54,260 nucleotides of DNA from Lysobacterales bacterium (GTDB lineage: Bacteria; Pseudomonadota; Gammaproteobacteria; Xanthomonadales; SZUA-36). Under the pieces are notes generated by a model. It saw nothing but the letters and a program-made list of their open reading frames with translations. It made no database searches and was not told the origin of the DNA. Positions 1-54,260 of the stretch are shown here, piece by piece. Both the position numbers and the translations under genes were made by a program. How positions within the stretch are numbered: position 1 is the first letter of the stretch; each line of letters starts with the position of its first letter. The stretch is from contig JABDPJ010000197.1 in the NCBI GenBank assembly GCA_013042835.1, positions 1-54,260 on the forward strand, in the 5' to 3' direction.

Positions 1-59
1 CACATCCAGACCGTCTTAACGGGGCCGGCCTCACAGGACATCCTGTCCTGGGCGGCCTG

Positions 60-80
60 AAATGGGCATCCCGCCCATTT
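60..80 (+). terminator. Candidate stem-loop AAATGGGC-atccc-GCCCATTT immediately after an in-frame TGA (58-60); possible terminator of a gene whose last ~19 codons (frame 1, ...HIQTVLTGPASQDILSWAA*) enter the window
   Basis: Perfect 8-bp inverted repeat 60-67/73-80 with a 5-nt loop, read directly. The upstream partial reading frame is open from nt 1 to TGA 58-60. There is no clear U-tract beyond the TTT inside the stem. Confidence 0.3.
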
Positions 81-187
81 CTCCCCTGACGGTCAGCCTG
101 TTCGGCGCTACGAGGTCACCCGAACAGGCAAACCATCGGGTGCCGGCAGGCAGCACTGGACTGGACCGTCCAGACAGGTCCCTTGAA

Positions 188-736
188 TCAGCCGAGCAAC
201 AGTTTGCAGAAGAACACAGCGGCCAATGCACCTACCGCATCGGCGGTCAGACCGGCCGCGAGCGCGTGGCGGCTGCGGGTGATGCCGACTGAGCCAAAAT
301 AGACAGCCAGCACATAGAAGGTGGTCTCGGAAGAGCCGAACATCGTCGCACCGATTTTGGCGTACATCGACTCGGCACCGTATTCATTGACCAGATCGGT
401 CAGGAGGCCCAGGGAGCCGCTTCCGGACAAAGGCCTCATCAGGGCCAGCGGCAGGTTCTCGGGCGGAAAACCAATAAGGTTAAGCACGGGCGCCAACAGA
501 TTCAGCAACAGGTCTAACGCACCGGAGGCCCGAAACATACCAACGGCAACAAGGATTGCCACCAGGTAGGGAATGATCCTGACCGCGATGGTGAAGCCGT
601 CTTTCGCACCTTCGACAAACACCTCGTAAACCTTGACCTTCTTGACACTGAGTGCGTAAAGCGGAATGCCCACCAGTAATAGCGGAATAATATACTTCGC
701 CGCCGCGTTCATGCCGCCGACCATAAACTCGATCAT
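188..736 (-). CDS. SpmB-like nucleoside-recognition (Gate) domain membrane protein
   Basis: I trimmed ORF 188..1174 to the internal ATG at 736 (MIEFMVGGMNAAAKYIIPLLLVG...). The upstream part of that ORF is an Arg/Gly/His-rich out-of-phase read-through of the spmA-like gene. ATG 736 overlaps the TGA of the upstream gene (ATGA). The protein is a hydrophobic polytopic sequence typical of SpmB/Gate-domain proteins. Confidence 0.8.
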   Translation of the reverse strand: MIEFMVGGMNAAAKYIIPLLLVGIPLYALSVKKVKVYEVFVEGAKDGFTIAVRIIPYLVAILVAVGMFRASGALDLLLNLLAPVLNLIGFPPENLPLALMRPLSGSGSLGLLTDLVNEYGAESMYAKIGATMFGSSETTFYVLAVYFGSVGITRSRHALAAGLTADAVGALAAVFFCKLLLG

Positions 737-1323
737 GACGCGTCCTCCACTGAGAACCGCTTCATCTTTTCGAGTATCTTGACCATGACGATGGCGGCAA
801 TTGTCGACGCCAGCGTGGCCAGGATGGTGGTGAGGAAAATCTGGCTGGCCGTTGCGCCCATCAGAGCGACCACGGTCGCGGGAACGATAAGTTGCACGCT
901 GGACGTATTGATGGCCAGGAACATGACCATGGAGTTGGTCGCGGTATCTTTCTTCGGATTCAGTTCCTGCAATTCCTCCATGGCCTTGAGACCCAGGGGC
1001 GTTGCCGCGTTGCCAAGGCCCAGCATGTTGGCTGCCATGTTCAGGACGATCGAACCTATTGCGGGATGATCCTCGGGCACATCCGGGAACAGGCGCACGG
1101 TAATGGGGTTCAACCCCCTGGCGATTATCCGTATCAATCCCGACGCCTCGGCAATTTTCATGATACCCAGCCACAGCGCCATAATGCCGATCAGTCCAAT
1201 GGATATTTCAACGGCTACCTTGGCCATGTTAATGGCGGCTTCAGTGACAGCTTCAATATTGCCGGTAAATATGCCGGCAATGACGCTGATGGCCATCATT
1301 CCAAACCAGATGTAGTTAAGCAT
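733..1323 (-). CDS. SpmA-like nucleoside-recognition (Gate) domain membrane protein
   Basis: 196-aa ORF, MLNYIWFGMMAISVIAGIFTG..., polytopic. It is paired with and translationally coupled to the SpmB-like gene, as in spmA-spmB pairs. Confidence 0.8.
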   Translation of the reverse strand: MLNYIWFGMMAISVIAGIFTGNIEAVTEAAINMAKVAVEISIGLIGIMALWLGIMKIAEASGLIRIIARGLNPITVRLFPDVPEDHPAIGSIVLNMAANMLGLGNAATPLGLKAMEELQELNPKKDTATNSMVMFLAINTSSVQLIVPATVVALMGATASQIFLTTILATLASTIAAIVMVKILEKMKRFSVEDAS

Positions 1324-1356
1324 TTTTTGTCCTCATGCCCCCGAACTGCCCGCCCG

Positions 1357-2295
1357 TCAACTGACCGGTGACTCCGGGATTAAGATGAAGGATTCGTCGT
1401 CGCCGGAATGAACCTCGATTTCATGCGCAATCGGCAACGTCGCCTGGTAGTCGCCGTGACCACAGGGGAAATTACTGATGATGGGGATGTCCAGGTCGCC
1501 GCAAACATCCAGCACGATTTCATCCGTGGTCTTGCCAAAGGGTGTCTTGCTATCACCCATTTCCAGCATCTCGCCAATCACGAGCCCCCGTATGTGATCC
1601 AGGCTGCCACTGCGTTTGTGGTGTAGCATCATGCGCTCGAAGGCATACAGTTTTTCATCGATATCTTCCAGCAACAGGATCGAACCGCTGGTATCAATCT
1701 GGTCGGCGGTACCCAGTCGCTCTATAACCAGCGTCAGGTTGCCGCCCCACAATGGACCTTTCGCAATCCCGGGTTTGAGACTACGGGCCGGGCAGCCTGG
1801 TGCTGAAGCAACCCTGATTTTTTTTTCACCGGATAAAACCGCCTGGAAGGTATCCAGGTTGTATTGCATTGTCTGTTTCCCAAAAGTGCTCAGCATCGGC
1901 CCGTGAAAACTGATCAGCCCTGAGCGTTGCGCAAAGGAATTCAAAAAGCCCGTGATATCGCTGTAACCGACGAAAATTTTCGGGTTGTCGCGAATGACGC
2001 CGTAATCCAGTAACGGTAAAACGCGGTTACCCCCATAGCCTCCCCGCGCACAGATAATGGCTTCGACCGACGGCTCCGTGAACATGGCCATGATGTCTTG
2101 GGCACGCTCTTGAGGTGTGCCGGCGAATTGGCCCTGTTCCAGTGCGGCACTGTTGCCCAGCAACAATTCGTAGCCCAGCTCCTGGAAAACTTTCACAGCC
2201 CGCTGCATGCGTTCAGATTCCAGCCAATAGGCCGGATTGACGATCCCGATCCTGGCGCCTGCCCTCAGTCTGCGTGGTTTGATCAGCTCTGTCAT
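1357..2295 (-). CDS. ldcA: LD-carboxypeptidase (muramoyltetrapeptide carboxypeptidase, peptidase S66)
   Basis: 312 aa. It has the S66 signature with nucleophile context FVGYSDITGF, a C-terminal acidic/His pair region (LLLEDIDE ... FPCGHG), and no signal peptide. Confidence 0.85.
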   Translation of the reverse strand: MTELIKPRRLRAGARIGIVNPAYWLESERMQRAVKVFQELGYELLLGNSAALEQGQFAGTPQERAQDIMAMFTEPSVEAIICARGGYGGNRVLPLLDYGVIRDNPKIFVGYSDITGFLNSFAQRSGLISFHGPMLSTFGKQTMQYNLDTFQAVLSGEKKIRVASAPGCPARSLKPGIAKGPLWGGNLTLVIERLGTADQIDTSGSILLLEDIDEKLYAFERMMLHHKRSGSLDHIRGLVIGEMLEMGDSKTPFGKTTDEIVLDVCGDLDIPIISNFPCGHGDYQATLPIAHEIEVHSGDDESFILIPESPVS

Positions 2296-2501
2296 GCGGA
2301 AAATTCTCTTATTGTTCCGGTATGGAATAACCGATTGCAGTGATTATGCTACACCTTTAGAATAATTTATTCCTCTCACTTCCAGGCGCTTCAGTTCATG
2401 TTAAGACTTCACCATGAATCGCTTTCTCCGGCAATTCCAAGCCTGCCGGTCATGCTGGCTGTTGCGCCGTGGCGACAGTATCTCACACGGTCACACGGTT
2501 G

Positions 2502-3908
2502 ATGCGAATCGCACGCTTCATTTTATGCGCTTTGTTTTTCTACGTCTGCAACGCGGACGGTTTTCAACGCGCGGATAACAGGCAAACCGCTGCCTGGTCC
2601 ACTGATGTCATCGGGATCACTGAAATGCATTTGTCAGAAAACTACTGGATAGAACGAATTGAAAATGCCGGGCAGGTTCTGAAAAGCCAGCAGGAGATCG
2701 CAGCCTTCAACGAACAGTTGTTTGCCACTGATCCACACATGGTGAAACTGGCTGAGTTTCCGGAAACCCTGGCCCGTGAGCAGGTCACCGGGCAGATCCT
2801 GGCAATCAGCAAACCGCATAAAGCCGATCTTTTCGACCCTGCCGGACAACGACTTGGGGCAGAAGGTTATGCCGGCTACGCGGCAAACCTTGGATGGGAG
2901 AATATCCCCGCTTCAACGCAGGTCCGCTTCGCGCTGACCGTGGAGCGCACCGATATGCGCACCTGGCCAACGGATGACCGCTGGTACCGTGAGCAGGAAG
3001 AGCAAAAGCAGAACCTGGACCGGTTCCAGGAGAACGGCTTGTTCCCGGGTGACGCGCTGGCTGTCCTGCATACCAGTGCAGACGGAGAGTGGTCTTTCGT
3101 GCAGTCTTACAACTATGCGGCCTGGGTAAGAAACGCCTTTATTGCGACCGGTGAACGTGACCTGGTTCTAAACTACAAATTGGCCAAAAACTTTCTCGCC
3201 GTCACCGGCGACAAGGTATGGACTGCATTCAACACCGGGGTCCCTGCCCTGTCGGAACTTCAACTCGATATGGGCATCCGCGTTCCGCTGGCGGATGTCA
3301 ATCGCCTGAATAACGACCTGTATGGCCAGAACCCGTACACGAGCCATGCAGTCCAGTTGCCGGTACGAGACCCGCAAGGCAAACTGGCAATCAAACCCGC
3401 GTTAATTCCCCGCAACGAGGACGTCAGGCGCGGCTACCTGCCCTTCACCCGCGAGAACATCATTCGCCAGGCATTCAAATTCCTCGGTGAACGTTACGGT
3501 TGGGGACACTCGAACAATGCTCGTGACTGTACGGGTTTCGTGATGGAAGTCTACAAGTCTTTCGGCATCCTTATGCCCCGCAATACAGGGCAACAGGGCT
3601 CGGGCGACTTTGGAGAAAACACGCGCTTCACCGCTGAAAGCACCCGTGAAGAAAAATTGAAGGCGCTTGAGAGCATGGATATCGGCGACCTGATCTACGT
3701 ACCCGGCCACGTGCTGATGTACATCGGCGACGTCGATGGCCGGCCCTACGTGATCCACGATGTATCGATATTCCGGTACACCGATGAAGACGGTGAGTAC
3801 TATGAAGGCACGCTTAACAGCGTCTCGGTAACACCGCTACTGCCGTTGCATGGAACGAGGGAATCGACCTACGTCGAGCTGATGTACAACATCAAGAGAA
3901 TCAGGTAA
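2502..3908 (+). CDS. Secreted SH3b-NlpC/P60 (C40) cell-wall endopeptidase, YkfC/gamma-D-Glu-diamino-acid endopeptidase-like
   Basis: ORF 2469..3908. The likely start is ATG 2502, giving the signal peptide MRIARFILCALFFYVCNA. The C-terminal C40 catalytic motifs are NNARDCTGFVMEVY (Cys) and GHVLMYIG (His). The N-terminal two-thirds is consistent with SH3b-type domains. Confidence 0.8.
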   Translation: MRIARFILCALFFYVCNADGFQRADNRQTAAWSTDVIGITEMHLSENYWIERIENAGQVLKSQQEIAAFNEQLFATDPHMVKLAEFPETLAREQVTGQILAISKPHKADLFDPAGQRLGAEGYAGYAANLGWENIPASTQVRFALTVERTDMRTWPTDDRWYREQEEQKQNLDRFQENGLFPGDALAVLHTSADGEWSFVQSYNYAAWVRNAFIATGERDLVLNYKLAKNFLAVTGDKVWTAFNTGVPALSELQLDMGIRVPLADVNRLNNDLYGQNPYTSHAVQLPVRDPQGKLAIKPALIPRNEDVRRGYLPFTRENIIRQAFKFLGERYGWGHSNNARDCTGFVMEVYKSFGILMPRNTGQQGSGDFGENTRFTAESTREEKLKALESMDIGDLIYVPGHVLMYIGDVDGRPYVIHDVSIFRYTDEDGEYYEGTLNSVSVTPLLPLHGTRESTYVELMYNIKRIR

Positions 3909-3950
3909 CACGCGCCTCCTGATTTTCAGGCCCTGGCTGCCTGGCAACCG

Positions 3951-5036
3951 CTATCGATGCACCAGCGGAACGCGTCCCGTCAAACCGGCCAGTATCTCGT
4001 AGCTGATTGTCCCGGCGGCGGCGGCGATCTCATTCACCGGGAGGTTTTCACCCCAAAGCTCCACCGGATCACCAATTTCAACTCCCGGCGTGTCGGTAAG
4101 GTCAACACCGATCGCATCCATCGATACCCTGCCGGTCAACGGTACCCGCTGGCCGTTTACCAGCACCGGCGTGCCGCTCGGGGCGTGGCGGGGATAGCCG
4201 TCACCGTAACCGATGGCGACGGTGCCGATTTTTGAGGGCCGCTCCGCCGTCCAGTCAAGGCCGTAACCGACGCCCTCACCAGGCGCCACATCTCTGACCG
4301 CGATGATTTCTGACTGCATGGTCATGGCAGCTTGCAAACCATCAGCAGAATCGCCAGGCGTAGCTGTCGGGCTACTGCCATACAGCATGATGCCCGGCCT
4401 GTTCCAGGCGGCATGGCTTTGCGGCCAGTGCAATATGCCCGCCGAATTGGCGATACTGAGCGGCACTTCCAACGAATTGCCAAAGCGCCTGATAATCTGC
4501 ACCTGCTGGTCTGTAAACGGCCTATCCAACTCGTCCGCGCAAGCCAGGTGGGTGCATAGAACCGGCTGCCCCCGGACATTGGCTGATGAATCCAGGCGCC
4601 GGTAAATATCATCCATGTCGACAACGGCGACGCCAAGACGATGCATGCCGGTATCCAGCTTGATCCAGACGTTAACGGGTGTTTGAAGCTTTAGCGACAA
4701 CAGGGTTTCCACCTGCTGCGACTGATGCAGCATCAGCCAGAAGTTCTCAGCGGCGGCCAGTTCGAACTCCGCCGGCTCTTTGACACCCTGCATGACAAGA
4801 ACCGGTGCCTGGATACCGGCCTGCCGCAATTCGACGGCCTCGTCAATCAAGGCAACGGCGAAGGCCGGGGCGATGGATTCCAGCCTGCGCGCAACCGCCA
4901 CCATGCCATGCCCGTATGCATTGGCCTTGATAACGGCCATGCTCTGTGATCCGGGCGCCCTGCGACACGCCAGGCGGTAGTTTTCGGCAATCGCATCAAG
5001 CCTTACCGTTGCGCAGGTTGGACGCATCAGCCGCAA
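3951..5036 (-). CDS. alr: Alanine racemase
   Basis: 361 aa with the PLP-lysine motif AVIKANAYGHG near the N-terminus, and typical length and C-terminal beta-domain. The start may be the internal ATG at 5027 (MRPTCATVRLDAI...). Confidence 0.9.
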   Translation of the reverse strand: MRLMRPTCATVRLDAIAENYRLACRRAPGSQSMAVIKANAYGHGMVAVARRLESIAPAFAVALIDEAVELRQAGIQAPVLVMQGVKEPAEFELAAAENFWLMLHQSQQVETLLSLKLQTPVNVWIKLDTGMHRLGVAVVDMDDIYRRLDSSANVRGQPVLCTHLACADELDRPFTDQQVQIIRRFGNSLEVPLSIANSAGILHWPQSHAAWNRPGIMLYGSSPTATPGDSADGLQAAMTMQSEIIAVRDVAPGEGVGYGLDWTAERPSKIGTVAIGYGDGYPRHAPSGTPVLVNGQRVPLTGRVSMDAIGVDLTDTPGVEIGDPVELWGENLPVNEIAAAAGTISYEILAGLTGRVPLVHR

Positions 5037-5073
5037 TGCCCCGTCACCATCGCTGAATCAGAGTTCTTCATCA

Positions 5074-6717
5074 TCATTCCACCCGCTCGAAATCCAGATC
5101 CTCGAAATCATAGTCACCGCGATCAAGTTTCGACATCGTCATTCCGCTGACCTCGCCATCCTCATTCGTTTCGAATTGGATATAGGCATCAGCCTCCAGG
5201 GAACGGTCAATCCAGCGGATGATGAATTGCCGGCCCTCGTAGTGCGTCAGGGGGCCGAGCAGCTTGGGGGACTTTTCCGCTGCAAACATCAAGCGGCGAT
5301 CCTCCAGCCGGATAATGACATCGCCGAACCACGGATCCCGGTAACGGCCGGCTAACAACGACAGATCCGGCATGCGACAAGGCGTGCACGGCTGCTCGGA
5401 TTCAGTGGCTTTTTCAAGCTCCTGCCGTTGCTTTTCGGCTTCCCGCTCCAGCGCGATTTCGTCGATCTCCATTTGCACCCAATCCACCTGCTCAACCGGC
5501 ATAAACGACCGCACGATGCTGTTCATGACCGAACGGCGCGCCGCGGAACCGGCGCCGTTGCTCAGGTACACCACGCCCAATTCCAGTTCTGGAATCAAAA
5601 CGACATACGATCTCATTCCAGCCAGCGTACCGGTATGCGAGACCTCCAAAAAGCCATGCACATCGGTCAGCCGCCAACCCAGTCCATAGGCGCTGAAATG
5701 GGTACGATTTAACTCGTAAGCCCGTTCACTGACCCCCCTCAGCGTGCGTGGCTTCCACATTTCCCGGCCCTGCCGGGCGCTGTAAAGCTCGACACCGTCC
5801 GGCGTGGTGCCATTGTTCAACTGTGTTCGCACCCAGGTCAGCATGTCGCCCAGGCTGCAGATAACCCCACCCGCTGCAGCAGATATCGGCGGTTGCCGTG
5901 GTATACGGCCCCGCTCGATCACGGACAGACGGCCCTCGATCACGCCGTGCGGAGTCGCGATATTGCGCATCGCTTTCGCTGGAATCCTGTCAGCAAAGCA
6001 GTGTTTCATCCCGGCCGGGCGCATGATATTGCTTTCCAGGTACTCACCCCAGGATTTGCCGCTGACTCTTGGAATGATCTCGCCGGCAACAATGTACAGC
6101 AGGTTGTCATAAGCATAACCGCTGCGAAAACCACTGACTGGCTCGAAATACCGCAGCGCATGGATGACATCCGCCTGCGTGAAAGAATTGGGTTCCGGCC
6201 AAAGCAACATGTCACCCTTGAATGGCGCCAGGCCGCTGCGATGGGTGAGCAGATCGGTCACGGTGAAGCCCGCGGTTACCCATGGATCATGCATACGGAA
6301 CTCGGGGATATAGTCGATGACCAGACCGTCCCAGGCAATTTTCCCTTCATCGACCAGGGTGGCCAGCGCCGCCGCTGTAAAGGCCTTGCTGTTCGATGCA
6401 ATTTTGAACAGGGTGTCCGTGTCAATAAGGGCTTTTTTGCCGACTTCACGCAAACCGAAGCCCTTTGCAAACACCACCTGACCATCCTTGACGATACCAA
6501 TGGCCATTCCCGGCACTGCAAATTCCGACATCGCCCGCCCGGCCAGTTCACCGATTGCGGCATCACCTATCCCGTCACGCTGCAATGCCGGGGCCAGCGG
6601 ACTTGACAGCAGGCAAACCAGGAAGGCCGCCAGAGCCGTGATACGCGACATACCGCATTGCTTTTTCAGACGTTTAAACACGGACAGGCCCGCTAGGCTG
6701 GCAGACAGATGTTTCAT
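5074..6717 (-). CDS. Secreted beta-lactamase-fold serine hydrolase (class C/D-aminopeptidase-like) with C-terminal DUF3471-type domain
   Basis: The motifs are SxxK (ASNSKAF), YxN (YAYDN) and an HTG triad (SHTGTLAG). Start 6717 (MKHLSASLAG...) is preceded by AGGA 7 nt upstream and avoids overlap with the NhaC-like gene. An alternative start is at 6651. A hydrophobic signal-like segment ALAAFLVCLLSSPLAPA is present. Confidence 0.8.
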   Translation of the reverse strand: MKHLSASLAGLSVFKRLKKQCGMSRITALAAFLVCLLSSPLAPALQRDGIGDAAIGELAGRAMSEFAVPGMAIGIVKDGQVVFAKGFGLREVGKKALIDTDTLFKIASNSKAFTAAALATLVDEGKIAWDGLVIDYIPEFRMHDPWVTAGFTVTDLLTHRSGLAPFKGDMLLWPEPNSFTQADVIHALRYFEPVSGFRSGYAYDNLLYIVAGEIIPRVSGKSWGEYLESNIMRPAGMKHCFADRIPAKAMRNIATPHGVIEGRLSVIERGRIPRQPPISAAAGGVICSLGDMLTWVRTQLNNGTTPDGVELYSARQGREMWKPRTLRGVSERAYELNRTHFSAYGLGWRLTDVHGFLEVSHTGTLAGMRSYVVLIPELELGVVYLSNGAGSAARRSVMNSIVRSFMPVEQVDWVQMEIDEIALEREAEKQRQELEKATESEQPCTPCRMPDLSLLAGRYRDPWFGDVIIRLEDRRLMFAAEKSPKLLGPLTHYEGRQFIIRWIDRSLEADAYIQFETNEDGEVSGMTMSKLDRGDYDFEDLDFERVE

Positions 6718-6757
6718 GTGTGTATCCTGGAAAAATTTATCAACATGCGTAAGGAGT

Positions 6758-8134
6758 TTACAGGTAGATGAGGCCCACAATGGTGTACAAAACTATGGTA
6801 ATCCCGCCGGCCAGCAGCGCATAGGGCAACTGGGTCCTGACATGCTCCAGCAGGTCGCAACCCGAGGCGATGGAAGATACGGCGGTAGTATCGGAAATCG
6901 GCGAACAGTGATCACCGAAAATACCGCCACCAAGGATAGCCGCCAGCACCAGTGACGGCGGCAGCCCCAACGCCTGGATCAGGGGCACGCCGATAGGGAT
7001 CAAAATGGCAAAAGTTCCCCACGACGTGCCGGTGGAAAAGGAAATCAATGCGCCAGCGACAAACATCATCGGCACGATCAGGAATACCGGCAGGTATTCG
7101 CCCACCAGGCCTGCAATGAACACCCCGGTTCCCAGTTCCTTCAGGCTGGCGCCCAGCGCCAGTGAAAACAACACGATGGTAACCAGGGGCAATAATTCAC
7201 CCATCCCTTCAAAGCCGATTTTCACCAGCTTGACATGGGTGAAACCACCACTGTGCAGCATCATCACGTAAGCGACCAGGCTTGCCAGGGTGACAGAGTA
7301 AAGCACCGATTTTGAGCCGCTGCCATTGGCCATGACGCCACCACCCGTCCAGAGCATGAAACCGACCATACCGGCTACCATGACGAAAAGCGGCACGAAC
7401 ATGAATGAAGGATGCGTGGCGTCCACGGGCAGGTCCTCGGCGCTGTCCTCATGCTTCAGACTGGCGCTGGTCGCCAGCGGACCGAAATACCTGCCGCTCC
7501 AGGCTGTAAAGAACACGATCACCAGCGTCACGAGCGCATAAAAATTCAGCGGCAGCGTGCCCCACAATATCTGTGCCGCGGGCCTTTCCAGTTCATAGGT
7601 CCCCAGCAAGGCCAGGATATAGGCGCCCCAGGCGTTTAACAGGATCAGGATGCAAATCGGTGCGGATGTGCTGTCGATAAAATACGCCAGCTTCGCCCGG
7701 CTCATGCCGAAGCGGTCAAACAATCCGCGTGACAGGATGCCCGCGGTCAGCACGCTGAGGTTGGATTCCACGAACACTGCTACACCCACGCCACTGGTCA
7801 GTAGCGCCGTCTGCCGCTGGTTGCGGGCGATTCCGCGGTTGATGACGGAATTGACCATGGCCGTGACCCCGCCCGACTGGCGAATGTATGCCAGCAGTGC
7901 ACCGATCATCAGGCTGAAAACCAGTATGCGGGCATTGTCCCGGTCTTCCAGCACGGCAACGATTCTCTCCAGCGTGGCAAGCCCGCCCAATGGCACGCCT
8001 GATACCAATGATGTTTGCTGCAGCAGTTCCGCGGTAAAAATGGAAAGGAACAGCGCCAGGATTACCTCCCGCTTCCACAAAACGACGGCGATGGCGACAA
8101 TCGGAGGTAATACGGACAGCCATTGGGAGGTCAT
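6758..8134 (-). CDS. NhaC-family Na+/H+ antiporter-like transporter
   Basis: 458 aa and highly hydrophobic with about 11-12 predicted TM helices. The N-terminus WLSVLPPIVAIAVVLWKREV and overall layout resemble NhaC/YuiF-type transporters. Confidence 0.7.
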   Translation of the reverse strand: MTSQWLSVLPPIVAIAVVLWKREVILALFLSIFTAELLQQTSLVSGVPLGGLATLERIVAVLEDRDNARILVFSLMIGALLAYIRQSGGVTAMVNSVINRGIARNQRQTALLTSGVGVAVFVESNLSVLTAGILSRGLFDRFGMSRAKLAYFIDSTSAPICILILLNAWGAYILALLGTYELERPAAQILWGTLPLNFYALVTLVIVFFTAWSGRYFGPLATSASLKHEDSAEDLPVDATHPSFMFVPLFVMVAGMVGFMLWTGGGVMANGSGSKSVLYSVTLASLVAYVMMLHSGGFTHVKLVKIGFEGMGELLPLVTIVLFSLALGASLKELGTGVFIAGLVGEYLPVFLIVPMMFVAGALISFSTGTSWGTFAILIPIGVPLIQALGLPPSLVLAAILGGGIFGDHCSPISDTTAVSSIASGCDLLEHVRTQLPYALLAGGITIVLYTIVGLIYL

Positions 8135-8289
8135 GAATTACGGTAATCCTTGGTGCATTCGGGTGTTGTTTTTACCGGCAACCCGCCGAACATCGACGTC
8201 GCACGGTGAGGTTTTTAGTAATTATATATTCCTGCGAAACACGTCTATAATCATATATTATTTTTCCGGTCGCAGGCGAGATTAACAGC

Positions 8290-9549
8290 ATGGCATTTTT
8301 CGATTACCGTGAAGGCCGACTTCACGCTGAAGGCGTGTCGATAAACCATATTGCTGAACAGGTCCAGACACCGCTCTACTGCTATTCAAAAGCCGCTTTG
8401 CGACACAACTACCTTGCCTATGCCGGGCATTTCAATGCCGAAAACACGCTGATCTGCTATGCCGTCAAGGCCAATTCCAACCAGGCTGTTTTGCGCACGC
8501 TGGGCCAGTTGGGCGCGGGCGCCGACGTGGTGTCTGAAGGTGAGTTGAGGCGAGTCCTGCTGGCTGGCATACCGGCCGAAAGAATCGTGTATTCCGGCGT
8601 GGCCAAGACCGGCCGGGAGATGCGTTTTGCACTGGAACAGGACATTTTCCAGTTCAATGTCGAATCGGAGCCGGAACTGGAGTTGTTGAACGAAGTTGCC
8701 CTGTCCATGGGCAAACGGGCGCCGGTCGCGTTCCGGATAAACCCGGATATCGATGCCAGGACCCATGCAAAGATTTCCACCGGCAAGGCCAGCAACAAGT
8801 TCGGCATTCCCTGGACCAGGGCGCACCAGGCTTACGCGCGGGCCGCAGAGCTTTCCGGCATCCGCATCCAGGGTATTGATATTCACATAGGTTCTCAATT
8901 GACCCAGCTGGAACCGTTTGAGCAGGCGTTCATATGCGTCGCCGAACTGACGGCTGAGCTGCGGCAGCTTGGTCACGAGATATCCGTCATTGATATCGGT
9001 GGCGGCCTGGGAATCGACTACGGAGATGGCGCAGCACCGCCACCGGTACTGGCTGACTATGCCGCATTGGCCAAGCGAATACTCGGGCCGCTCGGTTGCA
9101 GGATCCTGGTCGAACCGGGCCGTTCAGTTGCCGGCAATACCGGCGTGCTGGTCTCACGCGTCATATACATAAAGGAAGGCGAACTGGATCGTTTTCTGAT
9201 CATTGACGCGGGCATGAATGACCTGCTGCGGCCCAGTTTATATGACGCCTATCACGAAATCGTACCCGTCACACAGAACGCCGGAGAGCCGCTGCACTAC
9301 CAGGTCGTCGGTCCCATTTGCGAGACCGGCGATACGTTTTCGCGCGACAGGATCCTGCCGTCCCTGCAGGCGGGTGAACTGGTGGCGATCAACAATGCCG
9401 GTGCATACGGCGCCGTGATGGCGTCCTCCTACAACACAAGGCCGCTGGTACCCGAGGTGCTGGTTGACGGGGAGCAGTTCACCGTTGTGCGGCCCCGGCC
9501 GGATTACGCGACCTTAATTGATATGGACACGCCGGACGGACCCGGGTGA
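8290..9549 (+). CDS. lysA: Diaminopimelate decarboxylase
   Basis: 419 aa with the PLP-lysine motif CYAVKANSN, a GGGLGI phosphate-binding loop and the VGPICETGD motif. The length is typical for LysA. Confidence 0.9.
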   Translation: MAFFDYREGRLHAEGVSINHIAEQVQTPLYCYSKAALRHNYLAYAGHFNAENTLICYAVKANSNQAVLRTLGQLGAGADVVSEGELRRVLLAGIPAERIVYSGVAKTGREMRFALEQDIFQFNVESEPELELLNEVALSMGKRAPVAFRINPDIDARTHAKISTGKASNKFGIPWTRAHQAYARAAELSGIRIQGIDIHIGSQLTQLEPFEQAFICVAELTAELRQLGHEISVIDIGGGLGIDYGDGAAPPPVLADYAALAKRILGPLGCRILVEPGRSVAGNTGVLVSRVIYIKEGELDRFLIIDAGMNDLLRPSLYDAYHEIVPVTQNAGEPLHYQVVGPICETGDTFSRDRILPSLQAGELVAINNAGAYGAVMASSYNTRPLVPEVLVDGEQFTVVRPRPDYATLIDMDTPDGPG

Positions 9550-9594
9550 CAACTGTATATCCGGTGTACCGGCCGAACGTGGCTGGCCGGAGTC

Positions 9595-10434
9595 CTAGAT
9601 TGCTTCCACGGCCTTGCGACTGAGCGCGAGCAACTCCCTGGCATGCCTGTCCCGTTTCAGCATCCAACTGAACAGAACATCCACCACGTGCTGTTGCGAG
9701 GCACTGGAAATGATCTGCGGCACCTGGAAGCTCCCCTCGTGATTGACGCAAAACAGGCGTATGTCCGCCAGCGAACGGACCGGGTTGGCATTGTAATTGG
9801 TCAGGGAAATAACCGTCGTGCCGGCCTTCTTGGCCTGTCGGGTAATCTGCACCATTTTTGGCGATTGGCCGGCGTATGAGATGACAAAAACCGCATCCCC
9901 CGGACCCAGGGTGGCAATACTGGATAGCTGGATATAGGTGTCCACTTCCGCGATCACCGATTTACCGATCTGTATCAGGTTACTGGCGAAATTTCTCGCC
10001 ACCAGCGAACCGGCGCCCAGCGCAACAATCTGTATCCTGCCACTTTTCTCCAGGACTTTGACCGCGGCGAGCAGGCGCTCCTCGTCATTCAGTTCCATGG
10101 TAGTCAGCAAGGCTTCGTTCTTGTCATTGTAAAGCGATTGGGGAACGGACCCGGTCCCCGTTTCGGTCGCCTGACCGGTTTCATTGGGGCGTTCGTCGGT
10201 TTCATTCTTGACCACTGCCTCGTGGATGGCCAGCTTGAGGTCCGTGAAGCCGCGGTAATTCAGTTTCTGGCTGAACTTGATGATACTTGACTGGCTGACT
10301 CCCACCGCGGCGGCGAGGTTTTGCGATGAGTAGTCCCTGATCAATGCAGCATTACGGAGGATGAAATCCGCAATCTTCTTTTCGTTGGCTGACAACTCCT
10401 CCCGAACGGCCCGCATTTTCACAAGACAGGACAT
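9595..10434 (-). CDS. RpiR/MurR-family transcriptional regulator (HTH + SIS domain)
   Basis: 279 aa with an N-terminal HTH_6-like segment (LSANEKKIADFILRN ... SQSSIIKFSQKLNYRGFTDLK). The C-terminal SIS domain has IVALGAGSLVA. Confidence 0.85.
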   Translation of the reverse strand: MSCLVKMRAVREELSANEKKIADFILRNAALIRDYSSQNLAAAVGVSQSSIIKFSQKLNYRGFTDLKLAIHEAVVKNETDERPNETGQATETGTGSVPQSLYNDKNEALLTTMELNDEERLLAAVKVLEKSGRIQIVALGAGSLVARNFASNLIQIGKSVIAEVDTYIQLSSIATLGPGDAVFVISYAGQSPKMVQITRQAKKAGTTVISLTNYNANPVRSLADIRLFCVNHEGSFQVPQIISSASQQHVVDVLFSWMLKRDRHARELLALSRKAVEAI

Positions 10435-10513
10435 ATGACCCTATTCCGATTGACAATCCATATGCCCTATAAAATAACATAGCGAAATAATAATTCAGCT
10501 AAAAAATAATAAA

Positions 10514-12925
10514 TTATTCCTGTTTATTCGAAATCAGCGTGAGCCTGTCATCATAAAGCCGCCTCTCGACGCCAAGGACGCGCCCGTCCTCATCCAGCAG
10601 CGGGAAAATGTAAACCGGGTCCAGCTGCGCCCGCCAGTGACCCGACGGCCCTTTTTCAACGTTGATTTCGATGTGTCCGTAGTGCTTGCCGCCATCTATC
10701 AATACGCCCTGTTCAGAATAGACTTCGGGCGAATCCAAGTGCGCCAGAAACACCTTGTAGGGGTTATCCACGTACCTGTCCGGTCCACGTAAGCCATCGC
10801 CACCGATGCCAATATCGAAAAAGTGTATTTCGTGTGCGCTTTCAACGCCGGCGGGAGTAACTTCCGTGCCTGCCAGCATGGAGTGCTCGTACATCTCATC
10901 GTGGCCATTGAATACCGCGTCCACGCCATGACGGAGGAACAGCGGGGTCAATGAGCGTATGGGTTGTGCAGAAAGTATGTCGTGACGGGGCAGGATTCCG
11001 GGCGGCCTTGCATGTATGCCCGAGGAATAAGGCGCGCCGTGAAACATGACGAATGTAAAGCGACTGTCTTGCTGGGCCCGGCGGAGCTCCTGCACCAGCC
11101 ATTCATATTGCGCCGAGCCGGGATGCCAGTCAGGCGCATGGCCTGCATCGTTTTCCCCACGCAGCCTCCAATTGGTATCGCGGTCGCTCTGGTGCGGCTG
11201 ACCATCGGTGGTGTCGAGCGCGATGAGTGTCACCTGGGCATATTTGAGGACATAGTAACGCTCGGAATGAGTGCCGCTTTCACTGCCGTTGCGCGGCAGG
11301 TCAAAGTAACTCTGATACTTGCGGATGGCGCGCTCTGAATCTTCTGTTGAATATTTCCCCAGTTCTCCCGGGCCACCAAAGTAATCATGATTTCCCAGGG
11401 CCGGCATAATGGGTATCGATGCAGCGAGCCCGGCGTTGTGCCACCAAAACTCATCCCAGTCACGCTGCTCCCCGCCGGACTCGACGATATCACCGGCGAT
11501 GGCCACAAAGTCGGGCTGCCTGTGCCCGATGACTTCCAGGTTGTGTCGATAGCCATCGGTTTGATCCAGGGGATATCTGCGTCTCCCGTTCGCACCATTC
11601 GCAGCGGACCATAGTGCGTGTTTACCTGTGGATTCCGGTTCCGTTTCACTGTCTGCGTACACGATAAAGCGCACCGGCACTTCACCATCATCCACGGTCC
11701 GGAAGCGTCCGCCGGCAGCCCTTTCATCCTGGCTGACCTGGTAACTGTATTCAGTGCCCGGCTTGAGTCCGGTAACCCTTATCTGGTGCAGCCAGGGCGG
11801 CTTCACTTCGCTGCAGTCGGCCAAACGGCATTTTTCGGCCGGATGGTAATACAGAGCGGTCGCTTCGACCGGGTTTGATTCGAATACTGCGCTATCCGCA
11901 GCGCCCGGTTCGGTTGCGCTGAGCCGCAACTGCCCTGCCCGCTTGCTGTTGCTCAGCCAGATCACGGTCATCGCATCGCTGGCAGGGTTCTGCACGTAGG
12001 GTGTCACGCGAAATCCGCAGGCGCCGAAACGGTCTGCTAACGTTTCTTCCGGCAGGTAACCAGCCAGCCTTTGCAACCAACCGGGCAGCCAGCGGGCCTC
12101 ATTTCGCTCTGCCGGCGACAGCTCGACTCGAAGGCTCAAACGACTCGCGGCAGCCGACTTGAACTGCCCGACGATATCGTCACAACCACCGGCACCGGCG
12201 CGCACTTCCAGTAAAGAATCCAGTACCTGCACCAGCCCCCATCCCTGGCCCTGGTACCGCTCACGGGGATTATTGCCCAGGCCCTTGAAATTGTAGTAAT
12301 CAACGACTGCAAACAGGCCAGCCGGCGTGTCGACAAGCTGTTGCAGAAGTCCGGTCAAGGCCTGCTTTCTCCCGCCCGGAAGCTCGAGCTCGCGCCAACG
12401 CTGTGCGAAGGCGGAGACAATAAACTGCGCTTGCTGCTGACGGGTGGCATCCAGCCAGTCGCGCAACTCGTTCACTTCAGGGGATGCCAGGGCCGCTTCA
12501 AATTGCGCTTTACTGCTCCAGGGTGCGGCAAAGGGTTCCAGCTCCCGCAGCCAGGCGGGCATTGCGGCACCCTGCGGCTCCAGCTGGCGCACGAACTCGA
12601 CCATGGCGGGAAATTGTTCGTCAAAGGGTGCATCGACGCCTTCGGGAAACCAGATAAAGTGACCAATACCCAGCGACGGGAAATCCTCACCGGCGTTCCA
12701 ATGGACCAGGTATTCCCTGTTGCCACCGGTTTCGTTCTGGTAGATACGCGAGCCTATCGAGTCAAATGCTTTCCTGTCCATGCGGGGAAGCTCGAGTCCG
12801 GCATCGCGGGCTTCGGTCTCTATACCCGCGACTCCGGCATCCTCGACAGGTTCGCGCAGAGCGATAAACAACACTGCCACTAGCAACAGTGTAAAAAGCA
12901 CAAACAGCAATGCTCTATTTTTCAT
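10514..12925 (-). CDS. Membrane-anchored or secreted fusion protein: unassigned N-terminal domain + purple-acid-phosphatase-type FN3-like domain + calcineurin-like metallophosphoesterase
   Basis: 803 aa with an N-terminal hydrophobic anchor MKNRALLFVLFTLLLVAVLFIAL. Metallophosphoesterase motifs are present: YADSE, AGDIVESGG, GNHDY, FHGAPY and NGHDEMYEH. The preceding beta-rich segment (VTGLKPGTEYSYQV) resembles the PAP N-terminal domain. I do not recognise the first ~290 aa (IYQNETGGN..., GIGHFIWFPEG). Confidence 0.7.
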   Translation of the reverse strand: MKNRALLFVLFTLLLVAVLFIALREPVEDAGVAGIETEARDAGLELPRMDRKAFDSIGSRIYQNETGGNREYLVHWNAGEDFPSLGIGHFIWFPEGVDAPFDEQFPAMVEFVRQLEPQGAAMPAWLRELEPFAAPWSSKAQFEAALASPEVNELRDWLDATRQQQAQFIVSAFAQRWRELELPGGRKQALTGLLQQLVDTPAGLFAVVDYYNFKGLGNNPRERYQGQGWGLVQVLDSLLEVRAGAGGCDDIVGQFKSAAASRLSLRVELSPAERNEARWLPGWLQRLAGYLPEETLADRFGACGFRVTPYVQNPASDAMTVIWLSNSKRAGQLRLSATEPGAADSAVFESNPVEATALYYHPAEKCRLADCSEVKPPWLHQIRVTGLKPGTEYSYQVSQDERAAGGRFRTVDDGEVPVRFIVYADSETEPESTGKHALWSAANGANGRRRYPLDQTDGYRHNLEVIGHRQPDFVAIAGDIVESGGEQRDWDEFWWHNAGLAASIPIMPALGNHDYFGGPGELGKYSTEDSERAIRKYQSYFDLPRNGSESGTHSERYYVLKYAQVTLIALDTTDGQPHQSDRDTNWRLRGENDAGHAPDWHPGSAQYEWLVQELRRAQQDSRFTFVMFHGAPYSSGIHARPPGILPRHDILSAQPIRSLTPLFLRHGVDAVFNGHDEMYEHSMLAGTEVTPAGVESAHEIHFFDIGIGGDGLRGPDRYVDNPYKVFLAHLDSPEVYSEQGVLIDGGKHYGHIEINVEKGPSGHWRAQLDPVYIFPLLDEDGRVLGVERRLYDDRLTLISNKQE

Positions 12926-13096
12926 AAACTGAAATCACTGGACATGGAGACCCCGGTTTTCCGTACAATATACGCCATAACAGCAGACCCTGGACTGTTC
13001 ATTATAGTGACAATCGTTCATCGTGTTGGCGAAACACCGGCCCAGCGGCCCAGCTCCCGCCTTCGCGCCTGTAACCGGTAGCAAAGAGAAAAAAAC

Positions 13097-14023
13097 ATGG
13101 CGGGTTCTTCAAAAAAGGCAATTTTCGCGGCCCTTATCGGCAACTCTCTGATAGCGGTAACCAAGTTCGCCGCAGCGGTCCACACCGGCAGCGCTGCGAT
13201 GATGAGTGAAGGCATTCACTCGCTTGTCGATTCGGGTAACCAGGTCCTGCTTTTGTGGGGAATCCGCTCCGCAAACCGGCCCGCCAGTCCCGAGTTCCCG
13301 TTCGGCCACGGCAAGGAAATTTATTTCTGGAGTTTCGTTGTTGCCATGCTGATTTTCGCGCTCGGCGGAACGGTTTCGCTGTACAAGGGCTGGCAGCACC
13401 TGGCGCACCCCACCACTATCGAAAACATTGCCATTAACTACGTGGTACTCGGTTTTGCGGTGATTTTTGAAACGGCGGCATTGTGGGTGGCGCTCAAGGA
13501 GTTCAACCTGAGCCGTGGGTCGCGCAGCATCTACAGGGCGATTGTGAAGGGCAAGGACCCCACGCTGTTCGTGGTCGTATTTGAAGATTCCGCAGCGCTG
13601 TTGGGACTCCTGGTGGCGCTGGCCGGGTTGATTATGTACCAACTCACCGGCAACCCGGTGTACGACGCCATCGCTTCGATGGGCATTGGCGTAGTCCTAA
13701 TCCTGACAGCCCTGATCCTGGCCATCGAGAGCAAAAGCCTGTTGATCGGCGAAAGTGCCGACCCGAAAATTGTCAACGGGATACGGGCTATTCTAGGCGG
13801 TGACGAAAGATTAATCACGGTTAACGAAGTGGCCACCTTGCACATGGGGCCGGATTTTATCGTTGTGACCATCTCGGTCGATTTTGTCGATGCATTGACC
13901 TCGGCCGAAATCGAGCAGGCCGTCACCCAGCTAACCAGGACAATCAAGGCGACTGACCTGCGCATCAAGCGTGTATTCATTGAGGCGGAACGCCAGTTAG
14001 ACCACCACAAGAAGGTCACATGA
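13097..14023 (+). CDS. Cation diffusion facilitator (CDF) family metal efflux transporter
   Basis: 308 aa. The N-terminus AIFAALIGNSLIAVTKFAAAVHTGSAAMMSEGIHSLVDSGNQ is typical of CDF TM1-TM2 with an HxxxD metal site. It has six TM segments plus a cytoplasmic C-terminal domain. Confidence 0.85.
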   Translation: MAGSSKKAIFAALIGNSLIAVTKFAAAVHTGSAAMMSEGIHSLVDSGNQVLLLWGIRSANRPASPEFPFGHGKEIYFWSFVVAMLIFALGGTVSLYKGWQHLAHPTTIENIAINYVVLGFAVIFETAALWVALKEFNLSRGSRSIYRAIVKGKDPTLFVVVFEDSAALLGLLVALAGLIMYQLTGNPVYDAIASMGIGVVLILTALILAIESKSLLIGESADPKIVNGIRAILGGDERLITVNEVATLHMGPDFIVVTISVDFVDALTSAEIEQAVTQLTRTIKATDLRIKRVFIEAERQLDHHKKVT

Positions 14024-14102
14024 CTGGAGTCCCTGGCGTCAGGGGCGGCAAACAAATCAAGCCATCATTTCTCGTTCCCGCGAACGGCTCGCGGTGGTAC
14101 TG

Positions 14103-15080
14103 TCAAACTGTCTGGTAGTAAAGATTTTGCGGATGATTCGCCTGCGCAAAGAAAAACCAGCGCTCCAGGACGAGGCCCGCATACTGGACCAGGAAAGCCA
14201 GTACCAGCAGAGCCGGCGAGGCCGCCACCAGGCCGCCTGCAAGCATTACCAGCGGAACGGGAAAGACCAGTAGCAGGAACAGCCACTTGATGTTTTTGTA
14301 CTTGCGCTGTGAAGCGCCGTGAAAATATTCACGCGTATTGAAGGAGCCGCCCATCGCGCCCTGCGCTTTCTGCTCAATTCTGCTGTGGCGGACGCCGATG
14401 GCTGTCTCCATCGTTGACTTTGGCTGCAGGCTGGCATTGCGCACCAGGCTGGCGGAACGGCCAATCAGGGCCAGCACGGTCAGGATAATGGCCCAGGCGC
14501 CGAAGAAGCCGGTCTGCGCCGACTCCTGGTAAGCGGCGAAACCCGTTACCAGCGTGAATCCCGAAGCCCATCCCAGCAGCGTGTAATTGATCACGGTCCA
14601 CGGCGTTGCCCACTCCTGCAACATCTTGATACAGGCATAGATCATGCCGGTGCACAGGAACAAGGCGAAACAAAGCACTGTCGCGACAGCGCCCGCGAGC
14701 AGTGACAGGTCGACCGGAAAAGAGTCTCCCAGTGTAAACAAAACTGGATTCCAGCCCGTGAAATGCAACAACCCCCAGGCAGCGACCGAGGCCATGAAAA
14801 CCGGCAGCACAATAACCTCACGCGACATCCATGACGTGCGCCAGCGAGCCGCTGAGCGCCAGGCGCGCTCCGGACGACCGAGGTGGAAAAATGAACTACC
14901 CAGACCCGCCACCAGCAATGCCAGCGAAATCAGGCTGCCCAGGACATAAAACTGGCCGGAACTTTCCGCCGGTAACAATTTGAAGACCGAATATAACTGC
15001 CCCGTGTAGAGCGCCAGGAACAGGCCCTGGCCGGCGCCGATAAGAGTGGTCAGAAAAATGATTGAAAATGCGGGATGCAT
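14103..15080 (-). CDS. DmsC-type membrane anchor subunit of a Mo-oxidoreductase (SoeC-like)
   Basis: 325 aa and polytopic (MHPAFSIIFLTTLIGAGQGLFLAL...). It is the last gene of a three-gene A-B-C cluster. Confidence 0.7.
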   Translation of the reverse strand: MHPAFSIIFLTTLIGAGQGLFLALYTGQLYSVFKLLPAESSGQFYVLGSLISLALLVAGLGSSFFHLGRPERAWRSAARWRTSWMSREVIVLPVFMASVAAWGLLHFTGWNPVLFTLGDSFPVDLSLLAGAVATVLCFALFLCTGMIYACIKMLQEWATPWTVINYTLLGWASGFTLVTGFAAYQESAQTGFFGAWAIILTVLALIGRSASLVRNASLQPKSTMETAIGVRHSRIEQKAQGAMGGSFNTREYFHGASQRKYKNIKWLFLLLVFPVPLVMLAGGLVAASPALLVLAFLVQYAGLVLERWFFFAQANHPQNLYYQTV

Positions 15081-15101
15081 GATGGTTTCCTTCGTATCCG
15101 T

Positions 15102-15833
15102 TTACCAGCTGGTCGTCTCGTCAAGTGTCGGTTCGCTATCGTCCGGCATGGGTTTCCGACGTTCTTTTCTGAGCGGATTGTCGGCGCGCTCCAGTTCATC
15201 TTCGTGGATGGTAATGCTGACTTTCTGCCGTGGCAGGTAATGATTGGCGGGCTTTGTACCCCACTCCGGCATGAGTTGGTAACCGCCGCTCTCCCTGATG
15301 GCGACAGCGACCTCGGAGTCCGGGTCATTGACGTCGCCAAACAGGCGCGCCTCGGCCGGGCAAGCAAGCACACAGGCCGGTTTACGTTCGCTTTCGGGCA
15401 GCGACTCGTCGTAAATCCGGTCGACGCACAGCGTGCACTTCTTCATGATCTTCTGATGCGCATCCAGTTCCCGCGCGCCATAGGGACAGGCCCAGGAACA
15501 GTAGTTGCAACCGATGCACTTGTCACTGTCGACCAGCACGATACCATCGGACTCGCGCTTGTAGCTGGCGCCGGTCGGACACACCGGTACGCAGGGCGGA
15601 TCTTCGCAATGCAGGCAGCTCTTCGGAAAATGAACGGTTTCGGTATCCGGAAATTGTCCGACCTCGAAGCTTTGCACGCGGTTGAAAAAGGTACCAACCG
15701 GGTCAGCACCGTAGGGATTCATATCAGACAGGTAGCCCGCCGTGCCGGAGGTGTTCCACTCCTTGCAGCTGGTGACGCAGGCATGACAGCCAACACAGAC
15801 ATTGAGATCGATGACCAGTGCCAGTTGAGTCAT
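15102..15833 (-). CDS. 4Fe-4S ferredoxin-type electron-transfer subunit (DmsB/PsrB family; SoeB-like)
   Basis: 243 aa with four Cys clusters: CVGCHACVTSC, CLHCEDPPCVPVC, CIGCNYCSWAC and CTLC...C. The start overlaps the stop of the catalytic subunit gene (ATGA). There is no Tat motif. Confidence 0.85.
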   Translation of the reverse strand: MTQLALVIDLNVCVGCHACVTSCKEWNTSGTAGYLSDMNPYGADPVGTFFNRVQSFEVGQFPDTETVHFPKSCLHCEDPPCVPVCPTGASYKRESDGIVLVDSDKCIGCNYCSWACPYGARELDAHQKIMKKCTLCVDRIYDESLPESERKPACVLACPAEARLFGDVNDPDSEVAVAIRESGGYQLMPEWGTKPANHYLPRQKVSITIHEDELERADNPLRKERRKPMPDDSEPTLDETTSW

Positions 15834-18745
15834 GACCTGCCTCCTTTGCCAGCGAAGTAGGTTAACCAGCGGCTGGGCTTCCTGTCTGTCATCTGCCCGG
15901 GAACGGAGGGCAAGGTATCGAACTGCGGTGAGCTGACCTTCTCCTCCCCCGCCCCTGCCGGGTAGATGCGCACCCGGACGTCAAACCAGCCGGCCTGGCC
16001 GGTAATCGGGTCGGAATTGGACAGGTGATCGCCGTCTTCTGATGGCGGCAACTCCTCGCTGATGAGGTGGTTGAGCAAAAAGCCTTTCTTAGCCTCGTTG
16101 GCATCGCCGTCCAGCGACCATGCGCCCGATGCTTTGCCGATAGCATTCCAGGTCCAGACCGTACCCGGTTCGACAGCTTCGGAATGCCGGCACAGGCAAC
16201 GAACTTTGCCGTGCATGGACTCGACCCACATCCAGCCACCGTCCTCGATGCCTGCTGCCTGCGCCGTCTTCGTATTCACGTACAGGAAGTTGTAGGTATG
16301 GATCTGCCGCAGCCAGGCGTTTTGCGAATCCCATGAGTGGTACATCGCCATGGGCCTCTGGGTCAACGCGTTGAGCGGGTATTTTTCCAGGTCGGATTGT
16401 AATGCCTCCAGGGGCTGCGAGTAGAACGGCAGCGGATCAAAGTGTCTTTCCACACGCTTGCGTAAATGATCGGGCGGCTGCCTGGTATCTGATTTGCCCT
16501 GGGCGGCGAGGCGAAACTTCTGCAAAACCTCGGAATAAATGTGAATGTTGATCGGTTCGGTATAACGCAGCAGCGCGTGGCGTTTCGCCCACTCGAGATA
16601 ACCCTGGTTCCAGTTGCGCATGTACTGGTAAGACCTCGGCAATCGATACTGAAACGCGCAGTTGTTCTTGGCGTACATCTCCCATTGTTTCGGGTTAGGC
16701 TCACCTTTCATGAACTTGTCGCCGTCCTTACCCCGCCATCCGGCCAGGAAGCCGATACCGGAACCCGGCGCCGTCTCGTAATTGACCACGAAGTCGGCGT
16801 AGTCACTGAACTTCGGACTGCCGTCGGCGTTGGTGAATGCAGGTAATTTCAGCCGTCCGGCCAATTCAATCAGCACGTCCTGGAACGGCCTGCACTGGCC
16901 GGTCGGTGGCAGCACCGGCACCCGCACGGAGTCGGCCGGACCTTCATAAGCGGAAATCGGCCGGTCCAGCATCGACATGACGTCGTGGCGTTCCAGGTAA
17001 GTGGTGTCGGGTAAAACCAGGTCCGCGAAGGCCACCGTTTCCGACTGAAAAGCGTCAGCGACGATAATGAACGGGATTTTGTATTCGCCGTCCTCTTCCT
17101 TGTCGACGAGCATTTCCCGCACGCCGGAGGTGTTCATACTGGAGTTCCAGGCCACGTTGGCCATGAACAGCATCAGCGTGTCAATTTTGTACGGGTCTCC
17201 CCGCCACGCATTGGTGATCGCGTTGTGCATCATGCCGTGCACCGACAGTGGAAACTCCCACGAGAACGCCTTGTCGAGGCGCACCGGGCTGCCGTCGTCA
17301 TTGACGAACAGGTCGTCCGGATCGGCCGGGAAACCCAGTGGCATCCCGTCCAGCGGCGTATTCGGCTGCACCGCCCGTGGATCGTTTGGCGGCTTGGCGC
17401 AGGGAGGTATCGGCCGCGGGAACGGCGCCTTGTGGCGAAAACCGCCGGGCCGGTCGATAGTGCCCAACAGGCTCATCAGGATCGACATGGCGCGGATGGT
17501 CTGGAAACCATTCGAGTGCGCCGCCAGGCCACGCATGGCATGAAACGCCACCGGGTTACCGGTGACGGTCTGGTGTTCATCACCCCAGGTATCGGTCCAG
17601 GCTATCGGCAGTTCAATTTTCTGATCACGCGCCGTAATTCCCATCTCGCGGGCCAGGCGAACGATCGTTTCCTCAGGTATGCCGGTGATTCCAGATGCCC
17701 ACTCGGCGGTATATTCGCTGACACGCTCGACCAGCAACTGGAAAGACGGTTTCACCGGCGTGCCATCCTCGAGTTCGTATTCACCCAAAAAGTAGGGGTC
17801 CACGCCCGGTGTATGGGTGGATATCGGAATATTCAGCTCACGGTCCCACCACAGTTTGTTCTGCGGATCAAAACAACCTTCCTCGTGCGGCACTTCAAAA
17901 CGCACGAACATGCCGTACTCGGATGAATTTTCATCCATGTTGACCAGTTCCGGCGCATTTGAGTACTGCGTCAGGAACTCCCGGTCATAGAGGCCCTGGC
18001 GAATGACCTCATTGATCAGGGCCAGGAACAGTGCGCCGTCGGTGCCCGGTTTGATCGGTACCCATTCGTCCGCTATGGCCGAGTAACCGGTGCGCACGGG
18101 GTTGATGGAAATGAATTTACCGCCCTGTCGTTTGAAATGGGCTATTTCCGTTTTGAGCGGGTTGGAATGGTGGTCCTCAGCCGTACCGATCATGACGAAC
18201 AGCTTGGCGCGCTCCAGGTCGGGCCCGCCAAATTCCCAGAACGAACCACCGATCGTATAAATCATTCCGGCCGCCATATTGACCGAGCAGAAACCACCGT
18301 GAGCCGCATAGTTGGGCGTACCGTATTGCTTGGCGAACAGGCCCGTCAGTGCCTGCATCTGATCGCGCCCGGTAAACAAGGCAAGCTTCTTCGGGTCACT
18401 GCCGCGCAAATGACCCATGCGCTCTTGCATGATTTCAAGCGCCTTGTCCCAGGAAATTTCTTCGAAATCACTCTCGCCCCGCTCACTGCCGGATTTGCGC
18501 ATTAACGGCCTGGTGATACGCGCCGGGCTGTACTGCTTCATGATGCCGCTCGAACCCTTTGCACAGATCACCCCCTTGTTGAGCGGATGGTCGGGGTTGC
18601 CCTGGATATAACGAACCTCACCGTCCCGCAGTGTCACGCGGATGCCGCAACGGCAGGCGCACATGTAACAGGTTGTGTTTTTGACCTCTACCTTGCTTTG
18701 TTCATCGAGTTTCTTTGACAGGGGGTCATGTATCGGATTGGACAT
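15830..18745 (-). CDS. Molybdopterin (bis-MGD) oxidoreductase catalytic subunit without Tat signal (SoeA-like sulfite dehydrogenase candidate)
   Basis: I trimmed ORF 15830..18832 to ATG 18745 (MSNPIHDPL...). It has an N-terminal FS0 cluster motif CYMCACRCG...ICAKG, is about 972 aa, and has no twin-arginine motif in either possible N-terminus. Confidence 0.75.
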   Translation of the reverse strand: MSNPIHDPLSKKLDEQSKVEVKNTTCYMCACRCGIRVTLRDGEVRYIQGNPDHPLNKGVICAKGSSGIMKQYSPARITRPLMRKSGSERGESDFEEISWDKALEIMQERMGHLRGSDPKKLALFTGRDQMQALTGLFAKQYGTPNYAAHGGFCSVNMAAGMIYTIGGSFWEFGGPDLERAKLFVMIGTAEDHHSNPLKTEIAHFKRQGGKFISINPVRTGYSAIADEWVPIKPGTDGALFLALINEVIRQGLYDREFLTQYSNAPELVNMDENSSEYGMFVRFEVPHEEGCFDPQNKLWWDRELNIPISTHTPGVDPYFLGEYELEDGTPVKPSFQLLVERVSEYTAEWASGITGIPEETIVRLAREMGITARDQKIELPIAWTDTWGDEHQTVTGNPVAFHAMRGLAAHSNGFQTIRAMSILMSLLGTIDRPGGFRHKAPFPRPIPPCAKPPNDPRAVQPNTPLDGMPLGFPADPDDLFVNDDGSPVRLDKAFSWEFPLSVHGMMHNAITNAWRGDPYKIDTLMLFMANVAWNSSMNTSGVREMLVDKEEDGEYKIPFIIVADAFQSETVAFADLVLPDTTYLERHDVMSMLDRPISAYEGPADSVRVPVLPPTGQCRPFQDVLIELAGRLKLPAFTNADGSPKFSDYADFVVNYETAPGSGIGFLAGWRGKDGDKFMKGEPNPKQWEMYAKNNCAFQYRLPRSYQYMRNWNQGYLEWAKRHALLRYTEPINIHIYSEVLQKFRLAAQGKSDTRQPPDHLRKRVERHFDPLPFYSQPLEALQSDLEKYPLNALTQRPMAMYHSWDSQNAWLRQIHTYNFLYVNTKTAQAAGIEDGGWMWVESMHGKVRCLCRHSEAVEPGTVWTWNAIGKASGAWSLDGDANEAKKGFLLNHLISEELPPSEDGDHLSNSDPITGQAGWFDVRVRIYPAGAGEEKVSSPQFDTLPSVPGQMTDRKPSRWLTYFAGKGGRS

Positions 18746-18919
18746 AAGAGTCTGCCTGTTGGGCCCGGTCCTGGCCGGAAAACGGCCATCTGCCGGACAG
18801 TTTTTCTGGTTGCTGCCGGGTTCGCAGCACACTGCTTCATAATAAACCAGATTATTACATATTAGATAATTTTAATTTACGTTAATTTTTCTTCGCTGCT
18901 AACACGCAACACGTCCTGA

Positions 18920-20404
18920 TCAATGAGCTTTTGTGGCCCGGTTATGCGACCAGATCCGCAGCGCGTTGAGTTGTTCTGACATGGTCTTCGACAATGGCAC
19001 GATGCGATAAATATTATGGATAAGATCATCATAGGTGATCTCGCGCCCGTCCGTGAACGCATCGATCCGCGCCGCCCTGACCATCTGCTCGATCTCGGCG
19101 GCGGTCCAGCCGTTCATGACCTTGGCGAGGTGGTTCAAATCGAACTCTTCCGGATCCCCGCCCTGGCCGAGTATGTGGATGCGCAGGATATCGATGCGTG
19201 CCGGCGCCTCTGGCAGGTCGACGAAGAACAACTGGTCGAACCTCCCTTTGCGGATCATTTCCGGCGGCAGGATCTCAATCCTGTTGGCCGTCGCAGCCAC
19301 GAAAACGTTGGCCGGCTTTTCCTGCATCCAGGTCAGGAACGATGAAAAAATGGTCATGTTGCCGCTGGTGGCGGAGTCGTTCAAAAAACCGAAACTGTTT
19401 TCAATTTCATCGATCCACAGCACGACCGGAGCGGCATTCTCGGCGGCACGGATAGCGCGCTCCCAGGCCACTTCGGGCGCGCCCCATCCACCTGACATGA
19501 TCTTGTTCATATCCAGGCGGATCAACGGCAGGCCCCAGACCGACGGTATGGTCTTGGCCGCCAGTGACTTGCCGCAACCACTGACGCCCATCATCAGGAT
19601 ACCGGCGGGCACATCTATCCGGGCGGCTTGCGCCTCCTTGGTGAAAAGTTTCTGCCGGGAAATCACCCAGCTTTTCAGTTTGCTGAGCCCGCCAATCTTG
19701 TCGATATCATATTTCTTGGTGATAACCTCGAGGCAGTTTTCCTTCATCAACAGCTGCGCTTTTGCGAGATTAATCTCAGCCAGTGCCGCGTCAACATCCA
19801 CTATCTTTTCACTGACCAGTTGGTGGAAAAGGTCACGGGTTTCGTTGGATGAAAGCCCTTGCGTTGCATACGAAACCCTGTCCAGCCACTCGTCGGAAAC
19901 CCGCTGTTCCTCGCCAAACCCGGAGTTCAGCGAGCCGAGCATACCTCTTAGTTCATCCGCGTCCGGCAAAGGCAGTTCAAGCAGGTATACCTCCTTGCTC
20001 AAGCCCGGGGGAATATTGATCGAAGGATGGGATACAACCATGCTGCCGGGCCGTACCGACAGGTGGTCATACACATCCCGCAACGCACGCACCAACGCCG
20101 GCCTCGATTCAAACAAAGCCGGCAGGTCTTTCATCAGGCAGATGGCGTCAACGCTCTCGCTGACGACAAATGACAGCGCCTCTACCGGATCCAGTAACTG
20201 CCGGTCTGCACCCGGGCCGCTGGTAAAACCGAGAGCCGCAGTCCATTGCCAAACCGGGCGGTCATCACCGAAGAGCTCTTGTGAAGCCCTGGCAAGCATT
20301 TGTTCGAGGCGTTCTTCCTCCCAGGTCACCACGTAAATGAGTGGTGATCCTGCAGCCAGTGTCCGGGAAAGTTGTTCCGAGGGTTTCACGCTTGATTCGT
20401 TCAT
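18920..20404 (-). CDS. Ycf46-like AAA+ ATPase
   Basis: Classical AAA module with Walker A GVSGCGKS, Walker B VLWIDEIE and second region of homology ATANRIEILPPEMIRKGRFD. The N-terminal ~250 aa begins ...SPLIYVVTWEEERLEQ, as in Ycf46-type proteins. Start 20404 (MNESSV...) places that motif at the usual distance from the N-terminus. The longer ORF start at 20482 would overlap the divergent gene's extension. Confidence 0.8.
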   Translation of the reverse strand: MNESSVKPSEQLSRTLAAGSPLIYVVTWEEERLEQMLARASQELFGDDRPVWQWTAALGFTSGPGADRQLLDPVEALSFVVSESVDAICLMKDLPALFESRPALVRALRDVYDHLSVRPGSMVVSHPSINIPPGLSKEVYLLELPLPDADELRGMLGSLNSGFGEEQRVSDEWLDRVSYATQGLSSNETRDLFHQLVSEKIVDVDAALAEINLAKAQLLMKENCLEVITKKYDIDKIGGLSKLKSWVISRQKLFTKEAQAARIDVPAGILMMGVSGCGKSLAAKTIPSVWGLPLIRLDMNKIMSGGWGAPEVAWERAIRAAENAAPVVLWIDEIENSFGFLNDSATSGNMTIFSSFLTWMQEKPANVFVAATANRIEILPPEMIRKGRFDQLFFVDLPEAPARIDILRIHILGQGGDPEEFDLNHLAKVMNGWTAAEIEQMVRAARIDAFTDGREITYDDLIHNIYRIVPLSKTMSEQLNALRIWSHNRATKAH

Positions 20405-20591
20405 TGCATTTATCCGGGCCGCATCCTTTAGCAATGCTAATAATAGCCAATTCGCAGGGTGTAGCCTCATGACCTGTGTCATCGCCGCGTCAAATGAAGC
20501 GCACGGAAATCCTCGCCGGCAATTGACTCAAGTCATTGCCGGGGGAAAAGCGTGTGGATATAGTTTCGCGCAACAAAAAAGAACGGGCGCC

Positions 20592-23500
20592 ATGAAATCC
20601 GTTGCAGCGCTGGCCAGCCAGGCAAGAGGTTCATCCACTGGTGCTCGAACCAGCCGCGCAAATATGCCCGTTAAACAGGAAAAGTCCCGCCTGATGGAAG
20701 GCTGGGTGATTGCCAATCACATTCTTGTTTCGTTTCATGTGGCATTTATCTCCTCCGTGTTAGCCATCCCGGACACTACGACAACCAGGGAAGCGGTGTT
20801 GCATTTCATCTTCCTGAGCCCGGAGACCATTGTTTCTGCTGTATTTACTTATGCGGTTTTCCATTCGGCCATTGCATTGCATGAGTTAGGGCACTTCCTG
20901 GAAGCTGCCAGATTGCGCGCACTCAATGATTCTATCCAGGCCAGGGTCGATTCCCGGCTTGCTGCGCCCCGCCCGGCTCGCTGGCGTTATCTTTTACTAT
21001 TGTTCCTGCAAATTCCCTATGGATTTGCTGTTGGCGTGAAGCGCGAGGGCCTGAATTACTATCCGGACGCACCGTATAATCTTGCCGTCGCTGCTGCCGG
21101 TCCGAGAGCGAGCCTCAAGGTCGCCCGCCTCGCGCTGCCGGTTGCCTTGGCCCTGCTGGCCATTGGCTTGCTGCATGATATTTCGTCAGCGCTCAACCTC
21201 GGCCGCTTGCTGCTCGGCCTGGGGATCGTGACTGGTCTTGATTTTTTGCTAGCGGACCCGGGTAAATACCGCGAATTCAAACGCCGGGAAAAGCTTGCAA
21301 GCACGGCGTCCTCCGCACTGCCGGTTGCTAATCGCTGGGCCGGCATGGCCGTCGACGCAAAATCCAGGATTGAACAACGAAGCATGCAGGAAGCGACCCA
21401 TCCACGCCTGGGTACCGTCAGGGCGCCGTGGCAGTTCCGCAATTGCGGCATGGGCGGCCGTCATACCGAAAAGGAATACCCGGAATCCAATATAAGCATG
21501 CAGGAGGCCATGTTCCTGATACTCGGTGCGGAGGATTCGCAGGAGGCGCAGGAAATGACCGTCCGCCTGCAGAACCGCCTCAAGGAAATCCTCGAGAAAG
21601 CGGAAGGTTGCCGGGTCATGGGAATCGGTCTTGAAGGTGGACTGGCGCCCTATGTCGATCGCGGGGACTACGAAATTCCTGAATTGCGCTTGTGGGCGAT
21701 GATGAAACAAACCATCGAAGAGTGCGGTTACCGGCCTGGTATCGATGTAGCCATCGCGCTCGACCCTGCCCTGTCCGAGCTGGAAATCGCCTACCGAGAG
21801 GAATTCGATCTGCCAGACAGCGTCGGTATGTACCTGTTCTGGAGGGACCATTCCAAAAAGGTCATGGACCGTGACGCCGTATTGGCAATCTACGAGCAGG
21901 CGATCAACGAACACGATATCCCGATTCTTTCGATCGAAGACGGCTTTTCAGAAGATGATCTTGAGGGTTGGAAAAAACTGCTGGCCAAACTAGGTGACCA
22001 TGTGCTGGTGATCGGTGATGACCTCGTAACCACAAACGACCGCACGATCGAGAAAGCGGCTGACGCCGGCCTGATCAACTCCGTTCTGGTTAAAGCCAAC
22101 CAGATAGGCTCCCTGTACGAAACTCTTCTGGCTGTGCTGGTGACCCTCGGTAAAGGCTTGAACCTGATCGTCTCACACCGCTCGAAAAGCCCCAACGACG
22201 ATATGGAGGCACACATTGCCCTGGCAACCAACGCACTGGGCCTGAAGGCCGGCGGAGGTGCGAATACCGAGCGCCTGGTCAAGTACCAGGCGGTAACCAC
22301 GCAGATGGAACGGGTCGTCGATGCCGGTATACAGGAACCAAACCTGCCGGGCTTCGCAACCATTGAAAACCTGAGGGCACGTGAAGAACCAACCAACGCC
22401 GGTATCCCGACGGTTGGAGTAGACGTCCAGTTGGCCTTGCCGGGTGAAAGCGCGGATACCGGTGTCCGCCTGAAATTTCATGGCGCGACCCCTTTGGGCA
22501 CCTCATCCGGAACCGGCGAGGCCGTGCACTTGGTCGACCGGGTATTCGAACGGGCGGAATACCTGGAAGCGGTTGAACAATATTCGCAATTACTCACGGA
22601 GATGGAGCCCGGGGTTTTCGCCTTCAAACCGGGTGTGACCCGGGAGCAGGCTGAGTCGGCCGGCGACGCAGCGTTGCTGGCCTTGTTCAAACGGACCCAA
22701 CGCTACGAGGGCAAGGGCTGCTTGAACGCTGTCGATCATGTGCATGAATTTGCCGCGCCGTGTTTCGAAGACAGGAACGTTGCCGATTGGGGCTTACTGG
22801 ACATCGACCGCACGCTGCTGAGGCTGGAGCTGGACACTGCTAAGCGACGTAAAAAGCTGCCTGCCACTGCTGACCATGAGGCCGAAATTCGCGTCATGCA
22901 GCGCAAACAGAACATTGGCATGAACGCTATCCTGTCGATCTCGCTTGCCATGGCGCGTGGCGTCGCACATGTTCGTGGACAGGAACTCTACGAGTTCTTG
23001 CGCGAGGAAATGCTGGTTATAATCGAACGTCTCGCCAGCGCGCATGACGTCGCAATCCAGGGCAGCCGCTTCGACGACTACCTTGCGGCCTTGCGCGAAG
23101 TAAACGCGAAACTGGAGCAACAACACATGCCACTTTACAAGTCTCTGCGCGAAGTAACCGGAGTGTACAAGCAGGACGGCAAGCAAAGTCGCGCGCCGGC
23201 TCCCTTCAGCGCCAACTGGCACGTCATTCCCAGCGAAGACGAGTCGTTCAGTTCACAGGAACAGGCAGAGATCAGCAGCCTGAACCATGCGCTGGTAAAA
23301 ACCTATCTCGTCGGGGATAGGCCGGAGGAGAACAGGTTCATACTGCGTCATTACCTGAAAACCATGCGCCTGCTGGGGCAACGTTACCGTATGTTTGAAA
23401 TAACCAACCACCGGGTTTTCAAATTTGAAGACAAGCTCATCGTTCCCTACGATGCACAAGGCAGGTTATCCATATACGTACTGACAAAAAAATCCCAGCG

Positions 23501-26500
23501 CCTGGTCAATGAACTGCGGGTGCCGCACGGCACACTGGTAACAGACGAGTTGATCGCAGATTTGGCCGGCATGCAGGGTGACGCGATTGATCTGGAACGG
23601 GAAATCTATCATTTGCATGTGGATGACATGCCCGCAATCCAGGTGTCACGCCTGCGTGACCTTGCCAGGTTGCTAAGGCGGCTGAACAACTGCGGCAGTC
23701 GCCATGAAGCGGTTTACCTGTTGCGTTTCCTGGTTGCCAGGCTTTGCAGCAGTTCCTATCGCGGCATGCCCGGCGCCAAGAATCTGAAACCGGAAATCAC
23801 CAGGGTGCGGCAGGAATTGGCCGAATTCATGAACGGGCCATTTGCGGAACGCCTGCGCCTGCCGACACGCATCCTCGTGAGAAGCATCTCGGGGCTGGTA
23901 TCCCAGCCAAAATTGATTGACGAAGTCTGGCAGGACACGATAGACCTTTCCGAGGTCATGGTACGGGGCAGCACCATCACGAATGAAATCCGCCGCAGCA
24001 CGCACCATGCAATGGGCAAACATACGCTGCGTCTGGCACGCGCCTACCTGCAATGGCTGCAGTTGGGTGAGGCTGAATTTCCGGATCCGGAACGGGAGAT
24101 TCCGGTTACTGCCGATGAAGCGGCGCGCGATAATCCGAAGGTGATAGCACTCGTAGAACGGATTGTCGCCGATCTTGAACAACTCATGGGTAGCTCGCAA
24201 ATTGCCCGGCGGTTGTTGGAGTGGCGTGACGCTTATGCGGACGAGTTGTTGCGTTGTGAATCAACAAATACCCTTGAAGAGGAACTCGAATCACTGACTA
24301 CCAAGGGCATTCGCACGCAAAATCAATGGGTTTATCAGCACAGACTGCGTAGCCTGACCAGCAAGTTGCGTGACGGCAACTGGTCAGACAAGGCCCGCAA
24401 ACCATTTGGTGCAAGCCTGAAATTCCTGCAGGAAAACTTGCCCGACGGCATTGACTTTCCCGCCGCTGAAATAGAAAGCAGGGCGCGCAAAGCCGTTGAC
24501 GCTTTCTGCGAACAGATCAGGCATGATCACCAGGACGCCCTGTTCAGCGCGCTTGACGGGCTGCTCGGCTACTACGAGGGCGGTCAGAATTTTAAGGCCT
24601 TCACCCGCAGTTGCGAACTGCGGCGCGAACTGGAAACGCTGGCCGGAGACGGCGTATTTGACACCCAGCGTTACCTCCTGCACCAGCTTGACTGCATTCT
24701 CGAGGAGTTGGGGTTTTTCGCTCTCAGGCACGTTGCATCGGATTATGCTGACAACGGCATGAAACTCGAAGAATGCCTGCAAATCGTACACCGCTGTGCC
24801 CGCAACCTGGACCGCGATGGACTGTACTCACGGGAACTGTGGGATTTATCGACCATGTTGATCAACCCTATGCGGACGCGTTCAGAACTGCTTGACGTAT
24901 TGGAGCAGATTCAACGTAACTACCACCGTCTCGTTCACCGCATCAGCAATGCCTACGAAGTGATGGCCGCGCACCTGGGCTATGGGACCGACGAGATGCG
25001 CGCGGTACTTGCCAACTTCCAGCGCACCATGCATGACCTGAATAGCCTCGTGCACTTTTCAGACCTGGCGCGCACCTACCTGTCCGAGAATGACCGTGAA
25101 ATAGAACGCTCGGAGGTGGGCGATCCCGGCACAGACCCATGGGATTTTGTGCATCTTTCGCACCGGGAAGACATCAACCGCCGGGTAGAGAGCAGAGATC
25201 CTGTCAGTTTGCAGGCGCGCTATGGCGGCAAGGGAAGCGGCCTGATCTATATATCCTATCTGGGCATTCCGACACGTGACGGCTTCATCATTCCCACCGT
25301 TTTACCCCGCCTGGATTTGCAAAACAGGGAAAAGGAGCGGTTTGAAAAAGAAGTGAGAAAGCATGTCCGCCTGCTGGAAAGCGATATACAACGCAATGAG
25401 GGAACCTCGCTGAAGCTCGGTGACCCCGAAGCACCGTTACTACTCGCCGTGCGCGGAGGTTCACCATTCTCAATGCCGGGAATGCTGGCAACCATGGTCT
25501 TTGTCGGCATGACCGATGCCGTGGCCGATGCCCTGGCCGTTGAGGATGAATGGTACGCCTGGGACGCCTACCGGCGCTTCCTCGTTTCGTTCTCCGCGGC
25601 AGTCTGGAACCTCGATATCGAAGCCCTTGACCTGGTGGAAAAAACCAAGCGCCAGCATGGCGTCGATCTCAAGACCGACCTGCCGGGCGCGGCCATGCGC
25701 GAGGTCGTTGAAGCGACCAAGCAGGCGATTCGAGACGCAGGACACAAAGATGAATTCGAGCATCTCACCGTGGATGCGGATCTGCAGTTACAGACTGCGT
25801 TACAGGCAGTACACAGTTCCTGGAACCGGGACCGTGCCCGCCAGTACCGTTCTATCAAGCACCTCAGCGAAGGCTGGCACACGGCAGCCACGGTGCAGCA
25901 AATGGCTTCCGGTAACCGGACCAACCGCCAGGAGCTAAAGCCGGGTATTGACGAAATGCGTATATCTCTTACCGGTGTTATTCCCAACACGCAGGTGCAG
26001 TCGACGGGATTCCGTGAGTTTACCGGTGATGTGAAATTCCAGGCCTGCGGCGATGACCTGGTGGGCGGCATGACCGCGGCCAAGTCTTTCGAGCCGGTGC
26101 AGAGACTGCATGTGCTGGCTCCCATGCTGGAACGGAAACTCAACCATGTCAGCGCCCGGTTGCGGCGCTTCCTGGGATCGGATGCGGAGATAGAATTCAC
26201 GGTTGACCGTGGTGTGCTCAGCGTATTGCAGGCGCGCAGCGCACAAATGGACCAGCAATTCCACAACCCACGGACGTTCAAAGACCCGGGGACTTCGAGC
26301 GGGCGCGGAATTGGCATCAGTGGCGGAGCCTTCCGCGGCCTGGTGGCATTCAACCAGGCCGATGTGACGCGCCTCGGCAAGGCCATGGATGAACAGTCAG
26401 AGGAAGTCGATGGCATATTGCTCGTGCTGGAGAACCCGGTACCCGATGAAATTCCGTTGATCCTTTCGGTCGGAGGCTTGCTGGCAGCGCGGGGTGGTTC

Positions 26501-26747
26501 GACATCACACGCCGCTGTCTGCGTTCACGGTATCGAAGATAAGCAATACAGCGCGGTGCTCGGTGTGCCGGAATTGCGGGTCGGCACGGCCAAGGCCACG
26601 CTGACAGGGGAAGACGGAGCAATCACACACACCCTGCATGCGGGCGACATAGTCTCCATTCACGGGCAGACCGGTGAAGTATTTGCCGGCTGGCGTGAGG
26701 TCATCAGCATTGAAGCTGATGCGCCAGCCGCCACGAAACATCCATAG
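20592..26747 (+). CDS. Giant multidomain protein: S2P/M50-like membrane metalloprotease region + circularly permuted enolase + ~700-aa unassigned region + PPDK/PEP-synthase-type ATP-grasp + phosphohistidine swivel domain
   Basis: Uninterrupted ORF 20337..26747 (2136 codons). The 5' end is uncertain, with candidate ATGs at 20592, 20664 and 20694. The first 85 codons overlap the divergent ATPase ORF extension and look non-coding. Domain motifs are listed in the sub-features below. Confidence 0.85.
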   Translation: MKSVAALASQARGSSTGARTSRANMPVKQEKSRLMEGWVIANHILVSFHVAFISSVLAIPDTTTTREAVLHFIFLSPETIVSAVFTYAVFHSAIALHELGHFLEAARLRALNDSIQARVDSRLAAPRPARWRYLLLLFLQIPYGFAVGVKREGLNYYPDAPYNLAVAAAGPRASLKVARLALPVALALLAIGLLHDISSALNLGRLLLGLGIVTGLDFLLADPGKYREFKRREKLASTASSALPVANRWAGMAVDAKSRIEQRSMQEATHPRLGTVRAPWQFRNCGMGGRHTEKEYPESNISMQEAMFLILGAEDSQEAQEMTVRLQNRLKEILEKAEGCRVMGIGLEGGLAPYVDRGDYEIPELRLWAMMKQTIEECGYRPGIDVAIALDPALSELEIAYREEFDLPDSVGMYLFWRDHSKKVMDRDAVLAIYEQAINEHDIPILSIEDGFSEDDLEGWKKLLAKLGDHVLVIGDDLVTTNDRTIEKAADAGLINSVLVKANQIGSLYETLLAVLVTLGKGLNLIVSHRSKSPNDDMEAHIALATNALGLKAGGGANTERLVKYQAVTTQMERVVDAGIQEPNLPGFATIENLRAREEPTNAGIPTVGVDVQLALPGESADTGVRLKFHGATPLGTSSGTGEAVHLVDRVFERAEYLEAVEQYSQLLTEMEPGVFAFKPGVTREQAESAGDAALLALFKRTQRYEGKGCLNAVDHVHEFAAPCFEDRNVADWGLLDIDRTLLRLELDTAKRRKKLPATADHEAEIRVMQRKQNIGMNAILSISLAMARGVAHVRGQELYEFLREEMLVIIERLASAHDVAIQGSRFDDYLAALREVNAKLEQQHMPLYKSLREVTGVYKQDGKQSRAPAPFSANWHVIPSEDESFSSQEQAEISSLNHALVKTYLVGDRPEENRFILRHYLKTMRLLGQRYRMFEITNHRVFKFEDKLIVPYDAQGRLSIYVLTKKSQRLVNELRVPHGTLVTDELIADLAGMQGDAIDLEREIYHLHVDDMPAIQVSRLRDLARLLRRLNNCGSRHEAVYLLRFLVARLCSSSYRGMPGAKNLKPEITRVRQELAEFMNGPFAERLRLPTRILVRSISGLVSQPKLIDEVWQDTIDLSEVMVRGSTITNEIRRSTHHAMGKHTLRLARAYLQWLQLGEAEFPDPEREIPVTADEAARDNPKVIALVERIVADLEQLMGSSQIARRLLEWRDAYADELLRCESTNTLEEELESLTTKGIRTQNQWVYQHRLRSLTSKLRDGNWSDKARKPFGASLKFLQENLPDGIDFPAAEIESRARKAVDAFCEQIRHDHQDALFSALDGLLGYYEGGQNFKAFTRSCELRRELETLAGDGVFDTQRYLLHQLDCILEELGFFALRHVASDYADNGMKLEECLQIVHRCARNLDRDGLYSRELWDLSTMLINPMRTRSELLDVLEQIQRNYHRLVHRISNAYEVMAAHLGYGTDEMRAVLANFQRTMHDLNSLVHFSDLARTYLSENDREIERSEVGDPGTDPWDFVHLSHREDINRRVESRDPVSLQARYGGKGSGLIYISYLGIPTRDGFIIPTVLPRLDLQNREKERFEKEVRKHVRLLESDIQRNEGTSLKLGDPEAPLLLAVRGGSPFSMPGMLATMVFVGMTDAVADALAVEDEWYAWDAYRRFLVSFSAAVWNLDIEALDLVEKTKRQHGVDLKTDLPGAAMREVVEATKQAIRDAGHKDEFEHLTVDADLQLQTALQAVHSSWNRDRARQYRSIKHLSEGWHTAATVQQMASGNRTNRQELKPGIDEMRISLTGVIPNTQVQSTGFREFTGDVKFQACGDDLVGGMTAAKSFEPVQRLHVLAPMLERKLNHVSARLRRFLGSDAEIEFTVDRGVLSVLQARSAQMDQQFHNPRTFKDPGTSSGRGIGISGGAFRGLVAFNQADVTRLGKAMDEQSEEVDGILLVLENPVPDEIPLILSVGGLLAARGGSTSHAAVCVHGIEDKQYSAVLGVPELRVGTAKATLTGEDGAITHTLHAGDIVSIHGQTGEVFAGWREVISIEADAPAATKHP
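20694..21266 (+). other. Domain: hydrophobic N-terminal region with site-2-protease (M50)-like motifs
   Basis: HELGH (nt 20880-20894) sits inside a hydrophobic stretch AVFTYAVFHSAIALHELGHFLEA. A downstream AVAAAGPRASL (AGP motif) follows. Further hydrophobic helices are present (LALPVALALLAIGLL, LLLGLGIVTGLDFLLAD), with a possible LD third-ligand motif. Confidence 0.55.
21414..22316 (+). other. Domain: enolase C-terminal TIM-barrel equivalent (placed first)
   Basis: These motifs align by eye to canonical enolase: PWQFRNCGMGGRH / MQEAMFLILGA, GLEGGLAP, AIALDPALSE, ILSIEDGFSEDDLEGW, VIGDDLVTTN, VLVKANQIGSL, IVSHRS and GLKAGG..TERLVKY. Confidence 0.8.
22374..23006 (+). other. Domain: enolase N-terminal domain equivalent (placed after the barrel)
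   Basis: GIPTVGVDV...GATPLGTSSGTGEAVHLVD corresponds to GNPTVEVE...VPSGASTG.HEA.E.RD. YEGKGCLNAVDHVHEFAAPCF corresponds to GKGV..AV.NVN..I.P. NIGMNAILSISLAMARGVAHVRGQELYEFL corresponds to LGANAILGVSLA..KAAA....PLY..L. Confidence 0.75.
25134..26261 (+). other. Domain: PPDK/PEP-synthase N-terminal nucleotide-binding (ATP-grasp) domain
   Basis: Motifs: YGGKGSGLIYISYLGIPTRDGFIIPT, LLLAVRGGSPFSMPGMLATMVFVGMTD, AWDAYRRFLVSF, ATVQQMASGN...LTGVIPN...FQACGDDLVGG and EIEFTVDRGVLSVLQARS. Confidence 0.8.
26289..26711 (+). other. Domain: PEP-utilising-enzyme mobile (swivel) domain with catalytic His
   Basis: GLLAARGGSTSHAAVCVHG, with the His codon CAC at 26508-26510, matches the GG.TSHAA.VAR phosphohistidine signature. 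The protein ends ~75 aa later, so no PEP/pyruvate-binding barrel follows. Confidence 0.8.
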
Positions 26748-26852
26748 TCATGACCGATCGCGAGGTAACTGGCAGTATCGATGCGATTTGAGCATGAATA
26801 TCTGTGCTCGGCGTAGTAAAGTACCGGTTTTCCGGAGATATGGACTCTTCAA

Positions 26853-27482
26853 ATGTCGGCAAACTTTTCTGCTAAACCGAATCAGGGTGAGATGAACCCG
26901 GTTGACAGGGCAGATTATCCACTGGCTAACAGTGAAAGAATCCAGTTGATGTTTGGTTCCTGCGCCATCGAGGTGCTCGAGAATGACCCGGGTATCCGGG
27001 TATCAAGCCTTTACAGCACACACGATGGCCTGAGGACAAACCGCACTTTTGCCGTGGTTGCCTACCCGGAAGTGATCGAGCACGCCTTCAGGGAAGAACA
27101 CGATGCAATCGTCAAGGGGCAGTCGATCGGTACGTTGTTCAAGGAACGGGGATGGGTGCTTGAAAAACACCACGAGTATTTTGGTGAGATTGACGTACCT
27201 GCTGACCTGTTCAGCACCGGTGCACAAGCCCTTGACCGAAAAAGCCGCTCGGCGATTCATGTTTACACGCTGGTGGTCAAAAAACAGGACTCTGAATTCA
27301 AGTACGCTTCTATCGCTGAAATTCATAACCCCGAATTCCTGCGACTCCATGACCTGGTAAAGATCTACGGTCCGGCATGTGCAGATGCCGGAGCTCACAG
27401 GGACAGGTTGGACGGTTTTCTGATGGTCGTCGAGTCGCGCATCAAGGCCCTTGGCGCCGTGAAGTTTCAAGCACAGCAATGA
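26853..27482 (+). CDS. Hypothetical protein (209 aa), no family recognised
   Basis: The ORF has GGAG ~12 nt upstream of ATG 26853. Its TGA overlaps the ATG of the following yceH-like gene (ATGA at 27479-27482), which argues for real translation and coupling. Confidence 0.6.
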   Translation: MSANFSAKPNQGEMNPVDRADYPLANSERIQLMFGSCAIEVLENDPGIRVSSLYSTHDGLRTNRTFAVVAYPEVIEHAFREEHDAIVKGQSIGTLFKERGWVLEKHHEYFGEIDVPADLFSTGAQALDRKSRSAIHVYTLVVKKQDSEFKYASIAEIHNPEFLRLHDLVKIYGPACADAGAHRDRLDGFLMVVESRIKALGAVKFQAQQ

Positions 27483-28117
27483 CCGGAGAATTTAACATCC
27501 TGACACCCGTGCAGGCACGAGTCGTCGCTTGCCTGATGGAAAAGAAAGAAAGCACGCCCGACCAATACCCGCTGACGCTGAATGCCCTGCGCAACGCCTG
27601 CAATCAGAAATCATCGCGATTCCCGGTGGTCAACTACAGCGAGGGCGAGGTCGGCCACGCGCTGCGCGAACTCGAAGCCATGGACCTGGTGCGCGAGCAC
27701 TGGGGCGCTCGTGTGCCCAAATACGAGCACCTGGCCAACAAGGCCCTGAACCTCTACAGCCAGGGTATCGCCCTGGTATGCACCTTGATGCTCCGCGGCC
27801 CGCAAACCCTGGGCGAGTTGAGGAATCACTCGCAACGCCTGTTCGAGTTTGATGACATCGATGACGTGCAATTTGCCATCAACCACCTGGTCGAACGCGA
27901 GCCACCACTGGCCACCGCCCTGCCCCGTCAACCCGGCCAGAAAGAAGGTCGCTACGCACACCTGTTGTGTGGCGAGCCCGACATTCCAGATCCGGAGACC
28001 GCGACTGTCAGCGCTCCATCCACGGGCGGATTGGCTGCCAGGGTCAGCGAACTGGAAACCGAGCTGGAAGTCATCAAGGAACGTCTCGAAGCCATCGAAA
28101 AACAACGGGGTGACTGA
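27479..28117 (+). CDS. yceH: YceH-family (DUF480) winged-helix protein
   Basis: I trimmed ORF 27377..28117 to ATG 27479. The N-terminus LTPVQARVVACLMEKKESTPDQYPLTLNALRNACNQKSSR is the characteristic DUF480 opening. A C-terminal coiled coil is present (LETELEVIKERLEAIE). Confidence 0.8.
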   Translation: MTGEFNILTPVQARVVACLMEKKESTPDQYPLTLNALRNACNQKSSRFPVVNYSEGEVGHALRELEAMDLVREHWGARVPKYEHLANKALNLYSQGIALVCTLMLRGPQTLGELRNHSQRLFEFDDIDDVQFAINHLVEREPPLATALPRQPGQKEGRYAHLLCGEPDIPDPETATVSAPSTGGLAARVSELETELEVIKERLEAIEKQRGD

Positions 28118-28170
28118 CAAAAGTGTTACAAGGTCAGAGTACTCATTGATTGCGAACGCGGACGACCGCC

Positions 28171-28647
28171 ATGTCACAAAGCACACTTGAACTGATCAGA
28201 TCCTACCTGAATAGCGCGGAAATCATCTACCGCGAAGTTGAACACCCACCCACCCGGACCTCGGAAGAATCGGCGGCAGCCAGGGGTGAGGATCTGAGTG
28301 TCGGAGCCAAGGCTTTGCTATTGCGTACGGATGATGTGTTTCGGCTTTTTGTATTACCGGCCGACCGCAAACTGGATTCGACGGCAGTCAGGCGCAGGTT
28401 GAGCGTCAGGCGGACTCGCTTTGCAACCGCTGAGGAACTGCTCGAGTTAACCGGACTGGTGCCTGGCTCAGTACCGCCATTCGGCGAGCCCATTTTGCCG
28501 TTTGAACTCTATGCCGATGAGTTCATCGGGGTGAAAACTGACAGGGTTGCATTCAATGCGGGCTCGTTGACCCATTCGATCATCATGCAGGCTTCTGATT
28601 GGAAGCACCTCGCCAAACCCGTTTGTTTTCAATTCAGCAGGCAATAA
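28171..28647 (+). CDS. YbaK/ProX-type aminoacyl-tRNA deacylase domain protein
   Basis: About 158 aa, with GAKALLLR...FRLFVLPADRKLD and GSVPPFG motifs typical of YbaK/EbsC editing-domain proteins. I preferred ATG 28171 over the TTG at 28150. Confidence 0.65.
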   Translation: MSQSTLELIRSYLNSAEIIYREVEHPPTRTSEESAAARGEDLSVGAKALLLRTDDVFRLFVLPADRKLDSTAVRRRLSVRRTRFATAEELLELTGLVPGSVPPFGEPILPFELYADEFIGVKTDRVAFNAGSLTHSIIMQASDWKHLAKPVCFQFSRQ

Positions 28648-28717
28648 GGCACCACTTGAAAAACCGGCCTACACGGAGTCAGCCCGGTGCGGTACTTCAG
28701 TGCTGGTACGCGCGTGC

Positions 28718-29047
28718 TTAATCGCCCTGTTCAGGCTCGATAACAACGGCAGTACCCACGGACAATAACTCCGCCGCACCACCGACAATGACCGACGTGG
28801 TGAAGCGCGTGGCGACGATCGCATTGGCGCCCAGCTTGGCCGCGTCGGCAACCATGCGGTCAATGGTCTGTTCGCGGCTCTCCGCCATCAGCTTCGTATA
28901 CTCGTGAATTTCACCGCCGACGATATTGCGCAGTCCGGCAAGAATGTCCCTGCCGACATGCCTGGCTCGCACGGTGTTGCCACGAACGATTCCGAGGGTC
29001 TTGACGATTCGGTGGCCAGCTATAGCTTCACTCGTTGTAATGATCAT
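28718..29047 (-). CDS. YbjQ-family (UPF0145) protein
   Basis: MIITTSEAIAGHRIVKTLGIVRGNTVRARHVGRDILAGLRNIVGGEI.EYTKLMAESREQ is a near-canonical YbjQ sequence. The start at 29047 has GGAG 7 nt upstream and lies 1 nt after the anti-sigma stop. Confidence 0.85.
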   Translation of the reverse strand: MIITTSEAIAGHRIVKTLGIVRGNTVRARHVGRDILAGLRNIVGGEIHEYTKLMAESREQTIDRMVADAAKLGANAIVATRFTTSVIVGGAAELLSVGTAVVIEPEQGD

Positions 29048-29048
29048 T

Positions 29049-29501
29049 TCAAATCTCCACGTCTTTGTACTTGTCTGTTTTACTTTCAATCAGCCTTTGC
29101 CGCCAGACCGAAATCAGCAGCAGCGCCAGGCCACCATAAATGGCAATTATGAGCAGTTTCATTCCCACGGGTATGTCGGGATTGAAGATAAAAAAACCCA
29201 CGCCGATACCGGCGACAATCAGCAAGCCGGCGATAAAAAGTAACCAGCCTATGCCGCGGGTGAGTTCCACGGTTGAATCATTCATGCTTTCCCTCCACTG
29301 GTCTTCGCCCACCTCGCTCAGGCGGGCCGTTCCAACACGTTCCCGAAGTTCGCGCAGGCCGGCCAGGTTTTCCCGGCACTCGTCACAATTATCGCAATGC
29401 AGCGTTACAAGCTGCCGTTGCTGCTGGGTCAGTTCGCCGTCGATAAACCCGGATAGCAAATCGCCCACGTGTTGGTCTATATGTCGGTTCCTGTCAGACA
29501 T
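29049..29501 (-). CDS. Membrane anti-sigma factor (zf-HC2 type)
   Basis: 150 aa with an N-terminal zinc-finger anti-sigma motif LLSGFIDGEL....HCDNCDECRENL and two C-terminal TM helices. It overlaps the sigma-factor gene by 8 nt. Confidence 0.8.
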   Translation of the reverse strand: MSDRNRHIDQHVGDLLSGFIDGELTQQQRQLVTLHCDNCDECRENLAGLRELRERVGTARLSEVGEDQWRESMNDSTVELTRGIGWLLFIAGLLIVAGIGVGFFIFNPDIPVGMKLLIIAIYGGLALLLISVWRQRLIESKTDKYKDVEI

Positions 29502-29985
29502 CTTGAATTAATTCCTCCTTCAGTGCCATACGCGCGCGGTGCAGGCGGGACATGACCGTTCCCGGGGCAACCTCCAGGACATCTGCAATGTCCGCATAAG
29601 ACAGGTCCATGTAGTCCCGCAAGACGATAATTTGCCTTTGATCTGCCGTCAGCTTTGCCAGGGCAAGTTGCAAGCCGCGGTCGCGCTGTGAAATTTCCAA
29701 TGAGGCTTCGGGTCCCGGACGGTGATCAGCCAGTTTCCCGACATCTGCGCCACCAGGACGACGACGCCTCATCATATCGATACAATGATTGCGAACGACA
29801 CGCAGAAACCACGGCGCAAACGGCCCGTTCGCAGCGTTGTAGGACATGGGTTTCCCGAGTACTTTCACGAAGGCGTCGTGAACCGCATCTGCTGCGTCAT
29901 CGGTGTTACCCAGCAACTGTATCGCCAGCGCGTGGGCGCCGTTTCCAAGTTGTGCAATCTGTTGTCGCATGTCGTTCTTTTTCAT
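29494..29985 (-). CDS. ECF (group IV) sigma-70 family RNA polymerase sigma factor
   Basis: 163 aa with region 2 (PWFLRVVRNHCIDMMRRR) and region 4 HTH (LSYADIADVLEVAPGTVMSRLHRAR). Confidence 0.85.
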   Translation of the reverse strand: MKKNDMRQQIAQLGNGAHALAIQLLGNTDDAADAVHDAFVKVLGKPMSYNAANGPFAPWFLRVVRNHCIDMMRRRRPGGADVGKLADHRPGPEASLEISQRDRGLQLALAKLTADQRQIIVLRDYMDLSYADIADVLEVAPGTVMSRLHRARMALKEELIQDV

Positions 29986-30177
29986 TGGGTTCGGTCTATA
30001 TACGCACGGGCGGACAATTTATTCCCAAAATCTCTCGAATCAGGCCCACTTTACCAAAAAGCTCATTGAGCCTGCCCGGTTTCAGATATAGTTACGCCAG
30101 CAAAACCACAGGGCTGATTCTGCCAATGCAGAGTTATCCGGTTGCACAGATTTGTCGATAGAGCAAGGAAAAAGACC

Positions 30178-31335
30178 ATGCCAATGACATCCCGTGAACG
30201 CGTTCTGGCTGCCATCAATCATGAAGAACCTGACCGCGTGCCGCTGACCATCGGCGTCAACAACGCCACCGGCATCAAAATGAAGCCTTACCGCGGTATC
30301 AAGCGAATCGCCGGAATCGAGGCGCTGGACAACTACATCTACGATTGGCCGGAACTCGGAACCGCTGCCATCGATGAGCAGACAATGCGTCGCCTGCACA
30401 GCGACGTTCGCGGCGTATTGGACCTGGAACCCGCGACAGTGCGGGAACGCAACCGCATGCGTGAACCCCACAGTGACTATATCGATTCGTGGGGTAGCGG
30501 GCAGACAGAAATCGTCCCCGGTGACTGGTTTCCGGGCATCCACCCACTGGCCGACGCCACCACGATCGACGACCTGGAGCAATACGGCGGCTGGCCCGAC
30601 ATGACTGATCCAAGCCGGGTTGCCCATGTCAAAGCAGAGGCGCAAAGGCTGGCGGACGATAACGAATTCGCCATCGTCGCCACGCCCTGGCTGCTGTTCC
30701 CGTTCGAGCGTGCCCACGCCATGCAAGGCATGGAGACCTTTCTGCTCAACATGGCCATGAATCCGGATTTCGCTCGCGCCTTGCTTGAGAAAATCGCGGA
30801 TCGTTGCAAGCAGCTAATGGGACGGTTCCTCGAGGAGTTGGGCGACAATGTCGATATCATCAAGATCGGCGATGACCTGGGAACCCAGAGCAGCCTGATG
30901 ATCTCGCCAAAAATGTACCGTGATATGCTCAAGCCGGTTCACGAGGATTTCATCAACTTCATCAAGGCCCGGACCAGCGCTAAAGTACTGTTTCATTCCT
31001 GCGGTGACGTGGCGCCTTTGATCGGAGATTTCATCGAAATCGGCGTCGACATATTGAATCCCATACAGACTTCGACCGGCTCAATTTCCGATCTGCCATC
31101 ACTGAAGAAGCGATTTGGTAAAAACATCGTTTTCTGCGGTGGCATTGATTCGCACCGGATTTTGCCATTTGGCAGCGTCGGGGAGGTTCGCGAGGAAGTG
31201 CGGCGCGTAATGGAAGTCCTCGGCCCGGGCGGTGGCTACTTGCTGGGCCCGGTACACACGGTCATGAACGACGTTCCGCCTGAAAATGTTTTGGCGATGG
31301 TGGATGCGGTCGAAGCGTTCGGCTACTACCGTTAA
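30178..31335 (+). CDS. Uroporphyrinogen-decarboxylase (URO-D) superfamily protein, MtaA/CmuA-like methyltransferase type
   Basis: I trimmed ORF 30142..31335 to ATG 30178 (MPMTSRERVLAAINHEEPDRVPL...). The C-terminal region (GDDLGTQ...MISP..YR....P, FHSCGDV, NPIQ) matches the URO-D fold family rather than HemE proper. Confidence 0.65.
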   Translation: MPMTSRERVLAAINHEEPDRVPLTIGVNNATGIKMKPYRGIKRIAGIEALDNYIYDWPELGTAAIDEQTMRRLHSDVRGVLDLEPATVRERNRMREPHSDYIDSWGSGQTEIVPGDWFPGIHPLADATTIDDLEQYGGWPDMTDPSRVAHVKAEAQRLADDNEFAIVATPWLLFPFERAHAMQGMETFLLNMAMNPDFARALLEKIADRCKQLMGRFLEELGDNVDIIKIGDDLGTQSSLMISPKMYRDMLKPVHEDFINFIKARTSAKVLFHSCGDVAPLIGDFIEIGVDILNPIQTSTGSISDLPSLKKRFGKNIVFCGGIDSHRILPFGSVGEVREEVRRVMEVLGPGGGYLLGPVHTVMNDVPPENVLAMVDAVEAFGYYR

Positions 31336-31619
31336 GCGTGCAGGATGTAGAAGATCAGAATTGCCAGCCCGGCCAAAATGACCATGCCAACCAGCGACAG
31401 GGTATCTTTGAGTGACAGCTCATCGTCGGAAAACTTTGTCAGTGCCAGGTATGAGAGTACGAAGAAAACAGCCGTGAGGATGCTTTTACCGATCCAGTGA
31501 TGGCCGCCAATCGAAGTCAATAACTGTTTGAAGGCGCCGGATAGCTCGCTGCCGATGGTGGCGATTGCAATCCAGGCAATGGCAATTATCGCAGCGCGAA
31601 TCAGTGCTTTGGGATTCAT
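31332..31619 (-). CDS. Small membrane protein (95 aa), unknown function
   Basis: It has three hydrophobic helices. Its start overlaps the stop of the upstream membrane-protein gene by 4 nt (coupled pair). Confidence 0.55.
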   Translation of the reverse strand: MNPKALIRAAIIAIAWIAIATIGSELSGAFKQLLTSIGGHHWIGKSILTAVFFVLSYLALTKFSDDELSLKDTLSLVGMVILAGLAILIFYILHA

Positions 31620-32089
31620 GCCAGTCCCGCCTCCATTGCGAACCGGTACCCGCCGGCGATGATGGCACCCATGCCGGCTATCGCAAACCCCAGCAGAAAA
31701 ATCAGGCCGGCCAACATGGCTACGCTCACCCGGGCATTCCGGTTGTGCAGAAGTTCATTATTGTATTTGATCAATAAGGCTGCAGTGGTCGCGGCCAGCA
31801 CCGGCAGGAACAGGAAGATGTGCTCCTTCACCTCCATGATGACGCTGTGCACCCAGGCCACCTCGCTGGCCTTGATGACAGGCTTGACGTGGGAACCGTA
31901 TACCTCCACGTAGTAAAACCCGCCCGCAAACCAGGCGACCAGCAAACAGGCAAGACCGAGGCTGGCCGCAATCCTGGCGCGCCTGATCCTCGCCTCGGTC
32001 GGGTTGAGCACCTCCACCAGCACCCAGAGGAACGCAAACAACCCGAACTCGGCAACCATGGCGTGTAACAAAATCAGCGGATTGATCAT
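31616..32089 (-). CDS. Membrane protein (157 aa), unknown function
   Basis: It has four hydrophobic helices (MINPLILLHAMVAEFGLFAFLWVLV...). It is translationally coupled to the downstream 95-aa gene. Confidence 0.6.
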   Translation of the reverse strand: MINPLILLHAMVAEFGLFAFLWVLVEVLNPTEARIRRARIAASLGLACLLVAWFAGGFYYVEVYGSHVKPVIKASEVAWVHSVIMEVKEHIFLFLPVLAATTAALLIKYNNELLHNRNARVSVAMLAGLIFLLGFAIAGMGAIIAGGYRFAMEAGLA

Positions 32090-32289
32090 TTTTGCTGCGT
32101 ATCCCTTCTGTTTTGAGCGTAAGGCCGAACGGTCCGACGAGGTTGATTCGGATTATAACCCCGATTCTGTTGGGCGTGCCGTTTTGATCAAACAGCTGAG
32201 CGCCGCTTAATAAATGGTGCATTAACCAGGTCGCCAACCCGTTGCCGACACCGCCCGACTTTCGAAGTCCTGAAACACCCGCCTACAAA

Positions 32290-33063
32290 CTACAGCAAAT
32301 AGGGTATAACGGCGCGGCGCTCCGCCGGGTAATCCTTGAAAGTCTGCCGGTACCAGCGGTGATGGGCGACCGCCCTTGGCACCAGGTTGGCCATGGTCCA
32401 GATCGCGAACACCCAGCCCGCCAGGGACCAGGTGGCAATGGCCCATCCAATCCACTGGATGATCTCGCCCAGGTAATTGGGGCAGGAAACCCAGCGGTAG
32501 GCAAAGCCATACGGAACCTGGTATTCCCGCTTGCCGCTGCCTGTCCGGCCGAGGCGGGCAAGCTGCCTGTCCGAGACCTTGTTCAGTGCCATCCCGCCCA
32601 AAAACAGCAGCACGCCAAGCAAAAACTGCGGACTGGTGAGCCAGAGGTCACCGTACTTCTCACCCTGGGAGGCTATCGACCAGGCGTTGAGGTAGCCGTT
32701 GGTGGTGTTGAACAGCACCGCCATCAGCAGGATGACCCAGGGCATCTTGCTGCCCTTTTTCAGCGTCCACGGGTAAACGAACACACGGTGGCAATAATGT
32801 AGCTGCCAGAGCAAAAACAGGCCCAGCAAGGCGGCATTGAGTTGACCATAAACCAGTGTGATGGCGCCAAAAACCAGCACCGCCGGCAACTCCATGAAAA
32901 ACCAGCCCAGGCGGTTGTCCAGCATGGGCCCCCAGCCGGAGCGGGTATAACGGCCGTAAGGCGCCCGCACATAAAACAGCAATACGAAGACAATCGGGGC
33001 CAGCGCCAGTGTGCCGTAGGCCACCCAGTAAAAATAATGGTTCATGTAGTATTCAAGAGCCAT
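32290..33063 (-). CDS. 3-oxo-5-alpha-steroid 4-dehydrogenase / DUF1295-type membrane reductase family protein
   Basis: The C-terminal signature YQVPYGFAYRWVSCPNYLGEIIQWIGWA...HHRWYRQTFKDYPAERRAVIPYLL is typical of the steroid 5-alpha-reductase family. I chose start 33063 (MALEYYMNHYFYW) to limit overlap with the upstream gene to 11 nt. Confidence 0.75.
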   Translation of the reverse strand: MALEYYMNHYFYWVAYGTLALAPIVFVLLFYVRAPYGRYTRSGWGPMLDNRLGWFFMELPAVLVFGAITLVYGQLNAALLGLFLLWQLHYCHRVFVYPWTLKKGSKMPWVILLMAVLFNTTNGYLNAWSIASQGEKYGDLWLTSPQFLLGVLLFLGGMALNKVSDRQLARLGRTGSGKREYQVPYGFAYRWVSCPNYLGEIIQWIGWAIATWSLAGWVFAIWTMANLVPRAVAHHRWYRQTFKDYPAERRAVIPYLL

Positions 33064-34078
33064 CGCGCCTTCTGCCCTCCCCGCCTGTTGCGCCGCTACC
33101 ATTCTGCCTTGAATAGAAATTCAGCGCATCGCGCATTGACTGACGGAACGGCCGTGGTTGGTAGCCCAACAACCCCGCCGCCCTGGCGTGACTCATTTCC
33201 TTGTTGGCTGACAATGCCGCCAGCGAGTCCCGCGTGTATATGGGCGTTTCACCTCGCAGCCGCGCCCAGAGCCCCAGCAGCGGCGCAGACAAGGCTGCCA
33301 ACCCTGCCGGACAGGTGAACCGGGGTGCGGCGACACCGGTCAGTTCCGCGATAACGGCTGCCACGGCGTGCATTTCAAGATATTGCCCGGATAACAGATA
33401 CCTGTCACCGTCCTTGCCTTTTTCCGCCGCTTCCACGGCTCCCCAGGCCACGTCACGGGCATCAACCCAGTCAAAGCCTCCTGCTACCAGCGCGGGCAGC
33501 TGGCCATGCGCCAGCTTTTGAATCGCCTGGCCAAACAGTGACGACCTGAAATCATTGGGTCCGAACACTGCGGTCGGATAAACAATCCGGGTCTGCAAAG
33601 CCTCGTGATCGTTCAGCCTTATCAACCTGTCCGCCCGTGCTTTCGAGTGGTCGTAATCGCCCGCGCGCCCCGCGCCTGCGCCCAGCAAAGGATTATCCTC
33701 TGTCACCGCCTTGTCGAGCGGTTCCAACTCGAGTGCATGGATGCTGGAAAAATGCACCAGCGTAGAGACGCCCTCCGCCTGGCAGACCGAAAGGACGTTA
33801 CGCGTACCCTCTACGTTAATCCGCTCCAAGCGCTCCTTATGACCGCTCTGGATCGAAATAAACGCGGCCAGGTGATAGACCTGCTCAACGCCTTTGAACG
33901 CCCTGGAAAGACTCTGCTTGTCCTCGAGTGACCCATCAACCCGCGACACATCGAGGCCTTCAAGCGCCGCACTCGATTGCCGGACCAACGCAGTCACCTC
34001 GTACCCCCGCAAGAGCAATTCCCTGACCAGGTTTGCACCGATATGCCCGGAAGCACCGGTGACAGCCACTTTTTTCAC
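33053..34078 (-). CDS. NAD(P)-dependent epimerase/dehydratase-family reductase (extended SDR, dihydroflavonol-reductase-like)
   Basis: Rossmann motif VTGASGHIGANLV at the N-terminus and a YxxxK catalytic motif (YDHSK). 341 aa. Confidence 0.8.
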   Translation of the reverse strand: MKKVAVTGASGHIGANLVRELLLRGYEVTALVRQSSAALEGLDVSRVDGSLEDKQSLSRAFKGVEQVYHLAAFISIQSGHKERLERINVEGTRNVLSVCQAEGVSTLVHFSSIHALELEPLDKAVTEDNPLLGAGAGRAGDYDHSKARADRLIRLNDHEALQTRIVYPTAVFGPNDFRSSLFGQAIQKLAHGQLPALVAGGFDWVDARDVAWGAVEAAEKGKDGDRYLLSGQYLEMHAVAAVIAELTGVAAPRFTCPAGLAALSAPLLGLWARLRGETPIYTRDSLAALSANKEMSHARAAGLLGYQPRPFRQSMRDALNFYSRQNGSGATGGEGRRRDGS

Positions 34079-34114
34079 CTCACCGCCTCATCTGCCCGGT
34101 TCAATTCAACGCAA

Positions 34115-35914
34115 TCATGCCTCATCGCAAGCAATGGCCTCAAGAAAAGTGGCGCCATGGCGTTCCAGTTTAACCTCGCCCACCCCGTTGATCGCAAGAA
34201 ATTCCGCCTCGTTTGATGGCCTTTCGCGACTCATTTCCACCAGTGCCGCGTCACCGAATATCACGTAGGGCGGCACGCCCTGCTCAAGGGCCAGCTGCTT
34301 GCGAATTTCGCGCAGGGTTTCAAACAGGCGCAGATCCCCTTCATTGAGTTCAGCCACCGGACCGGATTTCTTTTTCTTTCTGCCGGCCTTTTCCTGCACC
34401 CGCGGACGCGCCAGTTGCAACGTCTCCTCACCGCGCAACAACCGCAAGGCATTGGCGGTCAGCTTCAAAACCGAAAAAGCGGCGATATCCTGGGTCAGGT
34501 AACCCCGGTGAATCAGCTGGCGCACGATGGTCAACCATTCCGCCGTGCTGTATTCCAGGCCAATCCCATAGGTGCTCAAGCGTTCGTGGTTGAATTTTCG
34601 AACGCGCTCATTATCCGCGCCCCGCAGCACGTCCACCACGTGCCGAATACCGAAACTCTGTCCAACGCGGTAAACGCAGGACAGTACCTTACGGGCCGCC
34701 TCGGTGGCGTCGTACTGTTCGGGCGGGTGCAGGCAAATATCGCAATTGCCGCAAGCCTCGTTCAATTGCTCGCCAAGGTAGCCCAATAAAACCTGCCGCC
34801 GGCAGGTGAGGCTCTCTGCAAACCCCACCATCGCATTCAGTTTATGCGCATCGATACGGCGCTGGTTCTCGTTGGCATTCTGTTCGAGATGGTAGCGCGC
34901 CGTTGCCACGTCCTGTGTGCCAAACAACAATACGGCCTCTGCTGCCAGGCCGTCACGGCCGGCGCGGCCGGTTTCCTGATAATAGCCTTCCATGTGCCGG
35001 GGCAAGTCATAATGGAACACGAAACGCACATTGGGTTTGTCGATACCCATCCCGAAGGCGACCGTCGCCACCACGATTTGCACGTCGTCGCGAATAAAAC
35101 GCTCCTGGACGTCCCTGCGGGTATCGGCGGCAAGACCGGCATGGTAAGCGGCGGCAGCGAGGCCATGTTCAGACAGATAAGCGGCAATCTCTTCGACCCG
35201 TTTGCGAGACAGGGCGTAAACGATGCCGCTGGCGCCGACGTGACCGGCAAGAAAACGCTTGAGCTGGCTTTGCGGACGGTGTTTGTCCAGCACCGTGTAG
35301 CGTATGTTCGGGCGATCGAAGCTGGTGGCAAACGAGCGCGCCCCGTCCAGGCCGAGCACCTGCACGATATCGTCGCGAGTTTGCGGGTCAGCGGTCGCCG
35401 TCAGGGCGATAAAAGGCACATCTGGAAAATACCGGCGCAATTCACCAAGAGCCGCGTACTCAGGCCGGAAATCATGCCCCCATTGAGATACGCAATGGGC
35501 CTCGTCGATGGCGATCAACGCAAGTTCCAGGTGCTCCAGGCTGTTGATGAAACCTGCCCGCATCATGCGCTCGGGTGCAACATAGAGGAGATCGATTTCA
35601 CCGTTGTGCAGCCGCGCCAGCACGGTTCTGGCCTCTTGAGCGGACAAGGTTGAGTTGTACATGGCCGCCCTGACACCATTGGCCTGCATGGCGTCAACCT
35701 GGTCTTTCATCAGGGAAATCAATGGTGAAATCACGATACCAAGGCCCGGGCGGTGCAAGGCCGGCAACTGGTAGCAAAGGGATTTGCCACCACCTGTAGG
35801 CATCAGCACGAAGGCGTCACCCCCAGCCACGACCCGCTCGATAATTTCCTGCTGGAAGGGCCGGAAATCCTGTAAGCCGAAAACCTGGCGAAGTGTGTCG
35901 TGGATGGTTGTCAT
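34115..35914 (-). CDS. recQ: ATP-dependent DNA helicase RecQ
   Basis: FGLQDFRPFQQEII, Walker A MPTGGGKSLCYQ, DEAH box IAIDEAHCVSQWGHDFRPEY, Zn-binding CGNCDIC and a C-terminal HRDC-like region. I trimmed the start to ATG 35914 (MTTIHDTLRQVFG). Confidence 0.92.
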   Translation of the reverse strand: MTTIHDTLRQVFGLQDFRPFQQEIIERVVAGGDAFVLMPTGGGKSLCYQLPALHRPGLGIVISPLISLMKDQVDAMQANGVRAAMYNSTLSAQEARTVLARLHNGEIDLLYVAPERMMRAGFINSLEHLELALIAIDEAHCVSQWGHDFRPEYAALGELRRYFPDVPFIALTATADPQTRDDIVQVLGLDGARSFATSFDRPNIRYTVLDKHRPQSQLKRFLAGHVGASGIVYALSRKRVEEIAAYLSEHGLAAAAYHAGLAADTRRDVQERFIRDDVQIVVATVAFGMGIDKPNVRFVFHYDLPRHMEGYYQETGRAGRDGLAAEAVLLFGTQDVATARYHLEQNANENQRRIDAHKLNAMVGFAESLTCRRQVLLGYLGEQLNEACGNCDICLHPPEQYDATEAARKVLSCVYRVGQSFGIRHVVDVLRGADNERVRKFNHERLSTYGIGLEYSTAEWLTIVRQLIHRGYLTQDIAAFSVLKLTANALRLLRGEETLQLARPRVQEKAGRKKKKSGPVAELNEGDLRLFETLREIRKQLALEQGVPPYVIFGDAALVEMSRERPSNEAEFLAINGVGEVKLERHGATFLEAIACDEA

Positions 35915-36184
35915 GAACTGGTCAGAATTTCCCCGGGTCAGCATCTGCATTTGGAAAGACGTCATCATACCTAAGTGAAGGCCCTTCGACCCAGCCAATT
36001 TTGTTCTGGTTCCACGCTCAAAGGCTAATGAAGGGCGCAGTGAATGCCTATCCCATTTTCACCATTTTGCGGGTAGGCAAATCACTCGTTGAGCGCGCAT
36101 TGATCCTTGTCATTTATCCTTGCTTCCGGAACAAGTAAAGTGACTCCCAACATACGTACCACTTATCTGAAAATGAGACTGAAT

Positions 36185-37636
36185 ATGAACACGACGCATG
36201 ATTACACGCGCAAAATCCTTGCTGCTTTCGCACAGATCAGCCAGATCCCGAGACCCTCAAAAAGAGAAGACAAGATCGTCGCATGGCTATTGAACTGGGC
36301 CGCGGAGAACGGACTGGATGCGCGCACCGACGAGGCCAGCAACGTACTGATCGAAGTACCGGCCTCCAGTGGCTTTGAAAATGCAGAAACGCTGGTGTTA
36401 CAGGGTCACATGGACATGGTCTGCGAAAAGGCCAAAGGTCACGAGCATGATTTTGACCAGGACCCGATTGAGCTCATTTTCACCGACGACGGCTGGCTGA
36501 CTGCCAACCAGACCACTCTCGGGGCAGATAACGGCATTGCCATCGCCATGGCCATGGTGGCCGCCACGGATCATGAGGTCGGCCACCCGCACCTGGAACT
36601 TTTGTTCACCACCGACGAGGAGACCGGCCTGACGGGCGCCTCGTCACTGCAACCCGGTTTCCTCAAGGGCAAACAACTACTGAATATTGATTCCGAGGAC
36701 GAAGGCGTATTCACCGTCGGTTGCGCAGGTGGAGAAGATGCGCGCATGGTGCTGCCCTTCACAGCGGATGAAGAACTGCCCGGCTACGAAGCCTTCAAGC
36801 TGGTGGGCGGCGGCATGTCGGGTGGACATTCGGGCGTCGATATCGGTGAGCAGCGGGCCAATGCCATCAAGCTGCTGTTCAGGGGCATCCACGTGCTCAC
36901 CCAAAAGAGCGATGTGCGCATTGCTACCGTCAGCGGCGGTACTGCGCGCAATGCCATTCCGCGCGATGCAGAGGCTATCCTGATGATACCCTCCAGCGAC
37001 ACCGGCACAGCCGTTGCAGTCATCGCTGAACTCGAAAAGAAACTGCAATCCGAACACGCCGGGACCGACCCGAACCTCAGCATGACCCTGGCGCCGGACA
37101 ACGGTGGCTTCAAGGCCGCCAGCGCTGCGTCCACGCGCCGCGCTATCGATACGGTCTTCGCCTACCCCCACGGTGTCGCGGCGATGTCAAATGACATGGA
37201 AGGACTGGTTGAAACCTCCAATAACCTTGCCACTATCAGCGTGGAAAACAACAAGCTGACCATTATTTCCAACCAGCGCAGTTCCAATATGGACAGCCTG
37301 GCCCTGCTCTGTGACCGCGTGATGGCGGTGGCCCGCCTGGCGGGTGCACAAGGCAGCACCAGCGGCGGCTACCCTTCCTGGAAACCCAATATGGAGTCCG
37401 CATTACTGGCGCGCTGCCTGGAAGTTTATGCAAAGCGCTTTGGCAAAAAACCGGTCGTGGAAGCGATCCATGCGGGTTTGGAGTGCGGCATTATCGGCGC
37501 CAAGTATGACGGTATGGACATGATCTCTTTCGGGCCGACCATCAAGAATCCCCACTCGCCCGATGAGAAGATTGAAATCGAGTCCATCGGCAAGGTATGG
37601 GATTTCATGGTGGCCTTGTTCGAGTCTTACAAATAG
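36185..37636 (+). CDS. pepD: Aminoacyl-histidine (Xaa-His) dipeptidase, M20C family
   Basis: The N-terminus ILAAFAQISQIPRPSKRE parallels E. coli PepD. The metal-site motifs are LQGHMDMV and FTTDEETGLTGA. About 483 aa from ATG 36185. Confidence 0.85.
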   Translation: MNTTHDYTRKILAAFAQISQIPRPSKREDKIVAWLLNWAAENGLDARTDEASNVLIEVPASSGFENAETLVLQGHMDMVCEKAKGHEHDFDQDPIELIFTDDGWLTANQTTLGADNGIAIAMAMVAATDHEVGHPHLELLFTTDEETGLTGASSLQPGFLKGKQLLNIDSEDEGVFTVGCAGGEDARMVLPFTADEELPGYEAFKLVGGGMSGGHSGVDIGEQRANAIKLLFRGIHVLTQKSDVRIATVSGGTARNAIPRDAEAILMIPSSDTGTAVAVIAELEKKLQSEHAGTDPNLSMTLAPDNGGFKAASAASTRRAIDTVFAYPHGVAAMSNDMEGLVETSNNLATISVENNKLTIISNQRSSNMDSLALLCDRVMAVARLAGAQGSTSGGYPSWKPNMESALLARCLEVYAKRFGKKPVVEAIHAGLECGIIGAKYDGMDMISFGPTIKNPHSPDEKIEIESIGKVWDFMVALFESYK

Positions 37637-37688
37637 TCCGACGAACAGAATTCATCAGGATTTGATCTGGTGGTGGTGTTCATTGAAC

Positions 37689-37710
37689 GCGACCGGCCGT
37701 TGCCGGTCGC
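37689..37710. terminator. Bidirectional intrinsic-terminator-like hairpin between convergent pepD and the TonB-dependent receptor gene
   Basis: Perfect 9-bp GC-rich stem GCGACCGGC-cgtt-GCCGGTCGC (37689-37697 / 37702-37710), flanked by T-containing tails on both strands (AGTTTCAA / GTTCAATG). Confidence 0.55.
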
Positions 37711-37726
37711 AGTTTCAATCGCCGAA

Positions 37727-40162
37727 TCAGAACCTCTGGCTGAAACGAATACCAAACGACCGCGGTCGGTTGGTGATGGTCGTCCACTTATGCCCTGGCG
37801 GACGTTGCAGGTTTGGTAGCCCACCGTATCCGGGATCCTCGATATCAATTTCCGCCCGTTCGTCAAACAGGTTATTGATGTAAAAACTGAGCGTCCAGTT
37901 ATCTTTGTTGATACCTGTCGACAAGTTCACCAGCGTGTAATCATCCATTTTTTGCCGGGCTGGTACATTCAGCGTATCAAGGTCATTCCAGCGTGCGCCG
38001 GTGTAAGAGACGGCGGCCTGGAAAAATGCCGGCAAGGCACCGACTTCGAAATTACTGCGCCAGATTCCGGACAATTGCCACTTCGGCACGTAGGGCATGG
38101 GCGTGCCGGCCGGTGCGTTGGCTGGTTCACCTGCGTCCTCCAGGTCCTGCGTACGCCAGAAATCGGTCTGCAGCTCAGAATCGTTATAGGTTCCTGAGAA
38201 GGACAACGTATTGTTATCGTTCATGGCCCAGGCCAGTTCCCACTCGATACCCTTGGTCCTTGAATTACCGACATTCTGAACGATGGTCAGGTTTGATACG
38301 GCAAAATCAAGGAACCCAAACTGGAAATCATCCCAATCGAGCAGGTACACAGCACCGTTGAATCGCACGGCACCATCGGCGAGGGTGGTCTTCCAGCCGA
38401 TTTCATAGTTGGTGACGAAATCCGGGCCGTACTTGGGAATACCTTCAACGCGCGCCCGGTTAACACCACCGGCGCGAAAACCCTCGGACCAGGTGAAATA
38501 AACCATCTTGTCGTTGTCAATGCGGTATTCGAGATTAGCCTTGAAGGCCCAGTCATTGCCTTTGGCCACATCATCGAGTACGCGTGTATCAAAACAGGGG
38601 TACTGAACCTCGCCACCTTCGTCGGCGGGAATCTCTACAAATTCACCGTCAATGTATTGCCCGGTGCAATGGCGCAGAAAACCGTTAAAACCATACAGGG
38701 AATTTTCGTATTCAAAGTAACGTGCTCCGAAGGTACCGGAGAATTTTTCAGTGAAATCGTAAGTTATCTCTCCGAAAAGTGCCGTGTCCCGGTCCTCGCG
38801 GACCTGCTTCGTCTGCCAGACAACATTACCGCCCTCAACAACCGAAGTAGCGACAGCCGAGTCCGGAACGGTGTACTGCAGGTCAAAATCATGTTTCTGT
38901 TTTTGATAAAACAGGCCGCCTACCCACCTGAACCGGCGGTCGGCGGAAGACTGGAAGCGTACTTCATGGCTTTGACGGGTAAAGTCATTCTGAGCATCTA
39001 CGTATTGTGTCCCGATCGCGCAATCGCCAACATCGTTGTAATACACGCAATAACCGGGCGCGTCATAATATTCGGGGTTGGTCAGGTAGTAGGCCCAGTA
39101 TTCCGTGTAATCACTGTAGTCATACTGATAGTTCTGTTCCCTGTCCAGGTAAGCACCCGCATAGACCATGTCGATGTCGCCGATACTGCCGTCGAGGGTC
39201 AAAGAGGCCTGGTACCAGTCGTCACTGCCGTCTGCCGGCCAAAGCCTGCCGGTTTCGAGGTCACCAAAAAATTCCGGATTATGCTCCCAGTAGCCCTCTG
39301 TATCAGCTTTCTGGTACATCAGGCCCGGTGTGACGGACCAATTCTCATTGAGGTCGACTTTCAACAAGGCCCGAAAGCCGGTCTTGGACACTTCATTGGC
39401 GTCTTCACGGGCGAAATCGGAGTTGTCAACCAGATGTGGTTGCGGTCCTGGGAAATACATCGTGGTGGGGACCTGGTCGATATAACCCCCCGTTTGCTGG
39501 TGCCAGGCCACGAGCCTGGCGGCTGCAGAGTCACCTATCGGGAAATTCCAGAATCCATTCAGGTCATAACCGATATCGCCGCTTTTGACCGAATTGACCT
39601 CGAGGTCATAGCCACCTTCGGAAACACCGATCTCCGGTTTGTTGGTAATGATGCGGATGGTGCCGGACTGGCTGCCCTGGCCGTAAAGCGTGCCCTGTGG
39701 ACCGGCAAGTGTTTCAACCCGCGCGATGTCGTACATGTAAATGTCGAGAACCTGGTTGATCGTCGTGACCGGTTGTTCGTCGAGGTAGTAACCGACACTC
39801 GGCATCGAAGCAGAGTGGTTGCCGTCACCGCCACTGGCTATGCCGCGCATGTAGACCTGGCCAAAGCCGGGACCACCGGGACCACCCTGTGACGTAAAGG
39901 AAACGGTCGGCAGGAAATTGATGAAATCCTCGAATGATCTGACGTAGAGATTTTCCAACTGTTCGTTACCCAGCACCTGGATAGAAACGGCCACATCCTG
40001 CAGGTTCTGTTCACGCTTCTGGGCCGTGACGATCACCTCTTCAAGCAGAGCTGAATCACTGTCCTGAGCGTATGCCGGAACGACGACGGTTGCGACGACT
40101 ACCGAGCCGACGAGGGCCATTGAAATGGATTGACTTAACTGATTACGATGATGTTTTTTCAT
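37727..40162 (-). CDS. TonB-dependent outer-membrane receptor
   Basis: Signal peptide MKKHHRNQLSQSISMALVGSVVVATVVVPAYAQ, a plug-domain region (EEVIVTAQKREQNLQDV) and a beta-barrel ending in the terminal aromatic ...IRFSQRF. AGGAG lies 7 nt upstream of ATG 40162. Confidence 0.9.
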   Translation of the reverse strand: MKKHHRNQLSQSISMALVGSVVVATVVVPAYAQDSDSALLEEVIVTAQKREQNLQDVAVSIQVLGNEQLENLYVRSFEDFINFLPTVSFTSQGGPGGPGFGQVYMRGIASGGDGNHSASMPSVGYYLDEQPVTTINQVLDIYMYDIARVETLAGPQGTLYGQGSQSGTIRIITNKPEIGVSEGGYDLEVNSVKSGDIGYDLNGFWNFPIGDSAAARLVAWHQQTGGYIDQVPTTMYFPGPQPHLVDNSDFAREDANEVSKTGFRALLKVDLNENWSVTPGLMYQKADTEGYWEHNPEFFGDLETGRLWPADGSDDWYQASLTLDGSIGDIDMVYAGAYLDREQNYQYDYSDYTEYWAYYLTNPEYYDAPGYCVYYNDVGDCAIGTQYVDAQNDFTRQSHEVRFQSSADRRFRWVGGLFYQKQKHDFDLQYTVPDSAVATSVVEGGNVVWQTKQVREDRDTALFGEITYDFTEKFSGTFGARYFEYENSLYGFNGFLRHCTGQYIDGEFVEIPADEGGEVQYPCFDTRVLDDVAKGNDWAFKANLEYRIDNDKMVYFTWSEGFRAGGVNRARVEGIPKYGPDFVTNYEIGWKTTLADGAVRFNGAVYLLDWDDFQFGFLDFAVSNLTIVQNVGNSRTKGIEWELAWAMNDNNTLSFSGTYNDSELQTDFWRTQDLEDAGEPANAPAGTPMPYVPKWQLSGIWRSNFEVGALPAFFQAAVSYTGARWNDLDTLNVPARQKMDDYTLVNLSTGINKDNWTLSFYINNLFDERAEIDIEDPGYGGLPNLQRPPGHKWTTITNRPRSFGIRFSQRF

Positions 40163-40393
40163 TTGGAACTCCTGAACAGGATTTCTCGATTTAGTCGCCC
40201 CAAGTATCAAATTATTTTTTTTATGCTGTATTTCAGCTATTTATTTGACTTGTATATGAGGTCGACTCGGCTACCATAATTCTCCAATTTCTGCGGCAAG
40301 TCAAATCAGCAAGCAAAGTCCAGCTAGAAAATCGCGAGTTGATCAGGTCAATTTCAACACCAAATACGACATTCAGCCCGGTAAATATGGATA

Positions 40394-42418
40394 ATGTCTC
40401 CTATGTCCAAATCTCATGACAGCGCCAGGGGCGATCTTCAAACCGCTCTGAAAAACGCGACCGAACTGCTGACTCATGACGCGCGCCTCGCGCAGGAGCA
40501 GGCACTCGAAATCCTCAAGGTGTATCCGGACACAATGAAAGCAAGGAGGATACTGGCAGCCGCTTTGCGTCTTCAGAAATTGCCGGAAAAAGCACTGGAT
40601 ACGCTGAAGCCCATGCTTGCAGAATTTCGCGACTCACCGGATTTCCTGCATGAAATTGCCCAATGTTATGGTGCCGTAGGCCGCGGTGACGATGCTGTCC
40701 ATGCTCTGCGCAGGGCCACGGACCTGGATCCCGGACACGCCCTGGCGTGGCAAAGTCTCGGCCACCAACTCAAGGTAGCCGGTAATGAGGAGGGCAGCCG
40801 CCAGGCCTTTGAACAACATTTCAAGCTCTCTACCCAGCACCCCGAGTTGGTAGAAGCCGTCGAACTGTTGCGCGACGGAAAGTTGGGTAAAGCGGAACGC
40901 ATCGTCAGGGATCTTCTTAAGGAATATCCACTCGACGTCTCGGCAATGAGGGTGCTTGCTGACATAGGTTTGAAGATGGGCCAACTGAAGGACGCCTGTC
41001 ATCTGCTGGAGCGCTGCCTGGAACTGGCGCCGGACTTTCACGCCGCCAGGCACAGTTATGCGATGGTCCTGGTGCGTCAGCAAAAAGCGGAGGCCGCTCT
41101 CCGTGAAGCGGAGATTCTACTCGCGCAGGAACCCAATAATCCAAATTTTCTGACTCTCAAAGGCTCTATCCTGGTTCGCATTGGCGATCATGAGCAGGCG
41201 CTTGATATCTACGAGAGAGTGCTTGAAAACTACCCCAACCAGGCGCGCGCCCAGATGAGCTATGGCCATACGCTGAAAACCGTTGGGCGACTTGCGGAGT
41301 CGATTGAAGCTTACAGAAAATGTATCCGCCTGAGTCCCGAGGTTGGGGAAGCTTACTGGAGCCTGGCCAACCTTAAGACATTCAGCTTCGATGAAGAAGA
41401 CATCGAACATATGCGTGACCAGGTCACGGCCGAGGGCGGTGATGCCGATGACCAGGCACACCTCGCATTCGCCCTCGGCAAAGCCCTTGAGGACCGCGGT
41501 GAATATGACGAGTCTTTCAAATTTTACCGGCGTGGCAATGCGATTCGGCGGATCGAGCACCGGCATAACCCAAAGGTCAATGTCCTTGAGGCAGTCCGCC
41601 AGGTCAGAACACTGGACAAGGGTTTTTTTGAGCAACGTGAAGGCTGGGGTTGTGATGCACCGGATCCGATATTTATCGTCGGGCTGCCACGCGCAGGCTC
41701 CACCTTGCTGGAACAAATACTGGCCAGCCATTCGAAGGTTGAAGGAACCTCTGAACTTCAGGATATTATTGCGATTTCTCGCGAAATAGCAGGCAAATGC
41801 CGTGAAAACCCATCAGGAAAATATCCGGAAAACCTCGTCCAGTTGACTGCTGAGAGATTTCGCGAACTGGGTGAAAGCTATTTGCGGACCACCCGTATCC
41901 AGCGGGGCGACAGTCCATTTTTTATCGACAAAATGCCAAACAATTTCCGCCACATCGGCTTAATCCACCTGATATTGCCGAACAGCAAAATCATCGACGC
42001 CAGGCGCCACCCGATGGGCTGTTGTTTCTCGGGTTTCAAACAATTGTTCGCCAATGGCCAGACATTCACCTATGACCTGCAGCATATTGGCAAGTATTAC
42101 AGGGATTATGTCAGGTTGATGGACCACTGGGACGCAGTTTTACCCGGCAGGGTTCACCGTGTTCAGTATGAAGAGATGGTGGCGGATACTGAAACACAGA
42201 TCCGCGCACTGCTCGACTACTGCGGGCTGGAATTTGAAGAGCAATGTCTCAGGTTTTATGAAACCGAGCGGGCCGTGCGGACACCAAGTTCAGAGCAGGT
42301 TCGCAAGCCCATTTACACAGACGCGATGGAACAATGGCGCAATTTTGAAGAGCATCTCGACCCGCTGAAAGATGCTCTTGGAGCAGAAGTCCGCCAGCGT
42401 TACTCTGTTGAACCTTAA
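40394..42418 (+). CDS. TPR-repeat protein fused to a PAPS-dependent sulfotransferase domain
   Basis: The N-terminal ~330 aa are TPR-like repeats (ALRRATDLDPGHALAWQSLG..., etc.). The C-terminal half has the 5'-PSB loop GLPRAGSTLLEQIL and a sulfotransferase-like core. Confidence 0.8.
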   Translation: MSPMSKSHDSARGDLQTALKNATELLTHDARLAQEQALEILKVYPDTMKARRILAAALRLQKLPEKALDTLKPMLAEFRDSPDFLHEIAQCYGAVGRGDDAVHALRRATDLDPGHALAWQSLGHQLKVAGNEEGSRQAFEQHFKLSTQHPELVEAVELLRDGKLGKAERIVRDLLKEYPLDVSAMRVLADIGLKMGQLKDACHLLERCLELAPDFHAARHSYAMVLVRQQKAEAALREAEILLAQEPNNPNFLTLKGSILVRIGDHEQALDIYERVLENYPNQARAQMSYGHTLKTVGRLAESIEAYRKCIRLSPEVGEAYWSLANLKTFSFDEEDIEHMRDQVTAEGGDADDQAHLAFALGKALEDRGEYDESFKFYRRGNAIRRIEHRHNPKVNVLEAVRQVRTLDKGFFEQREGWGCDAPDPIFIVGLPRAGSTLLEQILASHSKVEGTSELQDIIAISREIAGKCRENPSGKYPENLVQLTAERFRELGESYLRTTRIQRGDSPFFIDKMPNNFRHIGLIHLILPNSKIIDARRHPMGCCFSGFKQLFANGQTFTYDLQHIGKYYRDYVRLMDHWDAVLPGRVHRVQYEEMVADTETQIRALLDYCGLEFEEQCLRFYETERAVRTPSSEQVRKPIYTDAMEQWRNFEEHLDPLKDALGAEVRQRYSVEP

Positions 42419-42433
42419 GCCTGCCCCTCACTC

Positions 42434-42970
42434 TCACTCCATCAGAACAGGGGCATCCAGGTCCTCGTCCCAACCCTCTTCCGGTTTTGGAAATCGTTCC
42501 TGCCACTTTTTCAATAGGGCGACGTGTTCTTCCTCTTCCTCAACCATTTCAAGCGCCATCTTGACCACCGTCTCATCCTCGGCTGTCTCTGCGACATGGC
42601 GAAAAAACTCGACCGCACGCTGCTCTCCGTGCATTGCCAACTCGATGGCGTGCCATGGTTGCATCAGGTAATGCGCCTCTTCCATCAGGCCGCCTTCCGG
42701 GGATTCGCCGCCCTCCCATTCAAACTCCCAGGCCATCAGTGCAGGCAATTCCTTGCCTGCTGAGGCCTGTTTGACGTTATCGATGTGCAGGCCCTCGATC
42801 TTCGCCAGCTTGCGGAACAGGTCTGCAACCTCGTAGTTATGGTGTACTTCCATCTGGTCGGCAAGGTCATTGAACCGATCCACCGCTTCGGTCTCCAGCG
42901 CCAGCGAATAAGCCAGCAACTCGTCGGCGCTCCGGATGGACCGCAGCGGGTGTTTGCTTGTATCAGTCAT
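42434..42970 (-). CDS. Ferritin-like / rubrerythrin-type diiron-carboxylate protein
   Basis: 178 aa of helical repeats with ExxH-type pairs (ETEAVDRFNDL..., MVEEEEEHVALL). Its ATG overlaps the TGA of the oxidoreductase beta-subunit gene (ATGA). Confidence 0.6.
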   Translation of the reverse strand: MTDTSKHPLRSIRSADELLAYSLALETEAVDRFNDLADQMEVHHNYEVADLFRKLAKIEGLHIDNVKQASAGKELPALMAWEFEWEGGESPEGGLMEEAHYLMQPWHAIELAMHGEQRAVEFFRHVAETAEDETVVKMALEMVEEEEEHVALLKKWQERFPKPEEGWDEDLDAPVLME

Positions 42971-43812
42971 AGACGAAACTCCTCGTCAAGTGTCGCAATA
43001 TTGTCAATCTCTGATTTAAGTTTCGGCTGGTAGACCGGCCGGTCGCCAACATAAAGTATGCCGGTATACACACCCTCATCGGTCATCAGCAACCTGGCCG
43101 CCTCGGCCGGGTCGGGTGTTCGCTGCATGTCTTCGGGCGCCGGTATCAGGCTGCGCTTCCATTCCCTCTGCTCCGGACGAAACGTCACACAGGGGCTCAG
43201 TACCTGCACCATGGAAAAACCTGGATGCCTGATTGCCTCCATCAGGACCCTGGCCGTGCCATTGGAATCCGAACTGGAACAGCGCGCGATGAAATTGGCA
43301 CCCGATGCCAGCGCGATGGCCAACGGTTGAAAGGGATTGATGCCGGTCCCGCTGGGGGTCAGCTTGGCCCTTTCCCAGTTGGGCTCGGTGGTCGGTGAAG
43401 CCTGTCCCTTGGTCATGCCATAGACCTGGTTGTCCATGACGATATAGGTCAGGTCGGGGTTCCGCCTGCAGGTGTGCAGGAAATGATTGCCACCGATGGA
43501 GAAGCCGTCACCGTCACCACCGGTTGCGATCACTGTAAGGTCCGGTCGCGCCACCTTGAGGCCGGTAGCAACCGCCAACGCCCGGCCATGCACGCCGTGA
43601 AAACCATAAGTGCTCAAATAGGTCGGCATCCTCGAAGAACATCCGATGCCGGAAATAACCGCCGCATCCTCAGGCTGTATCTTCAGTCCGGCCAACGCCT
43701 TGGTCAGGGCGCCCAGCACGCCAAAATCGCCGCATCCCGGGCACCAGACCGGCTTGACGGCGGACTTGTATTCCTTGGGCTGCAGTTGCAGCGCTATCTT
43801 ATCGTTCGTCAT
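42967..43812 (-). CDS. 2-oxoacid:ferredoxin oxidoreductase beta (TPP-binding) subunit
   Basis: I trimmed ORF 42967..44043 to ATG 43812 (MTNDKIALQLQPKEYKSAVKPVWCPGCGDFGVL). The TPP/Mg motif is ATGGDGDGFSIGGNH. The start lies 1 nt after the alpha-subunit stop. Confidence 0.85.
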   Translation of the reverse strand: MTNDKIALQLQPKEYKSAVKPVWCPGCGDFGVLGALTKALAGLKIQPEDAAVISGIGCSSRMPTYLSTYGFHGVHGRALAVATGLKVARPDLTVIATGGDGDGFSIGGNHFLHTCRRNPDLTYIVMDNQVYGMTKGQASPTTEPNWERAKLTPSGTGINPFQPLAIALASGANFIARCSSSDSNGTARVLMEAIRHPGFSMVQVLSPCVTFRPEQREWKRSLIPAPEDMQRTPDPAEAARLLMTDEGVYTGILYVGDRPVYQPKLKSEIDNIATLDEEFRL

Positions 43813-43813
43813 T

Positions 43814-45538
43814 TCAATCCGCCTGACCCCAGTTGTGTAACTGTTCAATGATTTCATTTGGCCGGAATGGCAATGGCCCCGGCCGGTTGAACACCTTGAC
43901 CGCCGGATGCAAGTCGTAGGCTGAACGCAGGTAACGGTGGAACTGGCGCGAGTGGCTTTGCTCAACCACCAGCAGGCGTTTGACACCCGCGAGTGCGGCG
44001 GCCATATCCGCCGGCCGTTCCGGGGACAGCAGGCGCACTGCAATCAGGCGCACATTTTCACCGCGCTCGCGTAACCGCGACAGTGCTTCCCGCACCGGAC
44101 CGGTGGTTGCGCCCCAGGTGATGACGGCGGTTTCGCCGCTGCCCTCCAGGTCCGCCCAGTGTTGCCCAAACTCGAAAGCATGGATTTTGCGCTGCCTTTT
44201 CTCCAGTTGCGAATAATGATCCTCAGGCAGGCTTGACGGCGTCCCGGCCTGGTTGTGCTCCAATCCATCAGCAGTGTATTGTCCGCCAGCCTGACCGGGG
44301 ATCGACATCGGTGAAACGCCGGATTCACTGATTGCATAGCGTTGATATTCCCCGGCAAAAGTTTCCGGCACAACCCGTCTTGCCATGAAGCTGACATCCG
44401 CGGGACGTTCAACGATAGCTTTCGACTGGCCAAGCGACTGGTCCGATAAAACGATTGCAGCCGTCTGCAGGGATTCAGCGAGGTGGACGGACCACTGCGT
44501 CGTAAACAGGCAGTCGGTTACCGAGGTCGGCGCCAGCACGAGGTGCGGTGCATCGCCGTGTAAACCGTGCAATGCGATATCCAGATCGGACTGTTCGCTC
44601 TTGGTCGCAATGCCGGTGGACGGACCGCAACGCATCACGTCAATGATCACCACGGGGACCTCCGAGCAGACGGACAAGCCGATGGATTCGGTCATCAGGG
44701 CGAGTCCCGGACCCGAGGTCGCCGTCAGTGCCGGCGTACCGCCGAAAGAGGCGCCGATGATCTGGTTGACCGAGGCCAGTTCATCCTCGGCCTGGACCAA
44801 TACGCCGCCGACTTTCGGCAAGGTCCCTGCCAGCCATTCCAACAGTTCTGTCGCCGGCGTGATCGGATAACCGGCGACGAAACGGATACCACCGCGAACG
44901 GCGCCGAGCCCTGCCGCCTCGTTACCGGTCAGGCTCCAGCGGTCCGCGCTGATGTCGGTGTTCACAAGCGGGCCGTCCAGAACCGGCAATTCAGCGCCGG
45001 CCTCGTAACCTTCCTGAACGCAGTTCCAGCTGGACTCGAGGGCGTCCGCTCCCTTGGATTTCAATATCTTTTCAAGAATCTCCAACATCGGAGCCAGGGG
45101 CAGTCCGATAACTTTTGTGAGCGCGCCGAGAGCGATCATGTTGGGACGGCCCGCTTGCACCGTTTTCGCCAGCCCTTTCATGGGCAGATCAATGACACGG
45201 GCAGGCGTATCGGGAAGACTGTCACCCCTGCGCCCACCCTCGGCATCACTGATGATAAGGCTGTCCGACCGCAGCGGGATCTCCGCCAGGAAGCGGGCCA
45301 GGCTGCCCGGGTCGATGGCCAGCACGAGGTCAAAACTGTCGTCGTGTGACTCGATCGGCTCACTGGCGATCCGCAGCACCGCCGCAGCCTCACCACCCCT
45401 TATCTGGGGGCCGGCGGAACGGGCCATAAAGCCATACCAACCGGCCCTGCCCGCCGCTTCGAGCAGCAGGCTGCCGGTGGTCATGACACCTGACCCGCCA
45501 CTGCCTGTTAGCGCAATGGACAAACTCTGGAAACGCAT
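43814..45538 (-). CDS. 2-oxoacid:ferredoxin oxidoreductase alpha subunit (gamma+alpha fused type)
   Basis: About 574 aa with an N-terminal gamma-like domain (IALTGSGGSGVMTTGSLL) followed by the alpha domain (GYPITPATELLEWL). ATG 45538 is preceded by GAGG with 8-nt spacing. The ORF-track start at 45547 is a GTG. Confidence 0.85.
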   Translation of the reverse strand: MRFQSLSIALTGSGGSGVMTTGSLLLEAAGRAGWYGFMARSAGPQIRGGEAAAVLRIASEPIESHDDSFDLVLAIDPGSLARFLAEIPLRSDSLIISDAEGGRRGDSLPDTPARVIDLPMKGLAKTVQAGRPNMIALGALTKVIGLPLAPMLEILEKILKSKGADALESSWNCVQEGYEAGAELPVLDGPLVNTDISADRWSLTGNEAAGLGAVRGGIRFVAGYPITPATELLEWLAGTLPKVGGVLVQAEDELASVNQIIGASFGGTPALTATSGPGLALMTESIGLSVCSEVPVVIIDVMRCGPSTGIATKSEQSDLDIALHGLHGDAPHLVLAPTSVTDCLFTTQWSVHLAESLQTAAIVLSDQSLGQSKAIVERPADVSFMARRVVPETFAGEYQRYAISESGVSPMSIPGQAGGQYTADGLEHNQAGTPSSLPEDHYSQLEKRQRKIHAFEFGQHWADLEGSGETAVITWGATTGPVREALSRLRERGENVRLIAVRLLSPERPADMAAALAGVKRLLVVEQSHSRQFHRYLRSAYDLHPAVKVFNRPGPLPFRPNEIIEQLHNWGQAD

Positions 45539-45650
45539 TGGATGCACCTCGTAAAAATTGCAAAGATTTTACATTTATCTGATCTCGATCACGAACTTTT
45601 TATCACCAGCCATCACACTAACCAGCAGTTGACTGAAAGGAGCTGGAATT

Positions 45651-45857
45651 ATGAAATTTACACCATGCAACGGCGAATGCACCGATGAAGGTTTGTATTG
45701 CGAGGGCTGCGGCCGCAGCCACCAGGAGGTCGAAGCGATGCGCAGGCCGGTTGAAGAACTTGTCGCCCTGTTCAAAAATATGAACTATGAAAATCTCGAT
45801 GATTTCGCCAATGCCGTGGCCGGCAGCATCAAGTACAAAATGACCGAAGAACACTAA
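45651..45857 (+). CDS. Small Cys-rich protein (68 aa), DUF1289-like CxxxC...CxxC motif
   Basis: A strong RBS AAGGAG lies 8 nt upstream of the ATG. The N-terminal motif PCNGECTDEGLYCEGCGRSHQEV resembles the DUF1289 Fe-S/zinc-ribbon signature. Confidence 0.65.
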   Translation: MKFTPCNGECTDEGLYCEGCGRSHQEVEAMRRPVEELVALFKNMNYENLDDFANAVAGSIKYKMTEEH

Positions 45858-45862
45858 TCACT

Positions 45863-45891
45863 GACCGGCGGGCACGACAGGCCCGCCAGTC
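45863..45891. terminator. Hairpin between the convergent small Cys-rich gene and the BNR-repeat gene
   Basis: GACcGGCGGGC-acgacag-GCCCGCCaGTC has a 7-bp GC core (45867-45873 / 45881-45887) extendable by 3 bp across one mismatch. It is followed by CTGTTGAGTTT. Confidence 0.4.
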
Positions 45892-45933
45892 TGTTGAGTT
45901 TGGCAACCGCGCACAGCCACCACCGCGGCGTAT

Positions 45934-48900
45934 TCAGGCGCCGGGCGAAGTCACATAGGGAACACCCTGTTCCGTGGCCCATTCATTGATCGCGTCAATA
46001 TGATCACGCCTGATGGCCTGGAGCTCCGCACGCCTTTCCGCCCACTCCGCCTTGAGGTCTTCCAGCCGTAACAGGGCCCCGCCGGTAACCGGTGCACCAG
46101 TTGCGTCGATGACATCCATCAGATAACGCAACTGGCCTGCCAGCTTCGTTTCCCAGGCATCTTCATCCTCGTAGGTCTGGTGCCGCAGCTGGATGATTTC
46201 GTGGTCCCAGGCGTTGATTTTCTCAATTGCCGCGGTGCCGGCGGATTGCAGTTCGCTTGCTTCTGGATAATCAAGCATCAGGCTCTCGATCTGCCGTTTT
46301 GACTTCCGTATCTGCTCAAGGCTGGCGAGGCTATCGTTGATCATTCTCTGCACCTCGGCCAGGCGTTCGGACCAGAATTGGATTTCCTCGCTGCTGGCGC
46401 TCAGACGTGCGTCCATCCTGAGCGTTATGGGCACGGTTTGTTCAACCATGCCAACTGAGACCCTGGCCTGGTAATCGCCGGGAACCACACGCGGACCGTC
46501 AAAGCCGGCGAACAGGGTGATGTCAGCAACACACTTCAAACCGTTACGCTTCAGGTTCCAGGACCATTTGTTCAAACCTTTTTGGGCCACCGGGTACTCG
46601 AGTTCGAACGGTCGACGGGGGTCCATATTGCCAATCTTGCAACGCTCAAAATCACCTTCCCGGCCGGAATAACTGCGCACGACCTGCCCTTCCCCATCCA
46701 GTATTTCGATACTGAGCGGCTCTTCTGAATCGGCCTCCAGCAAGTAGTAAATTGGCACACCGGGGTCCGGGTTAGCACCTTCAAACTGCCCCGCCCTGCC
46801 GCTGCGTGATCCAAGCTCTGCAGCGTTCGGTGTAAAAACATGCATTGCCTCACCGGGCAATCCGGCCGCCGCCTGGCGCACCACGAAGAGGTCATCCAGC
46901 ACCCAGAAACCACGGCCCTGGGTAGCGGCAACCAGCTTGTCATGTCGCAGCGCGAGGTCGGTAATGGGAACCGGCGGCAGGTTGAGGTCCAGCGATGCCC
47001 AATCCCGGCCGTCATTGTAAGAGACAAACATGCCCAGTTCGGTACCGGCGTAAAGCAGGCCCGGGTAGGCCGGATCCTCCCGCACAACCCGCACAAATGC
47101 ATCTGCAGGCAAACCCTCATCAATGCGTTTCCAGCGTTTGCCGTAGTCCGTTGTCCGGTAAATATACGGTTTGAAATCATTGAGCTTGTAAGCCGTCACG
47201 GCCAGGTAGGCCTTGCCCTTGTCATGCGGACTGACCTCGATGGCGTTGATCATGGCTTCACCCGGGTGTGGCGGCGACACGGCCTGCCACTCCGTGGAGC
47301 CTTCGCGTTTGATGTGGACCAGCCCGTCGTCGCTGCCAACCCAGATCAATCCCTGCTCATGCGGCGATTCAACAATATAGAACAGCGTATTGTAAAACTC
47401 GGCACCGACGTTCTCCGGCGTCAGCGGGCCGCCGTTGCGGCCCTGCTTTTGCGGGTCGTTGCGGGTCAGGTCCGGGCTGAACTCTTGCCAGCTTGCACCG
47501 CGGTCGGTGCTGCGCAAAACCATCTGCGTGCCGTAATAGATGATGGAAGGATCATGCGGGGAAACAGCTACCGGCGCGTTCCAGTTGGCGCGGTACTTCA
47601 AGTCACGGGAATCCTTGCCGTAAACCTGCTCCGGAAACGGGATAATGCTGCGGGTCAGCTTTGTTGCATGATCGTACTCGGTCAGCGTGCCGTTAATAGT
47701 AGTGGCGTAAATCAGGGTCGGGTCATCCTTGTCAAAGGCAATATGGGCGCTCTCGCCGCCACCCACGGCGAAATAATCATCAACTCCGATACCGCCGGAA
47801 TGGCTCTCGCTGGCAATCGCGACAGTGCTGTTGTCCTGCTGTCCGCCATAGATGCGAAAAGGATTGAGGTTATCCGTTGTCACCCGGTAGAACTGGGCCG
47901 TCGGCTGATTCATGATGCTCGACCAGGTCTCGCCACCATCAAACGTGACCGTGGCGCCACCGTCATTGCCGTTGATCATGTTCCTGTTATCGTGCGGGTT
48001 GATCCAGTGGTCGTGGTGGTCACCATGCGGGGTCGTCATTTTCTCCCAGCTTTTACCGCCATCGACCGATTTCATCAGCGGTACGTTGAGGACATAAACG
48101 GTGTCCTCGTCAACGGGGTCAGCGGTGAGGTGGATGTAATACCAGGCGCGGGTATGCAGGACACGGTGACCGTTGATCAGGGACCAGGTTTCCCCGCCGT
48201 CATCACTGCGCCACAGACCACCTTTTTCGGGTTCCGCTTCGAGCAGTGCGTAAACTCGCTCCGGGTTGCTGGCGGAAACATCCACGGCAATCTTGCCGAC
48301 CATTTCCGGCAGGCCGCCGGCCAGTTTCTTCCAGCTGTCGCCGCCATCGATGGATTTGAAGATTCCGCCATCATTGCCGCCGGAATGGATGTACCAGGGT
48401 TTGCGCCCGTGATTCCACATCGCCGCATAGAGAATGCGCGGGTTGGCCGGATCCACGCTGAGGTCCGACGCGCCGGTATTCGGACCGACTTTCAATACGT
48501 GCTGCCAACTCCTGCCGCCGTCGGTAGTGCGGAACACGCCCCGTTCCTCATTTGGACCCCAGATTTGACCCTGTACGGCAACCCAGGCGATGTCGGGGTT
48601 GGCCGGATGAATTTTTATGCGCGCGATCTGGCCACTGTTCTCGAGCCCGATGTGCGTCCAGGTCTTGCCGGCATCGCTTGACTTCCAGACACCGTCTCCC
48701 GTTGCAGTTGTGACACCGCGGATGGGTGATTCACCCGTGCCCACGTAAAGGACGTTGTGATCCGATTCAGCCACGGCGACCGCACCAATGGTGCCAACCT
48801 TGAAATATTCATCGGAGATATTCTGCCATGTCGTGCCGGCATTCTCCGTTCTCCATAGCCCGCCCCCGGTGGCGCCCATGTAATACAGCATGGGCCTGCC

Positions 48901-49080
48901 CGGGACACCGGTCACCGTTGTGACACGACCTCCGCGATAAGGCCCGATTTCCCGCCATTCAAGTCCATCGAGTTGCGATGCAGTCACATCGATGTTTTTT
49001 GCATAAACGGTTGCAACCGGGAGCAGCGTAAATAGCGCAAAAGAGGCTACGAAAATAAAACGTTTGAAGTTTGAAAGCAT
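45934..49080 (-). CDS. Secreted BNR/Asp-box repeat protein (sortilin/VPS10-like double beta-propeller) with helical C-terminal extension
   Basis: The signal peptide MLSNFKRFIFVASFALFTLLPVATVYA starts from ATG 49080. There are many Asp-boxes: SSDAGKTW, TTDGGRSW, SIDGGDSW, SDDGGETW, SVDGGKSW, FDGGETW and STDRGASW. About 1,048 aa. Confidence 0.85.
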   Translation of the reverse strand: MLSNFKRFIFVASFALFTLLPVATVYAKNIDVTASQLDGLEWREIGPYRGGRVTTVTGVPGRPMLYYMGATGGGLWRTENAGTTWQNISDEYFKVGTIGAVAVAESDHNVLYVGTGESPIRGVTTATGDGVWKSSDAGKTWTHIGLENSGQIARIKIHPANPDIAWVAVQGQIWGPNEERGVFRTTDGGRSWQHVLKVGPNTGASDLSVDPANPRILYAAMWNHGRKPWYIHSGGNDGGIFKSIDGGDSWKKLAGGLPEMVGKIAVDVSASNPERVYALLEAEPEKGGLWRSDDGGETWSLINGHRVLHTRAWYYIHLTADPVDEDTVYVLNVPLMKSVDGGKSWEKMTTPHGDHHDHWINPHDNRNMINGNDGGATVTFDGGETWSSIMNQPTAQFYRVTTDNLNPFRIYGGQQDNSTVAIASESHSGGIGVDDYFAVGGGESAHIAFDKDDPTLIYATTINGTLTEYDHATKLTRSIIPFPEQVYGKDSRDLKYRANWNAPVAVSPHDPSIIYYGTQMVLRSTDRGASWQEFSPDLTRNDPQKQGRNGGPLTPENVGAEFYNTLFYIVESPHEQGLIWVGSDDGLVHIKREGSTEWQAVSPPHPGEAMINAIEVSPHDKGKAYLAVTAYKLNDFKPYIYRTTDYGKRWKRIDEGLPADAFVRVVREDPAYPGLLYAGTELGMFVSYNDGRDWASLDLNLPPVPITDLALRHDKLVAATQGRGFWVLDDLFVVRQAAAGLPGEAMHVFTPNAAELGSRSGRAGQFEGANPDPGVPIYYLLEADSEEPLSIEILDGEGQVVRSYSGREGDFERCKIGNMDPRRPFELEYPVAQKGLNKWSWNLKRNGLKCVADITLFAGFDGPRVVPGDYQARVSVGMVEQTVPITLRMDARLSASSEEIQFWSERLAEVQRMINDSLASLEQIRKSKRQIESLMLDYPEASELQSAGTAAIEKINAWDHEIIQLRHQTYEDEDAWETKLAGQLRYLMDVIDATGAPVTGGALLRLEDLKAEWAERRAELQAIRRDHIDAINEWATEQGVPYVTSPGA

Positions 49081-49305
49081 TATTCTTCTCACTGTTGAGG
49101 CAATGCGGCCACTGGTATTGAAGCATGCGCAATTAAAATTCCCACTGCTGCAGCGCTTCGTATTCTGTGACGTCAGGTGGCTTCGATCAAGCACGGATAG
49201 ACCGGCGACTGAATTTGACCGTCATTACGCTAACGTCCAGAAGGCTCGGGTTGATTTAATACCGGTGACGGGATTAAATCACCTGACACCTCTGAAGGTC
49301 TGAAA

Positions 49306-50448
49306 ATGCTGAAAAACAAACTTCCCGGCAAAGGCACCACGATATTTACCGTAATGTCCAGGATGGCCCAGGATCACGGCGCCATCAACCTGGCGCAGGG
49401 GTTTCCGGATTTTGACGGCCCGCAGGAACTCAGGGAACGTGTCACATACCACGTGAACCGGGGCCACAATCAATACGCGCCGCTGGCGGGGGTGCCTGAA
49501 CTGTGCGGGCAGATTGCCGTCAAGGTATCGGACCTCTACGGCAGGGACATTGATCCGGAATTCGAGTTGGCCGTTACACCCGGAGCGACCGAAGCCATAT
49601 TCTGCGCCATCACGGCGGTGGTCAACCCCGGTGATGAAGTCATCGTCTTCGATCCCGCCTACGACACCTACGAACCCGGCGTTACACTGAACGGCGGCGT
49701 TACCCGGCATATTGCCCTACGCTACCCGAATTTCTCCATTGACTGGCAAAAGGTGCGGGAAACTATCACCGACCGCACCCGGCTGATCATACTGAATACG
49801 CCGCACAACCCGAGCGGCGCCGTGCTGCGGGAAGAAGATATTCAACAGCTGCGCGAAGTCATCGCCGGCCGCGATATCCACCTGGTGTCAGACGAGGTAT
49901 ACGAGCACATCACCTTCGACGGCAAACCGCACCTCAGCTTGCTGCGCTATCCGGACCTCGCAGCGAAGTCGTTCGTGGTCACCTCTTTTGGCAAGACCTA
50001 CCACGTCACCGGTTGGCGAATCGGTTATTGCATCGCGCCCCGGGCACTGATGAAAGAGTTTTTTCGCATCCAGCAGTTCATCAACTTCAGCACCAATACG
50101 CCGCTGCAATACGCACTCGCAGACTTTATGGCCGCGTGCCCGCAGCACCACCTGGAACTGGGTGGCTTTTACCAGCAGAAACGCGATCTGTTCTGTCACC
50201 TGCTTGCGCAATCACGCTTCAAACTGATACCCCCGGCCGGAACTTTTTTCCAGCTCGCAGACTATAGTGCAATAAGCGATGACCCCGATTCGGAGTTCAT
50301 CTCGCGCCTGACCCGAGAATTCAAGGTCGCAGCCATTCCTGTTTCCGCTTTCTATGAATCCCCCCCCGATCAACGGGTCATACGTTTCTGTTTCGCCAAG
50401 GACGATGACACACTTCGTGATGCCGCAAAGAAACTGGTGAATTTGTAG
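49306..50448 (+). CDS. Class I/II pyridoxal-phosphate aminotransferase (YbdL/methionine aminotransferase-like)
   Basis: 380 aa with LAQGFPDF, NTPHNPSG and the PLP-lysine context TSFGKTYHVTGWRIGY. Confidence 0.85.
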   Translation: MLKNKLPGKGTTIFTVMSRMAQDHGAINLAQGFPDFDGPQELRERVTYHVNRGHNQYAPLAGVPELCGQIAVKVSDLYGRDIDPEFELAVTPGATEAIFCAITAVVNPGDEVIVFDPAYDTYEPGVTLNGGVTRHIALRYPNFSIDWQKVRETITDRTRLIILNTPHNPSGAVLREEDIQQLREVIAGRDIHLVSDEVYEHITFDGKPHLSLLRYPDLAAKSFVVTSFGKTYHVTGWRIGYCIAPRALMKEFFRIQQFINFSTNTPLQYALADFMAACPQHHLELGGFYQQKRDLFCHLLAQSRFKLIPPAGTFFQLADYSAISDDPDSEFISRLTREFKVAAIPVSAFYESPPDQRVIRFCFAKDDDTLRDAAKKLVNL

Positions 50449-50667
50449 CGGGAAGCACAAACAATCCTTATCATAATCGTGAACTTACCCGAAATACTTG
50501 ACATCCAGTGCCAATTGGCGCTTTTCAACTTGCGCATTCCCGCTCTTATGCGTACTCTTTGAGCCTGGAACCCGGATTACGGTCACCATTTGATCTAAGG
50601 ATGGAACAAACAGTCGCACAAGGCACCAACATAAGGTGCAGGACCCGTCTATCAGGAGAGTGCCAGA

Positions 50668-52311
50668 ATGCAAAGCGAAACCAATAGCGTACTCGGACAC
50701 CTCGTCGAGGTCACCGGGGATTACTTCGTGGCCAATTTGTCTGCCGACCTCGAAGGCCTTACCACCGACAAAATGATCGGTATGGACAAGGTTCGGATCG
50801 GTCAGGTCGGCTCCTACATCATGGTCAAACAATCCGGCACCAAGATACTGTGCATGGTAGAGAGCATGTGGGCGGAGAAAGCCGCCAACAACCAGGAGAT
50901 ATTCAAGGTTCGCCTTGCCCCGCTTGGCGAGTTTGACAGCAATGGCAACTTCGACCGCGGCATCCACCATTTCCCAACGGCCGGGGCCGAATTATCGGTT
51001 GTTTCAAACTGGAACCTGGAAAGGGTGTTTTCCGACTTCAGCGAGGTTTATTACAAGGTCGGTAAATTAAGTTCTTTCGAATCTATTGATGTATACCTCG
51101 ACGCATCAAACTTTTTCGGCCGTCATGCCGCCATCCTGGGCCAGACCGGTTCGGGTAAATCCTGGACGGTTACCAGCCTGATCCAGTCGGCGCTTCGTTA
51201 TATGCCCAACGCGCATATCATCATCATGGATTTGCACGGTGAGTACGGCGTCAAAAAAACCGACGCCTCGTCCTCTTCGCCCTTCCCCAATAGCAAGGTG
51301 CGTTGCATGGACGCCCTCGAACTGGAAATGCCTTACTGGTTATTGACGTATTCCGACCTGGCAGAGCTTTTAATCAGCCCCGACGACGTCAACGCCTCAA
51401 CCCAACTCGCGTTTTTACGTGAAGCGCTGGGTGAATTGCGCATTGACGCCAACAAGAACAGCGGCCTGGGCCATATTACGGTGGATTCACCAGTTTACTT
51501 CCCGCTCGATGAATTACATGAAAAATTTGTGCTGGCCAACCAGGAGACAGATGACTTCGGCCGCAGCAAGGGCCCCATGTTCGGAAAATTCGACCAACTG
51601 CTGGTGCGCATGGAAAGCATGATGAACGACAGCCGTTACGATTTCATGCTGCGTCCAAAGACCCGTACATCAACCGCCAGCCTGGTCGACCTGATGCGCG
51701 ACTTCGTCGGCCTCGGCGAACCCAGGGCAAACGTCACCGTGCTGAATCTCAGCGCTGTACCCTTCGACGTTGCTCCGACGGTAACCGCGCTGATCGGGCG
51801 CCTGGCCTTCGAATTCAATTTCTGGAACCCGAAATGCCTGGAGTTCCCAATATGGCTGGTCTGCGAAGAGGCGCAACAGTATATTCCGCGTGGCGACGAC
51901 ACGCGCTTCAGCGCAGCCAAGCGCGCCATGGAACACATTTCCAAAGCCGGCCGAAAATACGGCGTCGGACTATGCGTCGTCAGCCAGCGTCCGCACGAGG
52001 TCTCGGAGACGGTCCTGGCGCAATGCGGCACCTTCCTTTGCCTGCGTATCTCGAACCCGGATGACCAGGAATACCTGCGCGACATGGTGCCGGATTCAGC
52101 GCGTGGTACATTCACCGCCATCACCTCGCTGAGCCGGGGAGAGGTCGTCGCCATGGGTTCAGCCGTGCCGATGCCGGTGCGCTTCCAGATGAACTTGCCC
52201 AACCCGCCACCGAATTCACAGGACGTGGACTTCGCCGGCAAATGGAGCCAGGGCGGTGAAGAAATAGACGTCGAGCAACTGGTCAACAACTGGCACAGGC
52301 AGATACGCTAG
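50668..52311 (+). CDS. HerA-type (DUF87) hexameric ATPase/translocase-like protein
   Basis: It has an N-terminal HAS-barrel-like segment (GHLVEVTGDYFVANL...VRIGQVGSYIMV), Walker A ILGQTGSGKSWT and Walker B HIIIMDLHGEY. The C-terminal HerA signature is GVGLCVVSQRPHEVSETVLAQCGTFLCLRISNPDDQEYL. AGGAG lies 9 nt upstream of the ATG. Confidence 0.85.
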   Translation: MQSETNSVLGHLVEVTGDYFVANLSADLEGLTTDKMIGMDKVRIGQVGSYIMVKQSGTKILCMVESMWAEKAANNQEIFKVRLAPLGEFDSNGNFDRGIHHFPTAGAELSVVSNWNLERVFSDFSEVYYKVGKLSSFESIDVYLDASNFFGRHAAILGQTGSGKSWTVTSLIQSALRYMPNAHIIIMDLHGEYGVKKTDASSSSPFPNSKVRCMDALELEMPYWLLTYSDLAELLISPDDVNASTQLAFLREALGELRIDANKNSGLGHITVDSPVYFPLDELHEKFVLANQETDDFGRSKGPMFGKFDQLLVRMESMMNDSRYDFMLRPKTRTSTASLVDLMRDFVGLGEPRANVTVLNLSAVPFDVAPTVTALIGRLAFEFNFWNPKCLEFPIWLVCEEAQQYIPRGDDTRFSAAKRAMEHISKAGRKYGVGLCVVSQRPHEVSETVLAQCGTFLCLRISNPDDQEYLRDMVPDSARGTFTAITSLSRGEVVAMGSAVPMPVRFQMNLPNPPPNSQDVDFAGKWSQGGEEIDVEQLVNNWHRQIR

Positions 52312-52449
52312 ATTCAAAACCTGCGATCAGGAGCCAAGGGGCGCTGGTTGCGTTGGGTTGAAAGGTAAACACCCACCCACATAGCTACGTTCACCTTCAA
52401 TTAACCGCAGATAAACCTGCGCGTTCGAAATATCAGAGTATCGTTCAAA

Positions 52450-52563
52450 GCCGGGGAGCGTGTTGGTTTCCGGGACCGTAAGTTTCAGGGATGAAACTTC
52501 CGAGCCCACAGGGATGTGTTCATGGCGTGTCCCGGAAACCAACCCGTTTCGCGGCGCCCCGGC
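52450..52563. repeat. Nested palindromic or structured element in the HerA/SDR convergent intergenic region
   Basis: A perfect 15-bp inverted repeat GTTGGTTTCCGGGAC (52462-52476) / GTCCCGGAAACCAAC (52529-52543) has a 52-nt spacer. Outer arms are GCCGGGG (52450-56) / CCCCGGC (52557-63). The inner hairpins are AAGTTTCA-GGGA-TGAAACTT (52480-99) and CACA-GGGA-TGTG (52507-18), which share the octamer CAGGGATG. Confidence 0.6.
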
Positions 52564-52594
52564 TTCGCTGACGACTCCCTATTCCCCTGGCGTG

Positions 52595-53356
52595 TCAGGA
52601 AGTATTCCCCAATGCCACCTTAACCTCCTGCCCGCTAACCCCGCTGGATTCCTCGGCAGCAAAAAACGCAATCATCTCCGCAACTTCCCGCGGTGTCGCG
52701 ACGCGACCCGGCGCATACAACGCGTTACGTTCCTGCCATACCTGCTCCGGCGTAATTCCACGCGCCCTGGCTTCCGCCCGCGCAGAGCGCTCGGCCATCT
52801 CGGTACGCACCCAGCCGGGCAATACTGCATTGGACGTGACGTTGAACTCACCACCATCCTGTGAAACCGAACGCATGAGGCCGAGCAGACCGGTTTTGGA
52901 ACTGTTGTAAGCCGAGCCCGCGTGCTCAGCCACGGAGGCTGCGGTAGAGGCGATGTAGACGCAACGTCCATAACGTTGCTCCACCATGCTCTTGACTACC
53001 AGGCGGGACAGGTAAAAAGGCCCGTCCAGGTTGATGCGCATGGTTTCTTCCCACGTTTCTACAGGCTGTTCCCAGATGACCTTCTCGTGGGCCGAGCCGA
53101 GTCCGTGATTACAGATGAAAATCTCGACCGGTCCCAGTCTTGCGATGGTCTCCGTAACGGCTTGCTCGCAGCCCTCCTTCGTACCAAGATCTGCCGCAAT
53201 ATATTCCAAACCCGTTTGCGCCAGTTCTTTCTCACTGCGGGCGACAGCCATTACCCGCGCACCCCGTGATGCGAGAAGTTCGGCGGTCTCACGCCCGATT
53301 CCGCGTCCGGCGCCTGTCACCAGTGCAACCCTGCGCTCTACCCCGGCCATTTTCAC
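52595..53356 (-). CDS. Short-chain dehydrogenase/reductase (classical SDR)
   Basis: 253 aa with the cofactor motif VTGAGRGIGRE, an NHG-type motif (ICNHGLG) and the catalytic YxxxK (YNSSK). Confidence 0.88.
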   Translation of the reverse strand: MKMAGVERRVALVTGAGRGIGRETAELLASRGARVMAVARSEKELAQTGLEYIAADLGTKEGCEQAVTETIARLGPVEIFICNHGLGSAHEKVIWEQPVETWEETMRINLDGPFYLSRLVVKSMVEQRYGRCVYIASTAASVAEHAGSAYNSSKTGLLGLMRSVSQDGGEFNVTSNAVLPGWVRTEMAERSARAEARARGITPEQVWQERNALYAPGRVATPREVAEMIAFFAAEESSGVSGQEVKVALGNTS

Positions 53357-53712
53357 TCCTTCGTTTCAGCTGCAAATCAAACCATTCAATGCGCCCTGCA
53401 CGGGCGCAGAATCAAACTCGTTTCTGCGCTTTTCCGCTTGGCTCAGTCGACATTTCATGTGTTAATATTACTGCAATTAGAGAAGAACCGTGGAGACATC
53501 ATAAAAGCGCTCGTAAGGCATTGAAAAAGCTATTCTGCGAACGTGTATTAAAAAAGATTAATCAATGCATCATTAATTGACAAATATCAAGTCGGCCGGG
53601 TGTCTCATGCCCTACTATTCGTGCCGAACTTATCATTAATTTTTGTTAAATCTTCACCTGGAAGACGAATGCAGTAATGGTTCGATCTTACAGGCCTTGG
53701 GAGTAAGTACAA

Positions 53713-54260
53713 TTGGACAGCCCAGCTAACAGCAACAAGACGGTCACTGCGGTTCCTGAGCACACTGTCGAAATCATAACCAACTCTGGTGAAGGCGCGC
53801 AAAAGTGTGCGCAGATTTTTGGCCAGACCTGCGCCAAGATGGGTAATGGTGTCTGGACGGTGGAAATCATTCCCGCCGAGATCGAGCCCCCGCATCATAC
53901 GGTCACCAGCACATCGGGCAACATTATCCGTTTCGGCACCGAAAAGGTGACCAACTGGGGAGACCAGTCCAAGCTGGCGGTTGCTTTCAATGATCAGGTA
54001 TGTCTTTCCCGCCATCGCCTGAAGTCATTCGATGACAATTGCATCATCCTGCTCGAGAGCGCCTGGGAAAACCACGAGGACGAGGCGATCCGCAAGATGT
54101 ACGCGGAAGCGATGGAGGAGATGTCGTCCAAGAACTACCGCTTTGTGCTGGTGCCGATCGAGGAGGAAACACTCAAGGTGGTGGACAATCCCCAGCATGG
54201 CAAGAACATGTTTGCCCTGGGCTTGCTGGCAGAAATCTATCAGCGCGATGTGTCTATTAT
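53713..54260 (+). CDS. 2-oxoacid:acceptor oxidoreductase alpha subunit, fused gamma-alpha type; 5' partial (continues beyond the window)
   Basis: This gene is not in the ORF track because it has no stop. The frame is open from the stop at 53704-06 to the window end. TTG 53713 is the first start-like codon, with GGGAG 9 nt upstream. The translation ...VEIITNSGEGAQKCAQIFGQTCAKMGNGVWTVEIIPAEIEPP...KLAVAFNDQ...NPQHGKNMFALGLLAEIY matches the gamma-domain opening of KorA-type subunits (cf. VIRFAGDSGDGMQ...YPAEIRAP). Confidence 0.75.
   Translation, partial: MDSPANSNKTVTAVPEHTVEIITNSGEGAQKCAQIFGQTCAKMGNGVWTVEIIPAEIEPPHHTVTSTSGNIIRFGTEKVTNWGDQSKLAVAFNDQVCLSRHRLKSFDDNCIILLESAWENHEDEAIRKMYAEAMEEMSSKNYRFVLVPIEEETLKVVDNPQHGKNMFALGLLAEIYQRDVSI

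Follow-up and report, generated by a model that had tools for sequence, protein, structure and literature searches.

The 54,260-nucleotide window from a Lysobacterales bacterium contains a gene in which an M50/S2P-like membrane domain, a circularly permuted enolase, an orphan domain and the ATP-grasp and phosphohistidine domains of pyruvate phosphate dikinase (PPDK) are joined in one polypeptide of 2051 residues. The data largely establish that the gene is chromosomal, stands alone and encodes a multi-enzyme of the inner membrane. By analogy, we tentatively propose (probability about 0.38) that this protein is a membrane-anchored phosphotransfer enzyme centred on PEP/2-phosphoglycerate (2-PG), in which the orphan domain would replace the PEP barrel as the third site. 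The features are as follows.

18920..20482, minus strand: divergent classic AAA ATPase (Pfam AAA; partial matches to NCBIfam models of the Cdc48/PAN/FtsH type)
20592..26747, plus strand: whole gene, 2051 codons and TAG stop (ORF list and translation, start in the public record, full-length homologues)
20679..21263, plus strand: M50/S2P-like membrane domain, aa 30-224 (hydropathy, motifs, sub-threshold profiles)
20880-20894, plus strand: HELGH, aa 97-101
21090-21104, plus strand: AAAGP, aa 167-171
21237-21257, plus strand: LDFLLAD (LD217F..D222)
21264..21377, plus strand: helical connector from the last membrane helix to the enolase barrel, aa 225-262 (AF2 helices 225-241 and 249-262)
21378..22331, plus strand: enolase TIM-barrel domain, about aa 263-580 (Enolase_C, E 4.8e-49)
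22332..23165, plus strand: enolase N-terminal capping domain, located after the barrel, about aa 581-858 (Enolase_N)
23166..23252, plus strand: variable hinge, aa 859-887 (21% identity; AF2 pLDDT <50 for aa 863-884)
23253..25160, plus strand: family-specific orphan domain of ~640 residues, aa 888-1523 (AF2 pLDDT about 85-95)
23991-24008, plus strand: RRSTHH of the orphan domain, part of an invariant polar cluster
25161..26261, plus strand: PPDK-type nucleotide-binding (ATP-grasp) domain, about aa 1524-1890 (PPDK_N; TIGR01828 positions 16-339)
26262..26711, plus strand: linker and C-terminal phosphohistidine swivel domain, aa 1891-2040 (PEP-utilizers)
26508-26510, plus strand: putative catalytic His1973 (motif GGSTSHAAV, invariant)

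A single frame is open from 20337 to 26747 (plus strand, 2136 codons); the first 146 nt are shared with the divergent AAA ATPase ORF. The ATG at 20592 is the start in the public record of the same contig (P0202), and P0001, which is 99.8% identical to the 2051-aa protein, starts at the equivalent position. Judged from stop-codon frequency, more than 2000 stop-free codons at 56% G+C are not a chance event. The first-pass annotation had described an uninterrupted frame of more than 6 kb with four modules and had suggested a homologue search. The frame was confirmed, and the search of NCBI, JGI, ENA and Logan assemblies returned 322 homologues; over 100 are full length, with identities of 51-85%. 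A relative is encoded in 262 GTDB species-level genomes. Could ordinary separate genes have been fused by an assembly chimera or an unnoticed frameshift? Relatives L011 and L091 do look truncated or split in some long-read assemblies. Against this, full-length homologues were recovered in four independent data sources and with many different assemblers, relatives occur in all those species, module lengths are conserved across the family, and such a permutation is absent from canonical enolases. The independent full-length homologues exclude a mis-join and for practical purposes refute an artefact. The ORF is real.

The hosts are uncultivated bacteria of more than 10 phyla, and conservation is strong. 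In 106 full-length sequences from many phyla the enolase catalytic residues, the ATP-site residues, H1973 and the M50 motifs are all invariant. In databases the homologues are named only 'hypothetical', 'enolase' or 'PEP/pyruvate-binding domain-containing protein'. As the first-pass annotation had supposed, the architecture matched no described system: NCBIfam 2026 and Pfam 2025 hold no model for the whole protein, the defence-system models of PADLOC did not match, and no described function was found in the small part of the literature covered. No copy was detected on a plasmid or a viral contig. Because no neighbour is conserved across phyla in 89 loci, we consider it self-contained. The AAA ATPase adjoins it in 7 of these loci, all Lysobacterales-like, and is a lineage-specific neighbour outside the core. 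In some loci Ser/Thr kinases, a SpoIIE phosphatase or an ECF sigma/anti-sigma pair are located near the gene.

The membrane domain has four hydrophobic helices according to hydropathy. The four motifs, HExxH, the PxG loop (here IPYG), AAGP and LD, are located in transmembrane helices, with the zinc-site motifs (HExxH and the Asp) intact. The first of the helices stands out by its conservation and polar character. Thus, the HELGH and AAGP motifs on which an S2P-like N-terminus had been proposed do lie in membrane helices, yet the Peptidase_M50 profile reached no more than 12.6-16.6 bits (cut-off 27.2). Of 20 members, 19 stayed under the threshold (best E 1.2e-5); nevertheless M50 was the only Pfam family which the domain matched consistently. 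The RseP model TIGR00054 gave weak matches in 8 of 20 members, and hhalign against RseP aligned HExxH and the PxG loop at a probability of 17.8%. On sequence grounds the M50/S2P assignment is probable, not proven. That the four-helix domain is an anchor in the inner membrane is largely established; its N and C termini are predicted to be cytoplasmic. The connector to the enolase is 36% identical with distant members.

The enolase is complete. The Enolase_C region aligns to enolase residues 153-406 and carries the catalytic residues H291, Q304, E305, E348, D391, E449, D476, K501, H529, R530, S531 and K552, all invariant. The barrel matched PDB enolases by sequence (E 5e-41) and by fold (Foldseek E 2e-13). 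The capping domain (Enolase_N, 50 bits; cut-off 35) aligns to residues 2-136 with two inserts, and contains the metal loop PLGTSSGTGEA with the invariant S638. As residues 153-406 precede residues 2-136 in the protein, the circular permutation is real, and the claim of a complete enolase in permuted order holds with both profiles above cut-off. As a result of the permutation, the membrane domain has the barrel as its neighbour, and the C-terminal half has the capping domain. In the AF2 model of the N-terminal half, the parts predicted with low confidence are the three active-site loops. Across phyla the barrel is 78% identical, the membrane domain 64% and the orphan domain 43%; these values suggest that membrane domain and enolase are tightly integrated.

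The ATP-grasp domain aligns to residues 13-339 of PPDK (1kbl; Foldseek E 3.8e-21), and its key residues K1547, R1621, E1866, E1868, Q1880 and R1882 are invariant. The swivel domain proper (about aa 1926-2040; PEP-utilizers 24.9 bits, cut-off 23.1; Foldseek match 2fm4) aligns to 1kbl residues 364-510, and GGSTSH1973AAV pairs with GGMTSH455AAV. PEP-utilizers_C, the PEP/pyruvate barrel, was not matched, and the protein stops 78 residues past His1973. This bore out the earlier view of a PPDK-type ATP-grasp and swivel pair which lacks the barrel. The AF2 model of the C-terminal half (pLDDT 83, pTM 0.82) superposes on 1kbl over 569 columns.

The hinge divides the protein into an N-half and a C-half, the latter consisting of orphan, ATP-grasp and His domains. 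In relatives it varies from 20 to more than 300 residues and is the site of gene splits, of Pro/Ala linkers and, in one clade, of an inserted HD phosphohydrolase domain. In some genomes the halves are adjacent genes (L090). The C-half also exists as a stand-alone gene: eight clusters of ~1160-1198-aa proteins begin with the orphan domain, and L095 and L094 are unlinked examples, the latter from a MAG that also holds a full-length copy (L080). These forms do not constitute a single clade. One stand-alone copy is preceded by an Mla-like lipid ABC transporter operon. That the C-half is a self-contained dikinase unit beyond a flexible hinge is largely established.

The orphan domain, which in the AF2 model consists of a small beta unit and, after it, an extended array of helices, had been described as about 700 aa without recognizable motif. 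Indeed, it matched nothing in Pfam, NCBIfam or PDB sequences, and Foldseek found no PDB fold. A search of 1.84 billion representatives yielded 77 matches, all from the same family. Its length was 639-646 aa in 42 of 42 sequences examined, and 38 polar residues, including an Arg/His/Asp cluster, are invariant. This suggests that the domain is under constraint.

How might the modules cooperate? The ATP-grasp site would phosphorylate His1973 from ATP with release of AMP, possibly reversibly as in PPDK. The singly tethered His domain would then swing to a third site in place of the PEP/pyruvate barrel. This site would be the orphan domain, via its Arg/His/Asp cluster. In rifampin phosphotransferase an unrelated substrate-binding domain fills the same role; the assignment is by analogy, as no known substrate-binding fold is similar to the orphan domain. 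Separate and sometimes unlinked C-half genes suggest an autonomous dikinase unit with the orphan domain as its third site. The substrate may come from the PEP/pyruvate/2-PG pool, interconverted by the tethered enolase; PEP is proposed as the shared metabolite because it alone occurs in the known reactions of both enolase and PPDK. At the membrane, the whole protein would link the 2-PG <-> PEP reaction with phosphoryl transfer via the His and with ATP/AMP; the M50-like domain would be protease, conduit or mere anchor. Several points count against this proposal. A metabolic converter leaves the conservation of the zinc motifs and of the first membrane helix unexplained, C-halves without a fused enolase indicate that the dikinase unit can work on its own, no counterpart of PPDK's pyruvate-enolization residues was identified, and the HD insertion in one clade hints at a phosphorylated product other than PEP.

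Alternatively, the enolase barrel itself might be the third site. His1973 would exchange the phosphoryl group directly with PEP/enolpyruvate at the two-metal site, and the orphan domain would be a scaffold holding the barrel where PPDK has its PEP barrel. Enolase active sites bind PEP and stabilize enolate intermediates. The barrel's high identity and an invariant five-residue insertion in an active-site loop favor this, as does the permuted domain order; the low-confidence loops are compatible with a docking partner missing from the N-half model. Yet an obligatory intramolecular contact is hard to reconcile with separate or unlinked C-half genes and with the variable hinge length. In known enolases the phosphate is buried beneath the capping loops and, to our knowledge, no phosphoryl transfer by an enolase has been described. 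We consider this unlikely. We also doubt that the phosphoryl acceptor of the dikinase unit is unrelated to PEP, e.g. a small molecule, lipid head group or protein bound by the orphan domain, with enolase and membrane domains serving localization, supply or regulation. Such is the logic of rifampin phosphotransferase and phenylphosphate synthase. It would agree with the autonomous C-half, with an orphan domain unlike PEP-binding folds, with the Mla-like operon upstream of one copy, and with the HD phosphohydrolase, which could undo the phosphorylation. However, the ATP-grasp and His domains scored 233 bits with PPDK compared to 26-31 bits with PEP synthase, rifampin phosphotransferase gave weak fold matches only, and the dominant family form is covalently fused to an enolase with the full residue set and thus probably competent, which argues for PEP/2-PG.

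Rather improbable, finally, is a regulated intramembrane protease which cuts a membrane substrate and is gated by PEP/2-PG/ATP status or by phosphorylation of His1973. SpoIVFB is comparably gated by an ATP-binding CBS domain, and group III S2Ps with cytoplasmic nucleotide-sensing domains are known. The invariant M50 motifs, the consistent M50 matches and the signaling genes near some loci are in line with this. Nevertheless, a sensor needs neither invariant catalytic residues of two enzymes across phyla nor a barrel conserved to such an extent, and thus the fit is poor. Further, no anti-sigma, sigma or substrate-like neighbour is conserved in the 89 loci, the M50 scores do not reach the curated threshold, and the C-half occurs without any membrane domain.

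In comparison with known systems, the membrane domain shares with the M50 proteases RseP and SpoIVFB the four motifs in the same order within membrane helices, and in SpoIVFB a cytoplasmic nucleotide-binding module likewise follows the core. It differs by its scores below Pfam and NCBIfam thresholds, an LDF instead of LDG motif, the lack of a PDZ or CBS domain, the conserved, polar first helix and ~1800 residues of attached enzymes. With enolase (EC 4.2.1.11) the protein shares both domains, the metal ligands, the acid/base and the phosphate- and carboxylate-binding residues; the barrel is 29-34% identical to bacterial enolases. In contrast to enolase, the barrel precedes the capping domain, the loop H291-E305 (H159-E168 in enolase) carries the five-residue insertion, the capping domain has two inserts, extra helices are present, the enolase is joined to a membrane domain, and the score was 214 bits against an equivalog cut-off of 300. 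PPDK (EC 2.7.9.1; Clostridium symbiosum, PDB 1kbl/1dik) has the same ATP-grasp and swivel domains (26% identity over 569 aligned columns), and the equivalents of K22, R92, E323, Q335, R337 and T453-S-H455 are invariant. Here the PEP/pyruvate TIM barrel is absent, no counterpart of the pyruvate-enolization residues was identified, the His domain is C-terminal with a single-side tether, ~1520 residues of other modules precede, and the PPDK equivalog score was 233 bits (cut-off 843). Rifampin phosphotransferase (PDB 5hv6/5fbs) matched weakly and with its ATP-grasp domain alone (Foldseek E 6e-4 to 7e-2). In the C-half the substrate domain comes first and the substrate domains are dissimilar, yet the logic is common: ATP-grasp, a substrate domain other than a PEP barrel and a terminal swivel His. 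Phenylphosphate synthase is another dikinase without PEP barrel, and as an autonomous protein of ~1170 aa the C-half parallels these barrel-less dikinases.

The frame at window positions 20337-26747 on the forward strand was open, single and uninterrupted in both the ORF list and the translation. Its first 146 nt overlapped the divergent AAA-ATPase ORF at 18920-20482, and the residues preceding Met86 of the long frame were not conserved among relatives. Therefore, the start was assigned to the ATG at 20592, which yields a product of 2051 aa, and the longer start at 20337 was rejected on the same two grounds. The ATG at 20592 is also used in P0202, the public record of the window contig, and MBT8071304.1, a MAG protein with 99.8% identity to the 2051-aa protein, has the same start. 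A weak sigma-70-like site was located at 20536-20564. The first-pass annotation had read the frame as one gene unless a mis-join had created it. A chimera was ruled out: independent NCBI, JGI, ENA and Logan assemblies yielded 322 homologues, of which more than 100 span the full length, and relatives were present in at least 262 GTDB species-level genomes (the best 80 of 262 were all MAGs). An artefact, be it a chimera or a hidden frameshift, is thus improbable in the extreme. The host bacteria live in sediment, groundwater and bioreactors and belong to more than ten phyla, with no cultivated bacterium among those listed. They comprise Lysobacterales/Xanthomonadales, Chromatiales, Planctomycetota, Gemmatimonadota, Myxococcota, Desulfobacterota, Acidobacteriota (Aminicenantes, Thermoanaerobaculia, Sulfomarinibacteraceae), Dehalococcoidia, Thermoleophilia, Eisenbacteria and Krumholzibacteria.

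The C-half carries ATP-grasp and swivel domains of PPDK type. In Pfam searches PPDK_N matched with 46 bits (cut-off 27) and PEP-utilizers with 24.9 bits (cut-off 23.1). The C-terminal 520 residues aligned to residues 13-339 and 364-510 of the PPDK structure 1kbl, with the phospho-His motif GGSTSH1973AAV opposite GGMTSH455AAV. An AF2 model of aa 852-2051 (pLDDT 83, pTM 0.82) superposed on 1kbl over 569 columns (E 3.8e-21). Among 106 full-length members, the ATP-site equivalents K1547, R1621, E1866, E1868, Q1880 and R1882 as well as T1971-S1972-H1973 were invariant or nearly so. The PEP/pyruvate TIM barrel (PEP-utilizers_C) had no Pfam match in the 2051-aa protein. The protein ends 78 residues past the catalytic H1973; therefore, the barrel is absent. 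Pfam search and 1kbl alignment thus agreed with the predicted presence of PPDK_N and PEP-utilizers without PEP-utilizers_C. The equivalog TIGR01828 was not reached (233 bits versus a cut-off of 843, profile positions 16-339 only). Among dikinases, PPDK is the nearest to the ATP-grasp and His domains, with 233 bits versus 26-31 for PEP synthase.

The segment of about 700 aa in which the first-pass annotation recognised no motif turned out to be an orphan domain. It had no match in Pfam, NCBIfam or PDB sequence-profile searches and no credible fold match in the PDB. A phmmer search of 1.84 billion representative proteins returned 77 matches, all of them family members. For aa 888-1523 AF2 predicted, with high confidence, a small beta unit ahead of a long array of helices. 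The domain measured 639-646 aa in each of 42 sequences, and the family alignment contained 38 invariant polar residues in it. These are concentrated in a cluster that runs from R1097 through D1110, D1115, E1121, S1127, N1131, E1132, R1134, R1135 and H1138 to H1139. Such a pattern would suit a site of binding or catalysis better than a spacer. Each recognisable domain of the protein belongs to a known superfamily and the orphan domain is without relatives outside the family.

Conservation differed between modules when the window protein was compared with 26 members, each less than 60% identical overall.

Identity of the window protein to 26 family members, by module
Enolase barrel: 78%
Membrane domain: 64%
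Enolase capping domain: 57%
ATP-grasp: 54%
His domain: 50%
Orphan domain: 43%
Hinge: 21%

The hinge, aa 859-887, is a module boundary, and some family proteins have Pro/Ala-rich linkers there. In P0104, P0107 and P0112, from a clade of 2325-aa family proteins (loci L005/L006, gene 8001-14978), an HD phosphohydrolase of about 275 aa is inserted at this position (PF01966, 24.5 bits versus a cut-off of 22). At locus L090 (5294-11555) two adjacent genes 98 bp apart encode an N-half of 869 aa, closed by a stop codon, and a C-half of 1184 aa. At L091 (3051-9219) the halves are adjacent in different frames and the gene caller missed the N-half; this split may be a frameshift from long-read sequencing. 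A spurious antisense ORF of 799 aa is annotated over the N-half of L091. Eight clusters with less than 50% mutual identity consist of proteins of about 1160-1198 aa which start with the orphan domain. Such a stand-alone C-half was found at L095 (912-7777) with no N-half nearby, and at L094 (1405-8817) behind co-oriented MlaE/MlaF/MlaD-like ABC transporter genes, a single instance; the MAG of L094 also carries a full-length gene for 2145 aa (L080). The C-half of L095 is followed, at a distance of about 2 kb, by a gene of the glycerate kinase family (DUF4147/MOFRL), again a single instance. Because the stand-alone forms were scattered over the neighbour-joining tree, splitting has occurred several times. 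Together, split and stand-alone genes demonstrate that the C-half is an autonomous unit.

Few enzymes are as conserved or as well studied as enolase. In the N-half, Enolase_C matched at E 4.8e-49 (167.7 bits, cut-off 21.5), and PDB enolases matched the barrel at E 5e-41 in sequence and at E 2e-13 in Foldseek. Enolase_N matched with 50 bits (cut-off 35), the capping domain being located after the barrel. The barrel (aa ~263-580) aligned to enolase residues 153-406 and the segment aa ~581-858 to residues 2-136 with two inserts. The suggested order, Enolase_C before Enolase_N, therefore held in profile searches and in alignments, and by this mapping the module is a complete enolase, truly circularly permuted. 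Twelve barrel residues mapped to the enolase catalytic set, and S638 of the capping-domain metal loop, were invariant or nearly so among the 106 full-length members (MAFFT). In yeast numbering the equivalents are H159, Q167, E168, E211, D246, E295, D320, K345, H373, R374, S375, K396 and S39, mapped by motif and backed by alignments to enolase sequences. The catalytic set is complete; the predicted activity is conversion of 2-PG to PEP. The equivalog TIGR01060 was not reached (214 bits versus 300, profile positions 140-404 only, with the domain order permuted). The libraries queried contained no permuted, membrane-tethered enolase with all catalytic residues. Barrel conservation in the family exceeds that of ordinary enolases between phyla, which suggests that much of the barrel surface is under constraint. 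In the active site, the loop that links the His159 and Glu168 equivalents (window 21453-21506, aa 288-305) exceeds that of canonical enolases by five residues and is nearly invariant (RNCGMGGRHTEKEYPESNISMQE). In the model it belongs to a set of three active-site loops whose pLDDT falls below 50.

In the N-terminal membrane domain, hydropathy indicated four hydrophobic helices at about 38-60, 68-100, 173-200 and 203-224, and Arg/Lys-rich flanks suggest an N-in, C-in topology. HELGH (97-101) at the end of the helix 68-100, an I-P-Y-G loop, AAAGP (167-171) and L-D217-F were all invariant among the 106 members. E. coli RseP has HEFGH, IPLGG, AAGP and LDGG in the same order. The third motif of RseP/S2P is LDG, whereas the family has LDF with D217 as a candidate zinc ligand. 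Peptidase_M50 (PF02163) scored 12.6-16.6 bits for the 2051-aa protein versus a cut-off of 27.2. It was the sole Pfam family matched consistently; 19 of the 20 members searched hit it, and every match, the best one (E 1.2e-5) included, lay below the cut-off. The RseP model TIGR00054 matched weakly in 8 of 20 members (best E 0.049), and hhalign to RseP gave a probability of 17.8%. A profile search of PDB sequences with the membrane domain returned no match. In the AF2 model the expected helices are present (pLDDT 60-90). A Foldseek query of the PDB with the entire N-half returned only enolases, which filled the lists, and the viral library gave no match. Thus, the S2P/M50 assignment made at first pass was borne out in part: four invariant motifs and sub-threshold M50 matches speak for it, and no profile exceeded a curated threshold. 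Probably this is a divergent S2P-like domain and not an established M50 member.

In the window the large gene is flanked by a divergent classic AAA ATPase and by a 209-aa ORF followed by DUF480.

Features around the large gene (window positions)
9595-10434, reverse strand, RpiR/MurR-type regulator
10514-12925, reverse strand, adjoining the regulator, 803-aa purple-acid-phosphatase-like metallophosphoesterase
14103-18832, reverse strand, DmsABC-like operon further upstream, consisting of the next three
14103-15080, reverse strand, DmsC membrane anchor
15102-15833, reverse strand, 4Fe-4S subunit
15830-18832, reverse strand, 1000-aa molybdopterin catalytic subunit
18920-20482, reverse strand, 520-aa classic AAA ATPase with a Cdc48/PAN/FtsH-like AAA and lid and an N-terminal region of about 280 aa
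20592-26747, forward strand, the large gene
26853-27482, forward strand, 209-aa ORF
27377-28117, DUF480 ORF, its listed start overlapped by the 209-aa ORF

ORF clustering over 89 loci revealed no neighbour shared by more than 15. The AAA gene adjoins the family gene in 7 Lysobacterales-like loci only; its IetA-like PADLOC match (53.6 bits versus a cut-off of 510) reflects generic AAA similarity. Molybdopterin oxidoreductases of two size classes lie upstream in about 15 of the 89 loci, apparently from a few lineages (an estimated two or three). The pair of RpiR/MurR regulator and metallophosphoesterase is syntenic with the family gene in the gammaproteobacterial locus L004. The 209-aa ORF, which had no Pfam, NCBIfam or PADLOC match, is conserved at the downstream position at L015, L025, L029 and in the window, four gammaproteobacterial loci in total. 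Very large alpha-2-macroglobulin-like genes adjoin the family gene or lie close to it at L001 (1832-9895, Planctomycetota), L002 (16275-24439), L003 and L008; in the metagenome loci L002, L003 and L008 a SpoIIE/PP2C phosphatase gene lies between the two. At least three further loci (L054, L057, L062) have Ser/Thr kinases with TPR repeats no more than a few kb away. As core partners, molybdopterin oxidoreductase, AMP-binding enzyme, DUF480, AAA and Ser/Thr kinases were all dismissed, being lineage-restricted or abundant families. Rfam families, riboswitches included, were absent from the window and four other loci. No PADLOC defence model matched the 2051-aa protein, IMG/VR contigs contained no relative of it, and PLSDB plasmids no match to the orphan domain. 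The large gene is self-contained.

A mechanism can be proposed from the three recognisable catalytic modules with intact residues, the missing third site of PPDK, the constrained orphan domain and the autonomous C-half. The ATP-grasp domain would phosphorylate His1973, and the phosphoryl group would travel on the singly tethered swivel domain to a third site. On the model of rifampin phosphotransferase, this site would most likely be the orphan domain. The most economical guess at the metabolite handled is PEP, pyruvate or 2-PG, based on the likeness to PPDK and on the fusion to a competent enolase in the dominant form. As a whole this reading is tentative, and we assign it a probability of 0.38. 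That the enolase barrel itself serves as the third site is unlikely; next to its full catalytic set stands a C-half that exists by itself. We also consider it doubtful that the dikinase acts on an unrelated substrate, for which the HD insert at the hinge and the Mla-linked stand-alone copy would argue; the PPDK scores and the enolase fusion point to PEP, pyruvate or 2-PG.

The remaining readings involve the membrane domain. An intramembrane protease gated by metabolism would make use of the four invariant motifs; with M50 scores below the cut-off throughout, we rate it as rather improbable. Possibly, yet with a low probability, the protein is a new membrane-integrated machine in which the swivel His, charged by ATP or by PEP from the built-in enolase, drives or gates a membrane process of the S2P-like zinc domain. 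This process could be intramembrane proteolysis under the control of phosphorylation; it could also be the modification or translocation of a substrate associated with the membrane. The 640-residue orphan domain would be catalytic and provide the acceptor site. If true, a single polypeptide would wire lower glycolysis directly to an event in the membrane. The high conservation of the membrane domain is left unexplained by the orphan-domain reading and by every rival.

In public records the proteins are named only 'hypothetical', 'enolase' or 'PEP/pyruvate-binding domain-containing protein', and the 2051-aa protein stayed below the equivalog level for enolase, PPDK and RseP alike. No curated family or structure came to light, nor any paper in a limited literature search; the protein may have been described before. 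The family is widespread and strongly selected in uncultivated bacteria, and its natural split and stand-alone forms are ready soluble constructs for biochemistry. Should the M50-like domain be active, we would know of no earlier case of an S2P-type domain joined to enzymes of central metabolism. PPDK-type swivel chemistry is textbook three-site catalysis. The ATP-grasp and His domains are common to PPDK and the product of the large gene, whereas the defining third domain of PPDK, the PEP/pyruvate barrel, is missing here. In rifampin phosphotransferase the terminal His domain is paired with an unrelated substrate-binding domain. The ATP-grasp part of this enzyme matched weakly (5hv6, E 6e-4; 5hv3 and 5fbs, E >0.01), and a homologue of its substrate-binding domain was not found, the orphan domain being without match. 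A swivel dikinase in which the third site is replaced by an orphan domain or by an enolase barrel would broaden the range of His-swivel dikinases.

What the first reader, a model, noticed from the sequence alone, without database searches (positions are those of the whole stretch)
21414..23006. Circularly permuted enolase module that appears to keep every catalytic residue
The barrel half (PWQFRNCGMGGRH...MQEAMF, GLEGG, ALDPALSE, SIEDGFSEDD, GDDL, VKANQIG, SHRS, GLKAGG) comes about 300 aa before the N-terminal-domain half (GIPTVGVDV, PLGTSSGTGEA, KGCLNAV, IGMNAILSISLA...ELYEFL). By eye, the equivalents of yeast enolase Ser39, His159, Glu168, Glu211, Asp246, Glu295, Asp320, Lys345, His373/Arg374/Ser375 and Lys396 are all present, so it may still bind Mg2+ and 2-PG/PEP. 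Only the GETED segment after HRS is changed, to KSPND. I am not aware of a naturally permuted enolase embedded in a larger protein.
Basis: partly seen in the sequence, partly recalled or inferred. Interest (0 to 1): 0.8.

Follow-up and report, generated by a model that had tools for sequence, protein, structure and literature searches.

The report
Circularly permuted enolase in giant membrane protein
A 2,051-residue membrane-anchored bacterial protein contains an enolase whose two domains are in reversed order but which keeps every catalytic residue, and this unstudied arrangement is conserved in at least 262 species-level genomes; the 80 best whose titles I saw are all uncultured bacteria.

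Summary
In the + strand gene at 20592-26747, the enolase TIM barrel (nt 21411-22337) comes before the enolase N-terminal capping domain (nt 22359-23024). No N-domain lies upstream of the barrel, and re-ordering the two halves in silico restores one collinear match to canonical enolase. All 13 catalytic, metal and substrate residues are present. They are invariant in the homologues examined, down to about 25% identity. An AlphaFold2 model of the module is confident (pTM 0.87).

The module is not isolated. It always follows a weakly site-2-protease-like HExxH membrane domain, and the two form a supermodule found in several giant-protein architectures. In the window protein it is followed by a helical domain with no PDB fold match. 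After that come a PPDK-type ATP-grasp domain and a phosphohistidine swivel domain. The usual PEP/pyruvate barrel is absent. Omnitrophota relatives fuse enolase, permuted or canonical, to a complete PPDK, which argues for coupled PEP metabolism.

At least 262 species-level genomes carry the module, and the 80 whose titles I saw are all MAGs. No curated family covers it, and the literature search tool failed. Activity, substrate and physiological role are inferred, not shown. I rate it a new variant of a known kind.

The parts
20592..26747 (+). Gene for the 2,051-aa multidomain protein. The maximal ORF starts at 20337. An alternative ATG lies at 20694.
   Evidence: The translation differs at 4 residues from P0001 (2,051 aa). 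The divergent AAA gene ends at 20482.
20691..21287 (+). Membrane domain with 4-6 hydrophobic helices. It has an invariant HExxH (His at 20880-20882), an AAAGP motif and an LDF motif (Asp at 21240-21242). Similarity to site-2 protease (Peptidase_M50) is weak.
   Evidence: 16 of 21 members hit PF02163, best E 7.2e-5, all below the curated cut-off. A profile search of the PDB found nothing.
21411..22337 (+). Enolase TIM-barrel half, equivalent to yeast residues about 140-425. It carries H159, Q167, E168, E211, D246, E295, D320, K345, H373, R374, S375 and K396.
   Evidence: Foldseek top hits are enolases over about 300 columns.
22338..22358 (+). Boundary region of the short linker (roughly 12-20 residues between the aligned ends) that joins the old C-terminus of the barrel to the old N-terminus of the capping domain.
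   Evidence: alignment ends and envelopes.
22359..23024 (+). Enolase N-terminal capping domain: a three-stranded sheet, the Ser39 lid loop (Ser at 22503-22505) and four helices. It has inserts of about 50 aa and about 20 aa.
23025..23192 (+). Helical extension after the N-domain. It is conserved together with the membrane domain and enolase as part of the supermodule (P0001 aa about 28-860).
23019..25211 (+). Family-specific middle domain, mostly helical with a small beta subdomain. It has no PDB fold match and contains an invariant NExRRSxHHAxG motif at 23982-24017.
25215..26252 (+). PPDK/PEPS-type nucleotide-binding (ATP-grasp) domain with conserved GGKG, R.GS.F.MPG, E.EFTV and LQ.R motifs.
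26415..26675 (+). Phosphohistidine swivel domain (PEP-utilizers) with motif GGSTSHAAV (His at 26508-26510). The protein ends just after it, and no PEP-utilizers_C barrel follows.

Best explanation
Shown: the region encodes a genuine, naturally circularly permuted enolase. The cut lies in the interdomain linker, so the barrel comes first and the capping domain second, joined by a short new linker. The complete catalytic and Mg2+/substrate-binding residue set is under strict purifying selection. The module is fused behind an HExxH membrane domain, and the two form a conserved supermodule. From the positive-inside pattern of the sequence I infer that the soluble part faces the cytoplasm.

Inferred: the two halves reassemble into a canonical enolase active site that binds two Mg2+ and 2-phosphoglycerate/PEP and interconverts them.

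Inferred, more weakly: this PEP-handling site works together with the C-terminal ATP-grasp and phosphohistidine relay of the same polypeptide. That would make the protein a membrane-tethered PEP/2-PG/ATP enzyme rather than a housekeeping glycolytic enolase. The role of the protease-like membrane domain is unknown.
For: Permutation.

Catalytic residues: identical to yeast enolase. They are invariant in alignment A1 (window module plus 48 homologues), at least 97% conserved in 110 full-length homologues, and invariant in 30 divergent permuted modules down to about 25% identity, apart from positions missing in two fragments.

Structure: AF2 pLDDT 83.7 and pTM 0.87 for the whole two-domain module. 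Low confidence is confined to the Ser39 lid loop and one other loop. Foldseek top hits are enolases.

Distribution: 262 species-level genomes carry the module. In 58 of 58 loci where both halves scored, the order is permuted.

Supermodule: BLAST alignments to P0001 span aa about 28-860 in most other architectures, and some contain tandem copies.

Link to PEP metabolism:
- Every listed member of the window family carries PPDK_N and/or the swivel domain, apart from truncated fragments and one full-length member, P0324.
- P0155 (Omnitrophota) joins a permuted enolase to a complete PPDK that includes PEP-utilizers_C.
- P0160 has PPDK_N on the other side of the module.
- P0278 joins a canonical-order enolase to a complete PPDK and an aminotransferase.
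- The dikinase motifs and the swivel His are conserved.
Against: - No activity data exist.
- Active-site geometry could not be checked, because no coordinates were available.
- The lid loops are remodelled and the remodelled sequences are themselves invariant: a 5-residue insertion in L2, a changed L3, GETE->K/Q-S-P-N and D210->hydrophobic. The substrate or the gating may therefore differ from that of a housekeeping enolase.
- The protein scores below the TIGR01060 equivalog cut-off (214 bits against 300).
- Some architectures carry the supermodule with no detectable dikinase (P0127, P0134, P0137, P0141), so coupling to the phosphohistidine relay is not obligatory.
- No operon partner is conserved across phyla.
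Confidence: 0.6

Rival explanations
1. Metabolite sensor. The permuted enolase binds 2-PG/PEP but serves mainly as a regulatory domain for the membrane HExxH (site-2-protease-like) domain. This would be analogous to the ATP-binding CBS domain of SpoIVFB (from my own knowledge of that family).
For: The enolase is almost always coupled to the HExxH membrane domain, even in architectures that lack a dikinase. The membrane domain has an invariant HExxH and Asp and weak M50 similarity. The lid loops are remodelled.
Against: The acid/base residues (K345, E211, E168, H373), not just the binding residues, are invariant down to 25% identity. Fusions to complete PPDK and to an aminotransferase look metabolic. 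M50 membership is itself unproven.
Confidence: 0.18
2. Changed substrate. The module performs enolase-type chemistry (alpha-proton abstraction and beta-elimination on a two-Mg2+ site) on a compound other than free 2-PG, such as a larger or membrane-associated phospho-hydroxy-acid.
For: Family-specific changes cluster in the three lid loops and next to the phosphate-binding SHRS segment, and they are invariant. The barrel is tethered directly to a membrane domain. The score is below the equivalog cut-off.
Against: Every residue known to contact the phosphate, carboxylate and C3-OH of 2-PG is unchanged. Recurrent fusion with PPDK points to PEP.
Confidence: 0.12
3. Artefact or mis-reading. The order would result from an assembly chimera, a frameshift, or a tandem enolase duplication with an unnoticed upstream N-domain or downstream barrel.
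For: None was found. The only barrel-N-barrel protein seen (P0176) is a canonical GETED-type enolase preceded by an extra barrel, and it is not a member of this family.
Against: The region is one uninterrupted ORF. The same order occurs in 58 of 58 scored loci and in 262 genomes from many phyla and assemblers. No enolase signal lies upstream or downstream, even at E<=10.
Confidence: 0.01

Closest known systems
Canonical enolase (phosphopyruvate hydratase; Pfam PF03952 + PF00113; e.g. yeast Eno1, E. coli Eno, Chloroflexus aurantiacus 4z17)
   Same: Both domains are homologous, with about 30-33% barrel identity to bacterial enolases. All metal ligands, acid/base residues and substrate-binding residues are identical, and the mobile Ser39 loop is present.
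   Different: - The domain order is reversed, barrel then capping domain, with a short new linker.
- The module is embedded in a 2,051-aa membrane protein.
- Sequence changes: GETE->KSPN, D210->Leu, a 5-aa insertion in lid loop L2, a remodelled L3, and two inserts in the N-domain.
- It scores below the TIGR01060 cut-off.
Pyruvate phosphate dikinase / PEP synthase (PPDK_N + PEP-utilizers + PEP-utilizers_C)
   Same: The C-terminal 500 aa match the ATP-grasp and phosphohistidine swivel domains, with conserved motifs and the catalytic His.
   Different: The PEP/pyruvate TIM barrel is absent. The middle domain is helical with no PDB match, so it is not a hidden barrel. The protein scores below the equivalog cut-offs.
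Dikinases that lack the PEP barrel and phosphorylate another acceptor (rifampin phosphotransferase, glucan water dikinase); from my own knowledge, not tested here
   Same: An ATP-grasp domain plus a swivel His, combined with a different substrate-binding domain.
   Different: No sequence or fold match of the middle domain to any PDB entry, which includes these enzymes. The acceptor is unknown, and an enolase is present.
Site-2 protease family (Peptidase_M50; SpoIVFB, RseP)
   Same: An HExxH in a hydrophobic helix, an AGP motif, a later conserved LD motif in another helix, and a large cytoplasmic appendage.
   Different: Only sub-threshold Pfam similarity, with best E 7.2e-5 and all hits below the gathering score. 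The profile search found no hit to solved S2P structures.
Omnitrophota giant proteins P0155 and P0278 ('putative PEP-binding protein' and 'pyruvate, phosphate dikinase, partial')
   Same: Enolase and PPDK parts in one polypeptide. P0155 has the permuted, KSP-type enolase.
   Different: Both carry a complete PPDK with PEP-utilizers_C. P0278's enolase is in canonical order and of the SHRSGE type, lacks the HExGH motif of the membrane domain, and is accompanied by an aminotransferase.

Membership tests
Enolase (phosphopyruvate hydratase) | Homology to the enolase C-terminal TIM barrel | tested here: met
   PF00113 E 4.8e-49. PDB enolases E about 1e-44. Foldseek probability 1.00.
Enolase (phosphopyruvate hydratase) | Homology to the enolase N-terminal capping domain | tested here: met
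   PF03952 scores 61.6 bits against a cut-off of 35 when the segment is scanned alone. My own HMM gives 70 bits.
Enolase (phosphopyruvate hydratase) | Domain order: N-terminal domain, then barrel | tested here: not met
   The barrel envelope (274-582) precedes the N-domain envelopes (590-811) in P0001. No N-domain lies upstream. 58 of 58 loci are permuted.
Enolase (phosphopyruvate hydratase) | Metal ligands D246, E295, D320 and S39 | tested here: met
   Identical and invariant.
Enolase (phosphopyruvate hydratase) | Catalytic and substrate residues K345, E211, E168, H373, K396, R374, S375, H159, Q167 | tested here: met
   Identical and invariant down to about 25% identity.
Enolase (phosphopyruvate hydratase) | Equivalog-level score (TIGR01060, at least 300 bits) and the canonical SHRSGETED segment | tested here: not met
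   214.2 bits. The segment reads SHRSKSPND and is invariant in the family.
Enolase (phosphopyruvate hydratase) | 2-PG/PEP interconversion activity | not testable with these tools
   Needs an enzyme assay.
Enolase (phosphopyruvate hydratase) | The two halves pack into one canonical active site | tested here: inconclusive
   pTM 0.87 for the whole module argues for a fixed assembly. No coordinates were available, and Foldseek aligned only the barrel.
PPDK / PEP synthase | ATP-grasp nucleotide-binding domain | tested here: met
   PF01326 E 4.4e-12. TIGR01828 positions 16-339 matched.
PPDK / PEP synthase | Phosphohistidine swivel domain with catalytic His | tested here: met
   PF00391 scores 24.9 bits against a cut-off of 23.1. 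GGS.SHAAV is conserved.
PPDK / PEP synthase | PEP/pyruvate-binding TIM barrel (PEP-utilizers_C) | tested here: not met
   No PF02896 hit. The protein ends after the swivel domain. The middle domain is helical with no PDB match.
Peptidase M50 (site-2 protease) | HExxH in a membrane helix plus a downstream Asp ligand motif | tested here: inconclusive
   HExxH and the Asp of the LDF motif are invariant, but their roles are unverified.
Peptidase M50 (site-2 protease) | Profile match above Pfam's gathering score | tested here: not met
   17 bits against 27.2. 16 of 21 members hit weakly. No PDB profile hit.

The most novel reading that the evidence does not exclude
In this family the permuted enolase barrel may have taken over the job of the missing PEP/pyruvate barrel of a PPDK/PEP-synthase. 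The swivelling phospho-histidine would then exchange phosphate directly with PEP bound in an enolase active site. The remodelled and invariant lid loops could be the docking surface. One membrane-anchored polypeptide would run 2-PG <-> PEP <-> pyruvate with ATP formation or use, possibly gating the site-2-protease-like membrane domain.
Probability: 0.1. Interest if true: 0.9.

Novelty: new variant of a known kind. Interest (0 to 1): 0.7.

Why it matters
Enolase is one of the most conserved and best-studied enzymes, and its N-domain-then-barrel order is treated as fixed across the enolase superfamily.

- **Enzyme evolution.** A natural circular permutant that keeps the entire catalytic apparatus, and is conserved across many bacterial phyla, shows that the fold tolerates the permutation in nature. 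It offers a test case for how two-domain active sites survive re-wiring.
- **Metabolism.** Its obligatory pairing with an HExxH membrane domain and its recurrent fusion to dikinase modules point to an uncharacterised, membrane-localised use of 2-PG/PEP chemistry in uncultured Lysobacterales, Acidobacteriota, Planctomycetota, Omnitrophota and other groups.
- **Annotation.** Current annotation calls these proteins 'enolase', 'PEP/pyruvate-binding domain-containing protein' or 'hypothetical'. That could mislead metabolic reconstructions of MAGs.

Tried and rejected
1. **Literature.** Only the phrase 'permuted enolase' ran, and it returned 0 papers. Prior description therefore cannot be excluded.
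2. **Upstream N-domain.** None was found.
3. **Hidden PEP-utilizers_C barrel in the middle region.** Rejected. The AF2 model is helical and has no PDB fold match, with best E 0.15.
4. **Conserved operon partners.** ORFs within +/-10 kb in 86 loci were clustered. Nothing is conserved across phyla. The AAA ATPase, DUF480 and other neighbours recur only in close gammaproteobacterial relatives. A molybdopterin oxidoreductase recurs in 14 loci, which is suggestive but weak.
5. **Known anti-phage defence component.** There are no PADLOC hits for the large protein.
6. **Membrane-domain profile against the PDB.** No S2P hit.
7. **Canonical eno gene in the same genomes.** This could not be tested.
8. 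**Duplication intermediate.** P0176 has a barrel-N-barrel arrangement, but it is a canonical-type enolase with an extra barrel and is not a member of this family.
Full report
**Observation**

The finding lies inside one uninterrupted + strand ORF, 20337-26747. Its product from the ATG at 20592 is 2,051 aa. It differs at only 4 residues from P0001, an NCBI MAG protein annotated 'hypothetical' (Gammaproteobacteria). The finding's coordinates 21414-23006 correspond to ORF residues 360-890.

Several independent comparisons agree on the domain order:
- Pfam puts Enolase_C at ORF aa 372-655 (E 4.8e-49) and Enolase_N downstream.
- The N-domain segment scanned alone scores 61.6 bits, against a curated cut-off of 35.
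- phmmer against solved enolases aligns the barrel first (enolase 153-406). It then aligns three pieces of the N-domain in order: enolase 5-54, 57-93 and 103-135.
- HMMs I built from 40 canonical enolases give envelopes of 274-582 for the barrel, and 590-673 and 682-811 for the N-domain, in P0001 numbering. Nothing is found upstream, even at E<=10 with filters off.
- When I swapped the two segments in silico, a single collinear domain covered HMM positions 40-409 at 287.5 bits.
- tblastn of yeast enolase finds only these two stretches in the 54-kb window.

The permutation is therefore real. The cut falls in the interdomain linker, and a linker of roughly 12-20 residues joins the old C- and N-termini.

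**Catalytic residues**

I aligned the protein to yeast enolase, using a sequence recalled from memory. All twelve landmark residues I checked sit in their expected motifs at the published numbers. S39, H159, Q167, E168, E211, D246, E295, D320, K345, H373, R374, S375 and K396 all fall on identical residues. Their conservation is as follows:
- invariant in alignment A1, which holds the window module plus 48 homologues;
- at least 97% conserved in 110 full-length homologues of 51-100% identity;
- invariant in 30 divergent permuted modules, some only about 25% identical, apart from positions missing in two fragments.

The family also has fixed differences of its own:
- G376-E-T-E becomes K/Q-S-P-N/D.
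- D210 becomes a hydrophobic residue.
- Lid loop L2 has a 5-residue insertion.
- Loop L3 is remodelled (YLFWRD).
- The N-domain has two inserts.

**Structure**

AlphaFold2, run on a 49-sequence alignment, gives pLDDT 83.7 and pTM 0.87 for the 566-aa module. The only segments with pLDDT below 50 are ANTE (just after the K396 equivalent) and TSSGTGEA, the Ser39 lid loop. A pTM this high for a two-domain unit implies a defined inter-domain geometry.

Foldseek's top PDB hits are all enolases. As a sequential aligner it covers only the barrel, about 300 columns with TMt about 0.55. I had no coordinates, so I could not verify that the lid loop sits over the metal site.

**The rest of the protein**

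- *Residues 34-232 of P0001.* These form 4-6 hydrophobic helices with an invariant HExxH, an AAAGP motif and an LDF motif. Sixteen of 21 members hit Peptidase_M50 weakly (best E 7.2e-5), all below the gathering score. A profile search of the PDB finds no S2P. I call this domain site-2-protease-like, not a proven member.
- *ORF aa 895-1625.* This stretch folds confidently (pLDDT 82, pTM 0.72) into a mostly helical domain with a small beta subdomain. It has no PDB fold match, with best E 0.15. It carries an invariant NExRRSxHHAxG motif.
- *The C-terminus.* This is a PPDK-type ATP-grasp domain followed by a phosphohistidine swivel domain, with conserved motifs and the catalytic His. The PEP/pyruvate barrel is missing.

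**Distribution**

More than 120 proteins of about 2,050 aa share the full architecture. The diagnostic peptides RNCGMGGR and YPESN[IV]SM recover 262 species-level genomes in GTDB. The best 80 are all MAGs. They include Lysobacterales and other Gammaproteobacteria, Planctomycetota, Acidobacteriota/Aminicenantes, Myxococcota, Desulfobacterota-like deltaproteobacteria, Gemmatimonadota, Krumholzibacteria, Dehalococcoidia and others. In 58 of 58 loci where both halves scored, the order is permuted.

An exhaustive HMMER search of 1.84 billion representatives shows the permuted module as a single collinear stretch in other architectures as well. These are proteins of 2,300-2,600 aa with the module in the middle, one 6,041-aa protein, and proteins with tandem copies. 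BLAST shows that the shared unit is P0001 aa about 28-860 in most of them. That unit is the HExxH membrane domain plus the permuted enolase plus a helical extension, which I call the supermodule. Several of these variants have no detectable dikinase. They have a signal-like N-terminus and about 650 aa ahead of the membrane domain.

**Functional inference**

No operon partner is conserved across phyla, so the protein probably acts on its own.

Fusion patterns are the best clue:
- Every listed member of the window family carries dikinase parts, apart from truncated fragments and one full-length member, P0324.
- P0160 has PPDK_N on the other side of the module.
- The Omnitrophota protein P0155 joins the permuted, KSP-type enolase to a complete PPDK that includes PEP-utilizers_C.
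- P0278 joins a canonical-order enolase to a related complete PPDK and an aminotransferase.

Enolase and PPDK catalyse consecutive steps around PEP. Their repeated fusion in different orders argues that the permuted module handles 2-PG/PEP as a metabolite, not merely as a scaffold.

My best explanation, at confidence 0.6, is that the module is a catalytically competent, membrane-tethered enolase working with a phosphohistidine relay.

The rivals are:
- a metabolite-sensing pseudo-catalytic domain that regulates the protease-like membrane domain (0.18);
- an enolase-type reaction on a different substrate, suggested by the remodelled lids (0.12);
- an artefact (about 0.01, effectively refuted).

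The most novel reading not excluded is that the enolase barrel replaces the missing PEP/pyruvate barrel and exchanges phosphate directly with the swivel His. I put this at about 0.1.

**Novelty**

No NCBIfam model covers the protein above its cut-off. PADLOC has nothing for it. Public names are 'hypothetical', 'enolase' or 'PEP/pyruvate-binding domain-containing protein'.

The literature tool failed on nine of ten attempts. The one search that ran, for the phrase 'permuted enolase', returned no paper. From my own knowledge I know of no described natural circular permutant of enolase.

I rate this a new variant of a known kind. It uses known domains and known chemistry, but the topology and domain context are undescribed and conserved. 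Interest is 0.7.

Noticed in passing
window 18920-20482 (-): A divergently transcribed 520-aa AAA+ ATPase with an N-terminal region of about 280 aa that has no family match. It is a conserved neighbour only in close gammaproteobacterial relatives (7 loci). PADLOC gives IetA-like AAA hits (E 5.9e-20), which probably reflect generic AAA similarity.
   Followed up: partly
window 14103-18832 (-): A DmsABC-like operon: a 1,000-aa molybdopterin oxidoreductase, a 4Fe-4S subunit and a DmsC-like anchor. A molybdopterin oxidoreductase lies within 10 kb of the giant gene in 14 of 86 loci, including Acidobacteriota and Krumholzibacteria. This could be chance or a weak linkage.
   Followed up: partly
window 23982-24017 (+): An invariant NExRRSxHHAxG motif in the otherwise unmatchable helical middle domain. 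It is a candidate phosphate-handling or acceptor site for the swivel His.
   Followed up: no
P0175 (2,099 aa) and P0206 (4,136 aa): These proteins contain two or more tandem copies of the membrane-domain-plus-permuted-enolase supermodule.
   Followed up: partly
P0278 (3,427 aa, Candidatus Omnitrophica MAG): One polypeptide holds an aminotransferase, a canonical-order enolase and a complete PPDK. Its PPDK is 40% identical to that of P0155, which carries the permuted enolase instead. The pair forms a natural canonical-versus-permuted comparison.
   Followed up: partly
P0176 (888 aa): A barrel-Ndomain-barrel arrangement: an extra enolase barrel ahead of a strong canonical enolase (GETED type). 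It resembles the duplication intermediate expected on the way to a circular permutation, but it is not a member of this family.
   Followed up: partly
L001 1832-9895; L002 18353-24439; also L003, L040, L063: Giant alpha-2-macroglobulin-like proteins lie next to or near the gene in several distant loci. An esterase-family gene sits immediately upstream on the same strand in L002/L003 and L006.
   Followed up: no
L023 and L028: Two separate loci from the same MAG (Chromatiales isolate Ww343) each encode a copy of the module, at 79% and 75% identity to the query. Paralogues can therefore coexist in one genome bin.
   Followed up: no
L087 1958-6718 and 13796-15484: The dikinase-less variant P0127 is flanked on the same strand by a 1,586-aa gene and a gene of at least 563 aa, neither with a recorded Pfam hit. 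Their signal-like N-termini and N-terminal regions resemble the extracytoplasmic parts of other family members.
   Followed up: partly
window 20694-20696: The window protein has Met where P0001 and most homologues have Leu or Gln (ORF aa 120, just before the conserved EGWVIANH). This creates a possible alternative start codon. In total, 4 substitutions separate the window protein from P0001.
   Followed up: no
window 29049-29985 (-): An ECF sigma factor gene followed by a zf-HC2 anti-sigma gene, about 2.3 kb downstream of the giant gene. I mention the pair only because site-2 proteases classically act on anti-sigma factors. No linkage was tested.
   Followed up: no

Follow-up and report, generated by a model that had tools for sequence, protein, structure and literature searches.

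A PPDK-type dikinase cassette without a PEP/pyruvate barrel, joined to a new central domain and fused to a circularly permuted enolase in uncultured bacteria

Introduction

Swivelling-histidine dikinases form a small set of enzymes that occupy key positions: PPDK and PpsA serve central carbon metabolism, glucan water dikinase (GWD) serves starch turnover and rifampin phosphotransferase (RPH) antibiotic resistance, and the phenol and lignin-monomer kinases are likewise of this type. Two further kinds of protein bear on the locus described here: enolase, which binds PEP and stabilises enolate-type intermediates, and the site-2 proteases of the SpoIVFB type, in which an ATP-binding CBS domain is thought to gate proteolysis. 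The components of the dikinase cassette are found fused or split in RPH and the two-component dikinases, and there the acceptor domain is not a barrel (PMC12167813, PMC4844700).

We analysed a stretch of 54,260 nucleotides from a Lysobacterales bacterium (contig JABDPJ010000197.1), hereafter the window, which encodes a giant protein composed, in this order, of an M50/S2P-like membrane domain, a permuted enolase, a central domain, an ATP-grasp domain and a swivel His domain. The membrane domain and the circularly permuted enolase are here termed module 1, and the central domain, the ATP-grasp and the phospho-His domain, together ~1,180 aa, are termed module 2. Our analyses show that the cassette lacks the C-terminal barrel of PPDK. 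Either the all-alpha central domain or the enolase barrel may replace it, and the protein may represent an as yet unknown enzyme leading from pyruvate through PEP to 2-PG. A literature search for the family, for enolase-dikinase fusions and for a permuted enolase returned nothing relevant beyond papers on the comparator systems.

Results

Gene structure and distribution of the family

Residues are numbered from position 20337, the first codon of the longest open reading frame (ORF), which overlaps a divergently oriented AAA gene; the putative true start is Met86 at 20592, giving a protein of 2,051 aa (Table 1). A database protein of the same 2,051 aa (P0001) is 99.8% identical and begins at the same Met. 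An assembly or fusion artefact is ruled out, the fusion being uninterrupted on 102 independent contigs and more than 100 full-length homologues of the giant protein being known from different sources.

Table 1. Coordinates of the gene and its features in the window.
Feature	Position	Strand	Evidence and remarks
Whole gene	20592..26747	+	2,051 aa, modules 1 and 2 fused; ORF list, homologues
M50/site-2-protease-like membrane domain	20688..21371	+	At least 4 hydrophobic segments; Pfam, motifs, hydropathy
Enolase TIM barrel, ahead of enolase N-domain	21372..22301	+	Pfam Enolase_C 4.8e-49; ~canonical residues 143-410
Enolase N-terminal capping domain, after barrel	22362..23141	+	Pfam Enolase_N, HMM alignment, AlphaFold2 (AF2); ~120-aa insertion
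Linker between modules	23145..23252	+	Poorly conserved; pLDDT <50 for model residues 1-24
New central domain, proposed acceptor domain	23253..25106	+	AF2 model, invariant columns; joined to cassette
PPDK-type ATP-grasp nucleotide-binding domain	25155..26261	+	Pfam, NCBIfam, phmmer, Foldseek, invariant columns
Swivel phosphohistidine domain, last of protein	26304..26711	+	GGSTSHAAV 26493-26519; Pfam PEP-utilizers 1.5e-5
Phosphocarrier His2058 codon (CAC)	26508..26510	+	His1973 counted from Met86; aligned with PPDK His455; invariant

Members of the family are present in at least 113 species-level genomes, all of them metagenome-assembled (MAGs) and all from uncultured organisms, spread over many phyla: Gammaproteobacteria, Planctomycetota, Acidobacteriota, Gemmatimonadota, Myxococcota, Desulfobacterota-type lineages and candidate phyla. 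Identity between phyla is 41-50% over the ~1,180 aa. Present pipelines annotate these genes as 'enolase' or 'PEP/pyruvate-binding protein'.

Modules 1 and 2 each also exist as separate genes, adjoining one another or alone. Among 125 determinable loci, 102 are fused, three are split or frameshifted, and 20 carry a stand-alone module 2, lacking enolase and M50 for at least 2.9 kb upstream. Stand-alone forms are polyphyletic, are up to 89% identical to a fused form, and keep those invariants of the central domain that can be checked. Two-gene operons, with module 1 followed by module 2 after gaps of 98 nt and 20 nt, are found at loci L087 and L172; the linker is the split point in such two-gene versions, where module 1 genes end and module 2 genes begin. 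Module 1 is common as a gene of its own and also occurs with no module 2 nearby (L173/L174). Module 2 is the constant unit of the family, and module 1 is separable from it.

The dikinase cassette

The last 537 aa match C. symbiosum PPDK (1kbl) with E 1.3e-44 in a phmmer search of PDB sequences, the alignment running in two stretches (PPDK 13-339 and 364-510) with the TSH motif falling on T453-S454-H455; in the same search the His domain also matches the isolated His domain 2fm4 (E 8e-8). Pfam recognises PPDK_N (4.4e-12) and the PEP-utilizers mobile domain (1.5e-5). The NCBIfam profile TIGR01828 is matched over positions 16-339 of 865 only, and the PpsA profiles TIGR01418 and NF005057 score 26-31 bits against cut-offs of 598-740; the cassette is nearer to PPDK (E 1e-44) than to PpsA (4e-3).

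A sequence-only reading of the window had placed the nucleotide-binding motifs of PPDK/PpsA and the phosphocarrier motif GGSTSHAAV within 25134-26711, with the chain ending soon afterwards. All of the motifs it listed were recovered at those places: GGKG (residues 1630-1633), SMPGM (1712-1716), YRRF (1745-1748), QQMASGN (1854-1860), GDDLVGG (1905-1911), EFTV (1953-1956), LQAR (1964-1967) and GGSTSHAAV (2053-2061). The stop codon follows 78 codons past His2058 (ORF end 26747), and the context of the catalytic His withstands careful alignment to PPDK and is invariant across phyla. K1632, R1706, E1951/E1953, Q1965 and R1967 correspond to PPDK K22, R92, D321/E323, Q335 and R337. The cassette motifs are invariant in 90 full-length homologues that share 43-85% identity over the cassette part. 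The cassette is intact and under selection, the equivalents of PPDK K22, R92, E323, Q335, R337, T453 and H455 being invariant among sequences that are 41-85% identical.

When an AlphaFold2 model of residues 937-2136 (pLDDT 84, pTM 0.84) was compared with PPDK 1kbl by Foldseek, 574 columns could be superposed at 4.4 A (E 1.8e-23). In the model the His domain lies on the grasp in the arrangement of the 1kbl/1dik conformer (4.1-4.9 A), and the fit to PPDK structures of other swivel states is 10-14 A.

Absence of a PEP/pyruvate barrel

The sequence-only reading had further proposed that the cassette stands without a PEP/pyruvate barrel, and on this point domain search, AF2 models and the end of the chain all agree. 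PEP-utilizers_C (PF02896) gave no match even at E<=1 in a Pfam search of the entire ORF, and the chain stops at a position matching PPDK residue ~520, where the PEP/pyruvate barrel of PPDK would start. Neither AF2 model contains a second barrel beside the enolase, which is the only beta/alpha barrel of the protein, and a cryptic barrel in the central region is ruled out by Pfam, by a PDB profile search and by AF2 secondary structure. The strong similarity of the first two domains to PPDK might suggest a PPDK or PEP synthase of the ordinary kind that has been fused to other domains and whose PEP/pyruvate barrel is diverged or cryptic. We regard this as extremely improbable in view of where the chain ends, the missing PEP-utilizers_C, a TIGR01828 score of 233 bits against a cut-off of 843, and a central region that matches no PDB sequence and that a confident model shows to be all-alpha.

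The central domain

The central domain (~640 aa) comprises a five-strand beta unit (~1020-1061) and then an all-alpha part (~1107-1587, ~480 residues); its pLDDT is mostly 85-95, and after the beta unit the AF2 model contains helices only. About 30 polar or charged residues are invariant, with clusters at RILVR (R1178, R1182), NEIRRSTHHAMG (23982-24017; R1219, R1220, H1223, H1224), QLDCILEE (24684-24707; E1456, E1457) and MHDLNS (25029-25046; H1566, D1567). The central region has no Pfam match, a 35-sequence profile gave 0 matches at E<=10 against all PDB sequences, and Foldseek with the two AF2 models returned PPDK-type and enolase matches only, none of those for residues 937-2136 lying outside the PPDK part. 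When the domain profile was compared with 1.84 billion representatives, only 97 proteins were found, each of which is either a full-length giant or a protein of ~1,160-1,200 aa made up of the central domain, PPDK_N and PEP-utilizers. The central domain is always joined to the cassette, and this domain, not the enolase, is the cassette's constant companion.

Both the enolase and the central region had been put forward in the sequence-only reading as candidate substrate domains. Of the two, the central domain is the constant partner, and the enolase is part of a separable module. As module 2 is the constant unit, the third domain that receives the phosphoryl group is most likely the central one, whose ~30 invariant polar residues are more in keeping with an active or binding site than with a spacer. 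It could also be a scaffold, since it has no detectable similarity to a known PEP/pyruvate site, and its homology to a helical region of GWD-like proteins fits a structural role as well.

The permuted enolase

HMM alignment shows the enolase to be circularly permuted, with the barrel (372-655) first and the pieces of the N-domain later, enolase residues 5-54 mapping to 676-734 and 103-135 to 856-888. The barrel matches PDB enolases with E 8e-44 and Foldseek aligns it to enolases at 3.4-3.7 A, and the capping domain is modelled by AF2 as a beta-meander plus helices, with the equivalent of the Ser39 loop at TPLGTSSGTGEA (22488-22523; S723). The acid/base pair, the metal ligands and the Ser39 loop of enolase are all aligned and invariant (H376, E390, E433, D476, E534, D561, K586, H614, R615, K637 and S723). 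The TIGR01060 enolase profile scores 214 bits against an equivalog cut-off of 300. Two changes near the active site are family-specific and nearly invariant: an insertion of five residues in the GGxH...QExM loop (GGRHTEKEYPESNISMQEAM) and the replacement of SHRSGETED by SHRSKSPNDD. From these alignments the enolase is predicted to be catalytically complete, which points to the PEP/2-PG/pyruvate node. We link module 2 to the enolase because the two are fused in at least 102 loci and adjoin in the L087 and L172 operons, and because the catalytic and metal residues of the enolase are invariant. Enolase is absent from the vicinity of most stand-alone module 2 genes, so this link may be confined to a part of the family, or their partner may lie at another place in the genome.

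The permuted barrel might itself be the second station of the swivel, at which His2058 would exchange phosphate directly with PEP/enolpyruvate; the two-metal enolase site would then stand in for the PEP-utilizers_C barrel and the central domain would be a stator or spacer. Enolase binds PEP and performs enolate chemistry, its catalytic residues are all invariant here, fusion and operon linkage are frequent, and a protein partner could gain access to the site through the combined effect of the permutation, the loop insertion, the SKSPNDD change and the 120-aa insertion in the capping domain. Nevertheless, we consider such a station rather unlikely: 20 of the 125 loci have a module 2 that keeps the checkable central invariants with no enolase nearby, module 1 is often a separate gene and can lack a neighbouring module 2 (L173/L174), and ~30 invariant polar residues would be unexpected in a mere spacer. 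Moreover, we know of no enolase that passes phosphate to a protein His.

The M50-like membrane domain

The membrane domain carries the M50-like motifs HELGH (20880-20894; residues 182-186), NLAVAAAGP (21078-21104) and GLDFLLADPGKY (21234-21269), among which the His, Glu and His of HExxH, the AGP (254-256) and the Asp of the LD motif (LDF, 301-303) are invariant. Peptidase_M50 (PF02163) matches the window copy weakly (E 0.004, 17 bits against a gathering threshold of 27.2) and 22 of 29 family members at E<=0.1, the best at 2e-7; a profile of the domain gave no significant match to PDB sequences. It is among the best-conserved parts of the protein, being 52-69% identical to the window in other lineages.

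These features raise the possibility that the cytoplasmic part is a metabolic sensor or switch, in which enolase-site occupancy and His2058 phosphorylation, reflecting ATP/AMP/PEP, would gate an M50-type intramembrane protease with no net metabolic conversion. The enolase site would then read 2-PG/PEP, and the phosphohistidine switch, driven by ATP/PEP, would work through the new helical domain. The invariant HExxH and Asp ligand, the high conservation of the domain, the abundance of module 1 (M50 plus enolase) as its own unit and the lack of a conserved metabolic operon around the gene are all consistent with this. However, a sensor has no need for complete invariance of the catalytic acid/base residues and metal ligands in both enolase and dikinase, module 2 is found alone as a soluble protein in 20 loci, the window copy is only a weak M50 match (17 bits against a cut-off of 27), and no candidate substrate is conserved nearby. 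Overall we judge gating of this kind to be improbable.

Gene neighbourhood

No neighbour is common across phyla, the best being a molybdopterin oxidoreductase at 14 of 83 loci; conserved operon partners were rejected as a clue to function, the gene neighbourhood not being kept across phyla. The divergent AAA+ ATPase is confined to 19 loci, which form a gammaproteobacterial group together with closely related metagenome loci, and clustering the neighbours of stand-alone copies showed clade-local synteny only (DUF5916, beta-lactamase-like, PGA_cap). A role in anti-phage defence was rejected, as PADLOC found no match for the giant protein, only a generic IetA-like AAA similarity for the AAA neighbour, and the pattern of conservation is also contrary to it. 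In single cases, a canonical-order enolase lies 16 nt upstream of P0132, a gene for a malic enzyme-PTA adjoins L172, a glycerate-kinase-like gene is near L088, and a PHO4 phosphate transporter abuts L064; these neighbours sit at the same metabolic node, as anecdotes.

Most stand-alone copies lack neighbours from C3 metabolism, GWD-like proteins are the only remote relatives of the central domain, and known cassettes of the swivelling-His kind work with third domains that differ widely (PMC12167813, PMC4844700). Module 2 might accordingly phosphorylate an unrelated acceptor, be it a xenobiotic, a phenolic, a polymer or a protein, after the models of rifampin phosphotransferase, phenylphosphate synthase/HpeHI, PigC/HapC or glucan water dikinase, with the enolase fused for another purpose such as local substrate regeneration or anchoring. 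Against this, the cassette is far nearer to PPDK (E 1e-44) than to PpsA (4e-3) and resembles RPH/HpeI by fold only, it is repeatedly fused, or linked in an operon, to an enolase that is catalytically complete, and 41-50% identity over ~1,180 aa across phyla suggests a core and not an accessory function. We consider an unrelated acceptor quite unlikely.

Discussion

We propose that module 2 is a new three-domain swivelling-histidine dikinase with pyruvate/PEP chemistry, an acceptor site in the central domain and coupling to the enolase, and we hold this proposal tentatively, with slightly more doubt than conviction. ATP bound in the grasp would pyrophosphorylate or phosphorylate His2058; the His domain, which sits at the chain end on one linker, would then swing over to the central domain. 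This would provide the second site, where the invariant Arg/His/Asp/Glu/Cys clusters may bind an anionic acceptor to which the phosphoryl group would be handed over. In the reverse direction ATP could be made. Module 1 would probably supply or remove the C3 phospho-acid involved, our best guess at the chemistry being interconversion of pyruvate and PEP coupled to that of PEP and 2-phosphoglycerate, so that the central domain would be a non-homologous substitute for the PEP/pyruvate barrel. Our analyses establish the domain make-up, the preserved catalytic residues, the modularity and the lack of any barrel but that of the enolase; that the central domain receives the phosphoryl group, which acceptor takes it and which way the reaction runs are inferences. 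The proposal leaves the role of the strongly conserved M50-like domain unaccounted for.

These results add a large, deeply conserved family to the swivelling-histidine dikinases, with a third domain that would be new at the level of the fold. The fusion in the window acts as a Rosetta stone, tying a dikinase to a permuted enolase and a site-2-protease-like membrane domain. If the acceptor is pyruvate/PEP, the PEP/pyruvate partial reaction would have been solved a second time in a non-homologous way, and the reconstruction of lower glycolysis and gluconeogenesis would change for sediment and soil MAGs. If instead the cassette controls the protease, this would be a new type of metabolic control over intramembrane proteolysis, in which the flux of lower glycolysis would be coupled directly to regulated intramembrane proteolysis in many uncultured phyla.

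Comparison with known systems

The site-2 proteases (M50, e.g. SpoIVFB with its CBS domain) share with module 1 a polytopic domain with HExxH, AGP and LD motifs followed by a cytoplasmic metabolite-binding part. They differ in that the LDG/NxxP motif is altered here to LDFxxADxGKY, the match of the window copy is weak, and the cytoplasmic part consists of ~1,800 aa of enzyme domains; protease activity of the present domain is putative. Enolase (EC 4.2.1.11) has the same barrel and capping fold and all of its catalytic and metal residues are kept, namely those corresponding to yeast S39, H159, E168, E211, D246, E295, D320, K345, H373, R374 and K396. Unlike enolase, the present protein has the barrel first, a 120-aa insertion in the capping domain, a five-residue loop insertion and SKSPNDD for SGETED, is fused to a membrane domain, and falls below the equivalog cut-off.

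Two GWD-like proteins (P0207 and P0208; GWD1_pHisD plus PPDK_N) share the best-conserved ~155 residues of the central domain (hhalign probability 97%) in a stretch upstream of their His domain. Their His and grasp domains stand in the opposite order, HEAT repeats are found instead of the enolase, and the RRSxHH cluster is only partly kept (EIRDRIHN).

RPH, HpeHI, CreHI and the phenylphosphate synthase PpsAB likewise combine an ATP-grasp and a swivel His with a third domain that is not a barrel, which in the present family would bind the acceptor. The His domain is C-terminal in RPH too, whereas the order there is grasp, RIF-binding domain and His, as against central, grasp and His. Similarity to RPH/HpeI was detected by Foldseek only (E 4e-4 to 2e-2), and the central profile matched no PDB sequence, that of RPH included. 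The sequence-only reading had drawn an analogy to rifampin phosphotransferase, with the cassette serving a different third domain; as an analogy it is consistent with all of our results.

PPDK (EC 2.7.9.1; e.g. C. symbiosum 1kbl/1dik) has the same three-subdomain ATP-grasp and then the swivel His in the same order, with ~25% identity and with all residues of the nucleotide and phosphate sites and the T-S-H motif conserved. Unlike PPDK, module 2 has no C-terminal PEP/pyruvate TIM barrel, the chain stopping after the His domain, which is held by one linker here and by two in PPDK. Ahead of the grasp stands instead a new domain of ~640 aa, preceded in the window by the enolase and the membrane domain.

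Modular organization of the giant gene

The giant gene is modular, and this is our main new result. Module 1 (the M50-like membrane domain and circularly permuted enolase) and module 2 (the central domain, ATP-grasp and phospho-His domain) occur fused, as an operon and each alone; the gene in the window thus joins two modules that are autonomous, widespread and uncharacterised. The genome and metagenome scans gave 125 distinct loci whose upstream sequence was long enough to classify them: 102 carry uninterrupted fusions, three are split or frameshifted (L087, L089 and L092), and 20 possess module 2 alone (e.g., L085, L088 and L090), with no enolase or M50 domain in at least 2.9 kb upstream. 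Stand-alone module 2 is polyphyletic, several copies being 84–89% identical to a fused form, and its genes begin where the giant protein has its disordered linker. Five such loci, gammaproteobacterial or from closely related metagenome contigs, share the synteny of the window, including a divergent AAA+ gene, which is 76–80% identical in the four loci where the copy is complete. Module 1 precedes module 2 in two-gene operons: in L087 the spacer is 98 nt long and contains a plausible ribosome-binding site, and in L172, from an Acidobacteria MAG, it is 20 nt. L173/L174 have module 1 with no module 2 nearby.

Searching 1.84 billion representative proteins with a central-domain profile (hmmsearch) returned only 97 matches, among them full-length giants, fragments and a class of ~1,160–1,200 aa in which the central domain begins at residue ~10–35. 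The database proteins P0122 and P0132 have PPDK_N and PEP-utilizers behind the central domain, and neither M50 nor enolase, according to Pfam. The central domain is the constant companion of the ATP-grasp/swivel-His cassette, and it is unlikely that the enolase barrel itself, complete and recurrently fused as it is, serves as the cassette's direct partner. Module 1 is also abundant as a separate gene of ~870 aa: a module 1 query recovered proteins of ~840–900 aa with M50-like and permuted enolase domains in 94 of the 118 matches listed (P0218–P0335), on contigs of up to 409 kb; of these 94, HExGH is kept in 90 and SHRSKSPNDD in 91.

Gene boundaries and genomic context

Residue 1 is the codon at window position 20337, where the longest ORF begins (20337–26747, forward strand, 2,136 codons); subtracting 85 gives positions in P0001 ('MAG Gammaproteobacteria bacterium, hypothetical protein'), a 2,051-aa protein of 99.8% identity that begins at Met86, i.e., window position 20592. 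The giant gene probably starts there, with 20664 or 20694 as possible alternatives. The first ~85 codons of the ORF overlap the divergently transcribed AAA+ gene, and this extension, like the 433-aa antisense ORF, looks like a shadow or read-through frame rather than a gene.

Features of the window around and within the giant gene
Feature	Position	Strand	Remarks
Molybdopterin oxidoreductase, DmsC-like anchor	14103–18832	-	
AAA+ ATPase	18920–20482	-	520 aa, divergent; generic IetA-like AAA matches in PADLOC
ORF antisense to AAA gene	19035–20336	+	433 aa
M50/site-2-protease-like membrane domain	20688–21371	+	residues ~118–345; hydropathy, motifs, Pfam
Circularly permuted enolase	21372–23141	+	Pfam, PDB sequence match, Foldseek
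209-aa ORF	26853–27482	+	directly downstream of giant gene
Candidate ECF sigma factor and overlapping membrane-anchored anti-sigma factor	29049–29985	-	by eye

Homologues of the AAA+ gene are found in 19 loci, gammaproteobacterial or on closely related metagenome contigs (tblastn, E≤1e-10), and in the five stand-alone loci where position was checked the homologue is upstream of the dikinase gene and divergent from it; this association may reflect function or synteny alone. The 209-aa ORF has no match in Pfam or PADLOC and recurs (tblastn) in five other loci, four of them Xanthomonadales/Lysobacterales/Gammaproteobacteria MAGs and one a metagenome contig. The molybdopterin oxidoreductase is the neighbour shared most widely, though still weakly: 14 of 83 loci have it upstream, within a few kb of the giant gene, including L002, L003 and a distant locus with 41% identity in the central domain. 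The candidate sigma/anti-sigma pair lies 2.3 kb downstream of the giant gene, which encodes a site-2-protease-like domain, and is probably there by coincidence because it is absent from the neighbour clusters common to related loci. Genes for giant bacterial alpha-2-macroglobulins adjoin the giant dikinase gene or lie close to it in two loci that are unrelated, L001 (1832–9895, 2,687 aa), from a Planctomycetota MAG, and L002 (18353–24439, 2,028 aa).

Distribution

At least 120 proteins came up in an initial protein search, at 51–86% identity and for the most part full-length (~2,020–2,130 aa). Their database names go no further than 'enolase', 'PEP/pyruvate-binding domain-containing protein' or 'hypothetical', and literature searches turned up no account of the family. 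When genomes were scanned, one for each GTDB species, 113 carriers were identified, and all 80 of those listed are MAGs. Among them are Xanthomonadales/Lysobacterales, other Gammaproteobacteria, Planctomycetota, Acidobacteriota (Aminicenantes, Thermoanaerobaculia, Sulfomarinibacter), Gemmatimonadota, Myxococcota, deltaproteobacterial lineages, Fermentibacterales and Krumholzibacteriia. In one Myxococcales MAG (GCA_020431405.1) a fused giant (L069) coexists with a paralogous stand-alone module 2 (L090), and the Lysobacter MAG DATHRJ01 has two copies, L028 being fused and L021 lying on a contig that begins inside the central domain.

A dikinase cassette without its own barrel

The sequence-only reading had proposed PPDK-type ATP-grasp and swivel-His domains that lack a PEP/pyruvate barrel; each motif it listed is where it was placed, the His codon being CAC at 26508–26510. 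The C-terminal 537 aa align with Clostridium symbiosum PPDK (1kbl; E 1.3e-44) in two segments, PPDK 13–339 and 364–510, and the TSH of GGSTSHAAV falls on PPDK Thr453-Ser454-His455, so that the catalytic His context is retained. The PPDK literature assigns K22, R92, D321/E323 and Q335/R337 to the nucleotide and phosphate site. Their aligned equivalents (K1632, R1706, E1951/E1953 and Q1965/R1967) are invariant in 90 full-length homologues, 43–85% identical over the cassette part of the protein, and in eight stand-alone relatives of 41–46% identity. Pfam detects PPDK_N and the PEP-utilizers mobile domain in the giant ORF and no PEP-utilizers_C (E≤1). The chain stops 78 codons past the His, at a point equivalent to PPDK residue ~520 and just short of the linker that leads to the PEP/pyruvate barrel. 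Both parts of the cassette, ATP-grasp and phosphocarrier His, are complete, and it has no barrel of its own, an identification far beyond chance. For all its likeness to PPDK, it is hardly conceivable that this is an ordinary PPDK, since there is no barrel and the NCBIfam PPDK model matches over positions 16–339 of 865 only, scoring 233 bits where the cut-off is 843.

The central domain

The central region, between the enolase and the ATP-grasp (~973–1590), contains no Pfam family, and a 35-sequence profile of it has zero matches at a threshold as loose as E≤10 among 177,635 distinct PDB sequences. An AlphaFold2 model of residues 937–2136 (91-row alignment; pLDDT 84.4, pTM 0.84) runs from a disordered linker through two helices and a five-strand beta unit (about residues 1020–1061) to a stretch at about 1107–1587 predicted as helices only, with pLDDT mostly 85–95. 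When this model was compared with the PDB by Foldseek, the best matches were PPDKs (1kbl, E 1.8e-23, 574 columns, 4.4 A), followed by PEP synthase, the isolated PPDK His domain, rifampin phosphotransferase (RPH) and HpeI, and the helical part of the central domain matched nothing. The model lies within 4.1–4.9 A of the C. symbiosum conformer whose His domain faces the nucleotide site, versus 10–14 A from PPDK structures in other swivel states. A cryptic PEP-binding barrel in the central region is ruled out by Pfam, the PDB profile and the predicted secondary structure, and Foldseek agrees; the checks for such a barrel and for a lost His context having both come out negative, the barrel-less reading therefore stands unrefuted. 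About 30 polar or charged residues of the domain are invariant in sequences down to 37% identity, including R1178, R1182, D1195, W1198, E1206, N1216-E1217, R1219-R1220, H1223-H1224, R1429, R1445, E1456-E1457, C1480, Y1529, R1563 and H1566-D1567.

The membrane domain and permuted enolase

The membrane domain has at least four hydrophobic segments and the motifs HELGH (182–186), NLAVAAAGP and GLDFLLADPGKY. Peptidase_M50 matches the window copy weakly (E 0.004, 17 bits vs 27) and 22 of 29 homologues, at best with 2e-7. Invariant here are the HExxH His/Glu/His, AGP and the LD-motif Asp, and few parts of the giant protein are as well conserved as this domain. That the cytoplasmic part is a sensor for this putative protease, with the cassette retaining its phosphate-site residues, seems quite improbable.

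The enolase barrel occupies residues 372–655 (Enolase_C 4.8e-49; PDB enolases 8e-44; Foldseek 3.4–3.7 A). Enolase residues 5–54 align with 676–734, including the Ser39 loop TPLGTSSGTGEA, and 103–135 with 856–888, with about 120 residues inserted between the two pieces; the N-domain sits after the barrel, and the enolase is therefore circularly permuted. All eleven positions that are catalytic or bind metal in yeast enolase (S39, H159, E168, E211, D246, E295, D320, K345, H373, R374 and K396) are aligned and invariant in the family. Two nearly invariant, family-specific changes lie near the active site: a 5-residue insertion in the GGxH...QExM loop (GGRHTEKEYPESNISMQEAM) and the replacement of SGETED by SKSPNDD (SHRSKSPNDD).

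Proposed mechanism

The swivel-His cassettes of RPH and the two-component small-molecule dikinase HpeHI have established the logic of a separate third domain (PMC12167813, PMC4844700). By that logic, the second station of the swivel would be the central domain, holding an anionic acceptor, and the recurring link to an enolase with its catalytic residues intact, by fusion or in an operon, suggests PEP, 2-PG or pyruvate. We favour this combined reading tentatively, at a little under an even chance. Four neighbours, each a single case and anecdotal, agree with this: a canonical-order enolase 16 nt upstream of P0132, a malic enzyme-PTA gene adjoining L172, a glycerate-kinase-like gene near the stand-alone L088, and a PHO4 transporter abutting the locus L064. 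That the acceptor is unrelated to PEP, 2-PG or pyruvate we consider rather improbable.

Comparison with known systems

Literature searches found no described precedent for the whole-gene architecture. The enolase has the full set of catalytic residues and departs from known enolases in its domain order and its sub-threshold equivalog score. The cassette works like the first two domains of PPDK, and the giant protein falls outside PPDK and PpsA because it has no barrel and its scores are sub-threshold. RPH-type dikinases would be alike in principle, although their domain order differs and their third domain has no detectable homology to the central domain. Two distant relatives, P0207 (1,198 aa) and P0208 (1,489 aa), have the GWD-type order of HEAT repeats, a central-like stretch, GWD1_pHisD and PPDK_N, and look like another uncharacterised dikinase family; the best-conserved 155-residue stretch of the central domain has a homologue in dikinases of this order (hhalign probability 97%). 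We file the giant protein as a variant of the swivelling-His dikinases.
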